Shown in pieces: positions 1-64,000 of a stretch of DNA of 64,000 nt. Each line of letters opens with the position of its first letter. The stretch's first letter is position 1. The DNA comes from Macrostomum lignano (lineage: Eukaryota). The stretch covers positions 248,001-312,000 of the forward strand of contig NIVC01000808.1 of assembly GCA_002269645.1 (NCBI GenBank). The letters run 5' to 3'. The notes under the pieces were generated by a model. It had not been told where the DNA came from. It worked only from the letters and a program-made list of their open reading frames with translations, and searched no databases. The translations under genes and the position numbers were made by a program.

Positions 1-16
1 CCCACAGCTCTGCCTT

Positions 17-358
17 ATGACACCACACCTCCTTTTTATGACCCTACATTTCCTTTTTATGACCCCACAGCTCTACCTTATGACCCCACAGCTCTACCTT
101 ATGACCCCACAGCTCTACCTTATGACCCCACAGCTCTACCTTATGACCCCACAGCTCTACCTTATGACCCCACAGCTCTACCTTATGACCCCACAGCTCT
201 ACCTTATGACCCCACAGCTCTACCTTATGACCCCACAGCTCTACCTTATGACCCCACAGCTCTACCTTATGACCCCACAGCTCTACGTGATGACCCCACA
301 GCTCCACCTTATGACCCCACACCTCCTTATGACCCCACAGCTCCACTTTATGACCTTA
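17..358. repeat. 21-bp minisatellite (CCCCACAGCTCTACCTTATGA), about 16 copies
   Basis: Near-perfect tandem copies read directly; explains the MTPQLYL-repeat ORFs. Confidence 0.95.
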
Positions 359-457
359 CACGTCTATTCTATGATTGCATAGTTTCCATTACCCCATAGT
401 TTGATTTAGTGTACACATAGCCAAAACACGCTCTGACCATTTAGACTGAATTCCCCA

Positions 458-1129
458 TTGCCGCAGCCGCGCTCCCAGCTACTCAAAGTGATCCTACTCG
501 GAGACGGCGGCGTTGGCAAGTCGTCGTTAATGACTCGCTACGTGCAGCAGCGCTTCGATCCGCACCAGCATCACACCATCGGGGTGGAATTCCTAGTTAA
601 AGAGGTCAGCCTGTCTGACGGGTCCCGGTACACCCTGCAGATCTGGGACACCGCCGGCCAGGAGAGATTCCGATCGCTGCGCACCCCGTTCTACCGCGGC
701 GCCGACGCGTGCATGCTGGTGTACAGCCTGGAGGATTCGAAATCGTTTGCTAATTTAAACATCTGGCGTCAGGAGTTCTTTCATTATTCCGGCGTGGAAT
801 CAGGCGAATTTCCATTTCTTCTAGTTGGCAATAAGAGCGACTCGGAGCGGGCCGCGGTGCCAGCTGATCAGGCCGAGGCCTGGGCTACAGAGCTGGATAT
901 GCCGCACTTATTAACCTCGGCTAAGAGTGCTCACAATGTTGACCAAGCGTTTGAGCAGTTGACTAGTCTATGGGCTAAGCGTCAACTGATTGGCTTAGCG
1001 CGCGGCGGATCCGCGGATCAGGATAATGATAATGAGGTTCGCGATGTGGGCACCGTGCGAATTAGGCGAGGCGGCGGCGAAAGTGCCGCTGGCAGTGTTG
1101 GCGGCTACCGTCGTCGGTGCTGTAATTGA
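458..1129 (+). CDS. RAB9: Rab9 small GTPase (single coding exon in window; true start codon not visible)
   Basis: G1 GDGGVGKS, G3 WDTAGQE, Rab9-typical FRSLRTPFYRG, G4 NKSD, G5 SAK, C-terminal CCN prenylation motif. The track start at 458 is TTG, with an in-frame TGA at 434-436, so the ATG must be spliced on (in-frame acceptors AG 465-466 or 477-478). Confidence 0.93.
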   Translation: MPQPRSQLLKVILLGDGGVGKSSLMTRYVQQRFDPHQHHTIGVEFLVKEVSLSDGSRYTLQIWDTAGQERFRSLRTPFYRGADACMLVYSLEDSKSFANLNIWRQEFFHYSGVESGEFPFLLVGNKSDSERAAVPADQAEAWATELDMPHLLTSAKSAHNVDQAFEQLTSLWAKRQLIGLARGGSADQDNDNEVRDVGTVRIRRGGGESAAGSVGGYRRRCCN

Positions 1130-1178
1130 GACGTTCTCGGCCTTCTAACAGTAGCTTAACTTTGTTGAAAGTGAAGCT

Positions 1179-1930
1179 AATATAGCTATTTGCAGCCCAG
1201 TTGGGCTTAAGCGCATTGAATTGAATCCAAGATAGGTTTGCCAAAGTACTGGAGCTTTCGTCTATGGTAGCAGGGCTGGCACGGCGGCATTTAATTTGGT
1301 CCAACAAGCATCAATTTGGTCCGTAACTTCATTTGCAACTGCTGTGGTGGAGCAAGATCAGCCCCAGTATTGTGGGCCATATGCTAGGCTGCCGAACGAA
1401 TGTCAATTGGCTTGTGATCGAAGCGCTCAACAGAGATGAACACCCAAAGGACATTGCAAGGTTGCTGAATGTAAAAAAATAATGGTTTACAGCATCCATC
1501 AGCGCGTTGAAACCACTGCCGGCAGAAATAGCCTGCAAATGGGTGGCAATCGCCAAGGCAAGTTGCTCAAGAACGTCAAGTCCAACTGCTACTCAATGCA
1601 GTTGAGACGAACCCTTTGTTTTTCGGTGCAGAAAATGCAGCAGAAGTTGAAGGCACAGTTTCAGTTGGTTATCAGATTTTGACTATCAGCAGACCTCTGG
1701 AAAAGCGACTGAAAATTTTTGGTAGAGACGCTGACATTCCAGCGGTACGCAACAACCCACAGGTTGTGAGAAGGCAAGGAGTTTGCCTGATGGCTCACGA
1801 GCGTTTGGACCAAATTGAATGCCGCTGTGCCAGCCTTGCTGCCATAGACAGGAGCTCCAGTACATTGGCAAACCTATCTTAGAGTAAATTCAATACGCGT
1901 AGGCCCAAATGGGCTGCAAAAAGCTATATT
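1179..1930. repeat. Long inverted repeat: 126-bp arms at 1179-1304 and 1805-1930, 500-bp spacer
   Basis: Manual alignment gives 110/126 identity with no indels; the same peptide echo appears in track ORFs 1062-1307(-) and 1616-1882(+). Confidence 0.9.
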
Positions 1931-3099
1931 CATACCGGATTCGCTCATTCAATTCAACTTAGAAAAACTTGAACGCCAACACATTCTTAGTGGCATAAAA
2001 TGGTGTTTTGTCAGCCAAATTGATAGTTAAGCCAACAAAGCAGTAAATAGACAGACAGCCCATAGACAGACATAGACATAAGCAGATGGTAAAGGCAACC
2101 AACTGTTAGTAATTTGGCCATAAGACATCAGCACAAAGAAGGACGCCAGCAGCAGCTTCTTTCATAGAAAGCATGCTTAAACATCAATTTCTATTCAGTA
2201 AAGATGAGAGTTATTACTCGTAATAAAAGTTGTGAAATTTTTGTGAAAAAAAAGTTGTGAAAAAAGGTCTACTAATTGTATGCTCTTCAGTTTAATGTCA
2301 CTTGAATTTAAGGTTGCAGCGGCCCCATGCATGAGCATTCGAGTATGGGGTTAAGAATGAAAAATGTATCTAATATTACTTTCCAATTTTACCATTATAA
2401 TGGCAAAACGCTAATTTTGCTACTGAAAAAAGACTGAATCACGTGACAAATTTTGATTCAGTTTAGTTAGGAGTAATGTACACTGCCAGCGCGCCAGTTA
2501 ATGTACATTGGCGCGACGATAAGGAGCAATAATAAAATGGACAGCCGGGGAGGGGGTGTTAAGTAGGGCACGCTTAAATCGACAGATAAATTAGCCAAAT
2601 ATGCAATAGTACTACTGTATTGTAAGTAGTTAAATAGAATATTTCGCAGATTGTATCTGGATTCTTGTTTATATTTTGCCAAAAAAAACGAAATTAATTC
2701 ACTGCCAAATAGGTTTCAGTAATCTGCGTTCGCACGAAACTGCTTTGCGTTTCCCTTTGTAATTTTCTAGTTTTTTTATATTCAGAAGAGCGCTTTGTTG
2801 ACTCGTTGCATTTCCCGCTAACAGTTCAAATAGCGCAATGGTGCAATCAAATATTTGATTAACTTTATGCGAGCTAGTATTTTATACGGAATGTAAGATT
2901 TCAGTATATATTTGTTATTGTATGCATTAAGTTGTATTATGATTTCTGTTAAATTTCGGCCAGTTAGTGTTTTGATTTGTTATTTTCACCCAGTTATTTT
3001 TATACCTAAACATGTCATTGCATTGGTGCACATTCTACATGTCACATGGAACTATCCTTTGTTTCTCCGTATGTCTTCTTGCCTCTAGTAAGTTTTCCC

Positions 3100-4045
3100 T
3101 CAGCCTCTTTAACTGTCTCTCCCTGTCTCGTCCTCTCTCTCTACTTGTCTCTCCCTGTCTCGTCCTCTCTCTACCTGTCTCGTCCTCTCTCTCCCTGTCT
3201 CGTCCTCCCTCTACCTGTCTCATCCTCTCTCTACTTGTCTCGTCCTCTCTCTACCTGTCTCGTCCTCTCTCTCCCTGTCTCGTCCTCTTTCTACTTGTCT
3301 TTCCCTGTCTCTTCCTCTCTCTCTCTACTTGTCTCTCCCTGTCTCGTCCTCTCTCTATTTGTCTCTCCCTGTCTCGTCCTCTTTCTACTTGTCTCTCCCT
3401 GTCTCGTCCTCTTTCTACTTGTCTTTCCCTGTCTCTTCCTCTTTCTACTTGTCTCTCCCTGTCTCGTCCTCTTTCTACTTGTCTTTCCCTGTCTCTTCCT
3501 CTCTCTCTACTTGTCTCTCCCTGTCTCGTCCTCTCTCTACTTGTCTCTCCCTGTCTCGTCCTCTTTCTACTTGTCTTTCCCTGTCTCTTCCTCTCTCTCT
3601 ACTTGTCTCTCCCTGTCTCTTCCTCTCTCTCTACTTGTCTCTCCCTGTCTCGTCCTCTCTCTATTTGTCTTTCCCTGTCTCGTCCTCTTTCTACTTGTCT
3701 CTCCCTGTCTCGTCCTCTTTCTACTTGTCTTTCCCTGTCTCTTCCTCTCTCTCTACTTGTCTCTCCCTGTCTCGTCCTCTCTCTCTACTTGTCTCTCCCT
3801 GTCTCGTCCTCTCTCTACTTGTCTCTCCCTGTCTCGTCCTCTCTACTTGTCTCTCCCTGTCTCGTCCCCTCTCTACTTGTCTCTCCCTGTTTCGTCCTCT
3901 CTCTACTTGTCTCTCCCTGTTTCGTCCTCTCTCTACATGTCTCTCCCTGTCTCGTCCTCTCTCTACTTGTCTCTCCCTGTTTCGTCCTCTCTCTACTTGT
4001 CTCTCCCTGTCTCGTCCTCTCTCTCTACTTGTCTCTCCCTGTCTC
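3100..4045. repeat. CT-rich ~30-bp minisatellite (CTACTTGTCTCTCCCTGTCTCGTCCTCTCT)
   Basis: Tandem copies read directly; source of the L/S/P/V ORFs at 3012-4154. Confidence 0.95.
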
Positions 4046-4491
4046 ATTCTTGCTGCTCCTGTCCGTGTTGCAGAGGTCTTTCAGTTTCCCTCTCCTAGCC
4101 CTTTGCCCTCCACTCTGCCACAATGCTTGTAAAACTGTCGTCGCTATGCTATAGTTATACAAATATTGTACTTGTTTATTCGTTTCCTATCGGTGTTTGC
4201 AATAGATTCTTTGCTACTACTTACATGTACTCTTTCCTGACCCAGCAGGTCTAGTTGTTTTTCTATTAATCTATTTGAGCTCATTAGAATTTTTCTCTTG
4301 TAATTTTGATTTTGATTTTGTAAGACTGTCAGATTTCCAATAAATTTTCAACAGAAAGATCTGCTAATATTGATAGATTTTTTCACTTATTTATTAACTG
4401 ATTGCTTGCGACTTCTATAGTTTCCTTACTACAAGCTAGCTGCTATTGATGGTGTTTAGATTAGCAATCCGCCCCATCTCAGCTCAACAGC

Positions 4492-4975
4492 ATGATCAGC
4501 TCAATCGATGAAGCCAAATGTGTTAAACAAGAGAAGCCGTCTGAGACAGAAGAAGAAATTGATGAAGCGTCGTTTCACACGGCCAACTGCCAGCCTCCTG
4601 ACAGCTCCTGCGACGGCGGCGGCGGATGGAGCCGGCTGAGCCTGCACGAGGATGAGGCTGGCGAGGAGAAGCTCATCTATTCAGATGCTGAGGACAATGA
4701 AGAGGAGCTGGCTGCGGCTTCTGCTCGGAGGAAGCGGACGGCGCTGCGGCCCACGGGTGAGACAGGCGCTAGGACAGGCACTAAGACAGACGCTAGGACA
4801 GGCACTAAGACAGACACTAAGACAGGCAGACAGACAGACAGACAGATAGACAGGCAGACACTAAGATAAACAGGCAGACAGACACACACACAGACAGATA
4901 CACACACAGACAGACACACACACAGACAGACACACACATAGACAGACAGGCAGACAGACAGACAGACAAACAGAC

Positions 4976-5009
<34 letters not shown>

Positions 5010-5015
5010 GCAGGC

Positions 5016-5110
<95 letters not shown>

Positions 5111-8100
5111 CGGACAGACGGACAGACAGACAGATTTATGGACGGACGGACAGGCGGACAGACAGACAGACAGACAGATAGATGGACGGACGGACGGACA
5201 GGCGGACAGACAGACAGATAGATAGATGGACGGACGGACGGACAGGCGAACAGACAGACAGATAGATAGATGGACGGACGGACGGACAGGCGGACAGACA
5301 GACAGATAGATAGATGGACGGACGGACAGGCGGACAGACAGACAGATAGATAGATGGACGGACAGACAAACAGGAGCAGAACGGAAATGCATGAACACTT
5401 AACTTTCGCTATTCTTACCGAAGTCTTGCCCTTGCATCACGGCCCTCGCATACCCCAATACAATGACCTAAATATTCGTCCCTTTGCAGAAAACGGCGCA
5501 CCCCCAGCCGGTGTCGAGCCGGCGCCAAAAAAGAAGCGCTCCCGCGCCTGGGGCCTGACGAAACCGGCCGTTGTGCCCGTTGTCATCACCGCTAGCGTTA
5601 TCAATGTAAATCGAAAGTATAATATACTCCTACTTTCCTACTGTAATCGGCTAGCATAGTAGCAAGTAGTGTTTGCACTGATAAAATTAATGCATCTATG
5701 TAATTGTATTTCTAGGAAATGCTGCCGAATCAGACAAAGCCGCCAGCGACTGACTGCAAAGACTCGCCGCCCGTCGTCGATTCCATCGACGTCGACGTCG
5801 CCAACAAAGACGAAGGCGAAGCCGCATCGGAGCTTGAGGACGGCGAAGTGTCGCCTACCAATAACAACAGTAATAGCAATCACAATAACTCTATGACTAG
5901 CCAGAAGAAATGGTTGCCCACTGTACTCGCCGAATCACGTGATCAAACGGACAGACCGAAAGATCAGTTGGGCACTCAGCCTGCCACCGCTTCTGCTGAT
6001 GCTGAACAGTCGCTAGGCCGACTGAGTCAATTTCATAGGACCGTCACTCGGCCGTGCATTTTCTGGTGCCTGGCGAAGCCTGCGGATCTCTCAGAAAAAT
6101 TGAAGAAGGATGTGAGAATGTTTAGTCTCTAATGTGTACATTATTTCATGAGCTATGACTGACTGGATTCTTGTATGACCTCATCAGCTATGACTGACTA
6201 GATTCTTGTATGACCTCATCAGCTATGACTGACTGGATTCTTATATGACCTCATCAGCTATGACTGACTGGATTCTTATATGACCTCATCAGCTATGACT
6301 GACTGGATTCTTGTATGACCTCATCATCTATGACTGACTAGATTCTTGTATGACCTTATCAGCTTTAACTGATTGGATTCTTGTATGACCTCATCAGCTA
6401 TGACAGACTGTATTCTTGTTGGACTCGCTGCGAGCTGCCCTTCGGCGAGAGTGGGAGCGGATCCCCCAGGATGTGCTGCGTGCCGCAGCCCGGTCTGTGA
6501 GACGTCGTCTTCGTGCTGTCATTCGCAACAGGGGCGGCTACATTGAGTGATACTTTGTGCCATAGACACTGACAGGTCCACCAACATCTCTGTAAAATTT
6601 CAACATAATATCTTTTAGCATACCATAGGTGGCCCATAATATGTGTTGTTGCAGGATTTTTGACGCACCCTGTATGACCTCATCAGCTATGACTGACTGG
6701 ATTCTTGTATGACCCCATCATCTGACTGACTAGATTCTTGTATGACCTCATCATCTATGACTGACTGGATTCTTGTATGACCTCATCAGCTATGACTGAC
6801 TGGATTCTTGTATGACCTCATCATCTGACTGACTAGATTCTTGTATGACCTCATCAGCTATGATCAACTGGATTCTTGTATGACCTTATCAGCTATGACT
6901 GATTCCAGTTTCTCAATAAGCCGTACAAATTCAGCCATCCGCTCCATCCTGGCACCGCAGCTGGCGGCTCCGCTTGCCCCGCCGCCGCCGCCGGACCCCT
7001 ACGAGTCGGTCTTCGACGTGGCCGCCCTGGAGGCCGCCGCTGGCGTCGAGCAGCTCCGACGCGACCGTCGCCGGCTGCACCCGAACTCGCGCCCGTTCCC
7101 GCCGGACTTCGAGGCCACCGGCGGCCGGCTGCCGCTGCCACTCGACCATTTTTCAGGCGTCGACATTGCCGACAATGGTCGGAGACGCCGACAACAGGCT
7201 CCGGCAGTGCTGCATCATTTTCCGCGCTGTATGAAGCCGTTCGAAGCGGATGAGTTGCATCAAGAATTGAGCAGTAGCAATTGCATGCCGAGGGCTGCAT
7301 CCGAGGATGATGAGGCTGCGGTGAAGCTGAACTGGCTGGACGACAGCAGCCGCTGGCCGGACGCTCTGCACAAGTTGCGCCGACAGCTGGCCGCCCTGTT
7401 GAAGGTGCCGTTCGCTCGAGCCGCTGTTGCTAGGCTGGAAAGACCGTCTGACTGCACCGACTGGTGGTGAGTTAGAGGTAGAGTTTGATGTGATTTCTGG
7501 TACAGTTAGAGGGAGACTTTCATGTCTCCCTGGCAGGAAATGTTTCACAGGGGTCCAGTAGAGTGTGTAGGATTTGAGTAGGGTGTCTGATAGAGTTGTA
7601 GCCTAGTGGTCAGAGCCTTGGTCTCACGACTTTGGAAGTCGGGGGTTCGATTCATGGTCCCACTCGAAACAATTTGTGTCCTTGAGCAAGACACTTAACT
7701 TTGCATTGCTTCAGTTCAGCCAGCTGTAAAATGGGTGCCAGCATTAGCTGGGGTAATTGAGGCTGTGTGTGGCGACCGCCCCCCAGTCCTTGGACTGAGC
7801 AGCCGTACGCAGCCTTCAGATGCGCCACGCAATAGCTGCGGCTGAGCTGTCGGTTGCGCATCTGCCCAATTGGGGCAGGTGTAATCAATCATTATTTTGA
7901 TTGCTGGTAGATTAGAGCGGACAGTTGAATAGGGCGTTTGGTTTGGCAGTCTCTAAAAGTTGGGTATAGTGTATGGTAGAGTCTCGTGGAGTTGGATTGG
8001 TTGTCTGGTTGACTGGCGAGTTGGTTGTCTGGTAGAGTGGCGAGTTGGTTGTCTGGTAGAGTGGCGATTTGGTTGTCTGGTAGAGTGGCGAGTTGGGTGT

Positions 8101-8490
8101 CTGGTAGAGTGGCGAGTTGGTTAGTTACCCGTACTCCTACCGCATGGTGTACTCGCGCTCCACCGCAGGCACCAGTCGGCAACATCAAAGGACAGCGGCG
8201 ATGCCGGCAGCAGCCCCGCGACCCCACTGGCCGCCCTGGTGTTCGTCGGCGGCCCGCCCAGGCCGGTGGAATTTCGCAGTCGCCAGCGTCAGAGTCGCGG
8301 GCAGCAGCGGAGGCTGCACCTGGCGGCGACGCGGCACGGTGGCCTGCTGGTGGCCGAAGGCTCGGCCGTCAGCGACTGGGCCGTCCGGCTGCCTGCCTTC
8401 GCTGCTGACGGGGACTCGCGTGCTGCTGCTGCTGCTGATCAGGCAGCCCAAGCACTGTTTATGCTGCTTTTTGTGCGCTCAGAGGAGCAG
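4492..8490 (+). CDS. Multi-exon nuclear protein with acidic N-terminus, NLS, RSB-like motif and degenerate AlkB (ALKBH2/3-like) domain
   Basis: Predicted exons 4492-4756, 5490-5605, 5716-6111, 6961-7466, 8169-8490; all GT-AG and phase-compatible, 535 codons. The C-terminal half aligns by eye with ALKBH3 (VLHHFPRCMKPFEADELHQEL; WPDALHKLRRQL..F..; DWWHQS; RHGGLLVAEG..SDWAVRLP). Terminal exon uncertain; candidate 12067-12084 (NESRV*). Confidence 0.7.
4760..5372. repeat. Compound (GACA)n/(GATA)n/(GGAC)n microsatellite in intron
   Basis: Read directly. Confidence 0.95.
6151..6905. repeat. 35-bp minisatellite (TGACCTCATCAGCTATGACTGACTGGATTCTTGTA) interrupted by a transposon fragment
   Basis: Tandem copies at 6151-6418 and 6673-6905. 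Confidence 0.93.
6419..6674 (+). mobile_element. 3' stump of a Tc1/mariner-superfamily DNA transposon
   Basis: 6419-6550 encodes LDSLRAALRREWERIPQDVLRAAARSVRRRLRAVIRNRGGYIE*, the typical Tc1/mariner transposase C-terminus. The fragment ends ...GACGCACCCTG+TA (reverse complement TA|CAGGGTG), a right TIR plus TA target. Confidence 0.85.
7593..7890 (+). mobile_element. tRNA-derived CORE-SINE (copy 1), intronic
   Basis: A box TAGCCTAGTGG, B box GGTTCGATTC, then TGTGTCCTTGAGCAAGACACTTAAC...CTGTAAAATGGG resembling the MIR/CORE domain; second copy at 18265-18561. Confidence 0.85.
8000..8125. repeat. 24-bp tandem repeat (GGCGAGTTGGTTGTCTGGTAGAGT), about 5 copies
   Basis: Read directly. Confidence 0.85.
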
Positions 8491-8530
8491 GTGAGTGAGC
8501 TGGCTGATTGACAGCTCGAATCAATCATTT

Positions 8531-9524
8531 GGCTGTCTGTCTGTTTTGTGTTACTGATGCTGTCTGTCTGTTTTTTGTTACTGAGGCTGTCTGTTTTGTG
8601 TTACTGATGCTGTCTGTCTGTTTTGTGTTACTGAGGCTGTCTGTCTGTTTTGTGTTACTGAGGCTGTCTGTCTGTTTTGTGTTACAGATGCTGTCTGTCT
8701 GTTTTGTGTTACAGAGGCTGTCTGTCTGTTTTTTGTTACTGAGGCTGTCTGTCTGTTTTGTGTTACAGATGCTGTCTGTCTGTTTTGTGTTACTGATGCT
8801 GTCTGTCTGTTTTGTGTTACTGAGGCTGTCTGTCTGTTTTTTGTTACAGATGCTGTCTGTCTGTTTTGTGTTACAGATGCTGTCTGTCTGTTTTGTGTTA
8901 CTGAGGCTGTCTGTCTGTTTTTTGTTACTGAGGCTGTCTGTCTGTTTTGTGTTACTGATGCTGTCTGTCTGTTTTGTGTTACTGAGGCTGTCTGTCTGTT
9001 TTGTGTTACTGAGGCTGTCTGTCTGTTTTGTGTTACTGATGCTGTCTGTCTGTTTTGTGTTACTGAGGCTGTCTGTTTTGTGTTACTGAGGCTGTCTGTC
9101 TGTTTTTTGTTACTGAGGCTGTCTGTTTTGTGTTACTGATGCTGTCTGTCTGTTTTGTGTTACTGAGGCTGTCTGTCTGTTTTCTGTTACAGAGGCTGTC
9201 TGTCTGTTTTTTGTTACTGAGGCTGTCTGTCTGTTTTGTGTTACAGATGCTGTCTGCTTTGTGTTACTGATGCTGTCTGTATGTTTTGTGTTCTGAGGCT
9301 GTCTGTCTGTTTTCTGTTACTGATGCTGTCTGCTTTGTGTTACTGAGGCTGTCTGCTTTGTGTTACAGATGCTGTCTGCTTTGTGTTACTGAGGCTGTCT
9401 GTCTGTTTTCTGTTACTGATGCTGTCTGCTTTGTGTTACTGAGGCTGTCTGCTTTGTGTTACAGATGCTGTCTGCTTTGTGTTACTGAGGCTGTCTGTCT
9501 GTTTTCTGTTACTGATGCTGTTCT
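8531..9524. repeat. ~27-bp minisatellite (CTGTCTGTTTTGTGTTACTGAGGCTGT)
   Basis: Read directly; starts 40 bp after donor 8491. Confidence 0.95.
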
Positions 9525-9911
9525 GTTAATTAAAATAATTTCATTTTTAGTTAGTGAGTGACCTTTTTAGTTAGTGAGTAATAGTAGATTTCACGCCCCT
9601 GGAAATCTAGGCACGACATTCGCTAGGATTTCCCCGCGGAATTTTTCATAAACTTCTCTCTGTTATCTATCTGTTTGCTAGGTCATTAATTTGTCTCTAC
9701 CAGCTGACTTTGTGCTTATTTTATAATGCGCTTTTTCTGCACAGTGCACTCCCTGCCCTATCAGGGGGTCACTTTCACATTTGAGTAAACAAAAACATTT
9801 ATGTACAGCTGAGAATCTCACTGCACTTTTCCTGGTCACCTGTGCGGCTGGGCGGCTGGCTTATACTCTCTTACTTAGTTGATTGTGCCAGTCTGCGCCT
9901 GTGTCTACTGT

Positions 9912-11830
9912 CCTCTCCCCTTTCTCTCCCTTCCTCTCTCCCCTTTCTCTCCCTTCCTCTCTCCCCTTTCTCTCCCTTCCTCTCTCCCCTTTCTCTCCCT
10001 TCCTCTCTCCCCTTTCTCTCCCTTCCTCTCTCCCTTTCTCTCCCTTCCTCTCTCCCCTTTCTCTCCCTTCCTCTCTCCCCTTTCTCTCCCTTCCTCTCTC
10101 CCCTTTCTCTCCCTTCCTCTCTCCCCTTTCTCTCCCTTCCTCTCTCCCCTTTCTCTCCCTTCCTCTCTCCCCTTTCTCTCCCTTCCTCTCTCCCCTTTCT
10201 CTCCCTTCCTCTCTCCCCTTTCTCTCCCTTCCTCTCTCCCCTTTCTCTCCCTTCCTCTCTCCCCTTTCTCTCCCTTCCTCTCTCCCCTTTCTCTCCCTTC
10301 CTCTCTCCCCTTTCTCTCCCTTCCTCTCTCCCCTTTCTCTCCCTTCCTCTCTCCCCTTTCTCTCCCTTCCTCTCTCCCCTTTCTCTCCCTTCCTCTCTCC
10401 CCTTTCTCTCCCTTCCTCTCTCCCCTTTCTCTCCCTTCCTCTCTCCCCTTTCTCTCCCTTCCTCTCTCCCCTTTCTCCCTCCCCTTTCTCTCCCTTCCTC
10501 TCTCCCCTTTCTCTCCCTTCCTCTCTCCCCTTTCTCTCCCTTCCTCTCTCCCCTTTCTCTCCCTTCCTCTCTCCCCTTTCTCTCCCTTCCTCTCTCCCCT
10601 TTCTCTCCCTTTCTCCCTCCCCTTTCTCTCCCTTCCTCTCTCCCCTTTCTCTCCCTTCCTCTCTCCCCTTTCTCCCTCCCCTTTCTCTCCCTTCCTCTCT
10701 CCCCTTTCTCCCTCCCCTTTCTCTCCCTTCCTCTCTCCCCTTTCTCTCCCTTCCTCTCTCCCCTTTCTCCCTCCCCTTTCTCTCCCTTCCTCTCTCCCCT
10801 TTCTTCCTCCCCTTTCTCTCCCTTCCTCTCTCCCCTTTCTCTCCCTTCCTCTCTCCCCTTTCTCTCCCTTCCTCTCTCCCCTTTCTCTCCCTTCCTCTCT
10901 CCCCTTTCTCTCCCTTCCTCTCTCCCCTTTCTCTCCCTTTCTCCCTCCCCTTTCTCTCCCTTCCTCTCTCCCCTTTCTCTCCCTTCCTCTCTCCCCTTTC
11001 TCCCTCCCCTTTCTCTCCCTTCCTCTCTCCCCTTTCTCCCTCCCCTTTCTCTCCCTTCCTCTCTCCCCTTTCTCTCCCTTCCTCTCTCCCCTTTCTCCCT
11101 CCCCTTTCTCTCCCTTCCTCTCTCCCCTTTCTTCCTCCCCTTTCTCTCCCTTCCTCTCTCCCCTTTCTCTCCGTTCCTCTCTCCCCTTTCTCTCCCTTCC
11201 TCTCTCCCCTTTCTCTCCGTTCCTCTCTCCCCTTTCTCTCCCTTCCTCTCTCCCCTTTCTCTCCGTTCCTCTCTCCCCTTTCTTTCCCTTCCTCTCTCCC
11301 CTTTCTCTCCCTTCCTCTCTCCCCCTTTCTCTCCCTTCCTCCCTCCCCTTTCTCTCCCTTCCTCTCTCCCCTTTCTCTCCCTTCCTCTCTCCCCTTTCTC
11401 CCTCCCCTTTCTCTCCCTTCCTCTCTCCCCTTTCTCTCCCTTCCTCTCTCCCCTTTCTCCCTCCCCTTTCTCTCCCTTCCTCTCTCCCCTTTCTTCCTCC
11501 CCTTTCTCTCCCTTCCTCTCTCCCCTTTCTCTCCGTTCCTCTCTCCCCTTTCTCTCCCTTCCTCTCTCCCCTTTCTCTCCGTTCCTCTCTCCCCTTTCTC
11601 TCCCTTCCTCTCTCCCCTTTCTCTCCGTTCCTCTCTCCCCTTTCTTTCCCTTCCTCTCTCCCCTTTCTCTCCCTTCCTCTCTCCCCCTTTCTCTCCCTTC
11701 CTCCCTCCCCTTTCTCTCCCTCCCCTTTCTCTCCCTTCCTCTCTCCCCTTTCTCTCCCTTCCTCTCTCCCCTTTCTCTCCCTTTCTCCCTCCCCCTTTCT
11801 CTCCCTTCCTCTACCCCTTTCTTCCCTTCC
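9912..11830. repeat. ~1.9-kb polypyrimidine minisatellite, 23-bp unit (TTCCTCTCTCCCCTTTCTCTCCC)
   Basis: Read directly; essentially only C/T on the + strand; followed by (TTA)n at about 11926-11985. Confidence 0.97.
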
Positions 11831-11929
11831 TTATTTATCCCCGGTACCTTAATCCTCCCATACGCTTCCAGTCTTCAACCTCAACTTAATTTTCTGTTTT
11901 ATCTTTTCGTTCAATATACTCGTATTATA

Positions 11930-11985
<56 letters not shown>

Positions 11986-12399
11986 GGCTATTATTTCACA
12001 AAAATACCGCTTAAAAGAGAAATAAATCATTTTTCACTTTCTCCCGCTGCTTCAATTATTTTGCAGAATGAGAGTCGAGTTTAAGCCGGAGAGTACAAAC
12101 TGAGGACGAGCCTGCTGCAATCAATGCATTTCTACCTGTCTATTGACCAGTCAGCCGCCGCTGTGTGCACTCGCGCTTTTCATGTTTAGTTATAATTGCG
12201 TCGCGCCTGTTATCCGCGAGCCGGTCTGGCGCCCCAATCACTAGAAATTGGGCAATTATATTTTTTTGTCTTGTTGTTTCGATTGAAAATTTTCTTCTCA
12301 ATTCCTTTTCCATTTTTTTCCTTTGAGCCTTTTTTCCCTATGGCCATTCTAGAAGCAAAAGGAACGGTGGCTTTAATAAGTCTGTTGTTTGTTTGAAAA

Positions 12400-13584
12400 A
12401 AATTGGAGGTTTTCACAAGACCTAAACTTCCCAACGCCTAAAATCATATTCAGCACCCCAGTTCACGTAACGTCACCGAAGGTTCATAGGACCTAAATTT
12501 CACATCGCCTAAAAGTTTTAAGCTTTCACTTTGATAGCGTCTAGGCTTTCGTTATTTTTAAGCATTAGCGTTAGAATAAAAAAATTAGATGAAGTTTTAG
12601 GTCTCGTAAAGTTTAGGTTTCATTAAGTTTTGTGCTTAGGTCTAATGAAGTTTAGGTCTCATGAAGTTTAGGTCTCATAAAGTTTTAGGTCTCATGAAGT
12701 TTAGGTCTAATAAAGTTTAGGCTTCATGAAGTTTAAGTCTCATGAAGTTTAGGTCTCATGAAGTTTTAGGTCTCATGAAGTTTGGGTCTCATGAAGTTTT
12801 AGGTCTCATGAAGTTTAGGTCTAATGAAGTTTAGGTCTCATGAAGTTTAGGTCTCATAAAGTTTTAGGTCTCATGAAGTTTAGGTCTAATAAAGTTTAGG
12901 CTTCATGAAGTTTAAGTCTCATGAAGTTTAGGTCTCATGAAGTTTTAGGTCTCATGAAGTTTAGGTCTAATGAAGTTTAGGTCTCATGAAGTTTAGGTCT
13001 CATGAAGTTTAGGTCTCATGAAGTTTAGGTCTCATGAAGTTTTAGGTCTCATGAAGTTTAGGTCTCATGAAGTTTAGGTCTCATGAAGTTTAGGTCTCAT
13101 GAAGTTTAGGTCTCATGAAGTTTTAGGTCTCATGAAGTTTAGGTCTCATGAAGTTTTAGGTCTCATGAAGTTTAGGTCTAATAAAGTTTTAGGTCTCATG
13201 AAGTTTAGGTCTAATAAAGTTTAGGCTTCATGAAGTTTAGGTCTCATGAAGTTTAGGTCTCATGAAGTTTTAGGTCTAATGAAGTTTAGGTCTAATGAAG
13301 TTTAGGTCTCATGAAGTTTAGGTCTCATGAAGTTTAGGTCTTATGAAGTTTAGGTCTTATGAAGTTTAGGTCTTATGAAGTTTAGGTCTTATGAAGTTTA
13401 GGTCTCATGAAGTTTAGGCTTCATGAAGTTTAAGTCTCATGAAGTTTTAAGTCTCATTAAATTGGATTTTTAACCTTTATGCGATGCGAAGTTAAGTCTT
13501 ATGTCTTTGAAGTTTAGTAGGCGTTGTGAAAGATTGTGCTTTAGACGAAGTGAATTTTGCGTCCTGTGAAAGCGACAATTTCCC
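12400..13584. mobile_element. Foldback/MITE-like element with imperfect ~120-bp inverted arms and an internal 16-17-bp array (CTCATGAAGTTTAGGT)
   Basis: Left arm AATTGGAGGTTTTCACAAGACCTAAACTTC... matches the reverse complement of the right arm ...GTCCTGTGAAAGCGACAATT; array at about 12590-13455. No TSD found. Confidence 0.6.
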
Positions 13585-14244
13585 ATTTAGGTAAATATTT
13601 TTCTAATAATGTCAGTCAAATTTTATCATTTTTATCAAAATGCAATCAATTTCTGCTAAATATATATACGATTTACAAGTACAATTCGATGTATATATAT
13701 ATATATGTAAGTTTTCTGTTGATAAATAAAAATTTCCGTTTATACAGTTTTATCGCCTGTTGTTTTGTTTGGGTCAACTACATGTAGAATCTGGTGGCCA
13801 GCTCACTCGCAGCTGTCAGATACAGCTTTTTAGGCTAGCTGCTGAAGTGCTTCCCTCGGCTGCGTTGTAAATCACACAAGTCACGTGCTTCGATAGATTC
13901 ACTCTCTATCTAACCATTAAGAGTGCGCGGGGTTCAGGCTGGCTTTATAAGCTGCTGCTGCAATTTAGTCTATTATATAAAGAAGCCATAAAGCCTATAC
14001 AGTTTATACATACTTCATATAGAGCGTTTCTATTTTTATATCAGGCCGTAGTGTTTATTTGAGTTTCGCGGTCCGGGCTCCCATATCACGCGGGGACCGC
14101 GTGACCGCTTTTAAATTGACTGGACTGCTCCCTCTCCTTTGCTTTAATCTGCAGTTTTGAATTTTGATTTAATAATATTGTGTATGTAGTTAATTCTAAC
14201 ACTTAAGCACTTCTTTAACTGTTTGTGGCGCAAATTCTGGGAAC

Positions 14245-15360
14245 CGCCGGCCGCCCCTTATATGCCCTGGGAACCGCCTCTTATCCGCTTGCAACTCCGC
14301 CTCTTATCCGCTCTGTTAACCGCCCCTTATCCGCCTTTAAAACCGCCCCTTATCCCCCCTGTTAACCGCCCCTTATCCGCCTTTAAAAACGCCCCTTATC
14401 CGCCCTGTTAACCGCCCCGTATCCGCCCTGTTAACCGCCCCTTATCCGCCTTTAAAACCGCCCCTTATCCCCCCTGTTAACCGCCCCTTATCCGCCTTTA
14501 AAACCGCCCCTTATCCGCCCTGTTAACCGCCCCGTATCCGCCCTGTTAACCGCCCCTTATCCGCCCTGTTAACCGCCCCGTATCCGCCCTGTTAACCGCC
14601 CCTTATCCGCCTTTAAAACCGCCCCTTATCCGCCCTGTTAACCGCCCCTTATCCGCCTTTAAAACCGCCCCTTATCCGCCCTGTTAACTGCCCTTTATCC
14701 GCCTTTAAAACCGCCCCTTATCCGCCCTGTTAACCGCCCCTTATCCGCCTTTAAAACCGCCCCTTATCCCCCCTGTTAACCGCCCTTTATCCGCCTTTAA
14801 AACCGCCCCTTATCCGCCCTGTTAACCGCCCCTTATCCGCCTTTAAAACCGCCCCGTATCAGCCCTGTTAACCGCCCCTTATCCGCCTTTAAAACCGCCC
14901 CTTATCCGCCTTTAAAACCGCCCCTTATCCGCCTTTAAAACCGCCCCTTATCCGCCCTGTTAACCGCCCCTTATCCGCCCTGTTAACCGCCCCTTATCCG
15001 CCCTGTTAACCGCCCCTTATCCGCCTTTAAAACCGCCCCTTATCCGCCTTTAAAACCACCCCTTATCCGCCCTGTTAACCGCCCCTTATCCGCCCTGTTA
15101 ACCGCCCCTTATCCGCCCTGTTAACCGCCCCTTATCCGCCTTTAAAACCGCCCCTTATCCCCCCTGTTAACCGCCCTTTATCCGCCTTTAAAACCGCCCC
15201 TTATCCGCCCTGTTAACCGCCCTTTATCCGCCTTTAAAACCGCTCCTTATCAGCCCTGTTAACCGCCCCTTATCCGCCCTGTTAACCGCCCTTTATCCGC
15301 CTTTAAAACCGCGTCTTATCCGCCCTGGAAACCGCGTCTTATCCGCCCTGGAAACCGCCC
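14245..15360. repeat. 23-24-bp GC-box-rich minisatellite (CCGCCCCTTATCCGCCCTGTTAA / CCGCCCCTTATCCGCCTTTAAAA)
   Basis: Read directly; two unit variants interspersed. Confidence 0.95.
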
Positions 15361-16004
15361 ATACCGGTAAACGTCCTGTCTTTTTTTTTGCCTTGGTAAT
15401 CTACATTCTCAGGATCTCTTATACGGTCGTATAAACTGTCCTTACTCATCATCGTACACGGCAATGACAAGTGCACAAACACTGTGTATAGTGTTGCACA
15501 ATGAATTGTATTCCAGAATTTTCCGCGTGATTCCAGACTCCAGACATGACAAAAACAAGAGTCATCTGCTTTTGGATTCACCCACCAGTGTCTACCACTA
15601 GTGACGCCCTTTTCTATACTGTACACTGCATAATAAAAATCTGACGAAATTCTTTTCGGTTCTATTTTTAGAAATCGGGCAATCCCCGGCTAGGCCTCGG
15701 GGCGGGGCGTTTAGAAAGCCACCGTACACCCCTACCCCTGTCTGTTTCAAATGGACTTTTCTATCGCAAAGAAGCTGACGAAATAGTAGTATTTTTGTCA
15801 AGGTCGCAGTCTATGTTCCTATTATGGCGCTTCGAATAGTTGAGTCAACGAAAAGCAATTGGGGGGTGTGTCTGCGTTTCAAGACTATAAGTTTTTTTAG
15901 GCAGCTTTAAAAAATGAATGGATTTTTTTGCTTGGCTATTTCTTTTGTTTAGTCCATAAGAATTAAGGCTTCGCAAATCCTCGTGCTGGGATTCCCATAA
16001 CTTC

Positions 16005-16235
16005 TAGTTCGGCTTCCCAAGTCCTCAGGTTGGACTTCCCAAATCTTCAAATTAGACTTCTCAGATCCCCGAGTTGGACTTCCCTCAGATCCTAAGGTTG
16101 GACTTCCCAAATCCTCAAGTTGGAGTCGGACTTCCCAGATCCCCGGTTGGACTTCCCAAATCCTCAAATTGGACTTCCCAGATCCTCAGGTTGGACTGCC
16201 CTGATCATGGGGTCAGACTTCTCAGATCCTCAGTT
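16005..16235. repeat. Degenerate ~22-bp repeat (GGTTGGACTTCCCAGATCCTCA)
   Basis: About 10 diverged copies. Confidence 0.85.
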
Positions 16236-17097
16236 TGTGCATTTCTGTGCGGTACTCTTATTCTTACGTTATTCTGTGATTGAAAAAAGCATTCTAGTGC
16301 AGTCATGTGCATGCGCCAAAGCTGTTCACACAGTGCACTGCAACTACAAGTTCGGTTTTTGCGGTTAGGAAAAATCTGAATCTAAATCCAGGTGCAGCGG
16401 CGCGCAGTTCGGTGCAGCAATTCTCTTTATGGTGCCGCTTTGGCGACCACTTTCCGCTAGCGCCCTCGCGACGGAGCAAATGAAATTCCGGAAGCTTTCG
16501 GCACCGAATTTCGCCTTAATTTAACGAATGGGTCAGGAGGGACAGCAGTGGAGGCCGAGCGGCATTGGCTATGCCTATGCCTACAGTCGGATGCATGGGT
16601 TATGCGGTGCACCTGAATTACACTAAGCTTAACTACGCCTCGTGTTGTTGCTAACTAAACTTGCTACATTATTATCAATTCGGATTATTAATGTAACCAA
16701 GTCGCCGTGTTTTTCCCTCATTTTTGTGGATGAAATTCCATTGCTCGAAAGCGGAAATCTTGGTTGCCTTTTATTGCTTGATTTTTCAAGGAGGCATGGT
16801 TTACGAGCATTTCCGCGTCCTCTAACTGTACCTAGGTAAACTTTCTTGATTTTGTGCGTCCGATTGTATATTTCTGAAAATGTACTCGATAATCCTATTT
16901 AATTATTAGATACATAAAACTAAAGTACATTTAGAGACTTGTGGTAACGTCCACATTTACTTCCCTTTAGATTGTCCGGGCTACTAGAGTTTAAGTGTGT
17001 CAATGCTTGAGTGGTGACTGGATTCGGAGTGTGTGGAGGGGCATCAACAGTCTTCTGTTGCGGGATCGGGCACTCCGGAATTATCGCTAGCCGGGAC

Positions 17098-17459
17098 CAC
17101 GTGACTTGCCGCTGGTGGTCTGGTCACACTTGCTTTGCGTGGCCCTAAGTCCACGTCAGCGCTGCGTCAGCCGATCTTCCCTATTGGTCGAGCAAATAGA
17201 GCGCTGGGTGAGAGGGGGTGGGGATGAGAAGTTGGGGGTGGGTCGTTAAAATCGGGGGGTTGAGAGAGCTATTTTTAGATTTCATGTACACTAAAGTTTT
17301 CCGCAAGCGTACAAAGCGGTCCCGATGGAATTTCCTTGAGAAACAGTGGCAAGGGCAAGTAAGAGAGGGGTCTCTGAGTACAGTGTGTGGCGGGGAGCGC
17401 CAATCCTCACGCGGCAAACATCGGAAAACACGAAGCTCTTTCTTAGCTGGGCTATAAAA
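17098..17459 (+). promoter_or_regulatory. Putative GADD45-like promoter: E-box, CRE/UPRE-like, CCAAT and TATA motifs
   Basis: CACGTG 17098, CCACGTCA 17151, CTGCGTCA 17162, ATTGG 17183, CCAAT 17400, TATAAAA 17453-17459; a 5'-UTR donor GTAAGT follows at 17679. Confidence 0.45.
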
Positions 17460-17776
17460 TCCAACGCGTGCGCTGAGGGCAGGCGATTAAGCTATTAGTG
17501 TCAACAAGCACAATATAAGGACAAAATCCACAAGCAAGCAATCTTTCTTCAGCTAATCGAAACTTCTACTTACCTGGATAAATTGTTACAGTTCAAAGTC
17601 GAATTTTTGAAGCTTCCCTATGGCCGATCCGCCAGACAAAACCAACAGTTACAATAGCTTCATTCCAGACTCTACTGGGTAAGTTTGCAAGCTAATAATT
17701 TATTAATCATAAAATATTGTTATTTACGTTATCATATTCTGATGCTTTCAAACTGTCCTTGTTGCACTACAGCGCA

Positions 17777-18920
17777 ATGGTACTCGACGACGAGATGTCT
17801 CAGCAAGTCACGCTCAACGTATCCATGCAGCAGTGCTTAGCCCAGGCCAACTCGGAGGGGCGCCTGATTTCTGGGTTTAAAAACGTGTTCACCTTTCTGG
17901 AGAACAAGTTAGTTGCGTATCCATGCATGTTTGAATATTTAATTTTCACCGAAGCAAATAGAAATCCTAAACTCATTACTATAAGTACTCGTATAACTAA
18001 TACTTCAGAAACTCGAAGTTTTAATTGTCCCACATTTTCTTTGGATTACAGCAGCAGCGAACTAATCCTGTTCTGCATCCTGCCAGAGAATCTGTGGAAC
18101 GATTCTCGCCGCAAGGCAGCCTTCAGACTGGTCGCGTCGTTCTGCGACGAGCGCCGGGTGCGAATGATCAAGGTGCGAATTTATTGTTTTATAGTTCGTT
18201 TAGGGCACTAGAGAACCTCTTCAGTAGCATTCAAGTATTTATATTAGTATAATTAATAGTATTAATTGATTGCTCTAACCTGCCCTAATTGGGCCAGATG
18301 TGCAACCGACAGCTCAGCCGCAGCTATTGCGCGGCGCATCTGAAGGCTGCGTACGGCTGTTCAGTCCAAGGACTGGGGGGTCGCCACACACACCCTCAAT
18401 TACCCCAGCTAATGCTGGCACCCATTTTACAGCTGGGTGAGCTGAAGCAATGCAGAGTTAAGTGTCTTGCTCAAGGACACAGATTGTTTCAGTAGGATCG
18501 GGAATCAAACCCCCGACTTCCAAGTCGTGAGACCGACTCTTTACCCACTGGGCTACAACTCCTATATATAGTATATTATTATACTATTATGTAAAACCAT
18601 AAGAGGGCTCACACCCAAGAGGGTGTACACTCGCGCTCTCTTCATCAGTGTCAGCGCTGATGAAGTTGGAATTCGCTAATCCCCCCCACGAAAACTCTGC
18701 TCAGGTTGACGACGACCAGTTGGTCAGAAAAATCATTGAGAGGACCAGCAGCTCCCAACTGAGCGCCGGCAAGGCGGACCTGTCCTTCGAGTGCGTCCTG
18801 GTGCTGCGCCGCTGGCCAGATCAGCCCTGCTGCGACGCCGAACTGTTGCGTCATCACGCCAGGTTCCCCGGCCACGATTTCGACAACCTGCCTCTGGTCC
18901 GGCTGCTGGAGTCGTCCTGA
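17777..18920 (+). CDS. GADD45: GADD45-like protein (L7Ae/L30e/Gadd45 fold)
   Basis: Exons 17777-17907, 18052-18172 and about 18649/18666-18920. Motif order CLAQANSEGRLISG / ELILFCIL / FRLVASFCDERRVRMIK / FECVLV / LPLVRL matches GADD45. The last acceptor has a phase ambiguity. Confidence 0.78.
18265..18561 (-). mobile_element. tRNA-derived CORE-SINE (copy 2) in GADD45 intron
   Basis: Reverse-complement match to 7593-7890 along its whole length. Confidence 0.85.
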
Positions 18921-19934
18921 TTGCAGGGTTTTTTTGGGGAGCATCGAATTCGATCTGAAGCTACAGGCTGCCCTCGGGCGGTTAGCTCCGAGGACCCGGT
19001 AGCCGCAGGCCAGAGCGCCTTGGCCAGCGCACGCTTCCGCACTACTTATGACGATCAGTAGTGTATTATTAAACAGTTAGATAAATTTATCGCACGCGTT
19101 GTTTCTTGGAAATCGGAATTTGTAAAGTCCTAAATTGATGGTAGATTTCGACTGTATTTTTGACATCTTCGCATGCTTGACTTGGCAGGCGACTTGATCG
19201 ATTGCAGTCTGGAAATTTGAATTGGCATTGAATTTCATATTTTCACTGGCGTAGTAAGGTAACTGTCTCTGTTGTTATCCATATTTTTGTACTTGCAATT
19301 TCATCTCCGACAAAGTTGAACAGCCCAACTGCTATTTTATACATGTTAAATACTAGCTACAATGATCTCATTTAAGACAAGATTTCATTGCTCCATTCTT
19401 ATTTGCTAAGACTTCTTCAACTTTTTGCCAGCATTACGCCTACTACCTGCATCTGTTGTTGTAAATTTTTGTAAATTGTTCGCCCAATTACTTGTTATTT
19501 TATTTGTTCAGACACGAATTTCTGCTAATGCAAATATTCAAATTTGTCAGCTTTGCTTTTCTATAGTTGCAAATTTTGTTTGACAGATTAAATAAAATTT
19601 TAATGTTTTTTATTGTCGTTTTGTTTGGCGGTTTTTTGTAAAAAATGTGAAGCACTGATTTTACGTTTTTATTTACGAAACGCTCATTATTTGCTTTGAC
19701 TACTACTTATTAGTAGATTGCAGTAGTTTGATTAGCACATCTTTTGGTCTATTTAACTTTTAGAATGGGCTCTTATGAAGGTAAGTAAATAAAAATTAAC
19801 AAAAACAATCGTGATTTAAAATCCAGGATGAACTCTTTCAAGTGACGCATGCTTGGCAATTGAAGGAAGTGTTAAACAGGCCTTGTCCTTTCTTGAACAG
19901 TTTTAAAAAGTACATTGACCGTACTTCCCGTGCC

Positions 19935-20432
19935 TCCCAAGTCCTGAAGCTTTACCGACTCAAACCTCCCAAGGCCTGAAGCTTCACCGACTCAAACCTC
20001 CCAAGGCCTGAGCTTCACCGACTCAAACCTCCCAAGGCCTGAGCTTCACCGACTCAAAACCTCCCAAGGCCTGAAGCTTCACCGACTCAAACCTCCCAAG
20101 GCCTGAAGCTTCACCGACTCAAACCTCCCAAGGCCTGAGCTTCACCGACTCAAAACCTCCCAAAGCCTGAAGCTTCACCGACTCAAACCTCCAAGGCCTG
20201 AAGCTTCACCGACTCAAACCTCCCAAGGCCTGAAGCTTCACCGACTCAAACCTACCAAGGCCTGAGCTTCACCGACTCAAACCTCCCAAGGCCTGAAGCT
20301 TCACCGACTCAAACCTCCCAAGGCCTGAAGCTTCACCGACTCAAACCTCCCAAGGCCTGAAGCTTCACCGACTCAAACCTCCCAAGGCCTGAAGCTTCAC
20401 CGACTCAAACCTCCCAAGGCCTGAAGCTTCAC
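19935..20432. repeat. 32-bp minisatellite (CTTCACCGACTCAAACCTCCCAAGGCCTGAAG), about 15 copies
   Basis: Read directly. Confidence 0.95.
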
Positions 20433-20914
20433 TGCCTCCGTCCTCTAAGAACCAAAAGTTCACTAACCTGAGCTAAGAGTCACAAACTAACCACAGTAAA
20501 ATATGCTTAACTTGCAATGCTGGCTGTGAATGTGCGAATAACATAATACATGTCCATAATTTATAACAGTATAATTTTGCAGTTCCAATTTTCTCCCGAA
20601 TAATAACTGACAGCTTTCGCAATTTGCATCAGCAGTTTATGCATTAATTATTATTGTTTTTGCGCATAAAAATTTCAAGTACGAGATAAATACGTAAAGT
20701 GTAGGTCTGCAGGGGAGAGGTGTCGTACCTGAGAGTTGTATCTTCAAATTCGATCCGTTTGATTGGCTGTAGGGCGAGCGGCACCCAGAAGCAATTGTTT
20801 GCAACGGTTTTATAAGAAATCTCTAATTGACTTTCAGCACACAAGGCCTGCAGTGATACTACCTGGCTAAGCTTTGATTCAAGCTTCAAGCTCTACTCTT
20901 TCTCTCTCTCTAAT

Positions 20915-22196
20915 ATGGACTTCCCGTTGGTGCCAGCAAGTCAGTCGGGATTCCTCATCATGCTGGCCGCCGATGACAGCAACAATTTCACGGCCTGCTG
21001 CCAGCAGACGGTAAGCTTTCTGATTTATAAAAAATATTTCTAAGAGACTTTACTGTCTTTTCACATTCTTTCTTGGAACAACCTTTCTCGTGATTCTCCT
21101 ATAGGGAAATCCTTTTGGGGATTCCCCTTTAAGGAAATCCTTTTGGGGGATTCTCCTTTAGGAAAATCCTTTTGGGGGATTCTCATTTAGGGAAATTCTT
21201 TTGAGGGATTCCCCTTTAGGGAAATCCTCTTGGGGATTCTCCTTTAGGGAAATCCTTTTGGGGGATTCTCATTTAGGGAAATTCTTTTGAGGGATTCCCC
21301 TTTAGGGAAATCCTTTTGGGGATTCCCCTTTAAGGAAATCCTTTTGGGGGATTCTCCTTTAAGAAAATCAACTGCAGGGATACTCTTTTAGGGGAATCCT
21401 TGATAGGGTTCTATTCTGAAGTAATTTATTTTAGTTCTTTTGTAAAAATCTAAGACGGGATTCAATCTACAGTTAGGAAGATTATTTTTGAACTAAAGTT
21501 ATTTTTGAACTTTTGAACTAGCAAGGGAATTAGTTTTTGCAGATAGATAACTGGACCTTGCAGTCACAACAGGCCGACCCGCTGCCTCCATTGGCCGAAA
21601 TGGGCGGCAGCAGCTGCATTCCCTACGCCACCGAGGAGCTGGAGAGCTCGGAGCCGCGTCTTGATCTCGATTTTATTATCGACCACTTGCCGACGTCGAC
21701 GGAGCCACTGGCGACGCATCAGCCAGCATCAACTGTCGACTCAACCGGACTGCAGTGCATCCTGCACTACCTGCAGGGCGCTATCAGCGACTCGACGCCG
21801 GCGCCAACTCCGGCGCAGGCACCGACATTGCCAGCAAAAACGTCCGAGAGCGTGTCGAAAAGTGGACAACGACGACAGTCGATCGCTTCGACGACGACGG
21901 CCGTCGCCGCTCTGTACGCTGCACCAGGCGCCGTGCACGCTTGCCCGCTGAAGGGCTGCGACAAGGCCTACAGCAAGAGCTCCCACCTGAAAGCTCACCT
22001 TCGAGCTCACACTGGGGAAAAGCCGTACAGATGCGACTGGCCCGGCTGTGACTGGCGATTCTCCAGGTCGGACGAGCTGACCAGGCACCGTCTGAAGCAC
22101 ACCGGCCTGAGGCCCTACCGCTGCCAGCTGTGCCAGCGGGCTTTCAGCCGCTCCGATCATCTGGCGCTGCATTTGCGGAAGCACAAGCAGATCTGA
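20915..22196 (+). CDS. KLF: Kruppel-like factor (three C-terminal C2H2 zinc fingers)
   Basis: Exon 1 20915-21010 (MDFPLV...CCQQT|GTAAG) joins in phase 0 to 21543-22196. Fingers [28 protein letters not shown] / [19 protein letters not shown] / [21 protein letters not shown] give the KLF signature. Paralogue not resolved. Confidence 0.9.
21100..21410. repeat. ~30-bp internally palindromic minisatellite (GGGAAATCCTTTTGGGGGATTCTCCTTTA) in KLF intron
   Basis: About 10 copies; GGAAATCC and GGATTCCC halves are near-complementary. Confidence 0.88.
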
Positions 22197-22400
22197 TTGA
22201 TTGTCTATGGTCGAGAGACAGGCTTATATTGCACACAACTGTCGTGATTGTCTATGGCCCAAAGATATGCTTACAAATTTTATGCCATGATTGTTTATAA
22301 CCCAAAGATATGCTTACACATATTATGTTATGATTGTCTATGGCCCAGAGATATGCTTACACATTATTTCATGATTGTTTATGGCCTAGAGACAGGCTTT
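22196..22400. repeat. Degenerate ~45-bp repeats (TGATTGTCTATGGCCCAAAGATATGCTTACAC) in KLF 3' region
   Basis: 4-5 diverged copies starting at the stop codon. Confidence 0.7.
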
Positions 22401-22562
22401 AATCCCGCAGTAGTAGCTAGGTCTATGACATTTTCTGTCATTTTTAATTTCGAAAATAAAATTACCAACCACTTTTATCGTTCGTCACTCTTTACATTCT
22501 GTGTCGCTCGGGTAGTAAGCGAACATCACCGCGTAAGTACTAGGGAATGCTGATTTTAACCT

Positions 22563-23485
22563 AGGGAATGGTGCTTGACTGGGTGCTGCGGACTGCTCTT
22601 CCTACCGACGACGACGGCTTTCTGCTGCGGCGACGCGTGGGTCGACGTCAACCGGAGAAGCGGCTCAGCGTGCTTGGCTACGCCGACGACCTCGCCCTGC
22701 TGTCCTCGACCGTCGAGGGTGCCCAACGGCAGCTGGACAGGCTAGTTGCCGTTGCGGCGAGCGTCGGCCTGGTGGTCAACACGCAGAAGACCGTTGTGCT
22801 CTGCGTGCCGGACGACATCGAGGCTGCAATATTCTGCCGAGGCGCTGACAGGCAGGCGACGCGAGCTCCCGCGATGTCAGCAGTTCGTCTACCTCGGCGG
22901 TCTGGTTCCAGACGCTCGCGAGGACCTCCGACGCTGCTGCGGGCTTGCCTGGGCTGCCTTTCGTTCTGTGAGGGCAGTCCTGCAGTCCGAGGCCCTACCG
23001 GACCGCCAGAGGGCGGCGCTGTTCCAGGCGGTAATCGAGACCGTCCTGCTCTACAACGCCGAGACCTGGACGCTGACGGACTCACTCGAACAGCAAGTCG
23101 ATGCGGCGCATGCTGGCCTGCTGCGCGCCGCCTTCAACATCGGCGTCGAGCGAGTCAACAACGCGGCACTCTATCGCCGCGCTGGCCTGCCACGTCCAAG
23201 CGATCTACTGTGCCGTCGGCGACTCCAGCTCGCAGGCCATCTCATCCGCGCCGAGTCGTACTGCCCACAGCCGGTGCAGGAGGTGCTGCTGCTCACGCTG
23301 CAGGCACCCTACCGGCGAGGTCAAGCGCGAACTCGGCGTTACGTCGACTGTCTGCTGGCTGACGCCGGCGCCCCGGACACTGCCGGTGGCGCAGCCTTTG
23401 TTCGCGCCCAAGCCATGAAGCGCGCCCTGTGACGCTGACTTTTGCCATCCTGACAGCGTATTTTCTATTTTGATGTTGTTGTTGT
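22563..23485 (+). mobile_element. 5'-truncated non-LTR retrotransposon (RTE-like), frameshifted RT C-terminus
   Basis: YADD motif, then YLG, ETWTL and RRRLQLAGHL; frameshift near 22860; (GTT)n tail; 12-bp TSD TGATTTTAACCT at 22551-22562 and 23486-23497. Confidence 0.92.
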
Positions 23486-23502
23486 TGATTTTAACCTCAC
23501 CG

Positions 23503-23930
23503 TCTCATCATCTCACCATCTCATCATCTCACCATCTCATCATCTCATCATCTCATCATCTCACCATCTCATCATCTCACCATCTCATCATCTTACTATC
23601 TCATCATCTCATCATCTCACCATCTCATCATCTCATCATCTCATCATCTCACCATCTCATCATCTCATCATCTCATCATCTCACCATCTCATCATCTACT
23701 ATCTCATCATCTCATCATCTCACCATCTCATCATCTCACCATCTCATCATCTCACCATCTCATCATCTCATCATCTCCCTATCTCATCATCTCACCATCT
23801 CATCATCTCACCATCTCATATCTCACCATCTCATCATCTCACCATCTCACTATCTCACCATCTCATCATCTCACCATCTCATCATCTCACCATCTCATCA
23901 TCTCACCATCTCATCATCTCACCATCTCAT
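23503..23930. repeat. CAT-rich simple repeat (TCATCATCTCACCATC)
   Basis: Read directly; source of the S/H/L/I ORF. Confidence 0.93.
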
Positions 23931-24547
23931 CAGCTCACTATCTCAGCGAGTTAAGAACTCATTATCACTTCTTGATTGTAGGTGAAATTTCAGCCACTGC
24001 AGCTCAGTCCCTTTCAATTTCACCTGGAGAATCGTTCGCAAACAGATTCTTATATTATGATTTCCAATTAAAATATTCGTTGCCTTTGAATTGAGCTTTG
24101 GAAAATCCATTTTATTGTCAGATCTTGAATAGCATGCTGAAGCCTTCAAGACAATACAGATAATTCACACTTGAATTGATTAATCTGGCATTGAGTCCTG
24201 CGGACAAAGGTGACTAAGATGATAATTTCATAGAAAATCCGGCTTGGACCATGGCTGACGCTTGCTTAATTTGCCCGCACACGCCACTCTGGGGTGTGAG
24301 TCGGCATAGGGTCTGGGAGCCCGCGGATATTTTTCTCAGGATTGACATCGGGATTAGTGGATGGGAAATTTTCTTTGCTTCTGGAGGGATTACGTCTGCG
24401 GTGGGGGGGGGCGAAGTAATGAATTAGATTTATTCCGAAATAACAATTTCTTGGCCGTTAAAAATTGTCTTTGCTTGTTTTTCTGTTTCTGTTGCTATCT
24501 AGGGTTGGTCGATGGTCCGGATGCGCAGCTTTGGCACATTATAATAA

Positions 24548-24772
24548 GCGCGCAAGCGCGCAGTGTCATAAGTGCGCAGTGTCATAAGCGCAGTGTCATC
24601 AGCGCATTGTCATAAGCGCGCAGTGTCATAAGCGCAGTGTCATAAGCGCAGTGTCATAAGCGCATTGTCATAAGCGCGCAGTGTCATAAGCGCAGTGTCA
24701 TAAGTGCGCAGTGTCATAAGTGCGCAGTGTCATAAGTGCGCAGTGTCATAAGCGCGCAGTATCATAAGCGCC
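24548..24772. repeat. 14-16-bp tandem repeat (GCGCAGTGTCATAA)
   Basis: Read directly. Confidence 0.92.
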
Positions 24773-25240
24773 TATTTGGGTGCCAATACAAAATCTAAAC
24801 GCCATGGCAGGACGAGACCCGATCTAAAAATAACGAAAAGTTATTGTCTTTCTACTTTCAGTAGCACACGAGGGTATGCCTCCATACGGCAGACTCCTTA
24901 TCAGCAAGGCAAACTGCCTACTATAAATCACCATTAGGCTTTTTGTCAAACTCCGCTATTCCGTATCATAATTTCGGCCAAAAATATTGATTGCTAAGCC
25001 CTGCTAACCGGGAGGGTCTCGATACGGTGGGCAAACATTAATTGCGGAACTGTAAAGACTGCCGGGGGGGGGGGCTGAAACGAAGCGAGCGTCCTCTCTG
25101 CTCGAGAGACAGAGATCGAGCTCTCCATATTAATGCTGGGCTTCGGCATTATTGCTGATTCTTATCAGCTAAAATTAAGAGACGACGCGCGAAGTTCGAC
25201 CAGGACAGCTAAATTATAAGGATTATAATTATAAGTGTTT

Positions 25241-25600
25241 GGAGGGCCGTAGCCCAGTGGTCTGGCGCGGCGCTCTGATGTGCCAGCGGCCCAGGCTCGA
25301 TTCCCAGTGCAGTCGCATTAATTTTTGCGGCTAAATTGGAATCTCGGCTTGGCTCTGCTCGTGCAATTAACGGCCAGCTTGAGGGCCAACCCCCAAGGCA
25401 CAGTGAAGTGTACATGCCTAACGATAAATAAAGTTAGGGCCGCTGTGCACTCCTGTGTGAGTGTGTGCCTGCGTACGTATCCGCGCGCTTGTATGCCTGC
25501 TCAGGGGAGTCGGCGGAATGGGCAGCAATGCTCTCGCCGGTTGTGTGACAATGTCGCTTAAAGTGAACCAGGGTGCACACAACCCTTTCTTAAAATATAA
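25241..25600 (+). mobile_element. tRNA-derived SINE, family 2 (copy 1)
   Basis: A box TAGCCCAGTGG, B box GGCTCGATTCC, A-rich end; matches 47149-47510 along its length. Confidence 0.82.
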
Positions 25601-26378
25601 GATCTCTGTAGTGTATTTTTCTTAGTGCACTTCTTCTAGACCTCTAGATCTCTAGACTTCTAGACCGAGAGTTTCTATGGCGAAACCCCTTTCACAGCAC
25701 TTTTTAATGAGTTATCTAACTTGTCCGGACAAAACCAAGAAATTCGTAAGTCTATGCAGAAACTGAGACATTCTGTCAGCTTGTCTGTAAGCCGGTCCTT
25801 CCCCAGCCCTCCGAAGGTCTACCTTGCTTAGACTCAACCGCAGGAACACCAGGGTGGTAACCATGGGCTTCTCAGGCCATGGTTGTTTCGCCAGGAATCG
25901 GTTGCCTTCACGGAAAAATCCACAGTGAGGAATCTACTCAGCTTACCTAAGGGCTACCGGGCGAGCGACAATCCACCTACTAGCTGGACTCCCGGGTCAC
26001 ATTCAGAACCAGAGAGTTCCTGCCGCCAAGTCAAGTAAGCCAGAAGAAGAGTGTTATAGAGTCCTTTTACTTTAGCTGTCCATGATTTCGAATTTGGCAT
26101 TCGGAATAGGCAACTGAGAGTACGAGCTTACATAGTTTTATTGCTCTCGTCGACTAACTGTTTCTCTTGCTTCAAAGCATGATTTTTTATGAAAGTCAAG
26201 TCTACCGCTTGGCGGTTCGCCATTCTGCATCAAATTTCTCCATCAAAATATATATATAGCCAATAGCATCGTTTTCAACATTGATTCCAATGCAACCCTG
26301 TGGGACTGCTTTAATGGCATTGTATGGGTTCCCCTGCTATCTGTATAGCTGGGGACTTCGAAAGTAGGGGGGGGGGGG

Positions 26379-26927
26379 NNNNNNNNNNNNNNNNNNNNNN
26401 NNNNNNNNNNNNNNNNNNNNNNNNNNNNNNNNNNNNNNNNNNNNNNNNNNNNNNNNNNNNNNNNNNNNNNNNNNNNNNNNNNNNNNNNNNNNNNNNNNNN
26501 NNNNNNNNNNNNNNNNNNNNNNNNNNNNNNNNNNNNNNNNNNNNNNNNNNNNNNNNNNNNNNNNNNNNNNNNNNNNNNNNNNNNNNNNNNNNNNNNNNNN
26601 NNNNNNNNNNNNNNNNNNNNNNNNNNNNNNNNNNNNNNNNNNNNNNNNNNNNNNNNNNNNNNNNNNNNNNNNNNNNNNNNNNNNNNNNNNNNNNNNNNNN
26701 NNNNNNNNNNNNNNNNNNNNNNNNNNNNNNNNNNNNNNNNNNNNNNNNNNNNNNNNNNNNNNNNNNNNNNNNNNNNNNNNNNNNNNNNNNNNNNNNNNNN
26801 NNNNNNNNNNNNNNNNNNNNNNNNNNNNNNNNNNNNNNNNNNNNNNNNNNNNNNNNNNNNNNNNNNNNNNNNNNNNNNNNNNNNNNNNNNNNNNNNNNNN
26901 NNNNNNNNNNNNNNNNNNNNNNNNNNN
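26379..26927. other. Assembly gap (549 N)
   Basis: Run of N preceded by a poly-G tract. Confidence 1.
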
Positions 26928-29900
26928 AACAGCAGAGCTGCCGACCTGGCTTCCCGAGCGCTTCAAGCCTCTGGCGCAGGGGCTCGGCGGATCCGAGGAT
27001 TCGAGCACCGGCCCAGGCTGAACCCGGCCGTGCCTCCGGTAGCGCAGCCGCTCCGCCGTATTCCACTCAGCATTAAGGACAAGGTCCAGGCGGAGATCGA
27101 CCAGCTGTTGGCAGACGACATCGTCGAGGAGATCCAAGCTTCCGAGTGGATTTCGAACCTGGTGATCGTCCCGAAGCCCGAAGGTAAAATCAGAATCTGC
27201 AACGACCTCAGGTGTCCAAACAAGGCTATAGTGCCGGATAAGCAGCCGCTGCCAACTTTCGAGGAGCTGACGACGGAGTTCAAGGGCTCGACCGTGTTCA
27301 CTAAGCTCGATTTGAACTCGTCGTACCTGCAGCTGGAACTGGCGGAAGACCGGCGGGACCTAACGGCCTTCATCACGGAGAAAGGCCTTTACCGGTACAA
27401 GCGCGTCTGCTACGGCCTTAACAGCGCTCCAGCAGCCTTTCAGAAGGTGCTTAGTAAGATTATCCACGGCTGTTTGGGGACGCTGCACTACATTGATGAT
27501 ATCGTTGTGCATGCTGCCAACGAGACGGAGCACCGGCGGCGGCTCACGGCAGTGCTGGACCGGCCTGCTCGCCATGGCGTAACGCTTAACACCGCCAAGT
27601 GCCAGTGGGCTGCAGAGTCCGTGCAGTTTCTGGGCTACATCGTCTCGGCGAGAGGCCTTCAGCCGATGCAGTCCAATGTGGAAGCCATCGAAGCGGTGCC
27701 GGAGCCTCAGAACACCGAGGCGGTGGCCTCATTTCTCGGAATGGTAAAGTTTTACTCGAACTTCCTACACAACCTATCCGACATCGCCGAGCCGCTGCTG
27801 CAGCTACTTCGCAAGGACCAGCCTTGGAACTGGACAGCGGACTGCCAGAAGGCCTTTTGGAGGCTTAAGAAAATGGTAGTGTCTCCAACGTGCCTGCGAT
27901 TCTTCTGTCCCGACGACAAGATAATCGTGGCCTGCGACAGCTCTGCGCACGCTCTGGGTGCCGTGTTGATGCAAGAAGACAGCGCTGGCGTTCTCAAGCC
28001 AGTTGCTTTCGCGTCGAGGACTCTGTCGGCGACCGAGCGCAAGTACTCCGCGTCAGAAAGAGAGGCGCTGGCATGTATCTTCGCCTGCGAGCGTTGGCAC
28101 TACTTCCTGTTCGGCCGGAGATTCGAACTGCACACCGATCACCAGGCTCTGACGACGCTGCTGACGGCTCAAGGCAGCGGCCACCGACCTTTGCGGCTGC
28201 ACCGATGGGCCGACCGCCTGCTCGCGTACGACTTCCAAGTGTGCCACGTTCCCGGCAAGAAGAACATCGTGCCCGACTTTTTGTCACGCCATGGCGCTTT
28301 CGGAGAAGATTGCGCTGAAGATCCGACCGAGCACCAGGTGAATGCCGTATTGTTATCGGGCGCGTTGGAGGTTGTCAGCGCAAGCGAGTTGGCCGAGGCA
28401 TCCCTGCAGGACCCGGTAATAAGCGAAGTGATAGCTCTGACGCTCCAGGGGTGGCCGAGCTCCATCAAGCATCTGCGGTCGGAGTTGCAGCCGTTCTGGA
28501 GGATCCGAATGCAGCTGACGGCCTGGAATGACGGCAAGTGCCGGCACTCGAGCGGTGATCCCCGCATCCCTGAGGGAGAAGACGCTGCAGCTGGCACACT
28601 TCGGACACCTCGGCGTGAGCAGAATGAAGCAGCACTGTCGGGACGCCGTCTGGTGGCCGCAAATCGACCAGCACATTGAGGAGTTCGTGCGGCACTGTGA
28701 GGCCTGTCTGCTAAGCGAGAAGAATTTCAAGCCATCCAAGACGGTTCTGACCCCGACAAAGTGGCCGACGCGTCCATGGGAGGAGCTTCAGCTAGACATC
28801 TTTGGGGAGCTGCACTCGGCTCCGAACTCCTGCCGCTTCATCCTGGTGCTGTACGACTTGCACTCAAAGTGGCCGGAGGCTGCCTGCATGTCAACCATCA
28901 CAAGCGCTGATGTCATCGACGCCTTGACAACGTGGTTTAGTCGTTGGGGGCTGCCGAAGAGTATCAACACAGATGGAGGGCCTCAGTTCGTGTCCGGTGA
29001 TTTCGAGGATTTTCTCCGGCGCTGTGGCATCCAGCATCGGCAGTCGCCGCACTACCACCCTCAGGGCAACGCGGCGGTGGAGCGTTTCAACCGGTTTCTC
29101 AAGGACGGCCTCAAGACGCACTTGGAGGAGGGCTATGACTTTAAGGACGCGGTGAAGGCACTGCTGTGGTCGTACAGAGCCACCCCGCATGCACTGACTG
29201 GAGTTTCGCCGGCGGAGCTGATGACAGGCCGGAAGATCAGCACTCCCCTGACAGCCCTACAGCCAAGGACGGCAGCGCGGCACAGACTGGCGGCCGGCAT
29301 CAAGCGGAAACAGCAGCGAGTTTTCAACCAGCTCAACTCGACCAGGAGACCCCCGCCGACTTTCATGGTCGGCGACTGGGTGCAGGTGAAGCGGCCGTTC
29401 GCCCGGGGCAAGCTAAGCAGCCGCCTGTCCGAGCCTCGTGAGATCTCCCGGATCGCGAGCGCCACCACCGTCATCCTCAATGATGGCTCCCGCTGGCACG
29501 TCGACAATTGTGTTCGAGTGCCGCGGCCCGCCGGAGCGCTGCCACACTGGCCCGCGACGGCTTCCAGCGCGGCGGCGATTCCGGCGGAGGCGGCGGCGGA
29601 GGCGGCAGAGCCAGCGCGGCCGCAGCAGACAGCCCAGACTGCGGTTCGAGGGAGCACGAGGACGCGAGCGCCTCCACAGTGGTACGGGGAAATTGTGACG
29701 CATTAACTGATTTATTAGTGACTGCTAACTGACTTTCTCACGAACGATGTGCATTTGAAGCCAAATTAGTTGTTCTCAGACTAATATTGCGATTTAATGC
29801 TCAGTGAAATACTCAGTGTGATGATCTACTTTTATTCCTTCGATGCTCAGTCATGCGCTTTTATTCCTTGTTCAATATTTCGACGAATTCGGTTTTCGCG

Positions 29901-30099
29901 ATTCCACTAATCGGAAGGGAAGGTGAATGTTGTGTTGCTACTCAATGTGTGTGTGTAGTTGTGTGTACGTTCGTTGTACATCTGTTAGCTATCGATCGCA
30001 TTACAATATATGATATATAAGTGAGAGCGCGTTGAGTTTGAGAGCTTGAGAGTTTCGCCTACAAACTTGCAGACTGGCTGGCTTATTCATTATACAACA
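26928..30099 (+). mobile_element. Ty3/Gypsy LTR retrotransposon (Mag-like): RT, RNase H, integrase, PPT, 3' LTR; frameshifted; 5' end lost in the gap
   Basis: RT YIDD, RNase H DSS..E..D, zinc-binding HFGHLG..C..C, integrase D..D..E (LDIF, TDGG, AVERFN), C-terminal RGSTRTRAPPQWY. Frameshift near 28540 and probably near 26988. PPT GGAAGGGAAGGTGAA at 29913-29927. Confidence 0.95.
29928..30099 (+). repeat. 3' LTR, 172 bp, TGTTGT...ACAACA
   Basis: Immediately follows the PPT; 6-bp terminal inverted repeat; internal TATATAA box. Confidence 0.85.
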
Positions 30100-30386
30100 C
30101 TAAGAACCACATATCGAAAGAAACTGAAAATGCACAGTCAGCTCAACTGAGACAGGGTTAGCTTTTATTCTTTACACGAAACAATCAAACGCACCAGCAA
30201 CGCGCGTACATGGCAACGAAAAATCAAAACGAAACAAAACTAAATTCTATAATTTACTTGGCAATTTTATTTTGTACCAATGCAAGGTTGCGATTTTTTA
30301 GCATTCTCGGAGGCTTTTTGGAAAACAGTAACTTCCCTAGACAGTCCATAAATACGAACATTAAATTTTAAAACTCGATAAATGAC

Positions 30387-33262
30387 TCAGAATTTGAAGA
30401 TTTTGTTGCCACCTCTACGCGAGATCCGTCCACGAGCTGACAGCTGAAGACCGAGAGTTTGTGGGCGCCGTTGAGGCTGCTGCTGCTGTGTCAGTCCTCC
30501 AAGGTTCGTACAAAACCTGTCGGGAAGCATTGAGAACTCAAACTAGCAATAAATTTGCAAAGCATTGCCCGCTAAAAGAACACTAAACTAACTTCGCCAA
30601 AGATTTCAGAACGCTTGATTTCATTGGCTGACGCGATTCACATGTGAATCAGCGTGTACAGGTTTCTTTTCACAAAACATTTACTCGTATTGAATAGAAA
30701 CCATTGCTAAACCTATTCGAAGTTATCGTTAGAGTAACTTCGAAAAAAATCGGTAAGCGAACTACGTGTGAAGTTGGATCAAAGTACTTGCAATCACCGC
30801 AAACTTCTACCTTTAAATGTCCCTGTCCACCTTAGGCGACGTCCCTCGCAATCACTAAGTTCTATAATTTGATCTCAGCGCACATACCTAATCTGCTCGC
30901 AGTAGAGAGCAAGTCCAGACATACCTAGTCGGCTGCTGTAGCTGCTGCTGCTGCTTTTGTTGCCGGGCGCCGCCAGGCAGCAGGTCAGTCGTTAGGCTGG
31001 CGCAGAGGCCAGAGACCAGATCCCCGGGCTCCGGGTCCATCGGCAGCCGTGAAGCCTCTAGCCAGGCCAGAATCGACGAGTCGGCGTCAGTCATGGAGTC
31101 GAGAGCCGCAGCGCCAGACTCGCTTGGCAGCACAAGCTCGGCAGGCACTGCAGGCCGCAGTAGCAGACAGCCGCCTGGACTGTCGACAGTCAAGTAAAAC
31201 AGCGGTCTAATCTGCGGGGCCTTAGGCGACGGCGGCTCCAGCCGGACCAGCAAAGCGAGCCGGTCAGTCAGCAGGCGCTGCAATAGCCTGTCAAAGTGAG
31301 CCACATTGCTGGAAAGCTGGTCCCAGTCGAGGCGCCAGCAGGCGGTGGGCCGCAGCCTGACTGGCGCACCCATGGTACATAGCAGTGGACAGATGCCAAT
31401 TTTGGGCAGGCGCCACACAGCACGCAGCTGGCAGACGCTGGCCGATTCAGGTGGACGCTGACGAGCAGGCAGCGCCCGGCAGACCGGTTGCAGGCTGAAC
31501 AAGTCCGGAGCACTCGACTGTGTCAGAGCCTGCGCAAAGGGAAACTGGCTCACTGTAGCCCTAATTGAGTGAGTGTATCTTCAATAAAACTTTATATTCT
31601 TTTTCATTTTTAGCCTAACCTTTGAACTTTTCCCAGAATCCAATTTTTTACCGTTTAGAAGTGCTCACTCTTTAAGATGAGAATCTGAATGAGAATGAGA
31701 ATGAGAATGAGAATCTTTAGAAATTAAGTGAAGAATGGTCTAAATGTACGAGTCTTTATATTCACGCGTATATTTGAGTCTACATGCAGAGCAGCTTGTG
31801 AAACCCACCACAGAGTTGAATGTGCAGCGCATTCGTACATGTAATTTCGCCATGGCGTAATAAGTTTAAAATCTTACAATCCTTCCTGACCTGTGGATTA
31901 ACGATGGCCTCCTGTGCATCCAACAGAAGCTGCAGTCCACAGGGGAGCAGCAGCTTGACAGCAACAGTTTCTGTCCCGGAGTCGATCAGCCAGGCGGATG
32001 AAGCCAGGCCGAGCTGCTCGTAGCCGACCTGCAGTCGCCGCACGAGCACGCCGGGGCAGCTGTCGGCCGCGGCATCCGCTGCTGTGGACTGCAGCCTCTC
32101 AGCGGCCGGATCCGGCGCCAGCAGAACGCGAAATCTGCGAAGCCTGCAAATACCGGACGCAAGAACGGCTGCGCTGGCCTGCTGAGCAGCCTGCGACACG
32201 CGACTAATCAGAGTCAGCTCGCACGGGAGCTGCTGCAGGCGGGCTGGAAGGCGAGCCTGCGGCGGGTGTTTGTTTTAACCGAAGTTTGAAATTAGTCCTA
32301 ATTTTTTTAGAACATAACTAAGAGTAGGGGAGGCAGAGTAATACAGTAACTAACGCGTCTGGCTCTATCGTCAAAGCACCTGCTGGGTTCAGTTCCGTGC
32401 ACGACGGCACTCATTTGGGGCTTCGTACACGACAATTGACTTCGGGCTTGACGTTCGATTCTCGCTAATGAAGGCCAAGCCCCAAGGCTTACAGAATGTG
32501 TACATGCCTGACAATGAAAAAAGTCAGAGCCGCTGAACATCTTGCATGACTATGTATGCCTGCGTACGTATGCGTTTGGTTGTTCAGGGGTCTGCGGCAG
32601 CGCCCGAAGGCCCGATCATGGCAAGATCTTTAAATTGAAATGCAATATTTAAAAGCCACTCTGCTGTCTCACTTTGTTTATCGTGCTTTTATTATTAAAG
32701 CTAAAAATACGCTCCGGAATCAGTGAATTTTTTGCATATTTTTGCATCGCTAAATAAACACTCGAGTCTAATCTAAAAAACTACCAGTGCGAAACCATCT
32801 TGTACACACACTATCTATAAGATATTCGCCTCACTTTTATTTTCTAGTAGACATCTATTCTGACAGGCATAAAGGACTCACCTGCTGAGCCGCGGCCATT
32901 TGCAGCGCTTCGGCCACTGGACTGCCGCCTGCCGGCCTTTGGCTTGACACGTCCTGGTCATACAGCACCGCGATATCGTTCAGCAGGTTGGCTAGAGCGG
33001 CCAGCTGCGAAGCCGACGGGGCCGATGGGAGGGCAAGGCGGGCACCCAACTGACCGATTACTATGATGCACAGAGCCGGCACTGGGCACCGGGGACCCGG
33101 CATGCGGAGCGCCAGAGCAAGCGTGTGCAGCGCGGAACGCAGCAACCGTTGCAATAACAGAGGGCTCATGCGCTCGCGCGTGTCTAGCAGCAGAAATTGA
33201 ACCGGCTGCGACGGGAGCAGGGGACGCAGGCCCGCAGAGCTAACAGTGCGCGGCGGTTGGAA
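30387..33262 (-). CDS. M1AP: Meiosis 1 arrest protein (M1AP) orthologue
   Basis: Exons 33262-32882, 32256-31891, 31544-30925, 30516-30387; phase-consistent, 499 codons, initiator not in these exons. LRPTACWRLDWDQL..N..HF..L matches human M1AP LRPTSCWQLDWDELETNQQHF; also ELTLIS..RLRRFRV and LLLRPAVPAELVLP. Minus-strand AATAAA at 30266-30271. Confidence 0.88.
32327..32653 (+). mobile_element. SINE with divergent tRNA-like head sharing the family-2 central domain, in M1AP intron
   Basis: B-box-like GGTTCAGTTCC; CCCAAGGC..GTGTACATGCCTGACA..AAAGTCAGAGCCGCTG..CTGCGTACGTAT is shared with the 25241 and 47149 copies. Confidence 0.65.
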
Positions 33263-36200
33263 CTGCAGAGAAATAAGGCAGCGTAAGCGTAAGTAAGGTT
33301 TAAGTGAACAATGATAAAGAGTTAAGTGGTGGAGTACTGTGTTTGGAATAGCAGGCTTTTATTTATAATGAGGCTTTTCTTTGTATAGTCTCATACAGTG
33401 TAATTAATAGCTTAAACAATAGTAACCATGGTGGTTATTTTTACTTCATTTGCAAAGTCAAGATTGTTTAGAAAAACTAATGGACAAAAAAGCTGGTAGT
33501 TTGAGTACAACTAATGATAAGGAAGCAGAATTGTTTCGAATAAATTTTACCGTAGATATACCAGCTATTTTAACCCTGTTGCTCTTTATAGAAAGCTATA
33601 TATAGATATATTACACTATTTTTTCAAGCATAGCCCATTTGATTCATTCCAAATTCTTGCAGACTTATGGCCTATACTTTAACATTTTTAATTCATTAAT
33701 TGATTCTTTCTAAATATGTATAGACAGATTGGTAATTTAAAAAAATTGTAGAAAACTGAATTATGAATCATTCTATTCATCCTATGTAAATTATTAATAA
33801 GTAAATAGAAAAGCAAAGTTCATACTAGACCTGCGCTATTATGCATTTAATAAAAAGCATAGTTAGCATGTTCTTCTTGCCAATTTTTCCCAACTATAAT
33901 CTAGCTATGTTTCATTTTGGAAAAGACTAGTTCAACTGATTTTTCAAGCTTCCTAAAATCTATGCTAAAACTAAGCTAAAACTAAGGATAAATACTAATC
34001 ATTTATAATTCGGCCTTTAAAGTTTACTTTAGACGCATTTAATCAATAAGTAATAAAAAGTTAAACTTCAGCTGAATACAAATTCAATAGTTTGTTGCAT
34101 TTATAATGCCCATTTTATGCTTATTTGACAAATTTTAAGGTTTTGGGTGAATTTGGATGAAAAAGCACCTCTGTTACTTTTTAAACTATATAGTATAATA
34201 CAAATTGATTATATCAATCATAGCACAATCACAACGTTACAACCCTAAATTTCTAAAGTGAAAATGGGAAGTGTGACTTATATAGATAGAAATTCAATTA
34301 CAAGTGGTACTGTTTATTTGAATTAAGGTTACTAAGTAAATTTAAACTAAACAAAATATGTTTCAGCAAGAGAGAAACCGAATTCAGTCCTGTGTAAAAA
34401 ATCTGACTTATAATTCAAGTTATCAGGATAACAATTGCAACAATTTTTAAGCAATCCCAAAAGTAATTCTTATCTCTAAATGAATTTTTGAATGATAAGA
34501 AGCACCTGAGGCTTAAACTAATTTTAAGTATATTTAAGCTACACCAATTACATTTGTATGAAAGTCATTATTTCTATAGGGTAGCTATTTGCTATGCAAT
34601 AGTATTAGTCAATACATGTAAGTAAGTACATGTACATCACAGAAACACTGATAGAGGATTATTTAACAAAAATTTGTCACCATGTGGCACCCAGCTACTG
34701 ATTTGTCTTCATAAAAATTATATAAATTATTTTGAATGCGTAATATTTCAAATAAAGAAACTTCTCACGGACTTGATGAAGTCCGTCGATCGATCGCGAA
34801 ATAAGGTGACATTTTTCGAATATGCGTATCGCGTTTTGTTGAGAAATCAAACAAACCAATTAAAATAGTGTTATAATAAACACTGAAAACTAAAACTGCA
34901 TACAGTAAAATATAAAATTACCAATTAAATTATTCTTATTCACGGATACAATATATTTTGAGACAAGTTGATCATTATTTTCACGACTTGTCGGTTTTGT
35001 ATTGTAATTTTGTATTGGTGTTATCAGGTGATTTGGTCTACTGAGAAATCTATCTCATTCCAATCTAAAACACTTCATTAGTTGGCTCGTTTTAGAACAA
35101 ATAACTTTCGTAAGGGATATGCTGTGTGCGCTAGAAATACACATTTGCGGTAGAACGATATAGTCTGCAACAGAGACTTACAGAAAATTCTGTAAGTATT
35201 CATACGTGTACGTGCTACTTGGCCGAACCAACTGTAGTTATACTACACTACAGTGGTCCTTGTGCATAACTTAATAGTTTTTTCAGAAAGCCGATGGATT
35301 CAAGTGTCATTATTGAAGCGATTTATTATTATTGAAGAGACTGTTGGATATACTAGCTTCTGCTCCTATGTACCTGTACACGGTGTAAAGCATTATTGTA
35401 ACGTTGCCGTAGTAAACGTAAGTCGTACATCACACCAGTTGCACTGAAAAAAACAACTGTCTAATGTCCTCGCAAGAGTTGTGCTTGTACTTCTATATAT
35501 GTTGTACTAGACTAGATATAGCTCGTAGTTGATCGGTACGCTCGTAGCCGTAACAATTCAGACGGTAATGAACGTGGCAAATAAAAAATACATAAGACAA
35601 CATAAGACAACACTTGCATGAAAAAGTTCTGATGTATGAATAAATTCATTAAAAAAATTATATTTTAAGCTTCCGAAATTTCTATGTTCAACTGAAACAA
35701 TACTAGGTTCGCATCAATGTATTTTTTCAGAAAAAAAGAAAATCTTATTCATTGTGGTTTTATTGCAATGAATCCCGGATAGCGTAACGCCAAAAAATAC
35801 CATCTAAGTACAGATGACTTTTCAGGACTAAAACAAAGATTTCTAGAATTAGAGTGCGAAGAAAATCCAGAATAAAAAGTGGTGTGAAAATATTGCATAA
35901 ACTGCTTTACTACAAACAGTATTTATTATTGCTATTAATTAGCTGACACGGTGTGCTCAGAATAATCGCCGCAGTTCCTGTAGTGAGGATATACAGTAGC
36001 AAAAGTGCCATATAAGCGCAAGTGTATAACAGAAGGTAACAAATTTTACTAACTACACAGATCGAAGCGAAATAACAAAATAATCATTACAAAATGGATG
36101 AATTTGAATAGATTCAAGTTGACTGGCTGGTTTTAACACCACCACGCGCAAGAAATGTGTCGAGTGCCCGAGGCGGGAGAGCCAAACATGAAGATTTACA

Positions 36201-37214
36201 GTGTATAGGTATATAGGAGCGGCTCTACACAACAATTACAATGATAAAATAAAAAGAAACTAGCATTAGAAAACGATTTGCACGAGACGGCAACCTCGAG
36301 CTTCCAATCGGGCAGACGCTGCTTCATGGGTGTGAAAGATGAGGAACTCAGAAAAGCAAGGTAGAAACACAAAAAGCATCAAAACAATGCACAGTAAAAG
36401 AGAGCAGATTTTAACTGGCTATTCAAATTTGTCTCACAAAAACGGGAGGACAATCCAGGAATGCAATGCAACAATCATTGCATCGAATCTAGGGCTAGCA
36501 GGCTGCAGTCTCAGTAGCGGGTTACAGTTTATTTACGTGTTTGAATAAAGCTCCAAACACACAAGAATGAGTAGAGCCTACTCAACCCCCCCCCCCACAA
36601 AGTTATAAAAATACGATGGCTAACAGACAGTGAAAAAAGTACAGAGGGGACATCGAATATCAAATTCGATTATAATAATATTACATTGCACAATAACAAA
36701 CATTATTGCACTTTCCACAAACCAAAAATCGACGAACAAATGCCTGCCATCGCAATCTCTACAGAAAACATTTTGACGTGGACACTTATATTTCTTGGCC
36801 ATGTATACTATCGACACCCATAGATGCAGGACTACTTTCACGAAAATTATTGACTTTGTAAACACAGACAGTAACAATTTAATAATCAGAGGGATAAACA
36901 ACAGTATTCTACGAGCGCGGCTAAAATAAAGGATAATTCCACGAAGCACAGATTCAAACTACAGATCAAACAGCTACTCGAATATGGCCCGTAAACAGAC
37001 TCAAATGGACTCTAACAGTCTTGTAGAATAATAACAACTCGAGTACAATATACAGTTCATCGCTAAGTAGGACGAGCGGAGCAAGACAAATGGGCTTTAA
37101 CAACGAATACGAGAACAAAATATTTGCAACGACTAAGTCCCCTAAGGTAAATTCCCACTCAATTTTCAGCTTGGATTCAACCGTATCCAACACGGATACT
37201 TAGAAAAGTCGAGT

Positions 37215-40200
37215 TCAGATGCCCGTTGTGCCGTTCAGCAGGCCTCGCTTAGTCAGGCCGTCCGTCAGGGCCTCGTAGAATTTCAGCTGGTCATCCGGTC
37301 TGAGTGAGTACACCTGCCGCAACAGGTGGTGCGGCGAGGTTACCCTGAACAGTTGGATTACAAAAAAGGTGTTGAGTATGCGATGAGCTAAGCAACTCAC
37401 TGCCCATTATCCAGTTCTATGGGCTAGACTAGCAATCCACTGCCCATTATTCAGTTCTATGGGCTAGACTAGCAATCCACTGCCCATTATTCAGTTCTAT
37501 GGGCTAGACTAGCAATCCACTGACCATTATCCAGTTTTATGGGCTAGACTAGCAATCCACTGCCCATTATTCAGTTCTATGGGCTAGACTAGCAATCCAC
37601 TGCCCATTATTCAGTTCTATGGGCTAGACTAGCAATCCACTGCCCATTATTCAGTTCTATGGGCTAGACTAGCAATCAACTGCATATTAGACAGTTTAAT
37701 GGGCTAGACTAAGAAGCCACTGACTGATATCTATGATCAAAATTAAAACTCAATTAAATAAAATTAAAACTCAAAATTAAAACTCAAAATTAAAACTCAA
37801 AATTAAATTAATCTAATTAACCTACTAGCCTGCTATAAGTAGCATATAGCGTAAAACAAAAAGAGAGTCAGCTCACATGATGAAGGTCTGGAAGTACACA
37901 TAGACGAAGGTGCCCATGATGATCTGGCAGTCGAATCGGTCAGTCATGCCGCCATGGCCGGGAATCAGGTCGCCAAAGTCCTTGATTTTGAAGGCGCGCT
38001 TGAATCCGGACGCAAAGAAGCCGCCAAACGGGCCGACAAAAGAGGCGAAGGTGGCCATGATGATGCTGTGCCAGTAGAACGGGTACCACGGGATGGAGGA
38101 CAAAAACAGCTGCGAGTTCGGGAAAGGCGGTGAGAGCGCAAGGTAGGATGCAATAATTTTAGAGAAGGGTTCGAATCTAGACTATTCCAGCTCGTAGTTT
38201 AACAAACAGAATGCAGAAAATATTTAATTGACAGTTTCATTTTTAACCTAGTTTTTAAAAACGGAGGATCTACTTTTTTCAGTAGTTTGTATGTGCAGTT
38301 TCACTCAAAATTTAACGTGGCAGACTTTCTTCCTCTGGGTGTGCGGCCTCAGGAGCATATGGAGTTAAGAATCAACAAGTATTTAACTGGATATACACAA
38401 AGTGAACGCATGAGAGGGACGAAACTCAGCCTAGGGGGCAGGCCAATCTACTCGTAGCTCAGCCAATGAGAGAGCAGTAAGGAGAGAAGTCTCAGTCAGA
38501 CGGACGAAACTCAGCCTAGGGGACAGGCCAATCTACTCGTAGCTCAGCCAATGAGAGAGCAGTAAGGAGAGAAGTCTAAGTCAGACGGACGAAACTCAGC
38601 CTAGGGGGCAGGCCAATCTACTCGTAGCTCAGCCAATGAGAGAGCAGTAAGGAAGGAGGCAAGAGGAAAGCCAAACTGTTTGTTTATCGGACTGGCTGGG
38701 GGCTGGGCGCTACCCCTTTTCTCTCTTGTCCGCTATGCGCACGAAGTGAATTTGGGTTTTCGAGTTTTCCTGCGCCATCTTCCAGTCTTGACTTCATTTT
38801 TTTACTGACGCAGGTTGTCCGTAGAATTTTTCTTTTCGATTTCCAGGTTCCTTCTATTTCTACAGGTTTAATTTCTACAGGTTTGAAGATAATTTTTGCT
38901 TCTAGGTAAAAATTTCTGACGGTTCAGCAGCATTGGGAAAGTTTATTTGTTAACACTTACATAATAAAACACAGAAAAACGTTTTGCACAAAAATTTAGA
39001 TGAGTGTAATCTCATGGCCGTGTTTACACTCGATATTTTCTGACCCAGTCTCGAATATTTCTTATGCAAGAGTTTCACCGCTCCACAACAAATGAAACTT
39101 TAACTGTTTCAAATGGCTAGACAACACACAGCAAAGTTGCTTTGAAGATTGACTGAAGCCGTTCATTCCCGAAAAAGATTCACAGCTGAGTGCCAGTAGG
39201 TTATAAAGGATGGATTATCGCGCCATCAAATGGAGTCAGCAATCTTAGAGCTGCTCGGACCGTGGCCAGGGCCCGCCGCCTGCACTTTTAGCTTAGTTCA
39301 AGCCCCAGCCGAGGAGGAGCAATGGGTACAGTAGTAGCGAAGCTCATCTTGCCATCCTTTTTCTCTCGCGGGAACAATTTTTTATTAGTCTTCTTAATGT
39401 GAGCTGCTCGGCTTGTGTTCGAGTTCTAGACTGTGTTCTGCTGTCTTCTAGAAGCAGTTCCACTCGATTGCGCTGCCGAACCGCACAACGCATGGTCACT
39501 GTTTTTTGTTTTATCTTTCATCTCAAATCGCATTCCATTGTCTATTTCTATTGATTAGATTTCACTTTCATTCTCTTTCTCTCCTTCCAGTTAAAGCAGT
39601 TTGCTTATCTTTCACTGCCTCTTCCAATTCATCTATTCCCTTAACAATTTTCGAATAATAAATGTCTTTTACAATTCACACCTCTAACTTTTCTTCAGTC
39701 CTTTTTAATTTAGTTTCTAATTCTCTTCCTTTTTTTACTTTCGTAACCTTTCTTTGAATCCCCCACTTTCCCATTGCTCGAAAGGGAGAATTTAGCAGAC
39801 TGTGAGACTGGTGAAAGTCTAGCAAACCGCCGAGGAAATGAAGTACGCTAGTGACGGTCGAGGAGAAGGAGGGTCAGAAATTCTCTCTCAAACCTTAAGC
39901 CTCTCCCGTCCGAACACGGAGAGCTGTGCGGTAAAGTACACAGGCTGGGCCTTAGGGAAGTACGCAGCAGGAATAACTGTCAGGGCTAGCTTAAGAAGCC
40001 GCCGATAGGGAAAAGGGGGAAGCCGGTAGAAAGAGAGAAAAGACGAATAGGAGTCCCAGCCCAAGTTAACCAATAGGGCAAGCGCTGATGCCACACGCCA
40101 CTGGTTTCATATTAAAAACTCGTAAGCCTAGGGCGTGTCCCAACACTGGGCTAGGCCGAGTACATAATATGTATTTCTAATATATTATAAATCAGCGCAC

Positions 40201-43200
40201 AGAGCTTGCCCATTGAAACCCGAGCCCGCAACTAGCTTTGGGGTCAATTATTATCCAATCGTAAATATTGTAACTGGGTGCAGAGCTGCTGAGCAGCTGA
40301 GCGATAAACACTTTCGACTCTCGCCCCACGGCCTGGTTCGATTCCGCGCTTTCCGAAGGCTTTTGCAGGAAAACTAGCCGGGGGGGTTGTGTGATTCACC
40401 CCGTAAGACCCCCCCCCCACCAAGGCACAGAGGGTGTGTACATGCCTGACACAAGGACTACTCACCCCACCAAGGCACAGAGGGTGTGTACATGCCTGAC
40501 ACAAGGACTACTCACCCCCCACCAAGGCACAGAGGGTGTGTACAAGCCTGACACAAGGACTACTCACCCCCCACCAAGGCACAGAGGGTGTGTACAAGCC
40601 TGACACAAGGACTACTCACCCCACCAAGGCACAGAGGGTGTGTACACGCCTGACACAAGGACTACTCACCCCCCCACCAAGGCAGAAAGGGTGTGTACAC
40701 GCCTGACACAAGGACTACTCACCCCACCAAGGCACAGAGGGTGTGTACAAGCCTGACACAAGGACTACTCACCCCACCAAGGCACAGAGGGTGTGTACAC
40801 GCCTGACACAAGGACTACTCACCCCACCAAGGCACAGAGGGTGTGTACACGCCTGACACAAGGACTACTCACCCCACCAAGGCACAGAGGGTGTGTACAC
40901 GCCTGACACAAGGACTACTCACCCCCCACCAAGGCACAGAGGGTGTGTACACGCCTGACACAAGGACTACTCACCCCACCAAGGCACAGAGGGTGTGTAC
41001 ATGCCTGACACAAGGACTACTCACCCCACCAAGGCACAGAGGGTGTGTAAACGCCTGACACAAGGACTACTCACCCCACCAAGGCACAGAGGGTGTGTAC
41101 ATGCCTGACACAAGGACTACTCACCCCACCAAGGCACAGAGGGTGTGTACATGCCTGACACAAGGACTACTCACCCCACCAAGGCACAGAGGGTGTGTAC
41201 ATGCCTGACACAAGGACTACTCAAGTAGGACAGGAACTCAAGTAGGACTGCGTTTCTTAGAAAATGTTTATGAGGCAGGTTTTTTCAAAGAAATACACTA
41301 CGGAGATTGGAAGTTTTCATTTTTCAGCACAAAAAATGGTTACTGCTTTCGATAGGAGGCAGACCCAGTGTTCATCTTTTGAGAGATTTTGTGCCTGGCT
41401 TATAGCTCTATTGATATTTATAAAACTTTTCGTTCAGAAAGTTAGAATCCTATGCTATTTTCTTATAGATTGTACAATTGTGCATGTCCTGTGCCTAAAA
41501 ACCATTAAAATGGCACGGCTCGGCGCATTGGTTTTATGAATCTATTTTATCATTCTTAGCTGACTGTGTGTAACAATATATGTGACAGAGATGATAAAGA
41601 GGTTATAGATTATGTTAATAGGTTCTTAATAGATTAAGATAAAACAACACAAAAACAATGTTGTGGCTTAAGCTTTCGGGCATTAACACTTCCTTTTTGT
41701 CTATGGCTCAGACTGTGTAAAGCCTTCGGCAGTAAAGCCAAAGTGCATAGAAGGGCTGCGACCCTAATGGAAAAACCCAAGAGCTCGATAGTAAGACAGA
41801 CTGGCATGATAAGCCAGAGCTGCACCAAATATATATTACTTCAGCACTCATTGCCAAACAGTTGCTTTCCTCGCCTTCCTAACGCTGACCTGGGGGGTAT
41901 TTCTCAAAACTCACTTAGACTTTGCGTGGCTTACGCTATTCGTAAGTCGTATCTGAAACGAAAAGTTGCATGTCTATGGTCATAAATCTGTAAATATCTT
42001 TACTTAGTCTATCGTAAGTTGCTTTCGAGAAAGACCCACCTTCGATAAAGTTTAACTTGACTTGGCTTGACTAAAGCTTCACGTACTATGCGATTAGTGC
42101 TTAAGTGCGTCTTACGACTGATACCGAGCAGTCGTAGGGTTAAGATTAACCTTACGAAAGACCATAGACATACGAACGTTTCGAGAAACAGTCTTTTGCG
42201 CAAAGTTACGAACTCGTAAAGTTGCGATCAATCTTACGCATAGCTAACTTGCGAGCCCTTCGAGCAACCCGTAAGTGTAGCTTACCCAACTTACGTCTAT
42301 GGTCGATCGTAAGTTGCTTTCGAGAAAGACCCCCCTGAGCTCCAACAGACAACAGATCAAAAGATGAACATTGGGTCTGCCTCCTATCGAATGCAATAGC
42401 AATTTTTGTGCTGAAAAAAACTTCCAATCTCCGTAGAGTCAGCGGAATGGGCTGAATTGCGTCAGCGCTGGCTTGTGTCACAATGTCCCTGAAGGCGTTG
42501 CGCCAGGATGCCCCCACAGCTCTCCTGAAAATATTATATCATTCATCAATAGTGAATTAAGAACACAAGAAGAGGAACACAGAGAGCGCAAAGCTGAGGT
42601 GGCGGACTGGTATGCCTTAAGGAAAAGAGACAGGTCAGAGATCAATGCAAATGGGAAATACACAGGTAGGATCTAGGCGATTCTATAAAATCCGATTATT
42701 CACGGCTGAACTCCCCAGTCCCGACTTCTGTCCGACATCATGGAATGGGAGCGGCACATAAAACTAGGGATTTTTCTCCTGCTGCCTATGCAACTGCCGC
42801 ATGGAAATCTGATTGCAGAATATTGCCCAGAGAGAGCCACAGGGGAACTGCATGCTTAAGATGTGCGTACATTGTTCTGCAACGACTCAGTCTGGTGCAT
42901 GAGAATCACTCAGTCTGATGCATGAGAATCACTCAGTCTGGTGCATGAGATTCACTCAGTCTGGTGCATGAGAATCACTCAGTCTGATGCATGAGAATCA
43001 CTCAGTCTGATGCATGAGAATCACTCAGTCTGATGCATGAGAATCACTCAGTCTGATGCATGAGACTCACTCAGTCTGGTGCATGAGAATCACTCAGTCT
43101 GGTGCATGAGAATCACTCAGTCTGGTGCATGAGATTCACTCAGTCTGATGCATGAGAATCACTCAGTCTGATGCATGAGAATCACTCAGTCTGATGCATG

Positions 43201-46200
43201 AGAATCACTCAGTCTGATGCATGAGAATCACTCAGTCTGATGCATGAGAATCACTCAGTCTGATGCATGAGACTCACTCAGTCTGGTGCATGAGAATCAC
43301 TCAGTCTGGTGCATGAGATTCACTCAGTCTGGTGCATGAGAATCACTCAGTCTGATGCATGAGAATCACTCAGTCTGATGCATGAGAATCACTCAGTCTG
43401 GTGCATGAGAATCACTCAGCCTGATCACTCAGCATGCATGAGATCACTCAGTCTGATGCATGAGAATCACTCAGTCTGATGCATGAGAATCACTCAGTCT
43501 GATGCATGAGACTCACTCAGTCTGGTGCATGAGAATCACTCAGTCTGATGCATGAGAATCACTCAGTCTGGTGCATGAGAATCACTCAGGCTGGGCGCTC
43601 GGCAATGCCTAGCTCACCAGTTTGCCAACCACAGGAATGTGGAAGGTGGAGCGCTCGAAGATCCAGTGCCGGACGCAGTTCATGCTGACGGCATCGCTGA
43701 CCTCATCGTACTCAAGCGGGCACACAAAGAAGTCGAACTGGATGAGAAAGTGGCTGAGCAGCACGCTAAACAGTATGGTGGACAGGCCGCCACCGATGAA
43801 GCCTTCCCAGGTCTTCTTCGGCGACAGCTTGATGAGGGGCGTCTTGCCGAAGAAGAAGCCGAACATGTAGGCCATGATGTCGTTGCAGATGATCATGGAA
43901 GAGGGCAGCAGCAGCCTGGGATGGGGCAATAAATGACAAAATTCATCAAACACTAGATTCAAATCTCAGCGCCCAGAGCTGCTGCATCAAAATCTCACAT
44001 CTAGTGTAATTCCATAAAAATCTCACCTGAGATCAGCTCAATCGAAATCTCACATGAAATCAGCTCAATCGAAATCTCACATGAAATCAGCTCAATCGAA
44101 ATCTCACATGAAATCAGCTCAATCGAAATCTCACATGAGATCAGCTCAATCGAAATCTCACATGAAATCAGCTCAATCGAAATCTCACATGAAATCAGCT
44201 CAATCGAAATCTCACACGAGATCAGCTCAATCAAAATCTCACATGAGATGGGCTCAATCAAAATCTCACATGAGATGGGCTCAATCAAAATCTCACATGA
44301 GATGGGCTCAATCAAAATCTCACATGAAATCAGCTCAATCGAAATCTCACATGAAATCAGCTCAATCGAAATCTCACATGAGATCAGCTCAATCGAAATC
44401 TCACATGAAATCAGCTCAATCGAAATCTCACATGAAATCAGCTCAATCGAAATCTCACACGAGATCAGCTCAATCAAAATCTCACATGAGATGGGCTCAT
44501 TCAAAATCTCACATGAAATCAGCTCAATCAAAATCTCACCTGAGATGGGCTCAATCGAAATCTCACATGAGATCAGCTCAATCAAAATCTCACATGAGAT
44601 CAGCTCAATCAAAATCTCACCTGAGATGAGCTCAATCAAAATCTCACATGAGATGAGCTCAATCAAAATCTCACATGAGATGAGCTCAATCAAAATCTCA
44701 CCTGAGATGAGCTCAATCGAAATCTCACCGGAATAGCCAGTGCAGGTCATAATTAATATTTTATTTACTATTTCACTCACCAAATGACGCCATTGAAAAC
44801 GTTGCGAATCATGAAATGAGACGAAGTGACCAGAACTAGCAGAGCCATGTGCGTCCAGCCAAACTGAAAAAAATAATCGTAATACATCACTGGTTTCTCT
44901 GCACAACTCTAGACGCAATTTGAATTAGGCTACAAGAGACCAACCAGAGTGAACTGCTGCAGGTAGTGCTTCTTAACCAGGCTGACCACAAAGCCCACGA
45001 TACCACCGCAGTACAGGCAGAATGAGATGAACCGGTGGTAGGTGAGCAGCGGCTGCAGGAATTGCTGCAAGTTAAAGGGTGATAGCGATAAAACACGAAG
45101 GTCAGGAGATAAGCCGATGAGGTGTCCAGTCTGCCCTGAGGATACTAAACCTTCTCCAAGGTCACCCAGTCTACTCTGAAGACACCCAGTCTACTCTGAA
45201 GACACCTAGTCTACTCTGAAGACACCCAGTTTACTCTGAAGACACCCAGTTTACTCTGAAGACACCCAGTCTACTCTGAAGACACCCAGTCTACTCTGAA
45301 GACACCCAGTCTACTCTGAAGACACCCAGTCTACTCTGAAGACACCCAGTCTACTCTGAAGACACCCAGTCTACTTTGAAGACACCTAGTCTACTCTGAA
45401 GACACCCAGTCTACTCTGAAGACACCCAGTCTACTCTGAAGACACCCAGTCTACTCTGAAGACACCCAGTCTACTCTGAAGACACCCAGTCTACTCTGAA
45501 GACACCTAGTCTACTCTGAAGACACCCAGTTTACTCTGAAGACACCCAGTCTACTCTGAAGACACCTAGTCTAGTCTGAAGACACCTAGTCTACTCTGAA
45601 GACACCCAGTCTACTCTGAAGACACCCAGTCTACTCTGAAGACACCCAGTCTACTCTGAAGACACCCAGTTTACTCTGAAGACACCCAGTTTACTCTGAA
45701 GACACCCAGTTTACTCTGAAGACACCCAGTTTACTCTGAAGACACCTAGTCTACTCTGAAGACACCCAGTCTACTCTGAAGACACCTAGTCTACTCTGAA
45801 GACACCCAGTTTACTCTGAAGACACCCAGTCTACTCTGAAGACACCTAGTCTAGTCTGAAGACACCTAGTCTACTCTGAAGACACCCAGTCTACTCTGAA
45901 GACACCCAGTCTACTCTGAAGACACCCAGTCTACTCTGAAGACACCCAGTTTACTCTGAAGACACCCAGTTTACTCTGAAGACACCCAGTTTACTCTGAA
46001 GACACCCAGTTTACTCTGAAGACACCTAGTCTACTCTGAAGACACCCAGTCTACTCTGAAGACACCTAGTCTACTCTGAAGACACCCAGTCTACTCTGAA
46101 GACACCCAGTTTACTCTGAAGACACCCAGTTTACTCTGAAGACACCCAGTCTACTCTGAAGACACCCAGTTTACTCTGAAGACACCCAGTTTACTCTGAA

Positions 46201-49200
46201 GACACCCAGTCTACTCTGAAGACACCCAGTCTACTCTGAAGACACCCAGTTTACTCTGAAGACACCCAGTTTACTCTGAAGACACCCAGTCTACTCTGAA
46301 GACACCCAGTCTACTCTGAAGACACCCAGTCTACTCTGAAGACACCCAGTCTACCCTGAAGACATGAGACCTTCTCCAAAGACACCTGTCTGCTCTATAG
46401 ACGCCTCAGCAATACTTCGTAAATCTCGTTTCTATATTGAATTGCCGGCAACTTTCAGGTGCGCAATATGTACATTCTTTTACTCGAGACCCCACCCCAA
46501 GCGTGTCAAAGCTGACTCACATCCCGCTGCAGCAGAATGCGGAACTGGTCAATCATACTCTCGCCAAAGAAGAAGTAGTTGGAGGTGAATAGAAAGAACC
46601 AGCTCAGAGTGCGGAACCACGGCAGGTCCTGGCTTTTGTACACAACGTAGCCAATGTTGATGATCTCGTAGAAGCACATCATTTGAATGATGAGGATCTG
46701 CGATGCGGGAAACCACCGAGTGAGCATGAAAAATCGGCTGTCTTGGAAAAAATGTGGCGTTCAATTTCGGTCTGAAAGCGCTCACTCACCAGCACAACCA
46801 TTGCCAGAGGTCCCAAATAGACAATGACGGAGAATATGACAATCATGACTATGCTCATGATGCCGCGGACTACCCAGTTCTGCCAGCGGGGCGGCAGAGG
46901 AGCCAACAGGCGCTGCAAGATGCCCGGTGACTGGTCGGTGCCTTGCCCGATGGACTGCGCCACGGCCGGGTCCACGGGGGCTGCTGCCGGCTCATCGTCA
47001 GCAGAGTCAGCAGAGGCCACCTTTGGGTGAAATGTGAGCAAGTTTAGAAGATTAAAAAAATAGAAAATAGAGGTCTGTTGAGATCTTGTTTCGGTTCAAA
47101 ATCTTGAACCTGTCTAAATTAAAATGCCCCCTTTACATGCAAGTCTAGGGGGCCGTAGCCTAGCTCGGTCTAGCGCAGGCTCTGGTGTGCCAGAGACCCA
47201 GGCTCGATTCCAAGTGCAGTCACATTAATTTGGAGCTGAATTGGAATCTCGGCTTGGCTCTGCTCGTGCAATTAACAGCCTTGAGAGCCAACCCCCCCAA
47301 GGCGCAGTGAAGTGCACATGCCTAACGATAATATAAAGTTAGGGCCGCTGTACACTCCTGTGTGAGTGTGTGCCTGTGTACGTATCCACGCGCTTGTATG
47401 CCTGCTCAGGGGAGTCGGCGGAATGGGCAGTAATGCCTCTCGCCGGTTGTGTGCCCATGTCGCTTAAAGTGCGCCAGGGTGCACACAACCCCCTGCCTCT
47501 AATAAAAAAATACATGCAAGTCTAGCCATGGTAAAAGAGGGGGGCAGCTGCCCCCATCCCTTGGATCCACCACTGGCATCATAAGTTTTATAAGTTAAAC
47601 ATAAATAATAGATGAGTATTGATTCTATAATTATTAGGATTCTTAGAATTTCAGCTGGCATCCTGGTTTTCAGTTTGCATCCTAAGTTTGTATCAAATAG
47701 CAGAGATTCTGACACTTAAAGCCAGTCTATAAATATAGGGTATATCTTTCCTACACAAAAATTTTCTATATTGATATATCAATTTCCCTTTGTTATGGAA
47801 AAAATCTTGACTTTGAAATTTCTAATTGAATTTCATATCTGGCCTACTGCAATGTGGTTAGATATATAGCCAATGACAAAAATATTAAAATTTTGCAATT
47901 GAAAAAATTAATAAAACAAAAACAAACTAGCAAAGAATAGATTAATGAACTCTTTTAAATATTAAAACAGTTTATAAAAAATCTATGCTATGAAGGTCAA
48001 AACTATAATTAATACACATTAAGAAAAATCAATTAAGCTGAAACTCTTTTATAACCTTTTATATTTATAACCTTTATTATTTAAATAAAATTATGTACTA
48101 GTGCCTATCATAACTGCCTTCATAAAATCTATAATAGTTCGTTTTATTTCTATATTATAGTGACAATGCTTTACACGCTAAAATTGATCAAACTTTAGTC
48201 AAATTAAATTAGCACAAAAAACTAGGAAACACTACTCTATTTTGTTTAACTGAGCAAATTATTATTGGTAATTATTTTTGTTATAAATGTAGTCCCTCCA
48301 GACCCTATATATGAGCTGATTTTCCGACAAATAAAGCAACTTGCTCTTAGCTTGTTCATTTGCTAAACTCAGTAATATTCTTAGACTTGTTCTTGTATAA
48401 AACTTTGAATTCTTACCAAGTTAGTTATTTGTAAAACTAAAGAGTTGAAGTGCTCAGAGACTTACTAAGAGAAAGGATTGGGGAAATATACTAATGGAAT
48501 TTGTAGAAACATACTAAGAAAGAAGAGCCGTGACCCTATGATCCAGGTGACGCCCTAGAGACTAGAAGAATAGTACAAGTATACTAGTAGACTACCCAGG
48601 CCATACATTAGATGCTACCAGACTAATACACTAGATGCTATCAGACTAATACACTAGATGCTATCAGACTAAAACACTAGACACTATCAGACTAATACAC
48701 TAGACACTACCAGACTAACACATTAGATGCTACCAGATTAATACATTAAATGCTACAAGAAACATCTTAAATGGGATTCTAAGAAACAGTTAGGAAATTA
48801 ATACAAACCAAGCATAACCTTATTGTTAGTAGTAGGAATTTAATAGAGAGGCAACTTTGGTGACATAGTTGGAGGACAGAAGTAGCCCTGGAACAACTTG
48901 GTGGCTTAATGGTGGGATTGAAATATATAAAGTAAGAAGAAACACCCCTGGGACAATTATTTGATATATCATTGAGGCCTGGGTTTATTTTTGTGCTCTG
49001 AGTGTGCATATGCACTCTAAATTTTAAAACTTTACCCTAAAATTAAAAATTGGGTGCAGTTTAAGTGTGGTCTCATAAACTATTTTTCCATTGAAGCCTC
49101 ATTTGCATTGCCTTGAAATAAGAAAAAAGAGAAATTGCACAATGAAAGTGAGTATAGGGTATGATTTTGCACCATGTCTCTGGCGAAAAAGAAAACCCTG

Positions 49201-50489
49201 ATTGAGTCATAGTCTTATTAGTTTCAAAAAGCATTATTAGATAAGATTAAAATTTATAGCAAAGTGTATATATAATTTTTGACTGCCAAATTTACCATAC
49301 TCAGGAAGGTGTCACGTGTGCGCTAGAATATATTTCAGCGTATTTTTGGAGTGTCCACTGTGCGCGAAGCTAAAATATGAATTTTTGCCCCGAGTCTACA
49401 TTCGTTTATTGACAAATACATAGCTAGAGTACTAATGCGCCGTAGCACTAAAAACTCAATAAAAGTCCAATTAAAACAAAACTAAAAAAATGGATAAATT
49501 TTTGTACATTATGTAGGCTTTTTTTCAACTTAAAACTTTTGCTTTATTTTAGCTTACGTAGAGAATTTTCAAAAGAAATAGCTCTAACTTTACCTTAAAA
49601 TCCAATTTTGAATTTTATTATTCGTTTTACTTACCAAGAAACAATTTTTTTATTAATATGCTTGGAAAAAACATAATCTTAAAGCATATTTTACGCACTA
49701 CATATGCAGATTATACATTTAGGTGACTCAATATGAGCTAAATTTTTCTGATCAGGTTTTGCTATGCGCCACTGTGCGCTAAAAACTTCTGCTAAGCCTT
49801 TGTTGTGCGCCGTGTGCACCACCCACTTCGCGCATATTTTTTGTTGATATGCGCCAGAATTTTCCACCATGATGTACACCTTCCTGAGTGTGGCAAATTT
49901 ATAGGTTACATTGATTTTCCATTGTAAGAAAAATTCTATTGATAATTTAGCAAATATTAAATTGCTATATTTAGTTTATTAAAGATTTTAAAGGAATAAG
50001 CTTAAAAAGCTTTTAATCTAATAAAATATTAACTAAATTAAATAACTTTTAATTATTACTTTTCCCATAAAATTGATAACAAGTAGTGTATAATATAAAG
50101 CATTAATCACAGATGAAAACTGTATCATTAATAATAAAATATTATGTCATTAATAGTATTTTACTATTATTAAAATTTTAATTAATAAATAAGTCACAAG
50201 TTATAATAAAGGGCTAAAGGAAATAACCTTAATACTTACAAATTCAAATTACTATAATAGGTCATGAAAATTCAAAATCTGAATAAAATACTTATACAGG
50301 CCCAATCAAGCTAATGTTACAATTACATGTGACTATGACATCTATGGAGCATTTAGCCATTCATTAAAAAAAACTTTTTCAAAATACCTTTCTTCGACGA
50401 ACTTCATCAGATTTCAATCCTTGACCGACTTCCAATTCTTCTTTTTTCTTATCCTCTACACCTGATTCATCATTCAAGCTGTCTGCCAT
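37215..50489 (-). CDS. CDS: Phosphatidate cytidylyltransferase (CDP-diacylglycerol synthase), 8 exons, 457 aa
   Basis: Exons 50489-50388, 47020-46790, 46697-46521, 45064-44945, 44863-44781, 43915-43618, 38109-37877, 37344-37215; all GT-AG, total 1374 nt. Signatures [68 protein letters not shown]. Exon 1 assignment is the least certain. Confidence 0.95.
37400..37700. repeat. 40-bp minisatellite (TGCCCATTATTCAGTTCTATGGGCTAGACTAGCAATCCAC), about 7 copies
   Basis: Read directly; in the last CDS intron. Confidence 0.93.
38417..38653. repeat. 85-bp direct repeat x2.8, two CCAAT boxes per unit
   Basis: Units start near 38417, 38502 and 38587; GGCCAATC and AGCCAATG occur in each. Confidence 0.9.
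40276..41223 (+). mobile_element. SINE head followed by ~16 tandem copies of a ~50-bp unit derived from the SINE central domain
   Basis: B box GGTTCGATTCC at 40335-40345; array CCACCAAGGCACAGAGGGTGTGTACACGCCTGACACAAGGACTACTCACC at 40417-41223. Confidence 0.75.
41295..42439. mobile_element. Non-autonomous TIR element with ~90-bp imperfect terminal inverted repeats
   Basis: ACACTACGGAGATTGGAAG...GATAGGAGGCAGACCCAGTGTTCATCTTTTG at the left end is matched in reverse at 42355-42439; the peptide echo [12 protein letters not shown] appears in both track ORFs. No TSD identified. Confidence 0.8.
41893..42334. mobile_element. Nested PIF/Harbinger-like MITE (442 bp)
   Basis: TIRs GGGGGTATTTCTCAAAAC and the reverse complement GGGGGTCTTTCTCGAAAG; flanked by CTG at 41890-41892 and 42335-42337 (3-bp CWG TSD). 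Confidence 0.65.
42890..43590. repeat. 23-bp minisatellite (GAGAATCACTCAGTCTGATGCAT)
   Basis: Read directly. Confidence 0.95.
44020..44728. repeat. 27-bp minisatellite (AAATCTCACATGAGATCAGCTCAATCG)
   Basis: Read directly; source of the ISCEISIEL ORFs. Confidence 0.95.
45165..46362. repeat. 20-bp minisatellite (CTGAAGACACCCAGTCTACT), about 60 copies
   Basis: Read directly. Confidence 0.97.
47149..47510 (+). mobile_element. tRNA-derived SINE, family 2 (copy 2), with 15-bp TSD
   Basis: TSD TACATGCAAGTCTAG at 47134-47148 and 47511-47525; B box GGCTCGATTCC; AATAAAAAAA tail. Confidence 0.92.
48605..48755. repeat. 23-bp repeat (ACCAGACTAATACACTAGATGCT), about 6 copies
   Basis: Read directly. Confidence 0.85.
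49288..49900. mobile_element. MITE-like element (~610 bp) with ~25-bp TIRs
   Basis: AAATTTACCATACTCAGGAAGGTGT at the left end; ACACCTTCCTGAGTGTGGCAAATTT at the right end. Confidence 0.7.
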
Positions 50490-51429
50490 TTTAAATATTT
50501 ACTACACTATTTTAAACTCAGTAGTAGAACTAATATTAATAAACCCAACTAACTTTAGTTTTAAAAATACTGTAATTGTTTAGCTTTGTAATTTATTTTT
50601 GTTTTGATTCGACACAGAGGCTTATGTATGAAACTGATAGACTAACGCGGTAATGCTCTTTAGAGTATTTAAGGGTTCAGTTTATATTTTATGCAGACCT
50701 TCCGTGCAAATTGAATATGTGACCTAAGTAATTAACTGCCCAAACCAAGCACTTTCTAGGAAAAGTTGAGATTGAACTTGCGCCTAAACTAAACTAAATA
50801 TCGTTATTGAACTAAACATCGTAAATGTTACCGTGGCATGCTAAAATGCACACCTTTGGTTTTAGGCTGTTGGTACTAAATTACTAATATAATAATAATT
50901 ACAGAAAGCTTTTGACCACCCCGACAAAACAAACGACTTAGGCGATATCGTTCGAACTCCAACAATAAGGCAATTTCTGCCTCTTGACGTTGAGTTACTC
51001 TACCCTCTAAATCTGTTAGTTAAGATCCAAAAGGGTTAAAACGCAGTTTGAATTGAAACTCGATACACTGTAATCGGTACTCGATAGATAGACACAGACA
51101 GACCATTTTTAGTATATGGACGTACATGTAACAAGTATCAGCCAGTGCATGAAATTTCCCTAGCTAGAAGGCGATCTTTGATAATTCTAATTCCAATACA
51201 TGTAATTAGGAATTCATCATTCAAGATCTTCTTGATCATCGAAGACTAGCTAACTTCGCAAAAAGCTTGAATATGTACTACTGGTTTGAACATTAATATC
51301 TTTTAAGAAACACCACAAGAAATCTTGCTGAGTCATGCTCCTGAACTGCACCCGTAAAACATACATGTACCCTCTTCATATATGTACTTTGCACGGATAT
51401 GACTTACTTGCACTCAAAACTAATAGCAG

Positions 51430-54400
51430 CAGACTAGCAATCTACGCCCCCCGTTGGGGAGCCAAAGAAATGCAATACACGTTTATTTAATAAGCTACAT
51501 GTATCCTTGAAATCTTAAAAAATCTCCTGTCAAACCTTGTAAGCCTTGACATGTCAGTAATCCCCCCCCCCACAAGCTTTAACATATCAACTCCCCCCTT
51601 GACATCTCAGCAATGCAATGGATTCCCAAATGAATCTCTTAACTTCGACATGAAGCTTCTTTTATTTTTTACATTACGCTTTTTTATCAGCGATCCCTCC
51701 CCTGAGGAGGCATCAAATAATGTAATAAAAAGTTTTCAATAAACTACATGTAGCTTCTGACTTTATCCTTGAAATCTCATTTATACCCCCGTGAGCCTTG
51801 ACATCTCTCAGCTATCCCCCCCGTAAGCCTTGACATGTCAGCGATGCCCCCATAAACCTTGAAATCTGAAAAATCCCCCGTTAACCTTGAAACCCGATAA
51901 AATATAACCCTCAACCCACACCTGACCTAAACCTAACTTTAACCCAACCTAAAGCCTTGAAATCTCAGCAATTCTTCTCCCCTAAGCCTTGACATTTTAG
52001 TGATTCCTTCTTTAAGAATCACAGCACTATAACGATTTCCACCTAGCTTTGACATCGTAGCAATTCCCAAATGAATCTTTTAACTTTGACATGACTTTTC
52101 TTTTATGTATGCATAGTGCTACTTTTATTTTTTACATAACTCTTCTTCTATCAGCGCCCCCCCCGTGGCGAGCCAACAAAGAATGCAATAAAAAAATTGA
52201 GTAAAGTACATGTACTTTGAAGTAGCTTCTGACTTTTGCTTTGACATCTCAGAAACCCCCCCCCCCGTAATCTCAGTTATTTTCTGTGAGCCTTGACGTC
52301 TCAGTTTTTCTCCCCAGCACAGCATTATAGCTGCATTTAATTTTTCCATGACACCCTTCATGTCTGACATGACGCTTCTTTTATTCTACCATGATGCTTC
52401 TTAATTTTTTAAATGACACTTTCATTAGTTTTTAAATGACGCTTCTATGATTTTTTCACGACGCTTCTATGATTGTTTACATGACGCTTCCATGATTGTT
52501 TACATGACGCTTCTATGATTGTTTACATGACGCTTCTATGATTTTTACATGACGCTTCTATGATTGTTTACATGACGCTTCTACGATTTTTTACATGACG
52601 CTTCTCTGATTGTTTACATGACGCTTCTATGATTGTTTACATGACGCTTCTATGATTCATTACATGACGCTTCTATGATTGTTTACATGACGCTTCTATG
52701 ATTCATTACATGACGCTTCTATGATTTTTTACATGACGCTTCTATGATTCATTACATGACGCTTCTATGATTGTTTACATGACGCTTCTATGATTCATTA
52801 CATGACGCTTCTATGATTCATTACATGACGCTTCTATGATTGTTTACATGACGCTTCTATGATTTTTACATGACGCTTCTATGATTGTTTACATGACGCT
52901 TCTATGATTTTTTACATGACGCTTCTATGATTGTTTACATGACGCTTCTATGATTGTTTACATGACGCTTCTATGATTCATTACATGACGCTTCTATGAT
53001 TTTTATATGACGCTTCTATGATTGTTTACATGACGCTTCTATGATTTTTTAAATGACGTTTTTTTGATTTTTAAATGACGCTTCTATGATTTTTTACATG
53101 ACTCTTCTTCTATCAGCGCCCCCCCCCCGTGGCGAGCCAACAAAGAATGCAATAAAAAAATTGAGTAAAGTACATGAACTTTGAATTAGCTTCTGACTTT
53201 TGCTTTGACATCTCAGAAACCCCCCCCCGTAATCTCAGTTATTTTCTGAGAGCCTTGACGTCTCAGTTTTTCTCCCCAGCACAGCATTATAGCTGCATTT
53301 AATTTTTCCATGACACCCTTCATGTCTGACATGACGTTTCTTTAATTCTACCATGATGCTTCTTAAATTTTTAAATGACGCTTTCATTAATTTTTAATGA
53401 CGTTTTTTTGATTTTTATATGACGCTTCTATGATTTTTATATGACGCTTCTACGATTTTTACATGACGCTTTTATGATTTTTACATGACGCTTCTATGAT
53501 TTTTTACATGACGCTTCTATGATTTTCTACATGACGCTTCTACGATTTTTTACATGACGCTTCTATGATTTTTTACATGACGCTTCTATGATTGTTCACA
53601 TGACGCTTCTATGAGTTTTAAATGACGCTTCTATGATTGTTTACATGACGCTTCTATGATTGTTTACATGACGCTTCTATGATTGTTTATATGACACTTC
53701 TATGATTGTTTACATGACGCTTCTATGATTGTTTACATGACGCTTCTATGATTTTTCACATGACGCTTCTATGATTGTTTATATGACGCTTCTATGATTT
53801 TAATATGACGCTTCTATGATTGTTTATATGACGCTTCTATGATTGTTTATATGACGCTTCTATGATTTTTTATATGACGCTTCTATGATTTTTTACATGA
53901 CGCTTCTATGATTGTATACATGACGCTTCTATGATTGTTTACATGACGCTTCTATGATTTTTTACATGACGCTTCTATGATTGTATACATGACGCTTCTA
54001 TGATTGTTCACATGACGCTTCTATGAGTTTTAAATGACGCTTCTATGATTGTTTACATGACGCTTCTATGATTGTTTACATGACGCTTCTATGATTGTTT
54101 ATATGACACTTCTATGATTGTTTACATGACGCTTCTATGATTGTTTACATGACGCTTCTATGATTTTTTACATGACGCTTCTATGATTGTTTATATGACG
54201 CTTCTATGATTTTAATATGACGCTTCTATGATTGTTTATATGACGCTTCTATGATTGTTTATATGACGCTTCTATGATTTTTTACATGACGCTTCTATGA
54301 TTTTTTACATGACGCTTCTATGATTGTATACATGACGCTTCTATGATTGTTTACATGACGCTTCTATGATTTTTTACATGACGCTTCTATGATTTTTACA

Positions 54401-54640
54401 TGACGCTTCTATGATTGTTTACTTGACGCTTCTATGATTGTGTACATGACGCTTCTATGATTTTTATATAACGCTTCTACGATTTTTACATGACGCTTCT
54501 ATGATTTTTTACATGACGCTTCTATGATTTTTTACATGACGCTTCTATGATTTTTTAAATGACGCTTTTATGATTGTTTACATGACGCTTCTATGATTGT
54601 TTACATGACGCTTCTATGATTCATTACATGACGCTTCTTT
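51430..54640. repeat. Composite repeat: ~270-bp unit plus 23-bp array (ACATGACGCTTCTATGATTGTTT), duplicated
   Basis: 52135-52410 is nearly identical to 53095-53380; arrays at 52420-53090 and 53380-54640; older diverged unit copies near 51440 and 51690. Confidence 0.88.
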
Positions 54641-55099
54641 TAAAAAAGTCTTTTAGTTTTCCTGACGTTGAAAAGCTTTAATTAAAAAAATTATACTCTA
54701 TGAAAATTCGAACCATCGTCGCTGCATTTAGCAGTTCAGTTTGTTCACCTCTACGCTAGCTCTCATCGTTTTGATAACATCAAATTTTGCACTTATATAA
54801 TTCAACATTTTAAAATCCAAGCATAGAGTAAATCACACGAAGCAGTTATGACATAATCAATTTCTCAGTCAGTCAGTATCAGTTAACAATATGGTTACGC
54901 AATTTAAATCAAGTCTGGTGCTAGGCTTCCACACTGCATTTTCAATTCAAGTCGGAGTTACAATTCAGTTATGATGCAATCTATTTCAGAGTCAGAATTC
55001 AACCAGTCAGTTTTTTCTCTAGCATTCTTACAATGCATTTCAAGTCAAAAAGTTTGCTTGACCTTTGCAAAAAAGCATGTTTTTCGAATATTTAATGCC

Positions 55100-55272
55100 T
55101 TTAGCATTGAGCAATTTCTTAGCCACGATGCATGTACCGTCACGGGAAAATTTCTGATCGAACAGTGCAAGTTCGAACAAAATCGGTCCAGCCATTTTTT
55201 CTCTAATCGATCACATAGATAGATAGATAGATAGATAGATAGACACAGACAGACCATTTTTAGTATATAGGA
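55100..55272 (+). mobile_element. Helitron/DINE-like non-autonomous element 3' end
   Basis: AAAATCGGTCCAGCCATTT followed by (GATA)n-GACACAGACAGAC-CATTTTAGTATATAGG; the same terminal ~35 bp recurs at about 51082-51120. Left boundary not defined. Confidence 0.45.
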
Positions 55273-56152
55273 TGAAAGTTTTCCGAAATGCTTATAAGGG
55301 CTTAAAGTGCGAAAAATTTAATGAAAATATCGTGAAAAATTATTAGAGGCAGACTATAGTAAAATAAAGCATCGTTAAATTAATTATTGGTTGACATATA
55401 TGTATTTTAAGCTTGTTTACTTCTGTATTTTAGGAATGTATGATTTGTACTCGCGTAGAATTAAAGTCCGGCACCCACTAGGTCTCGAGGACTCAACACA
55501 GTAATTTCCGATATGATGGAAGCCTGGAAACGACGAAGCACGCCCCTGACGTGCCGCTTGTGTAACTCGATCATCGACACATACAGCGCGCGCCTCCTCG
55601 AAGACTGATCTCTCGATACTCGGATCATGGGTCGGAAGCCCCGTCCGCATCGGGACCCTTAGAACAAAAAACAACAATTTGAATAACGCTCCTGGCGTTC
55701 CTGGATTTTCATTGGGCGAGGGGCAGTGACAAGACAGAGTTTTCATGTACAACACTCGGGAGTCAATGTCATTGCCCAAAATTTCTCCTCATGGCAATGA
55801 CCCATGGCAATGGCCGGCCATTGCCTAGAATTCCAATTCCAATGCAACCAATTAATTCAAGCCAGTTTTTATCCAGCATCTTGCAAAGCATATTTTGCAT
55901 CAGTCAATTCAAAACGTTTATTTTAAGATGTAAATAATTAAACTGGCACAGGAATTGCAAAATCGACAGTACAAAAAGCACAGCTGGTGTCAGTATATCA
56001 TGTAAATTTTTGTCGGTGATGAACATCATACTGGTCGAGCAAAGTACTAAAAGTCATTAAATAAAAAATATTAAACTAGACTGTCGTTCTTATTCTTTCA
56101 GTAATTCTACGAGTACAATTTGCTGATTCCTGTAGAAGTAAAGATTGCATGC

Positions 56153-57642
56153 CTAATTAAAGGAACATCCGTGAAAGGTGCAATTGTTGAAGGCAAACTT
56201 CGTACCAACAGAATAGGCAGCTTCAGTGCTAACACTAACCTCAGTCGATACTGCAGTCTCACCGACAATCTCAACAGCATCAGCATGTTCGGGTGGCCCA
56301 GCTTCTTGCTCTAGATCATGACGATTCAACGCCACCTGAACAGACTCACTCGTCTTTTGAAGCGACCGGTCGCGACGCTTGGCTAGGTACCTCCTAGTCG
56401 TTCGCTCGCTCAGCTGTCCAGTAATGCTCATTATATCGCTCATGCTGCGCCCTGCCGCCTCGAGATCGCATATTCGCGTGACCCTGTTTTAGAGTGCAAA
56501 TTTATATAGTTGGATTCATGAGTAACTGGTAACATAACATGTATCATAACATAATTAAAGTTACTATTATTAATTTATCAGTCTTACCGAATGCAATGAT
56601 TCGTGTAGGTCTTCGCAAGTCCCGCCTTCGTACTCAAGTTTCTCATGAAGCCACTCAGATAATTCTCTCCACGGTTCTGCTTCGAGGAGAAAACAGGGCC
56701 TCCATCGTTGCGGCTGGCCAAAGGACGAGGAAACAGATGGTTGTCCTTCGTTGTAACTGGAAGCAGCTTGAGGTATTTCTCCACCTTTTCCACGTCGTAA
56801 ATTCTGGCCTGCTTGTTGTCCGGCTGCTTCTTGGCCTTCTCTGGATCTGCTGACTTATTTTTCGAGGGCAACGGAGGCAGACAGTAGTACGGCTTTCCAT
56901 CAGAGTCGACGTGCAATTGAAGTGAGCTTCTATCCTTCAAGAACTTGAGGTGCTCCTGGCCTCGCTCGCCAAAGCTGTATATGATGTAGAATAATAATTT
57001 GTCCTGCTCAACTTCAGCTGTGCTGCCTTGGAAGTAGATCATCAGCTTCCTCATGTCCCCCTCCTCGATTGGCTCAAACTGCTGCGTCCTCCCACCACTC
57101 TGGTGAAAGTCTCGAACCTTCACACGCAGCATGCTATTTGCAGAAGAAAAGTCTTCTCCATTGATGATGTCAACGGTTAGCTTCTCGATCATCCGCAAAT
57201 AGCGCTGCAGTCCAGCCCTGATGCACACCAGCGATGCGGGCGAGTAAGGTTCGCCGTCAATCTTTTTCAGTTTAAAGTAGAAGTAGCGAATGTATTGGTT
57301 GAGCACCGAATTCGGAATGGTTTGTAAATTGCGCTGAAGATTTTCCTCTGTGAGGAATGTCTTGAACCGCTGTCCATGGCTGATCATCTGCTTCCTGCTG
57401 TCTGCTGGTAGGCTGTCAATCTCGGCGATGTCCATGGCGCTGATATCTACGCCGCCTTCCTGCAGGAGCGGCAGATGCTCATCGGGCTCGGGCTCCTTTT
57501 GAATGAATTCGAGAAATCTAGCGAACTCGTCGTCCCTTCTGTCATTGTAAGAAGCCTCCGAAACAAAATTCAATTCGTCCTTAGTCACGTTGCCCAGCTC
57601 ACTGCAGGGCAAATGCTTCCAATTAATGAGCGGTGCCTCCAT
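56153..57642 (-). CDS. Crypton-type tyrosine recombinase (DUF3504-like), 2 exons, about 461 aa
   Basis: Exons 57642-56588 and 56483-56153 around a 104-bp GT-AG phase-2 intron. Motifs YSPASL..IRAGLQRYL, FGERGQE (Arg-I), SKN, NHCIR (HxxR), TGQLS, RRYL (Tyr), C-terminal FNNCTF. Confidence 0.88.
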
Positions 57643-58316
57643 CTCTGCAGCCGTCCGCTTTTCTCTATCTGAGATTTGATCTCTAGACACGCAAATATTT
57701 ATATTTGTAAGTAATTTAGGGGTGGGTGCAGAGTAAGGGGTGGGTGACTTCAGGTGCGCGACTTAAAGGTGAGACATAGGCGAGGTGGAGGTAACCTTAT
57801 CTCAAACCCCCTTAGAAGCATCGACTGATAAGAATTCACGATAGTGTACATAAAGTGCGTAGATTACGTAAGAGTTTTGAAATTTTAAGCAATGTTACCG
57901 CTCGTGTCAAAGGCCATTGCCTTAAACTCTGACTTCCGATGAACCCTCCATTGTTCCAAGCTGTACGCTTATTACGCTCATTTTTCAACGCTTCGAAACC
58001 ATTTCAAAATCTGCCGAGTTGCGAAGTCATTGAGAACCTATTTTAGCAGCAAATTGGCACCGCAGGCAAAGTTTTACTTTTATAACATACTTTATAGTTT
58101 AAAAAATTAGATTAAAGACTTTATAGTTGGGTTCATGACCCCATGGCCATCCCAGAAAAAGATCCCAGGAATGGCCACAAGGAGATGATGAAGCAATGTA
58201 GCTTGAATAACTGCTTCTAGGCAATGTATAGCTTCATCCATTGTATCTACATGTACGTAGTATGCTAGCAGTGCATCGCTCGAAGTTCATGAACATTTGG
58301 TTTATGTAAATATAAA

Positions 58317-58941
58317 CGCTTCCGGACATTTGCCCTCCGGCACTTCCCCTCCGGCACTTGCCCTCCGGCACTTCCCCTCGGCGGCGTTTGCCCTCCGGAC
58401 ATTTGCCCTCCGGGACATTTCCCCTCCGGACATTTGCCCTCCGGACATTTCCCCTCGGGACATTTGCCCTCGGGGACATTTGCCCTCCGGACATTTGCCC
58501 TCCGGACATTTGCCCTCCGGACATTTCCCCTCCGCACATTTGCCCTCTGCAAATTTACCCCCTCGCACATTACTCACCTCACCTCCTCCTGTACCCACCC
58601 GTCGTTCCTCCAGCACCAACCTCATCCTCCCGCCTCTTGCATCCATCAGGTTCTTCTCCAGCCAACAACTCATCCTTTTCTAGTAAGCAATATATACCCG
58701 CGCCCTACCCTATCCCCAGCCTTACCTGTACTTTTCCAGAGGGGAAATGTCCGGAGGGCAAATGTCCGGAGGGCAAATGTCCCCGAGGGCAAATGTCCCC
58801 GAGGGCAAATGTCCGGAGGGCAAATGTCCGGAGGGCAAATGTCCCCGAGGGCAAATGTCCTCGAGGGCAAATGTCCGGAGGGGAAATGCCGGAGGGCAAA
58901 TGTCCGGAGGGCAAATGCCGGAGGGCAAATGTCCGGTAGCC
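58317..58941. mobile_element. Foldback/Mutator-like MITE (625 bp) with oppositely oriented GGGCAAATGTCCGGA arrays
   Basis: Termini CGCTTCCGGACATTTGCCC and GGGCAAATGTCCGGTAGCC; 9-bp TSD AAATATAAA at 58308-58316 and 58942-58950. Confidence 0.85.
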
Positions 58942-59926
58942 AAATATAAAAGTCTTAGTTCATTCATGTATGTTAACCTGGACTGGGATTGACAACAGAT
59001 CAATAGCGCTTATGAAAATGCTTTTCGTATCGATATTGATGTGACTGTGGTCTAAAAGTACAGTTCTTGGGGTATGACGCGGTACATATGCAAGTACGTA
59101 TCTCTTCTAAAAATTCATTTACACGATGGACAAATGTATTGTAGCAGAAATATTTTACATTATTCTAAATGTGGTTACAAGCTGTTCAAGAACAAATCAA
59201 TTAAAGTCTGATGCAAGATGGAAAGCCATATTCGTGCACCTGCATGAATATCTGCATAAATTAGGTAAAATAGCTAATAAAGTTTGCCTAGATCGAAGCA
59301 GATAAAATTACTAGTTTATGATTGCCCATCCCTCTGTATTGCATAAACAAGCTCTACTCCCTAAATTAACCTTCGTACAACAAAAAGCGTCTCTTGTTTG
59401 AGAATCGGTGCGCAAAATGACGCTTGACAGTTGAGCCCAGGTAGAGTCTAACGGTGGAGCTTCCTGTAGGCTCATTGTTTGGGCAGTTGGGGGTCGCGCA
59501 GCATGAGCTGATGGGCTCATAAGTATTAAGCTCTACTCAATGTATTGTTGGCTAATCCATCTCTCCCAATTCGCCCCATGCACTCAGTGAGCATAATTCA
59601 ACTTATGCTTTGGCTGCCAACCAACCCCATCATTGCTTTTTTCCCACAGTCCCTCGCCGTCCCTTTTCTGTCTCTATGGAAACAGCAATGGGGAAAAGCG
59701 TGGAACTGTACGACACGGAGAGAAGTGAGAGGAGAAAAGTGGGTGGGTGTTTCCACGTGTGTTCATAAATCGGACATAAAGATGTGAGCGCGGTTTTTAA
59801 CTCAGTACCCACTCACAAAATATTGCAATAACTTTTACGTTTGATTATCCACAAAGTTCCAAAGCTATTTTAAAGAATTGCAAGATAGTTGAGGATCCAT
59901 TTCTTAGGACCAATCGTCAGTGGGCT

Positions 59927-62597
59927 ATGCCGACAGAGGAGCCCGGCGACATCCGACAGGATGCTGAAAGAAGCGACCGTGCTGTCATCTTAAATTCCGA
60001 GCCTAGCAGAGCTGAAAACAATTTGGAAGGTGCTATCGAAAATGACTCAGCTAGTAACGACGACGTAAAGCTGGATGCGGTTGCTTCGGAGTCTGATGAT
60101 AATGAGAACAGGGCGAAGCCTCAAGGTGAGGTTGGATATGAGTCAATTACTGAAGACAATTCAAAGGCAGCTGAATCTGAGTCGATTAGTGAAGACAACT
60201 CGAAGCCACAAGGCGGAGATGCATCTGAGTCGGTTAGTGAAGAAAACTCGAAGCCACAAGATGCAGGTGCATCTGAGTCGATTAGTGAAGACAACTCGAA
60301 GCCACAAGATGCAGGTGCATCTGAGTCGGTTAGTGAAGACAACTCGAAGCCACAAGGCGGAGGTGCATCTGAGTCGATTAGTGAAGACAACTCGAAGCCA
60401 CAAGGTGGAGGTGCATCTGAGTCGGTTAGTGAAGAAAACTCGAAGCCACAAGATGCAGGTGCATTTGAGTCGGTTAGTGAAGACAACTCGAAGCCACAAG
60501 ATGCAGGTGCATCTGAGTCGGTTAGTGAAGACAACTCGAAGCCACAAGATGCAGGTGCATCTGAGTCGGTTAGTGAAGACAACTCGAAGCCACAAGATGC
60601 AGGTGCATCTGAGTCGGTTAGTGAAGACAACTCGAAGCCACAAGATGCAGGTGCATCTGAGTCGGTTAGTGAAGACAACTCGAAGCCACAAGACGCAGGT
60701 GCATCTGAGTCGATTAGTGAAGACAACTCAAAGCCACAAGATGCAGGTGCATCTGAGTCGGTTAGTGAAGACAACTCGAAGCCACAATATGCAGGTGCAT
60801 CTGAGTCGGTTAGTGAAGAAAACTCGAAGCCACAAGATGCAGGTGCATCTGAGTCGGTTAGTGAAGACAACTCGAAGCCACAAGGCGGAGGTGCATCTGA
60901 GTCGGTTAGTGAAGACAACATGAATCAAAAAGGCGGAACTGTGTGGACCAGTGGGGATAAGAGGAAGTCACAATATGGATTTGGCAGCACGAATCATGAA
61001 AATGCAGTCGGTACGGAGTCGACAGTTAAAAGTGACGACTCAAAGCCAGACCCTGAAACAGAGAGGGAAAACAAATTTGCCGACAATAGGAAACCGGCAG
61101 GCTCAGAGATGGTGCCACAATCTAAAGAAACAAATCAAGATAACTCCCAAATCGAACAGGGTGGAAGCAAAGCTTCAGAAGGCCTAAACTCGGAGAAGGG
61201 ACAAGCAGAATCGAGCAAGCACCGGGAAGATGGCGCTTCAAAAAATTCTGAGCAAACATTGGAATTCGATGCTTCAATTAAACAAGAAGAAACGTCAAGC
61301 AAAGACGATGCTGAAGAAGGCTTACATTGGGAGGATGGACGAGAAGAGAACACGGATGCTGGGCTAAACGGTGCACTCGATCAGAATAAGCTAATAGACG
61401 ACCTTTCAAAAAATAAGGGCACTTCAAATGACGAGGTTAACTCGATTAAATCAGACAAGCAACCGCATCAAACCGAAGAAAAATCGCCCCGAAAAGACAA
61501 TACAGTCAAAAATCACGACAGTCAAGACAATGCAACCGTGCAATCGCGTGAAGACACTGAAAAAGCAGCAGACAGAGATAAATCAGAGGAAGACAAAGCT
61601 AGTGAGACTGACAGTGAATCGGAGCTGCGCATTATACCAAACGTGAGCCTGGGCTCGCTACGAAGCACCTCGAGGCCTGTAAGCGCTGCCGCAAGCGCCA
61701 AGTCGACAGGAAGAACCTCCAAAGTGAACCATTCTTCTACATCTGGAACTAAAACGCACATGGAGACAGGTCAGGTCAATGAGACGCCAGCCACCGTAAA
61801 CTCGCAGCAACCGCGATCCTCTAACAAGGATCAAGTCCAACATACCAGCCAGGCCCCGAGACCAGCAGAAAAACGAACGCAGTCTTCTGCGGTAATTGGA
61901 GGACCAGCACACTCGCCCGATCGATCTGACGGTCGCAGCACTCGACACAGGGGAAGCGACAAAGCCAACGCAAAGGAGCAGAAACGGGAAAGAAAGAAAA
62001 ATGAAGCTCGAGGTGACGAAATGAAGAAGAGAAGAAGCGATAACTTGGGTCAGCGTGGAGCAGAGGCTTCTACAATAGGCAAGGGAAATAGGCATCAGAG
62101 AGAGGGCCATCACAATCGGCCTGAACAAACCCGGAAACGAGGGCGAGGCTCGCCACCCTCGGCCGATACACAGCTGCGCCGGGAGATCCTCCGGCCGCAC
62201 CGGAATCGCTACTCTTCGGACAGCTCAACCGAGGATGATGAAGCCACGAGATCAGACAAAAAGCAAGGAAAGCTGCCGCGGCGCCGAAGGGGTAGAAGGC
62301 GCTCGGTAGACAATAGCGCTTCTTCCTCTTCACGGGAGAGGTCGGCTTCGTCATCCTACGGCGATTCCGACCTCGCCGATGAGCAAGGTCGCCTTCGCCA
62401 CCGAGGTCGCCGCGGCGTTCGACGCAAAGAGTCGGACGATGAGGAGCGGCAGCAAAGACGTCGATATCGACGACGCGAAGACGATGTATCCAGCCTGCTG
62501 AGGATCGACTACATTTATGAGGCAGACCAGAGACAGTGGGAGCCGCCCGCGCCGGCTTCGATAAGCAGCCCGCCTGTCGAAGTCGAGAAAAGTGATA
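59927..62597 (+). CDS. Large low-complexity acidic protein exon with about 15.5 copies of a 16-aa repeat and an R/S/D-rich C-terminal part; function unknown
   Basis: 2.7-kb open frame from ATG 59927, mostly non-repetitive. Strong donor A|GTGAGT at 62598 (phase 1) is compatible with acceptor 63447-63448 and a coiled-coil exon 63449-about 63590 (DLQTEQLKEQLHKLQRELSKFG). 3' end unresolved. Confidence 0.75.
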
Positions 62598-64000
62598 GTG
62601 AGTATAAGGCACAGAGTTTCTGGGTTTTAACTTTGCTGAAATTTTCTAGTAAATGCAAGGATCCTGGGATTGGATTCGGACGGTTTAAAGGCACACACGG
62701 GGTGTTTTATTTGTACGAAAATTAATAAAAATTTGCTGGAATTTTCGTGTTTAATAATCGATCTTAACCTATAGCGCAATGGAATGACTGTGTAGGAATG
62801 CATCACTAAGATTTAACTGGTTCAACCCTAACAAAGGGGTTTCTGATGGGTGTTGGAGAAACCCTATACTATTGAGGTGCTCATCCAATCATTCATTTGG
62901 TCTTAAGCTTGAATTCATAGCGACGCATTCAGTTCAATTAGAGCACCCAACCCTACAGTAGTGTATAGATTTGCAGGGCCTCTATGCGGCTTCAGGCATA
63001 GTCAGTTTTCATACTTTACTGTTTTCAAACAAGCAACTGCAACTAACCGGAGAGTTGATTCTCTTTCTACGACCAGAGGCCGCGAGTATCCCAGCTCAAA
63101 CTACGAGCGTAGATCCCGAAGAGGCCGCGTGGCACTCGCGTCCAATTGACTAGGCCGAGAGCCTGCGAATGGAAAAGGTCGCATGCACGCTTGGGCCAGG
63201 CATGCAGTGTCTTCTCGCTTCCTGGGTTGCCATGACGACCCCGCATTGAAAGGCATTGAAAGGCATCGAAGCCAAAGTTTCCCAGCCGTAGCTCAATAAG
63301 AAAAAAAGGCGCACACTTTCTCTTCTCGGGTCAAAATCCGGCTCACGCACTGGCTTCCTACCTGACTAGATTTAAAGTGCAAATCAATATAGCGAGCCAA
63401 CTCTCTCAGCTGCCTAGAGACAATATGAACACAAATTCTCAATTTTAGCCCCTGCCGACGATCCGAGCTCAAAGTCGGACTTCAAGGTGAAGGACCTGCA
63501 GACGGAGCAGCTGAAGGAGCAGCTGCACAAGCTGCAGCGAGAGTTGAGCAAGTTTGGCCACAAAATCGAGGGACTTCGGCCCAGAGAGTGAGGCGAACTT
63601 AACAATAAGCATCTTCTTTCAGATTTTGAGCAGTTGGAAAAATATGGCCCAATAATTGATTGCAGACGGCTTCACAAGCCGGCAACCTTCAACGATCTCA
63701 GTCCCTACCGAGAGACTCAGACGGCCATGCGAACTTTGACCACGGTGAGCGCTCCGCTCCGCTGTGGCAGTGACTGTGGCAGATATGCTATGCTCAGTAG
63801 TATATTAGATAGCCTACTAGGCATGCCTACCACTCTGTGAGAGTCCCGAAAATTTCCCGCCTCGCTTTGGTGCTACGTGCAGATCTGTCATTATTATGCT
63901 AGCATATATGCAGTTCAGTTCTGTGTATTTCAAAACAGCTTGACCGTATATTCGAATTAAAAGAATTATTAAACGATCAGGTATTATTCAGAGTAAATTT

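Follow-up and report, generated by a model that had tools for sequence, protein, structure and literature searches.

In the literature cited here, no RSB proteins other than Acinus and Pinin are named. They compete for RNPS1-SAP18, giving rise to two flavours of peripheral exon junction complex (EJC). The RSB reference motif used in this work is chain B of PDB 4A8X, the ASAP complex of Acinus (ACIN1/Drosophila hook-like), with contact residues and motif description taken from a review (PMC5441173); in Acinus, the helical LLDDLF in the N-terminal part of the motif contacts SAP18 (PMC5441173). AlkB folds, represented here by the Fe(II)/2-oxoglutarate nucleic-acid demethylases ALKBH3 and ALKBH2, bind methylated bases, and in ALKBH3 the RED hairpin and Tyr143 keep the flipped-out methylated base in place (PMC10816986). 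One AlkB protein, ALKBH8 (RRM, AlkB and methyltransferase), combines the AlkB fold with a module connecting it to RNA biology in a single polypeptide.

The window, a 64,000-nt stretch of the Macrostomum lignano genome in which tRNA and Rfam scans were empty, contains a gene that joins an RSB-like motif to a dead AlkB domain. This fusion architecture is real, and no published description of it was found. The protein resembles ALKBH8 in uniting an AlkB fold with a putative link to RNA biology; unlike ALKBH8, which is catalytically active and has a folded RRM, it has a dead AlkB-like domain, and a short docking motif would provide the link. The features of the gene are as follows.

4483-4491, plus strand: short 5′ leader; AG at 4481-4482, just before it, is probably a (trans-)splice acceptor
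4492-4756, plus strand: exon 1, GT..AG borders, donor GTGAGA; start codon and acidic disordered N-terminus, with a basic patch RRKRTALRP (aa 79-87) at its end
5490-5605, plus strand: exon 2, GT..AG borders; holds an NLS-like sequence
5525-5545, plus strand: NLS-like PKKKRSR, aa 101-107, in exon 2
5716-6111, plus strand: exon 3, acceptor TAG, donor GTGAGA; acidic region with both short motifs
5836-5850, plus strand: EDGEV, aa 168-172, candidate ARS2-recruitment motif matching the published consensus
6013-6111, plus strand: RSB-like segment LGRLSQFHRTVTRPCIFWCLAKPADLSEKLKKD, aa 227-259, with sub-threshold Pfam matches
6031-6066, plus strand: RSB-like hairpin core FHRTVTRPCIFW, aa 233-244
6961-7466, plus strand: exon 4; Pro-rich linker, then part 1 of the ALKBH3-like domain with strand and helix VLHHFPRCMKPFEADELHQEL and a shortened lid, to DWW
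7090-8481, plus strand: putative ALKBH2/3-derived pseudo-dioxygenase domain, aa ~303-532, split by intron 4 (7467-8168)
8169-8490, plus strand: exon 5; part 2 of the ALKBH3-like domain, with HQS..., GGLLVAEGSAVSDWAVRLP and ALFMLLFVRS
12067-12084, plus strand: exon 6; NESRV and a TAA stop, giving a C-terminus that matches proteins P0001, P0128 and P0129

A preliminary description of this locus had proposed five phase-compatible exons, and these stand: their borders are GT..AG, their phases fit, and they are read through 535 codons without a stop. The gene extends past 8490: a sixth exon, separated from exon 5 by a 3.6-kb intron full of repeats, completes a protein of 540 aa. Apart from two leading residues, the spliced product is GenBank PAA76612.1 (BOX15_Mlig028660g3), already deposited under the label “hypothetical protein” from an annotation built on RNA-seq (PMC5730564). 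At the 5′ end, the acceptor was placed from UniProt fragment P0130, which begins LNSM (CTC AAC AGC ATG) directly after “cag”, and an in-frame TAG lies at 4462, 5′ of the leader. The suffix “.g3” marks the gene as one of several in a transcriptional unit that was divided where evidence of trans-splicing or polyA was present (PMC5730564). Exon junctions are identical in three RNA-seq-derived GenBank loci, and the exon 3/4 junction, at which KLKKD is followed by LAAPL, recurs in the independent UniProt model A0A1I8F580. Together, these bear out the earlier proposal that one gene spans both halves.

We compared the segment surrounding the hairpin core with known RSB motifs. A 42-mer containing FHRTVTRPCIFW matched 2 of 24,736 Pfam models, both of them RSB-containing families. 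The better match was to Pinin_SDK_memA (PF04696; 16.4 bits, E=0.0097, model positions 92-126 of 130), which scored 11.7-16.4 bits across scans (model positions 87/92-126 of 130); RSB_motif (PF16294) matched over the hairpin core only (12.7 bits, E=0.15, model positions 70-85 of 102). Neither score reached the gathering threshold (25 bits for Pinin_SDK_memA and 27.1 bits for RSB_motif), and as controls the Acinus proteins of fly and human scored 73 and 81 bits with RSB_motif. The genuine human Acinus RSB obtained 10.3 bits on the Pinin model, versus 16.4 for the M. lignano segment. An HMM built from two Acinus sequences gave the segment 7.3 bits, a score reached by 1 of 5000 shuffles, and the pattern F.[KR]T...P.[IL][FY][WY], which was defined post hoc, is expected ~4e-7 times per protein in shuffles. 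A phmmer search of the PDB with the RSB segment found nothing. By these profile comparisons, the RSB similarity is specific though sub-threshold; the RSB-like motif of the preliminary description is supported to that extent.

Like Acinus, the M. lignano protein has F-x-[KR]-T-x-x-x-P-C-I-[FY]-W as its hairpin core, with P..[IL].EK after it; its counterpart of the fly Acinus RSB stretch is FHRTVTRPCIFWCLAKPADLSEKL. In both proteins the sequence around the motif is charged and disordered. Two of the three copies of the gene (see below) have FRRT, nearer to the Acinus FRKT, and a UniProt fragment covering exons 1-3 is already named “Acinus”. Unlike Acinus, the protein has no SAP motif or RRM (Pfam, aa 1-262, E up to 10) and no RS/RD/RE tail; the conserved Lys-Thr-Lys/Arg of the RSB is Arg-Thr-Val, the upstream LLDDLF helix is not conserved (GRLSQF instead), and an AlkB-like domain comes after the motif, an arrangement that we found reported in no Acinus. 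Pinin (PNN; PSAP complex) supplies the segment's best Pfam match, spanning the hairpin and the helical part that follows. The match is limited to the final 35 positions of the model, and the coiled-coil part and the Pinin N-terminal domain are absent from the M. lignano protein.

The N-terminal ~260 residues are acidic and disordered, as the preliminary description had claimed for this half, with AF2 pLDDT <50 over most of the exon 1 product. PKKKR and ELEDGEV, which it had also listed along with FHRTVTRPCIFW, are found at aa 101-107 (as PKKKRSR) and 166-172, with the hairpin core at 233-244. PKKKRSR follows the classical K-K/R-x-K/R pattern and may serve as an NLS. EDGEV fits both published forms of the ARS2-recruitment consensus, [ED][ED]GE[ILV] (PMC9402713) and (E/D)(D/E)G(E)(L/I/V) (bioRxiv 10.1101/2023.07.25.550453), a fit that the preliminary description had missed. 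The motif is flanked by EAASEL and SPTNNN and has AF2 pLDDT <50, and thus shows the sequence property described by ELM LIG_ARS2_EDGEI_1, the consensus in an accessible, disordered acidic region. EDGEV arises by chance in ~0.6% of composition-matched shuffles. Proteins with the ARS2-recruitment motif (EDGEI), namely Red1/ZFC3H1, FLASH, ZC3H18, ZC3H4, NCBP3 and PHAX, likewise carry an acidic (E/D)(D/E)G(E)(L/I/V) motif in a disordered region, and ZC3H18 has a Val-ending copy, LEEGEV; unlike them, the M. lignano protein has a single candidate copy and none of their zinc-finger or CBC-binding elements. EDGEV is listed here as a candidate motif that might bind ARS2.

The relationship of the C-terminal domain to ALKBH2/3 was assessed with directed profile tests and with unbiased searches. 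Alignment by hhalign to ALKBH3, ALKBH2 and AlkB gave 89.5% probability (P=1.9e-6, 153 columns) and a score of 46.9, compared with at most 22.1 across 100 shuffles, and hmmsearch gave 14.8 bits, which 0 of 5000 shuffles reached. Scores rose as the profile was broadened (10.5 to 14.8 bits for hmmsearch; P=0.0018 to 1.9e-6 for hhalign). In an unbiased phmmer search of the PDB, ALKBH3 ranked 2 of 177,635 sequences (E=0.64), and MAFFT alone recovered the same ALKBH3 alignment. Pfam 2OG-FeII_Oxy_2 (PF13532) did not match the whole protein or the isolated domain at E up to 10, and the domain call consequently rests on the directed tests; the ALKBH2/3-like domain of the preliminary description is upheld by profile homology but not by the Pfam check. 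Whole-protein single-sequence AF2 prediction gave pLDDT 39. With the ALKBH3 alignment supplied, core strands reached pLDDT 70-83 in a model conditioned on the alignment under test, and Foldseek matched that model to ALKBH2/3 (TM ~0.56-0.62), a result that counts for little, given that the supplied alignment dictates the outcome.

The domain is collinear with ALKBH3/ALKBH2 over ~155-230 residues. Similarities include the first strand and helix (FEADELHQEL in M. lignano, AEADEIFQEL in ALKBH2), a W-x-x-L helix, a D-W motif, an ASLSFG-type strand, HG.LL..EG....DW..R.P, and a last hydrophobic strand with Arg at its end. The M. lignano protein differs from both in having 300 additional, disordered residues at its N-terminus. 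None of the intron positions of elephant-shark ALKBH3 (near aa 151/152, 221 and 254) is shared with the M. lignano gene, in which an intron falls between DWW and H, a comparison that gives no support either way. Judged by these alignments, the C-terminal half is a remote, strongly diverged relative of ALKBH2/3, and its ~240 residues would form a jelly-roll of the ALKBH3 type.

Residues required for catalysis in ALKBH3 were then located in the alignments. The iron-binding His-x-Asp...His triad (ALKBH3 H191, D193 and H257) is not preserved: D193 is replaced by Lys (or Ser) and H257 by Val, and H191 aligns with His429 (HMMER and one MAFFT alignment) or with Thr (another MAFFT alignment). The earlier statement that the domain lacks metal ligands is thus correct for two of the three, whereas the loss of the third depends on the alignment. 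N179 and Y181 are replaced by Ala and Leu, and L177 by Ala. The N179/Y181 equivalents and the C-terminal R-x-N-x-T-x-R, which we take to be the 2-oxoglutarate-binding positions, are not preserved as a set; R269 is kept as Arg, N271 aligns with Leu or Gln, and R275 aligns with Arg in alignment A1 and Met in A2. Nor is the nucleotide-recognition lid (RED hairpin, R131 and Y141/Y143/R145) preserved, as the RED hairpin (R122-D124) lies inside an 18-residue deletion, Tyr143 is Leu, Y141 is Val, Arg145 corresponds to a gap, and only Arg131 is kept. With Fe(II) ligands, 2-oxoglutarate ligands and the greater part of the base-recognition lid lost, the domain is predicted to be unable to demethylate. 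The replacement of D193, H257, N179 and Y181 agrees with the dead AlkB domain proposed previously, and a non-catalytic, decayed copy of ALKBH3 is the supported reading of the alignments.

M. lignano has three intact, homeologous and near-identical copies of the gene. Pairwise dN/dS among them is 0.25-0.35, with 12 nonsynonymous versus 13 synonymous changes (binomial P=0.003); purifying selection on the copies is indicated with only moderate strength, from a dN/dS of ~0.3 on ~25 changes. A phmmer search of 1.84e9 representative proteins returned no relative outside M. lignano, so the same fusion, which the preliminary description had proposed to look for in related species, was absent among them. 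A word-indexed search of 5.8e9 proteins recovered only M. lignano copies and frameshifted fragments. One candidate relative, P0007, was rejected as a spurious repeat protein, and the UniProt fragment names “SNF2_N domain-containing” and “PHD-type domain-containing” were set aside after Pfam scans of the C-terminal domain and of the whole protein showed no such match. Expression data for locus Mlig019945 were not found in full-text literature and supplements, and no interaction data for the gene were found in the literature.

Our tentatively favoured explanation, which we hold to be possible, is that this M. lignano-restricted expressed gene encodes a modular nuclear adaptor, or a competitor for RNPS1-SAP18, with a pseudo-AlkB module. 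Like its counterparts in Acinus and Pinin, the RSB-like hairpin would dock between two domains, the RRM of RNPS1 and the ubiquitin-like domain of SAP18. Docking could produce a third RNPS1-SAP18 complex, mutually exclusive with Acinus and Pinin, or alternatively could titrate RNPS1-SAP18 away from both. EDGEV may add a contact with CBC-ARS2, and the pseudo-AlkB domain would bind a ligand without enzymatic activity. We infer nuclear localisation, protein-protein contacts and any RNA role, and wholly infer tethering to the EJC via RNPS1-SAP18.

Sub-threshold RSB matches, the unconserved SAP18-contacting helix and the lack of a homolog outside M. lignano among the 1.84e9 representatives would also be expected if the protein were a fast-evolving, lineage-specific ALKBH3-type remnant with a disordered N-terminal extension, in which the EDGEV and RSB-like strings are due to chance or non-functional, RNPS1-SAP18 and ARS2 are not bound, and any role has nothing to do with the EJC. 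Acidic disordered sequence readily yields short motifs, as the shuffles for EDGEV illustrate, and the general degradation of catalytic and lid residues is what relaxed constraint predicts. We regard this explanation as rather doubtful, given that the segment matches exactly two RSB families of 24,736, that the post hoc pattern is so rare in shuffles, that open reading frames are intact in three copies at a dN/dS of ~0.3, and that three independent nuclear-RNA-type features share one disordered region. The preliminary description had gone further than the adaptor model, proposing that a non-catalytic domain able to read methylated RNA (m1A, m3C or m6A) is anchored at the EJC as part of a third RSB protein. 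The architecture evidence serves that model equally and AlkB folds do bind methylated bases, but the reader function is weakened by deletion of the RED hairpin and by the changes at Tyr143 and Arg145, Arg131 alone being kept, and it now appears very unlikely.

The UniProt name and the Acinus-type hairpin core, PCI[FY]W, raise the question of whether this is the Macrostomum Acinus ortholog, which would have lost SAP and RRM and gained an ALKBH3-derived C-terminus. Such an origin seems decidedly unlikely, as neither SAP nor RRM is detected by Pfam at E up to 10, RSB_motif gives 12.7 bits versus 73-81 in fly and human Acinus, and the Pinin model gives the segment the higher score. It is most improbable that two genes, one Acinus-like (exons 1-3) and one AlkB-like (exons 4-6), were artificially merged from a polycistronic trans-spliced unit. 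UniProt models from another assembly do break at this point, into fragments of 262 and 289 aa, operon-like units are numerous in M. lignano (PMC5730564, PMC8629364), the phase at the start of exon 4 is 0, and GC3 differs between the halves (0.62 vs 0.74). Both split models are fragments, however, and neither has a start or stop where they break; the first ATG of exon 4 comes at aa 350, already inside the domain's first strand and helix. The exon 3/4 junction is in frame with no stop and is shared by A0A1I8F580, and the exons are joined in three RNA-seq-based loci by a pipeline that cuts at trans-splice sites and left this unit whole.

In its most far-reaching form, the adaptor model would make this a third, lineage-specific RSB protein, with an alternative RNPS1-SAP18 complex, a link to the cap-binding complex through the ARS2-recruitment motif, and a domesticated dead ALKBH3 as a new binding module; we consider this full combination unlikely. 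The general lesson may be small, since one flatworm lineage is involved and both motifs fall below family thresholds. Transgenesis is possible in M. lignano (PMC5730564), which makes the predictions testable. If the reading is true, a third RSB carrier would mean that newly arisen genes can co-opt the RSB docking system. No natural AlkB-family pseudoenzyme came up in a targeted literature search; the domesticated dead ALKBH3 would then give a clear-cut instance of a repair enzyme taken over as a scaffold, and would show a repair dioxygenase that became a pseudoenzyme in nature, within mRNP metabolism.

The stretch is eukaryotic in character, with GT..AG introns, microsatellites and transposon debris. 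On translation, the five exons of the preliminary description proved phase-compatible and gave 535 residues with zero stops, and exons 1 to 5 all have canonical splice borders. At the 8490 donor the reading frame had not yet closed; a sixth exon, with the acceptor ttttgcag, encodes NESRV and a TAA stop for a total of 540 residues. The intron before this exon spans 3.6 kb and consists of little other than tandem repeats of 27 and 23 bp.

4492-4756, + strand, exon 1
5490-5605, + strand, exon 2
5716-6111, + strand, exon 3
6961-7466, + strand, exon 4
8169-8490, + strand, exon 5
12067-12084, + strand, exon 6

Searching 5.8 billion proteins brought up 'hypothetical protein BOX15_Mlig019945g2, partial [Macrostomum lignano]', which matches over the full length at 99% identity, and the 90% cluster comprises three complete-length GenBank models on three contigs (Mlig019945.g2, Mlig028660.g3 and Mlig008114.g3). 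The window product is Mlig028660.g3 (PAA76612.1), identical except for two extra leading residues in that model. The NIVC01 annotation was derived from RNA-seq via StringTie and TACO together with a de novo transcriptome, and its transcriptional units were cut where trans-splice and poly(A) sites had been mapped experimentally (PMC5730564). Because this annotation is RNA-seq-derived and there are three models, the exon joins are transcript-supported at three loci. Two separate genes, split between exons 3 and 4, would account for UniProt entries from another assembly that break the gene precisely there, into fragments of 262 aa (exons 1-3) and 289 aa (exons 4-6). These pieces are, however, open-ended, the KLKKD/LAAPL junction is also present in UniProt model A0A1I8F580, and the first ATG in exon 4 comes only at residue 350; we consider a split very improbable and treat the six exons as one gene.

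Two fragments of the gene carry the automatic UniProt names 'SNF2_N domain-containing protein' (A0A1I8FKV6) and 'PHD-type domain-containing protein' (A0A1I8F580); Pfam found no SNF2_N or PHD-type match in the whole protein or C-terminal domain of the window copy. A0A1I8F580 (P0002, a fragment model) contains frameshifted stretches and a second partial copy in tandem. GC3 is 0.62 in exons 1-3 versus 0.74 in exons 4-5, which may be a trace of chimeric origin or a mere effect of amino-acid composition.

All introns of the gene are filled with tandem repeats (4760-5373, 6146-6419, 6671-6902, 7997-8122, 8532-9526 and 9913-11831). They include an AGAC microsatellite of ~140 copies, a 35-bp minisatellite on either side of a transposase remnant, a 24-bp unit, a 27-bp unit of ~38 copies and a CT-rich 23-bp unit of ~80 copies. 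Gene length at the three homeologous loci is ~7.6, 6.9 and 6.3 kb, differences for which the repeat arrays presumably account. Two further elements lie in the introns:

6422-6547, + strand, intron 3, short reading frame DSLRAALRREWERIPQDVLRAAARSVRRRLRAVIRNRGGYIE ending in a stop; by eye it resembles the C-terminus of a Tc1/mariner-type transposase (no Pfam match to the 42-aa piece)
~7600-7680, + strand, intron 4, tRNA-like sequence beginning gtagcctagtggtcagagccttggtctcacgactttggaagtcgggggttcgattc, whose T-arm GGTTCGA box suggests a tRNA-derived SINE (no call by ARAGORN or Rfam)

The C-terminal half had been described as an ALKBH2/3-like domain. Pfam 2OG-FeII_Oxy_2 gave no match to it, even at E=10, and single-sequence AF2 of the protein yielded no usable model. 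In an unbiased PDB phmmer search with aa 333-540, human ALKBH3 ranked 2nd and 3rd of 177,635 sequences with non-significant E values of 0.64 and 1.1, and the alignment returned was the one proposed initially. For the directed tests, run with hmmsearch filters off, the references were 14 ALKBH3 sequences from vertebrates plus human ALKBH2 and E. coli AlkB, the last two checked against PDB chains.

Directed comparisons of the C-terminal domain with AlkB-family references
ALKBH3 only: hmmsearch 10.5 bits; hhalign P=0.0018, probability 15%
ALKBH2 only: hmmsearch 9.0 bits; hhalign P=0.019
ALKBH3, ALKBH2 and AlkB: hmmsearch 14.8 bits; hhalign P=1.9e-6, probability 89.5%, 153 columns

That the score rises as the profile broadens is the pattern expected for true remote homology. 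Across 5000 composition-matched shuffles the real HMMER scores were never reached (top shuffle 9.4). With hhalign, the real score was 46.9 versus 13.4 ± 2.4 for 100 shuffles (maximum 22.1), and the reversed sequence scored 13.7. In these directed tests the proposed domain had profile support that shuffles never approached. Unguided MAFFT placed it against ALKBH3 in the same register and widened the match to ALKBH3 residues ~53-277. When AF2 was fed the ALKBH3 alignment, core strands reached pLDDT 70-83 and Foldseek returned ALKBH2/3; this is not independent evidence, because the alignment imposes the answer. No intron position is common to the gene and elephant-shark ALKBH3, which is neutral for the relationship. 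Overall, it is very probable that the domain is related to the AlkB family.

ALKBH3 binds iron through His191, Asp193 and His257 (PMC10816986). The earlier statement that the domain lacks metal ligands held for the equivalents of Asp193 and His257, but that of His191 depends on the alignment.

ALKBH3 residues and their equivalents in the flatworm protein
Asp193, iron ligand: Lys (or Ser)
His257, iron ligand: Val
His191, iron ligand: His429 by HMMER and one MAFFT alignment, Thr by the other
Leu177, active-site pocket: Ala
Asn179 and Tyr181, 2OG contacts: Ala and Leu
RED hairpin (R122-D124), substrate side: within an 18-residue deletion
Tyr143, flipped-base anchor: Leu
Arg145, substrate side: gap
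Arg131, substrate side: retained

From these replacements, the domain's being catalytically dead is well supported. A retained ability to read methylated bases, as the preliminary description envisaged, is unsupported, since the RED hairpin is deleted, Tyr143 is replaced by Leu and Arg145 falls in a gap.

The RSB-like segment in the N-terminal half, SLGRLSQFHRTVTRPCIFWCLAKPADLSEKLKKD, was compared with the fly Acinus motif (PDB 4A8X chain B). The two have F, T, P-C-I, W, a later P and E-K in common, with conservative swaps K/R, Y/F and I/L. As controls, Pfam RSB_motif scored 73 bits for the fly and 81 bits for the human Acinus motif, and the latter scored only 10.3 bits on the Pinin model. Of 24,736 Pfam models the flatworm 42-mer matched only two: it scored 16.4 bits on Pinin_SDK_memA (E=0.0097), over model positions 92-126 of 130, and 12.7 bits on RSB_motif (E=0.15), over positions 70-85 of 102. 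Both scores lie under the gathering scores, so that by Pfam's rule the protein belongs to neither family. The matches are nevertheless limited to the two RSB carriers and fall on the same residues. An Acinus HMM built from two sequences gave the segment 7.3 bits, a score attained by 1 of 5000 shuffles, and two of the three homeologous copies read FRRT rather than FHRT, nearer to the FRKT of Acinus. Two differences count against a working motif: conservation does not extend to the upstream Acinus helix LLDDLF, which contacts SAP18 (PMC5441173), and Arg-Thr-Val stands in place of the exposed Lys-Thr-Lys/Arg of the reference. The protein contains no SAP or RRM domain.

The nearby EDGEV fits the ARS2-recruitment motif, an identity absent from the preliminary description. 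This motif has the form [ED][ED]GE[ILV] (PMC9402713), corresponds to ELM class LIG_ARS2_EDGEI_1 (PMC10767929) and has the consensus (E/D)(D/E)G(E)(L/I/V), of which ZC3H18 carries a copy ending in Val (bioRxiv 10.1101/2023.07.25.550453). EDGEV arises by chance in 0.5-0.7% of composition-matched shuffles, and as a possible ARS2-recruitment motif it counts as a lead rather than a finding.

Surrounding features were as follows:

L001 (the stretch holding a homeologous copy) 1-4448, same strand as that copy and ~5.5 kb upstream of it, ARID4-type chromatin protein gene (RBB1NT, ARID, chromo-like)
21537-22196, + strand, ORF with three terminal C2H2 zinc fingers of KLF/Sp type, TGEKPY linkers (Pfam zf-C2H2 E=5e-17)
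22568-23432, second, degraded reverse-transcriptase fragment
26379-26927, 549-base N run (assembly gap), directly before the pol region
27030-29706, + strand, LTR-retrotransposon pol region (RVT_1, RNase H, integrase zinc-binding domain, rve core)
56584-57690, - strand, 368-aa ORF whose match to the QRICH1 domain is weak and sub-threshold (23 bits versus a cut-off of 30.8)
59927-62725, + strand, 932-aa uninterrupted ORF in which an acidic 16-residue unit (SESVSEDNSKPQDAGA) is repeated in tandem ~20 times and whose C-terminal part is rich in Arg/Ser/Asp (no Pfam match)

The ARID4-type neighbour was seen at the homeologous copy and lies off the window's 5′ end. The model names, with their '.g2' and '.g3' endings, suggest a multi-gene transcriptional unit in which the studied gene occupies a downstream position.

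The same fusion was not recovered from related species: phmmer over 1.84 billion representatives returned only the M. lignano copies and their frameshifted fragments. By this search the gene is apparently lineage-restricted, or evolving too fast for tracing. The main rival to a functional reading holds that the gene is a lineage-specific derivative of ALKBH3 in decay and that its motifs have no function. Coding sequences of the two other loci were extracted for comparison with the window copy, and the ORF is intact in all three. Pairwise dN/dS is 0.25-0.35, with 12 nonsynonymous and 13 synonymous changes against a neutral expectation of ~19/25 nonsynonymous (binomial P=0.003). Purifying selection on the three copies is moderate, as measured on few changes.

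GenBank already lists the protein, as 'hypothetical', and an automatic Acinus name is attached to its N-terminal fragment; in the literature searched, neither a fusion of an RSB-type motif with an AlkB-type domain nor a naturally occurring AlkB-family pseudoenzyme was described. Four features of the protein are consistent with an adaptor in nuclear RNA processing: the NLS-like PKKKRSR, the EDGEV of ARM type, the RSB-like hairpin and the pseudo-AlkB domain. Acinus and Pinin form mutually exclusive complexes with RNPS1-SAP18 (PMC5441173). In the most likely mechanism for such an adaptor, the hairpin would dock on RNPS1-SAP18 in competition with both, EDGEV might provide a second contact, to ARS2, and the dead ALKBH3 fold would serve as a non-enzymatic binding surface. 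The architecture is real and unusual, but it occurs in a single flatworm lineage, and both motifs score sub-threshold.

Follow-up and report, generated by a model that had tools for sequence, protein, structure and literature searches.

The question raised by this stretch of the Macrostomum lignano genome is whether it encodes an AlkB-family domain that has kept the layout of the demethylase ALKBH3 after losing its catalytic residues. The window analyzed here is a stretch of 64,000 nucleotides, and its gene region is 100% identical to contig NIVC01000808.1 (L004) of assembly GCA_002269645.1. An original prediction had placed an AlkB-family pseudo-dioxygenase at positions 7207 to 8480. On balance, our analysis slightly favors a catalytically dead, ALKBH3-derived C-terminal domain fused to a disordered N-terminal half.

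Gene model

The gene at this position is BOX15_Mlig028660g3, whose product PAA76612.1 (P0127) carries the GenBank name "hypothetical protein." Exon boundaries were determined from tblastn alignments of the GenBank products P0002 and P0127 together with GT-AG sites. The resulting model encodes 540 amino acids in six exons on the forward strand, every intron being GT-AG, and is colinear with the annotated products. Exon 1 (4492 to 4756; amino acids 1 to 88) opens with an ATG at 4492, encodes an acidic low-complexity N terminus and a basic patch (ARRKRTA, 4723 to 4743), and is the same in PAA76612.1. Exon 2 (5490 to 5605; amino acids 89 to 127) carries an NLS-like motif, and exon 3 (5716 to 6111; amino acids 128 to 259) carries an RSB-like motif. 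Exon 4 (6961 to 7466; amino acids 260 to 428) encodes a Pro/Ala linker and, after it, the N-terminal half of the ALKBH3-like region, the rest of which is encoded by exon 5 (8169 to 8490; amino acids 428 to 535) together with an Ala-rich insert and a hydrophobic C-terminal strand. The GC content of exons 4 and 5 is 66 to 70%. Exon 6 (12067 to 12084), encoding NESRV and a TAA stop, is separated from exon 5 by a 3.6-kb intron filled by a minisatellite and is present in all three copies of the gene described below.

The range originally proposed starts within exon 4, spans intron 4, and takes in most of exon 5. It lies within a real gene, and the quoted blocks are encoded as read, but the first three (5') exons and exon 6 had been missed, and with them the larger protein of which the domain forms the C-terminal part. 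A possible start at 6895 (MTDSS...) was rejected, as it falls in an intronic 35-bp minisatellite that is open in frame by chance; exon 4 begins at 6961.

Similarity to ALKBH3

ALKBH3 (human ABH3; PDB 2IUW, 8JNK, and 9NCZ) is an Fe(II)/2-oxoglutarate (2OG)-dependent m1A/m3C demethylase of single-stranded DNA and RNA. The four collinear blocks of similarity that had been read from the window are encoded on the forward strand where stated, and their register was reproduced by phmmer, hhalign, and MAFFT. Block 1 (VLHHFPRCMKPFEADELHQEL, 7207 to 7269), block 2 (WPDALHKLRRQL, 7354 to 7389), and the segment FARAAVARLERPSDCTDWW (7411 to 7466) lie in exon 4, and block 3 (SDCTDWW-H, 7447 to 8172) spans intron 4. 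In exon 5 there follow HQS in the place of HxD (8170 to 8178), PLAALVFVGGPPRPVEFRSRQ (8224 to 8286), block 4 (HGGLLVAEGSAVSDWAVRLP, 8335 to 8394), and a terminal hydrophobic strand (LFMLLFVR) ending at 8478. The likeness to ALKBH3 in motif order and spacing extends over about 160 residues, with 12 of 20 residues identical in the best block (HGTLLIMEGATQADWQHRVP). The first His of the iron triad, the DW before it, and a G-x-x-R-x-F-E-x-R hairpin are kept, and the domain likewise lies at the extreme C terminus. In contrast to ALKBH3, the substrate lid is shorter by about 16 residues (the PYTYS region, which includes Tyr143), a 13-residue Ala-rich insert precedes the last strand, the length around the HxD site differs by 5 to 6 residues, and the domain is preceded by an unrelated 320-residue N-terminal extension.

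Database-wide, the similarity did not rise above noise. A Pfam search with the protein gave no match, and 2OG-FeII_Oxy_2 (PF13532) was absent even at an E value of ≤10. With phmmer against the PDB, ALKBH3 was found at E values of 0.62 to 1.0 and unrelated chains at 0.47 and 1.7; herpesvirus gL (0.47), which is unrelated, ranked above ALKBH3 (0.62) in the core-only search, and ALKBH3 was the sole match in the first-query search. Targeted comparisons gave a different picture. A profile HMM of ALKBH3 scored 9.4 bits (P = 3.2e-5), a value reached by 0 of 5,000 shuffles, although most of this score came from a single 27-residue block. With hhalign, 158 collinear columns were aligned (q83-250 versus t89-266; P = 0.0025), and the score of 29.4 was not reached by any of 1,000 shuffles (maximum, 28.1). 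When block 4 was used as a fixed anchor, the upstream 160-residue extension was matched by 24 of 4,000 shuffles (P = 0.006). In the MAFFT alignment, 33 of 105 invariant ALKBH3 columns were matched, versus 19.9 ± 4.1 in shuffles (z = 3.2), whereas overall identity showed no excess (44 versus 41 ± 5.5). Homology to AlkB is significant as a targeted hypothesis only, and the collinear order and spacing of the noncatalytic structural motifs are indicated by weak, targeted evidence only.

The main alternative is that the resemblance is coincidental and that the gene, although real and constrained, encodes a fast-evolving protein without known homologues, the C-terminal region of which is perhaps disordered or adopts some other small fold. 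We give this explanation a substantial but minority probability. It is in keeping with the noise-level database searches, with the equal scores of unrelated PDB chains, and with an overall identity equal to that of shuffles; no intron position is shared with the vertebrate ALKBH3 gene (quail, L002), and the Ala/Arg/Pro-rich, GC-rich composition favors spurious matches. However, partly independent targeted statistics exceeded those of composition-matched shuffles (P = 3e-5, <1e-3, and 0.006; z = 3.2). The matches occur in the correct order and spacing and preferentially at invariant ALKBH3 positions, and the domain ends about 10 residues past the last strand, as in ALKBH3.

Fold prediction

The original prediction had also held that the fold is kept; we treat this part as putative. 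AlphaFold2 without an alignment (single sequence) gave an uninformative model with a pLDDT of 38. With the ALKBH3 alignment supplied, the model was mediocre (pLDDT, 59.5; pTM, 0.59); being circular, it served as a one-sided check only and neither refutes nor confirms the fold. Both outcomes are also in keeping with a coincidental resemblance. Without known homologues, the gene offers no alignment depth from which retention of the fold could be demonstrated.

When the circular model was searched with Foldseek, the top matches were ALKBH2 and ALKBH3 (TM score, about 0.5; root mean square deviation, 5 to 6 Å), and ALKBH7 scored similarly. These like scores, and the disappearance of the catalytic motifs that discriminate subfamilies, would also suit an origin outside the ALKBH3 lineage, by divergence from some other family of 2OG oxygenases or cupin-like proteins. 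Such an origin is very unlikely, as the 12 of 20 identities of block 4 are to ALKBH3 specifically and sequence searches recovered the ALKBH3 family only.

Copies, constraint, and species range

In the three assembled copies (the window, L001, and L003), the open reading frame is intact (540/539 codons), with all exons, splice sites, and frame kept, and GenBank products are annotated at all three loci. The copies differ by 13 synonymous and 12 nonsynonymous substitutions and one in-frame indel. Omega between pairs of copies was 0.25 to 0.35 (binomial P, 0.006 to 0.025) and 0.14 to 0.34 for the C-terminal half; all these comparisons are made within one species and have a shallow time depth. Nonrepeat introns and flanks contain 17 indel events in about 2 kb (~0.85 per 100 bp), from which ~14 would be expected in the 1.6 kb of coding sequence, where only the single in-frame indel was found. 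Intron 4 of the window is 98.4% identical to that of the L001 copy. Given the single in-frame coding indel against this noncoding indel density, and the intact reading frames and splice sites, BOX15_Mlig028660g3 is therefore a functional, selectively maintained gene and not a pseudogene. A decaying AlkB copy held open only by GC richness could account for the loss of all catalytic residues, and GC-rich sequence does open long reading frames in several frames here; yet 540 codons, six exons, and all GT-AG sites would hardly be preserved in three annotated copies with an omega of about 0.3, and we consider this extremely improbable.

An exhaustive HMMER scan (E ≤ 1e-3) covering 1.84 billion representative proteins did not return any AlkB protein, nor any homologue from a species other than M. 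lignano. Four UniRef entries from M. lignano (P0001 and P0003 to P0005) were considered as diverged homologues and rejected: each is a frame-hopping version of BOX15_Mlig028660g3 itself, taken from an older assembly, and they therefore do not provide independent evidence. Another candidate from the representative-protein search (P0006) was rejected as a spurious repeat protein. Literature searches found no description of BOX15_Mlig028660g3 or of flatworm AlkB pseudoenzymes.

Loss of catalytic residues

The iron triad of ALKBH3 is H191/D193/H257 (PMC10816986). In the register common to phmmer, hhalign, and MAFFT, these positions correspond to H429, S431 (D193 to Ser), and V500 (H257 to Val) of the M. 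lignano protein, so that the earlier reading of HQS for HxD and of Val for the distal His is borne out in the ALKBH3 alignments. MAFFT also gave a second register at the HxD site, with TSK in place of HQS; the Asp of the triad is absent in either. Of the 2OG contacts, N179 is replaced by Ala and Y181 by Leu, the ALKBH3 segment LCNLYR facing AVARLE in both hhalign and MAFFT. In the last strand, FMLLFVR had been equated with RxNxTxR, and this equivalence failed: in a comparison of the tail with RVNLTFR, 15,326 of 20,000 shuffles scored at least equally, and MAFFT favors another register (SR[A8]QALFM). RxNxTxR is intact in neither register. The predicted loss of Fe(II)/2OG chemistry nevertheless stands under every alignment, each of which lacks the HxD Asp, the distal His, N-x-Y, and an intact RxNxTxR. 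Because D193/H257, N179/Y181, and the RxNxTxR arginine pattern are lost, Fe(II)/2OG-dependent oxidative demethylation by this domain is predicted to be impossible. Purifying selection and an intact reading frame despite lost catalytic residues, the pattern of a pseudoenzyme, were found in three copies from one species.

Splicing does not alter this outcome. The junction of intron 4 (7467 to 8168), with the donor GTGAGT at 7467 and the acceptor CAG at 8166 to 8168, gives DWW-HQS and matches the GenBank products P0127, P0002, and P0128. An alternative donor at 7464 had been proposed; the GT is present and would give DWH, but it is unused in the GenBank models of the three copies. Splicing cannot bring the ligands back, since the annotated junction reads HQS and Val sits inside the contiguous exon that encodes block 4. 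An active AlkB-type dioxygenase, with HxD...H restored in the true mRNA or with noncanonical ligands, could appeal to the GT at 7464 and to the retained His429, but it is already largely refuted by the sequence: use of that donor merely shortens the junction by one Trp (DWH-Q-S); Asp is replaced by Ser (Lys in the second MAFFT register) and the distal His by Val, the latter within an exon that no intron interrupts; the contacts to 2OG through N-x-Y and Arg are missing as well; and the products of all three loci read DWWHQS...DWAVRLP.

N-terminal half

Exon 2 encodes PKKKRSR (5525 to 5545), which is NLS-like by the classical K-K/R-x-K/R pattern only. The RSB-like motif FHRTVTRPCIFW (6031 to 6066; amino acids 233 to 244) is encoded in exon 3. 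The names that UniRef gives to the four older-assembly entries are mutually inconsistent (Transposase, PHD-type, SNF2_N, and Os06g...) and were disregarded, except that "Acinus" was taken as a lead. The Acinus/Pinin RSB motif (PF16294) belongs to the ASAP and PSAP complexes (PDB 4A8X; PMC5441173). A profile was built from 120 PF16294 fragments, and the fly Acinus RSB sequence was taken from 4A8X_B. In this targeted comparison, the M. lignano protein scored 8.1 bits (P = 1.3e-4; 3 of 20,000 shuffles). The Pfam search did not report PF16294 and placed Pinin_SDK_memA at amino acids 219 to 258 with an E value of 0.28; when the N-terminal half was searched against the PDB, 4A8X was not matched and the only hit, a TetR regulator, was noise.

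The motif FHRTVTRPCIFW shares with FRKTKGTPCIYW the F, T, P-C-I, an aromatic residue, and W, and an E-K follows at equal spacing. As in Pinin, it lies in a disordered region. It differs in that the following LPLT is CLAK and the exposed K-T-K/R is R-T-V, and the M. lignano protein has no adjacent RRM or SAP domain. The N-terminal half is a disordered region with an NLS-like motif and a possible Acinus/Pinin-type RSB motif.

Proposed origin and function

In the reading that we prefer, the C-terminal domain (about amino acids 320 to 540) would descend, with strong divergence, from an ALKBH3-type AlkB double-stranded beta-helix (DSBH) domain, its AlkB ancestry, fold retention, and function all being inferred. 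It would have kept, in order and spacing, the helix following the first strand, the W-x-x-x-L-x-x-L helix, F-x(14)-D-x-x-DW-H, the [L]-x-F-x-G-x-x-R-x-x-E-F-R hairpin, HG-x-LL-x-x-EG-x-x-x-DW-x-x-R-x-P, and the terminal hydrophobic strand about 10 residues before the C terminus. Besides Asp193, His257, N179/Y181, and the RxNxTxR arginine pattern, it would have lost part of the nucleotide-recognition lid. The domain might then bind nucleic acid or a protein partner as a noncatalytic module, with nuclear entry through the NLS-like motif and a possible tether to RNPS1-SAP18 via the RSB-like motif.

A more specific and, as a whole, unlikely extension of this idea is that a demethylase ("eraser") domain became a noncatalytic reader or adaptor. 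The dead ALKBH3-type domain would still bind nucleic acid that is single-stranded or alkylated/methylated, or else a partner of ALKBH3, and the RSB motif would recruit RNPS1-SAP18, giving a third, flatworm-specific ASAP/PSAP-like complex that links base-modification recognition to splicing, exon junction complex (EJC), or nonsense-mediated decay (NMD) control.

In inactive members of other 2OG-oxygenase families, such as the JmjC protein JARID2, the Fe/2OG ligands have been lost while selection has kept the DSBH scaffold for use in binding or scaffolding. The likeness to the M. lignano protein is one of concept only: JARID2 is JmjC and not AlkB, and cases of its type are conserved across phyla, with demonstrated folds and partners, whereas the M. 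lignano protein is found in one species and its fold is putative. If the homology holds, the protein would be a rare AlkB-family pseudoenzyme, in which selection has maintained a repair or RNA-demethylase scaffold that no longer has any cofactor ligands and now sits in a new domain architecture. A coincidental similarity would leave one more uncharacterized, species-restricted flatworm gene. The weight of the case is limited by a single species, marginally supported homology, and no linked phenotype. RNAi and transgenesis are feasible in M. lignano, and the function of the gene is therefore open to test; such a study would shed light on the reuse of "eraser" enzymes as binding modules.

Other features of the locus

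Scans of the window for tRNA genes and Rfam families found nothing. Intron 4 contains an ~300-bp interspersed repeat (about 7593 to 7891) and a 24-bp minisatellite (7997 to 8122). In the GC-rich sequence around exon 5, open reading frames in alternative frames also extend over 8117 to 8494 and 8025 to 8408.

Gene structure and copies of the locus

The region predicted from four ALKBH3-like blocks to encode an AlkB-family pseudo-dioxygenase (7207-8480) lies within the gene BOX15_Mlig028660g3 but covers no more than the latter half of exon 4 together with exon 5. The protein assembled from the window is GenBank PAA76612.1 ("hypothetical protein, partial"; P0127), and the gene is already known as an entry for a hypothetical protein. 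The exon model, which draws on products annotated at the paralogous loci, has six exons (4492-4756, 5490-5605, 5716-6111, 6961-7466, 8169-8490, and 12067-12084) with canonical GT-AG sites at every boundary and a product of 540 aa. Exon 6 encodes NESRV followed by TAA. The window is eukaryotic in character, and its GT-AG introns are crowded with minisatellites (units of 35, 27, 23, and 24 bp), which dominate intron 3 (6146-6419 and 6671-6902), intron 4 (7997-8122), and intron 5 (8532-9526 and 9913-11831). Read in the exon 4 frame, the 35-bp array stays open and imitates coding sequence; an upstream open reading frame (ORF) beginning MTDSS was rejected as coding because it is intronic 35-bp minisatellite, open in frame by chance.

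Three copies of the locus are assembled, namely the window copy (L004), Mlig019945g2 on NIVC01000882.1 (L001), and Mlig008114g3 on NIVC01000158.1 (L003). Over the gene and the surrounding 22 kb, the window matches contig NIVC01000808.1 of assembly GCA_002269645.1 at every base. The flanks of the three copies are syntenic, a Ras-type GTPase gene on the upstream side and a 176-aa gene on the downstream side also being present in triplicate, and noncoding substitutions among them amount to ~1.6-3.7%. They may be paralogues in duplicated genome segments or uncollapsed haplotypes. Intron lengths vary strongly among the copies (intron 3, 849 versus 1089 bp; intron 5, 3576 versus 2447 bp). In an older assembly, the model P0003 (UniRef A0A1I8F580, 651 aa) joins one gene copy directly to a second N-terminal half, which suggests a tandem duplicate or a misassembly; no second copy of the gene was found in the window.

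The coding sequence is under selective constraint. All six exons, each GT-AG site, and the open frame are kept in all three copies, which differ by 13 synonymous and 12 nonsynonymous changes. Pairwise omega was 0.25-0.35 (binomial P of 0.006-0.025); for the C-terminal half alone it was 0.14-0.34. All comparisons are within one species and of shallow evolutionary depth. Between the window and L001, the coding sequence has a single in-frame 3-bp indel in 1.6 kb, whereas the nonrepeat introns and flanks have 17 indel events in ~2 kb; substitutions were 0.9% in exons versus 1.6-3.7% in nonrepeat introns and flanks. The intact frame and splice sites, the low omega, and the indel contrast therefore rule out a decaying pseudogene.

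Similarity to ALKBH3

Searched database-wide, the similarity to ALKBH3 is not more than expected by chance. Pfam gave no 2OG-FeII_Oxy_2 match even at an E value of ≤10, and when 1.84 billion representative proteins were scanned exhaustively with HMMER, the only hits were further copies of this M. lignano gene and a single repeat protein that is spurious. ALKBH3 was retrieved from the PDB at an E value of 0.99 with the first query and at 0.62 and 1.0 with the ALKBH3-like C-terminal core alone, values comparable to those of the unrelated herpesvirus gL (0.47) and thiazole kinase (1.7).

As a targeted hypothesis, however, the similarity exceeds that of composition-matched controls by four different measures. 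A profile built from 18 ALKBH3 sequences of vertebrates scored 9.4 bits (P = 3.2e-5; best of 5000 shuffles, 5.3), almost wholly from a 27-residue block around HGGLLVAEGSAVSDWAVRLP. With hhalign, 158 columns were collinear with ALKBH3 (P = 0.0025); the score was 29.4, whereas 1000 shuffles averaged 14.2 ± 2.7 and reached 28.1 at most. With the best block in exon 5 (8335-8394) as anchor, only 24 of 4000 shuffles reached the real alignment of the 160 upstream residues to the upstream ALKBH3 profile; a looser local test gave a P of ~0.05. In MAFFT alignments, 33 of the 105 invariant ALKBH3 columns were matched (400 shuffles, 19.9 ± 4.1; maximum, 31), but overall identity did not differ from that of shuffles (44 versus 41 ± 5.5). 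A rough combined figure, which rests on shuffling nulls (3e-5 x 0.006 x ~2.5e4 families = ~0.005), favors true remote homology, and we consider AlkB ancestry of the C-terminal domain somewhat better than an even bet. No intron positions are shared with a vertebrate ALKBH3 gene. Since intron turnover is expected at the flatworm-vertebrate distance, this mismatch is uninformative rather than contrary.

Catalytic residues and fold

All four quoted blocks are present where they were placed, and their ALKBH3 register was reproduced independently by phmmer, hhalign, and MAFFT. At the splice junction, DWW is joined to HQS in the product annotated at each of the three loci; the suggested alternative donor at 7464, giving DWH, is unused in their annotated models. 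With the ALKBH3 triad as assigned previously (PMC10816986), H191 corresponds to H429, D193 to S431, and H257 to V500, and N179 and Y181 are replaced by A and L. The reading of HxD as HQS holds in the original register, but MAFFT prefers TSK there, with a five-residue insert. The proposed pairing of FMLLFVR with RVNLTFR is unsupported: 15326 of 20000 shuffles scored at least as high in a test of the tail, and MAFFT picks a different register. Every register lacks the Asp and the distal His, and none preserves the arginine pattern that binds 2OG. The observation behind the original prediction is thus mostly borne out, and the interpretation placed on it is plausible though not proven. Because the protein fails on the defining features of the AlkB family (a significant match to the profile, the facial triad, and contacts to 2OG), it ought not to be classed with the AlkB enzymes and is at most a degenerate AlkB derivative.

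AlphaFold2 without homologues gave no usable model (pLDDT of 38). Fed the MAFFT alignment with ALKBH3 sequences, a one-sided check that is circular by construction, it reached a pLDDT of only 59.5 and a pTM of 0.59. Foldseek with this mediocre model retrieved ALKBH2/ALKBH3 (TM, ~0.5; rmsd, 5-6 A), a result that weighs neither for nor against a DSBH fold.

N-terminal half

Residues 1-259 are acidic and of low complexity (D+E, 19%), with no Pfam domain. PKKKRSR (aa 101-107; 5525-5545) matches a classical NLS-like pattern and is a putative NLS; ARRKRTA (4723-4743) is an NLS-like basic patch. Pfam Pinin_SDK_memA matched weakly (E = 0.28), and UniRef calls N-terminal fragments "Acinus." For comparison with aa 227-259, we took the RSB motif of Acinus from 4A8X_B (...LFRKTKGTPCIYWLPLT...); the RSB motif binds RNPS1 and SAP18 in ASAP/PSAP complexes (PMC5441173). 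FHRTVTRPCIFW (aa 233-244, exon 3, 6031-6066; wider region, 6013-6111) resembles the Acinus/Pinin motif FRKTKxxPCIYW, but the LPLT part is not conserved and the RRM and SAP domains are absent. In a targeted test, a profile of 120 PF16294 fragments scored it at 8.1 bits (P = 1.3e-4; 3 of 20000 shuffles reached this score); Pfam itself did not report PF16294. The candidate RSB motif is a lead, not a finding.

Proposed function

We propose that the protein may be a nuclear, nonenzymatic adaptor. Its C-terminal domain is probably an ALKBH3-derived jelly roll with a shortened substrate lid and no capacity to bind Fe(II) or 2OG; for these reasons it would not oxidize a substrate but would instead act through binding, either to nucleic acid or to a protein partner. 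The N-terminal half, which is disordered, would direct the protein into the nucleus and may also dock RNPS1-SAP18. Literature searches returned no account of AlkB pseudoenzymes and none of the gene itself. The weight of the proposal is limited by marginal homology and by the gene being found in one species, which is a tractable model flatworm in which the hypothesis is testable.

Other features of the window

A ~300-bp interspersed repeat occurs at about 7593-7891 (+ strand) and again at 18267-18561 (- strand). The copies are 89.7% identical, with a tRNA-like head (GTAGCCTAGTGG...GGTTCGATTC), and the repeat is probably a SINE; neither ARAGORN nor Rfam called it. A single-exon ORF at 458-1129 (+ strand) encodes a Ras/Rab-type small GTPase (Pfam Ras, E = 2.9e-51) ending in CCN, a prenylation-like tail. 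The ORF at 21537-22196 (+ strand) has three C-terminal C2H2 zinc fingers (Pfam zf-C2H2, E = 5e-17) in a KLF/Sp-like arrangement. Directly 3' of an assembly gap (N-run at about 26380-26990) lies a Ty3/gypsy-type retrotransposon pol (27030-29706, + strand; Pfam RT, RNase H, and integrase), and a putative reverse-transcriptase-like ORF at 22568-23432 carries a YADD motif.
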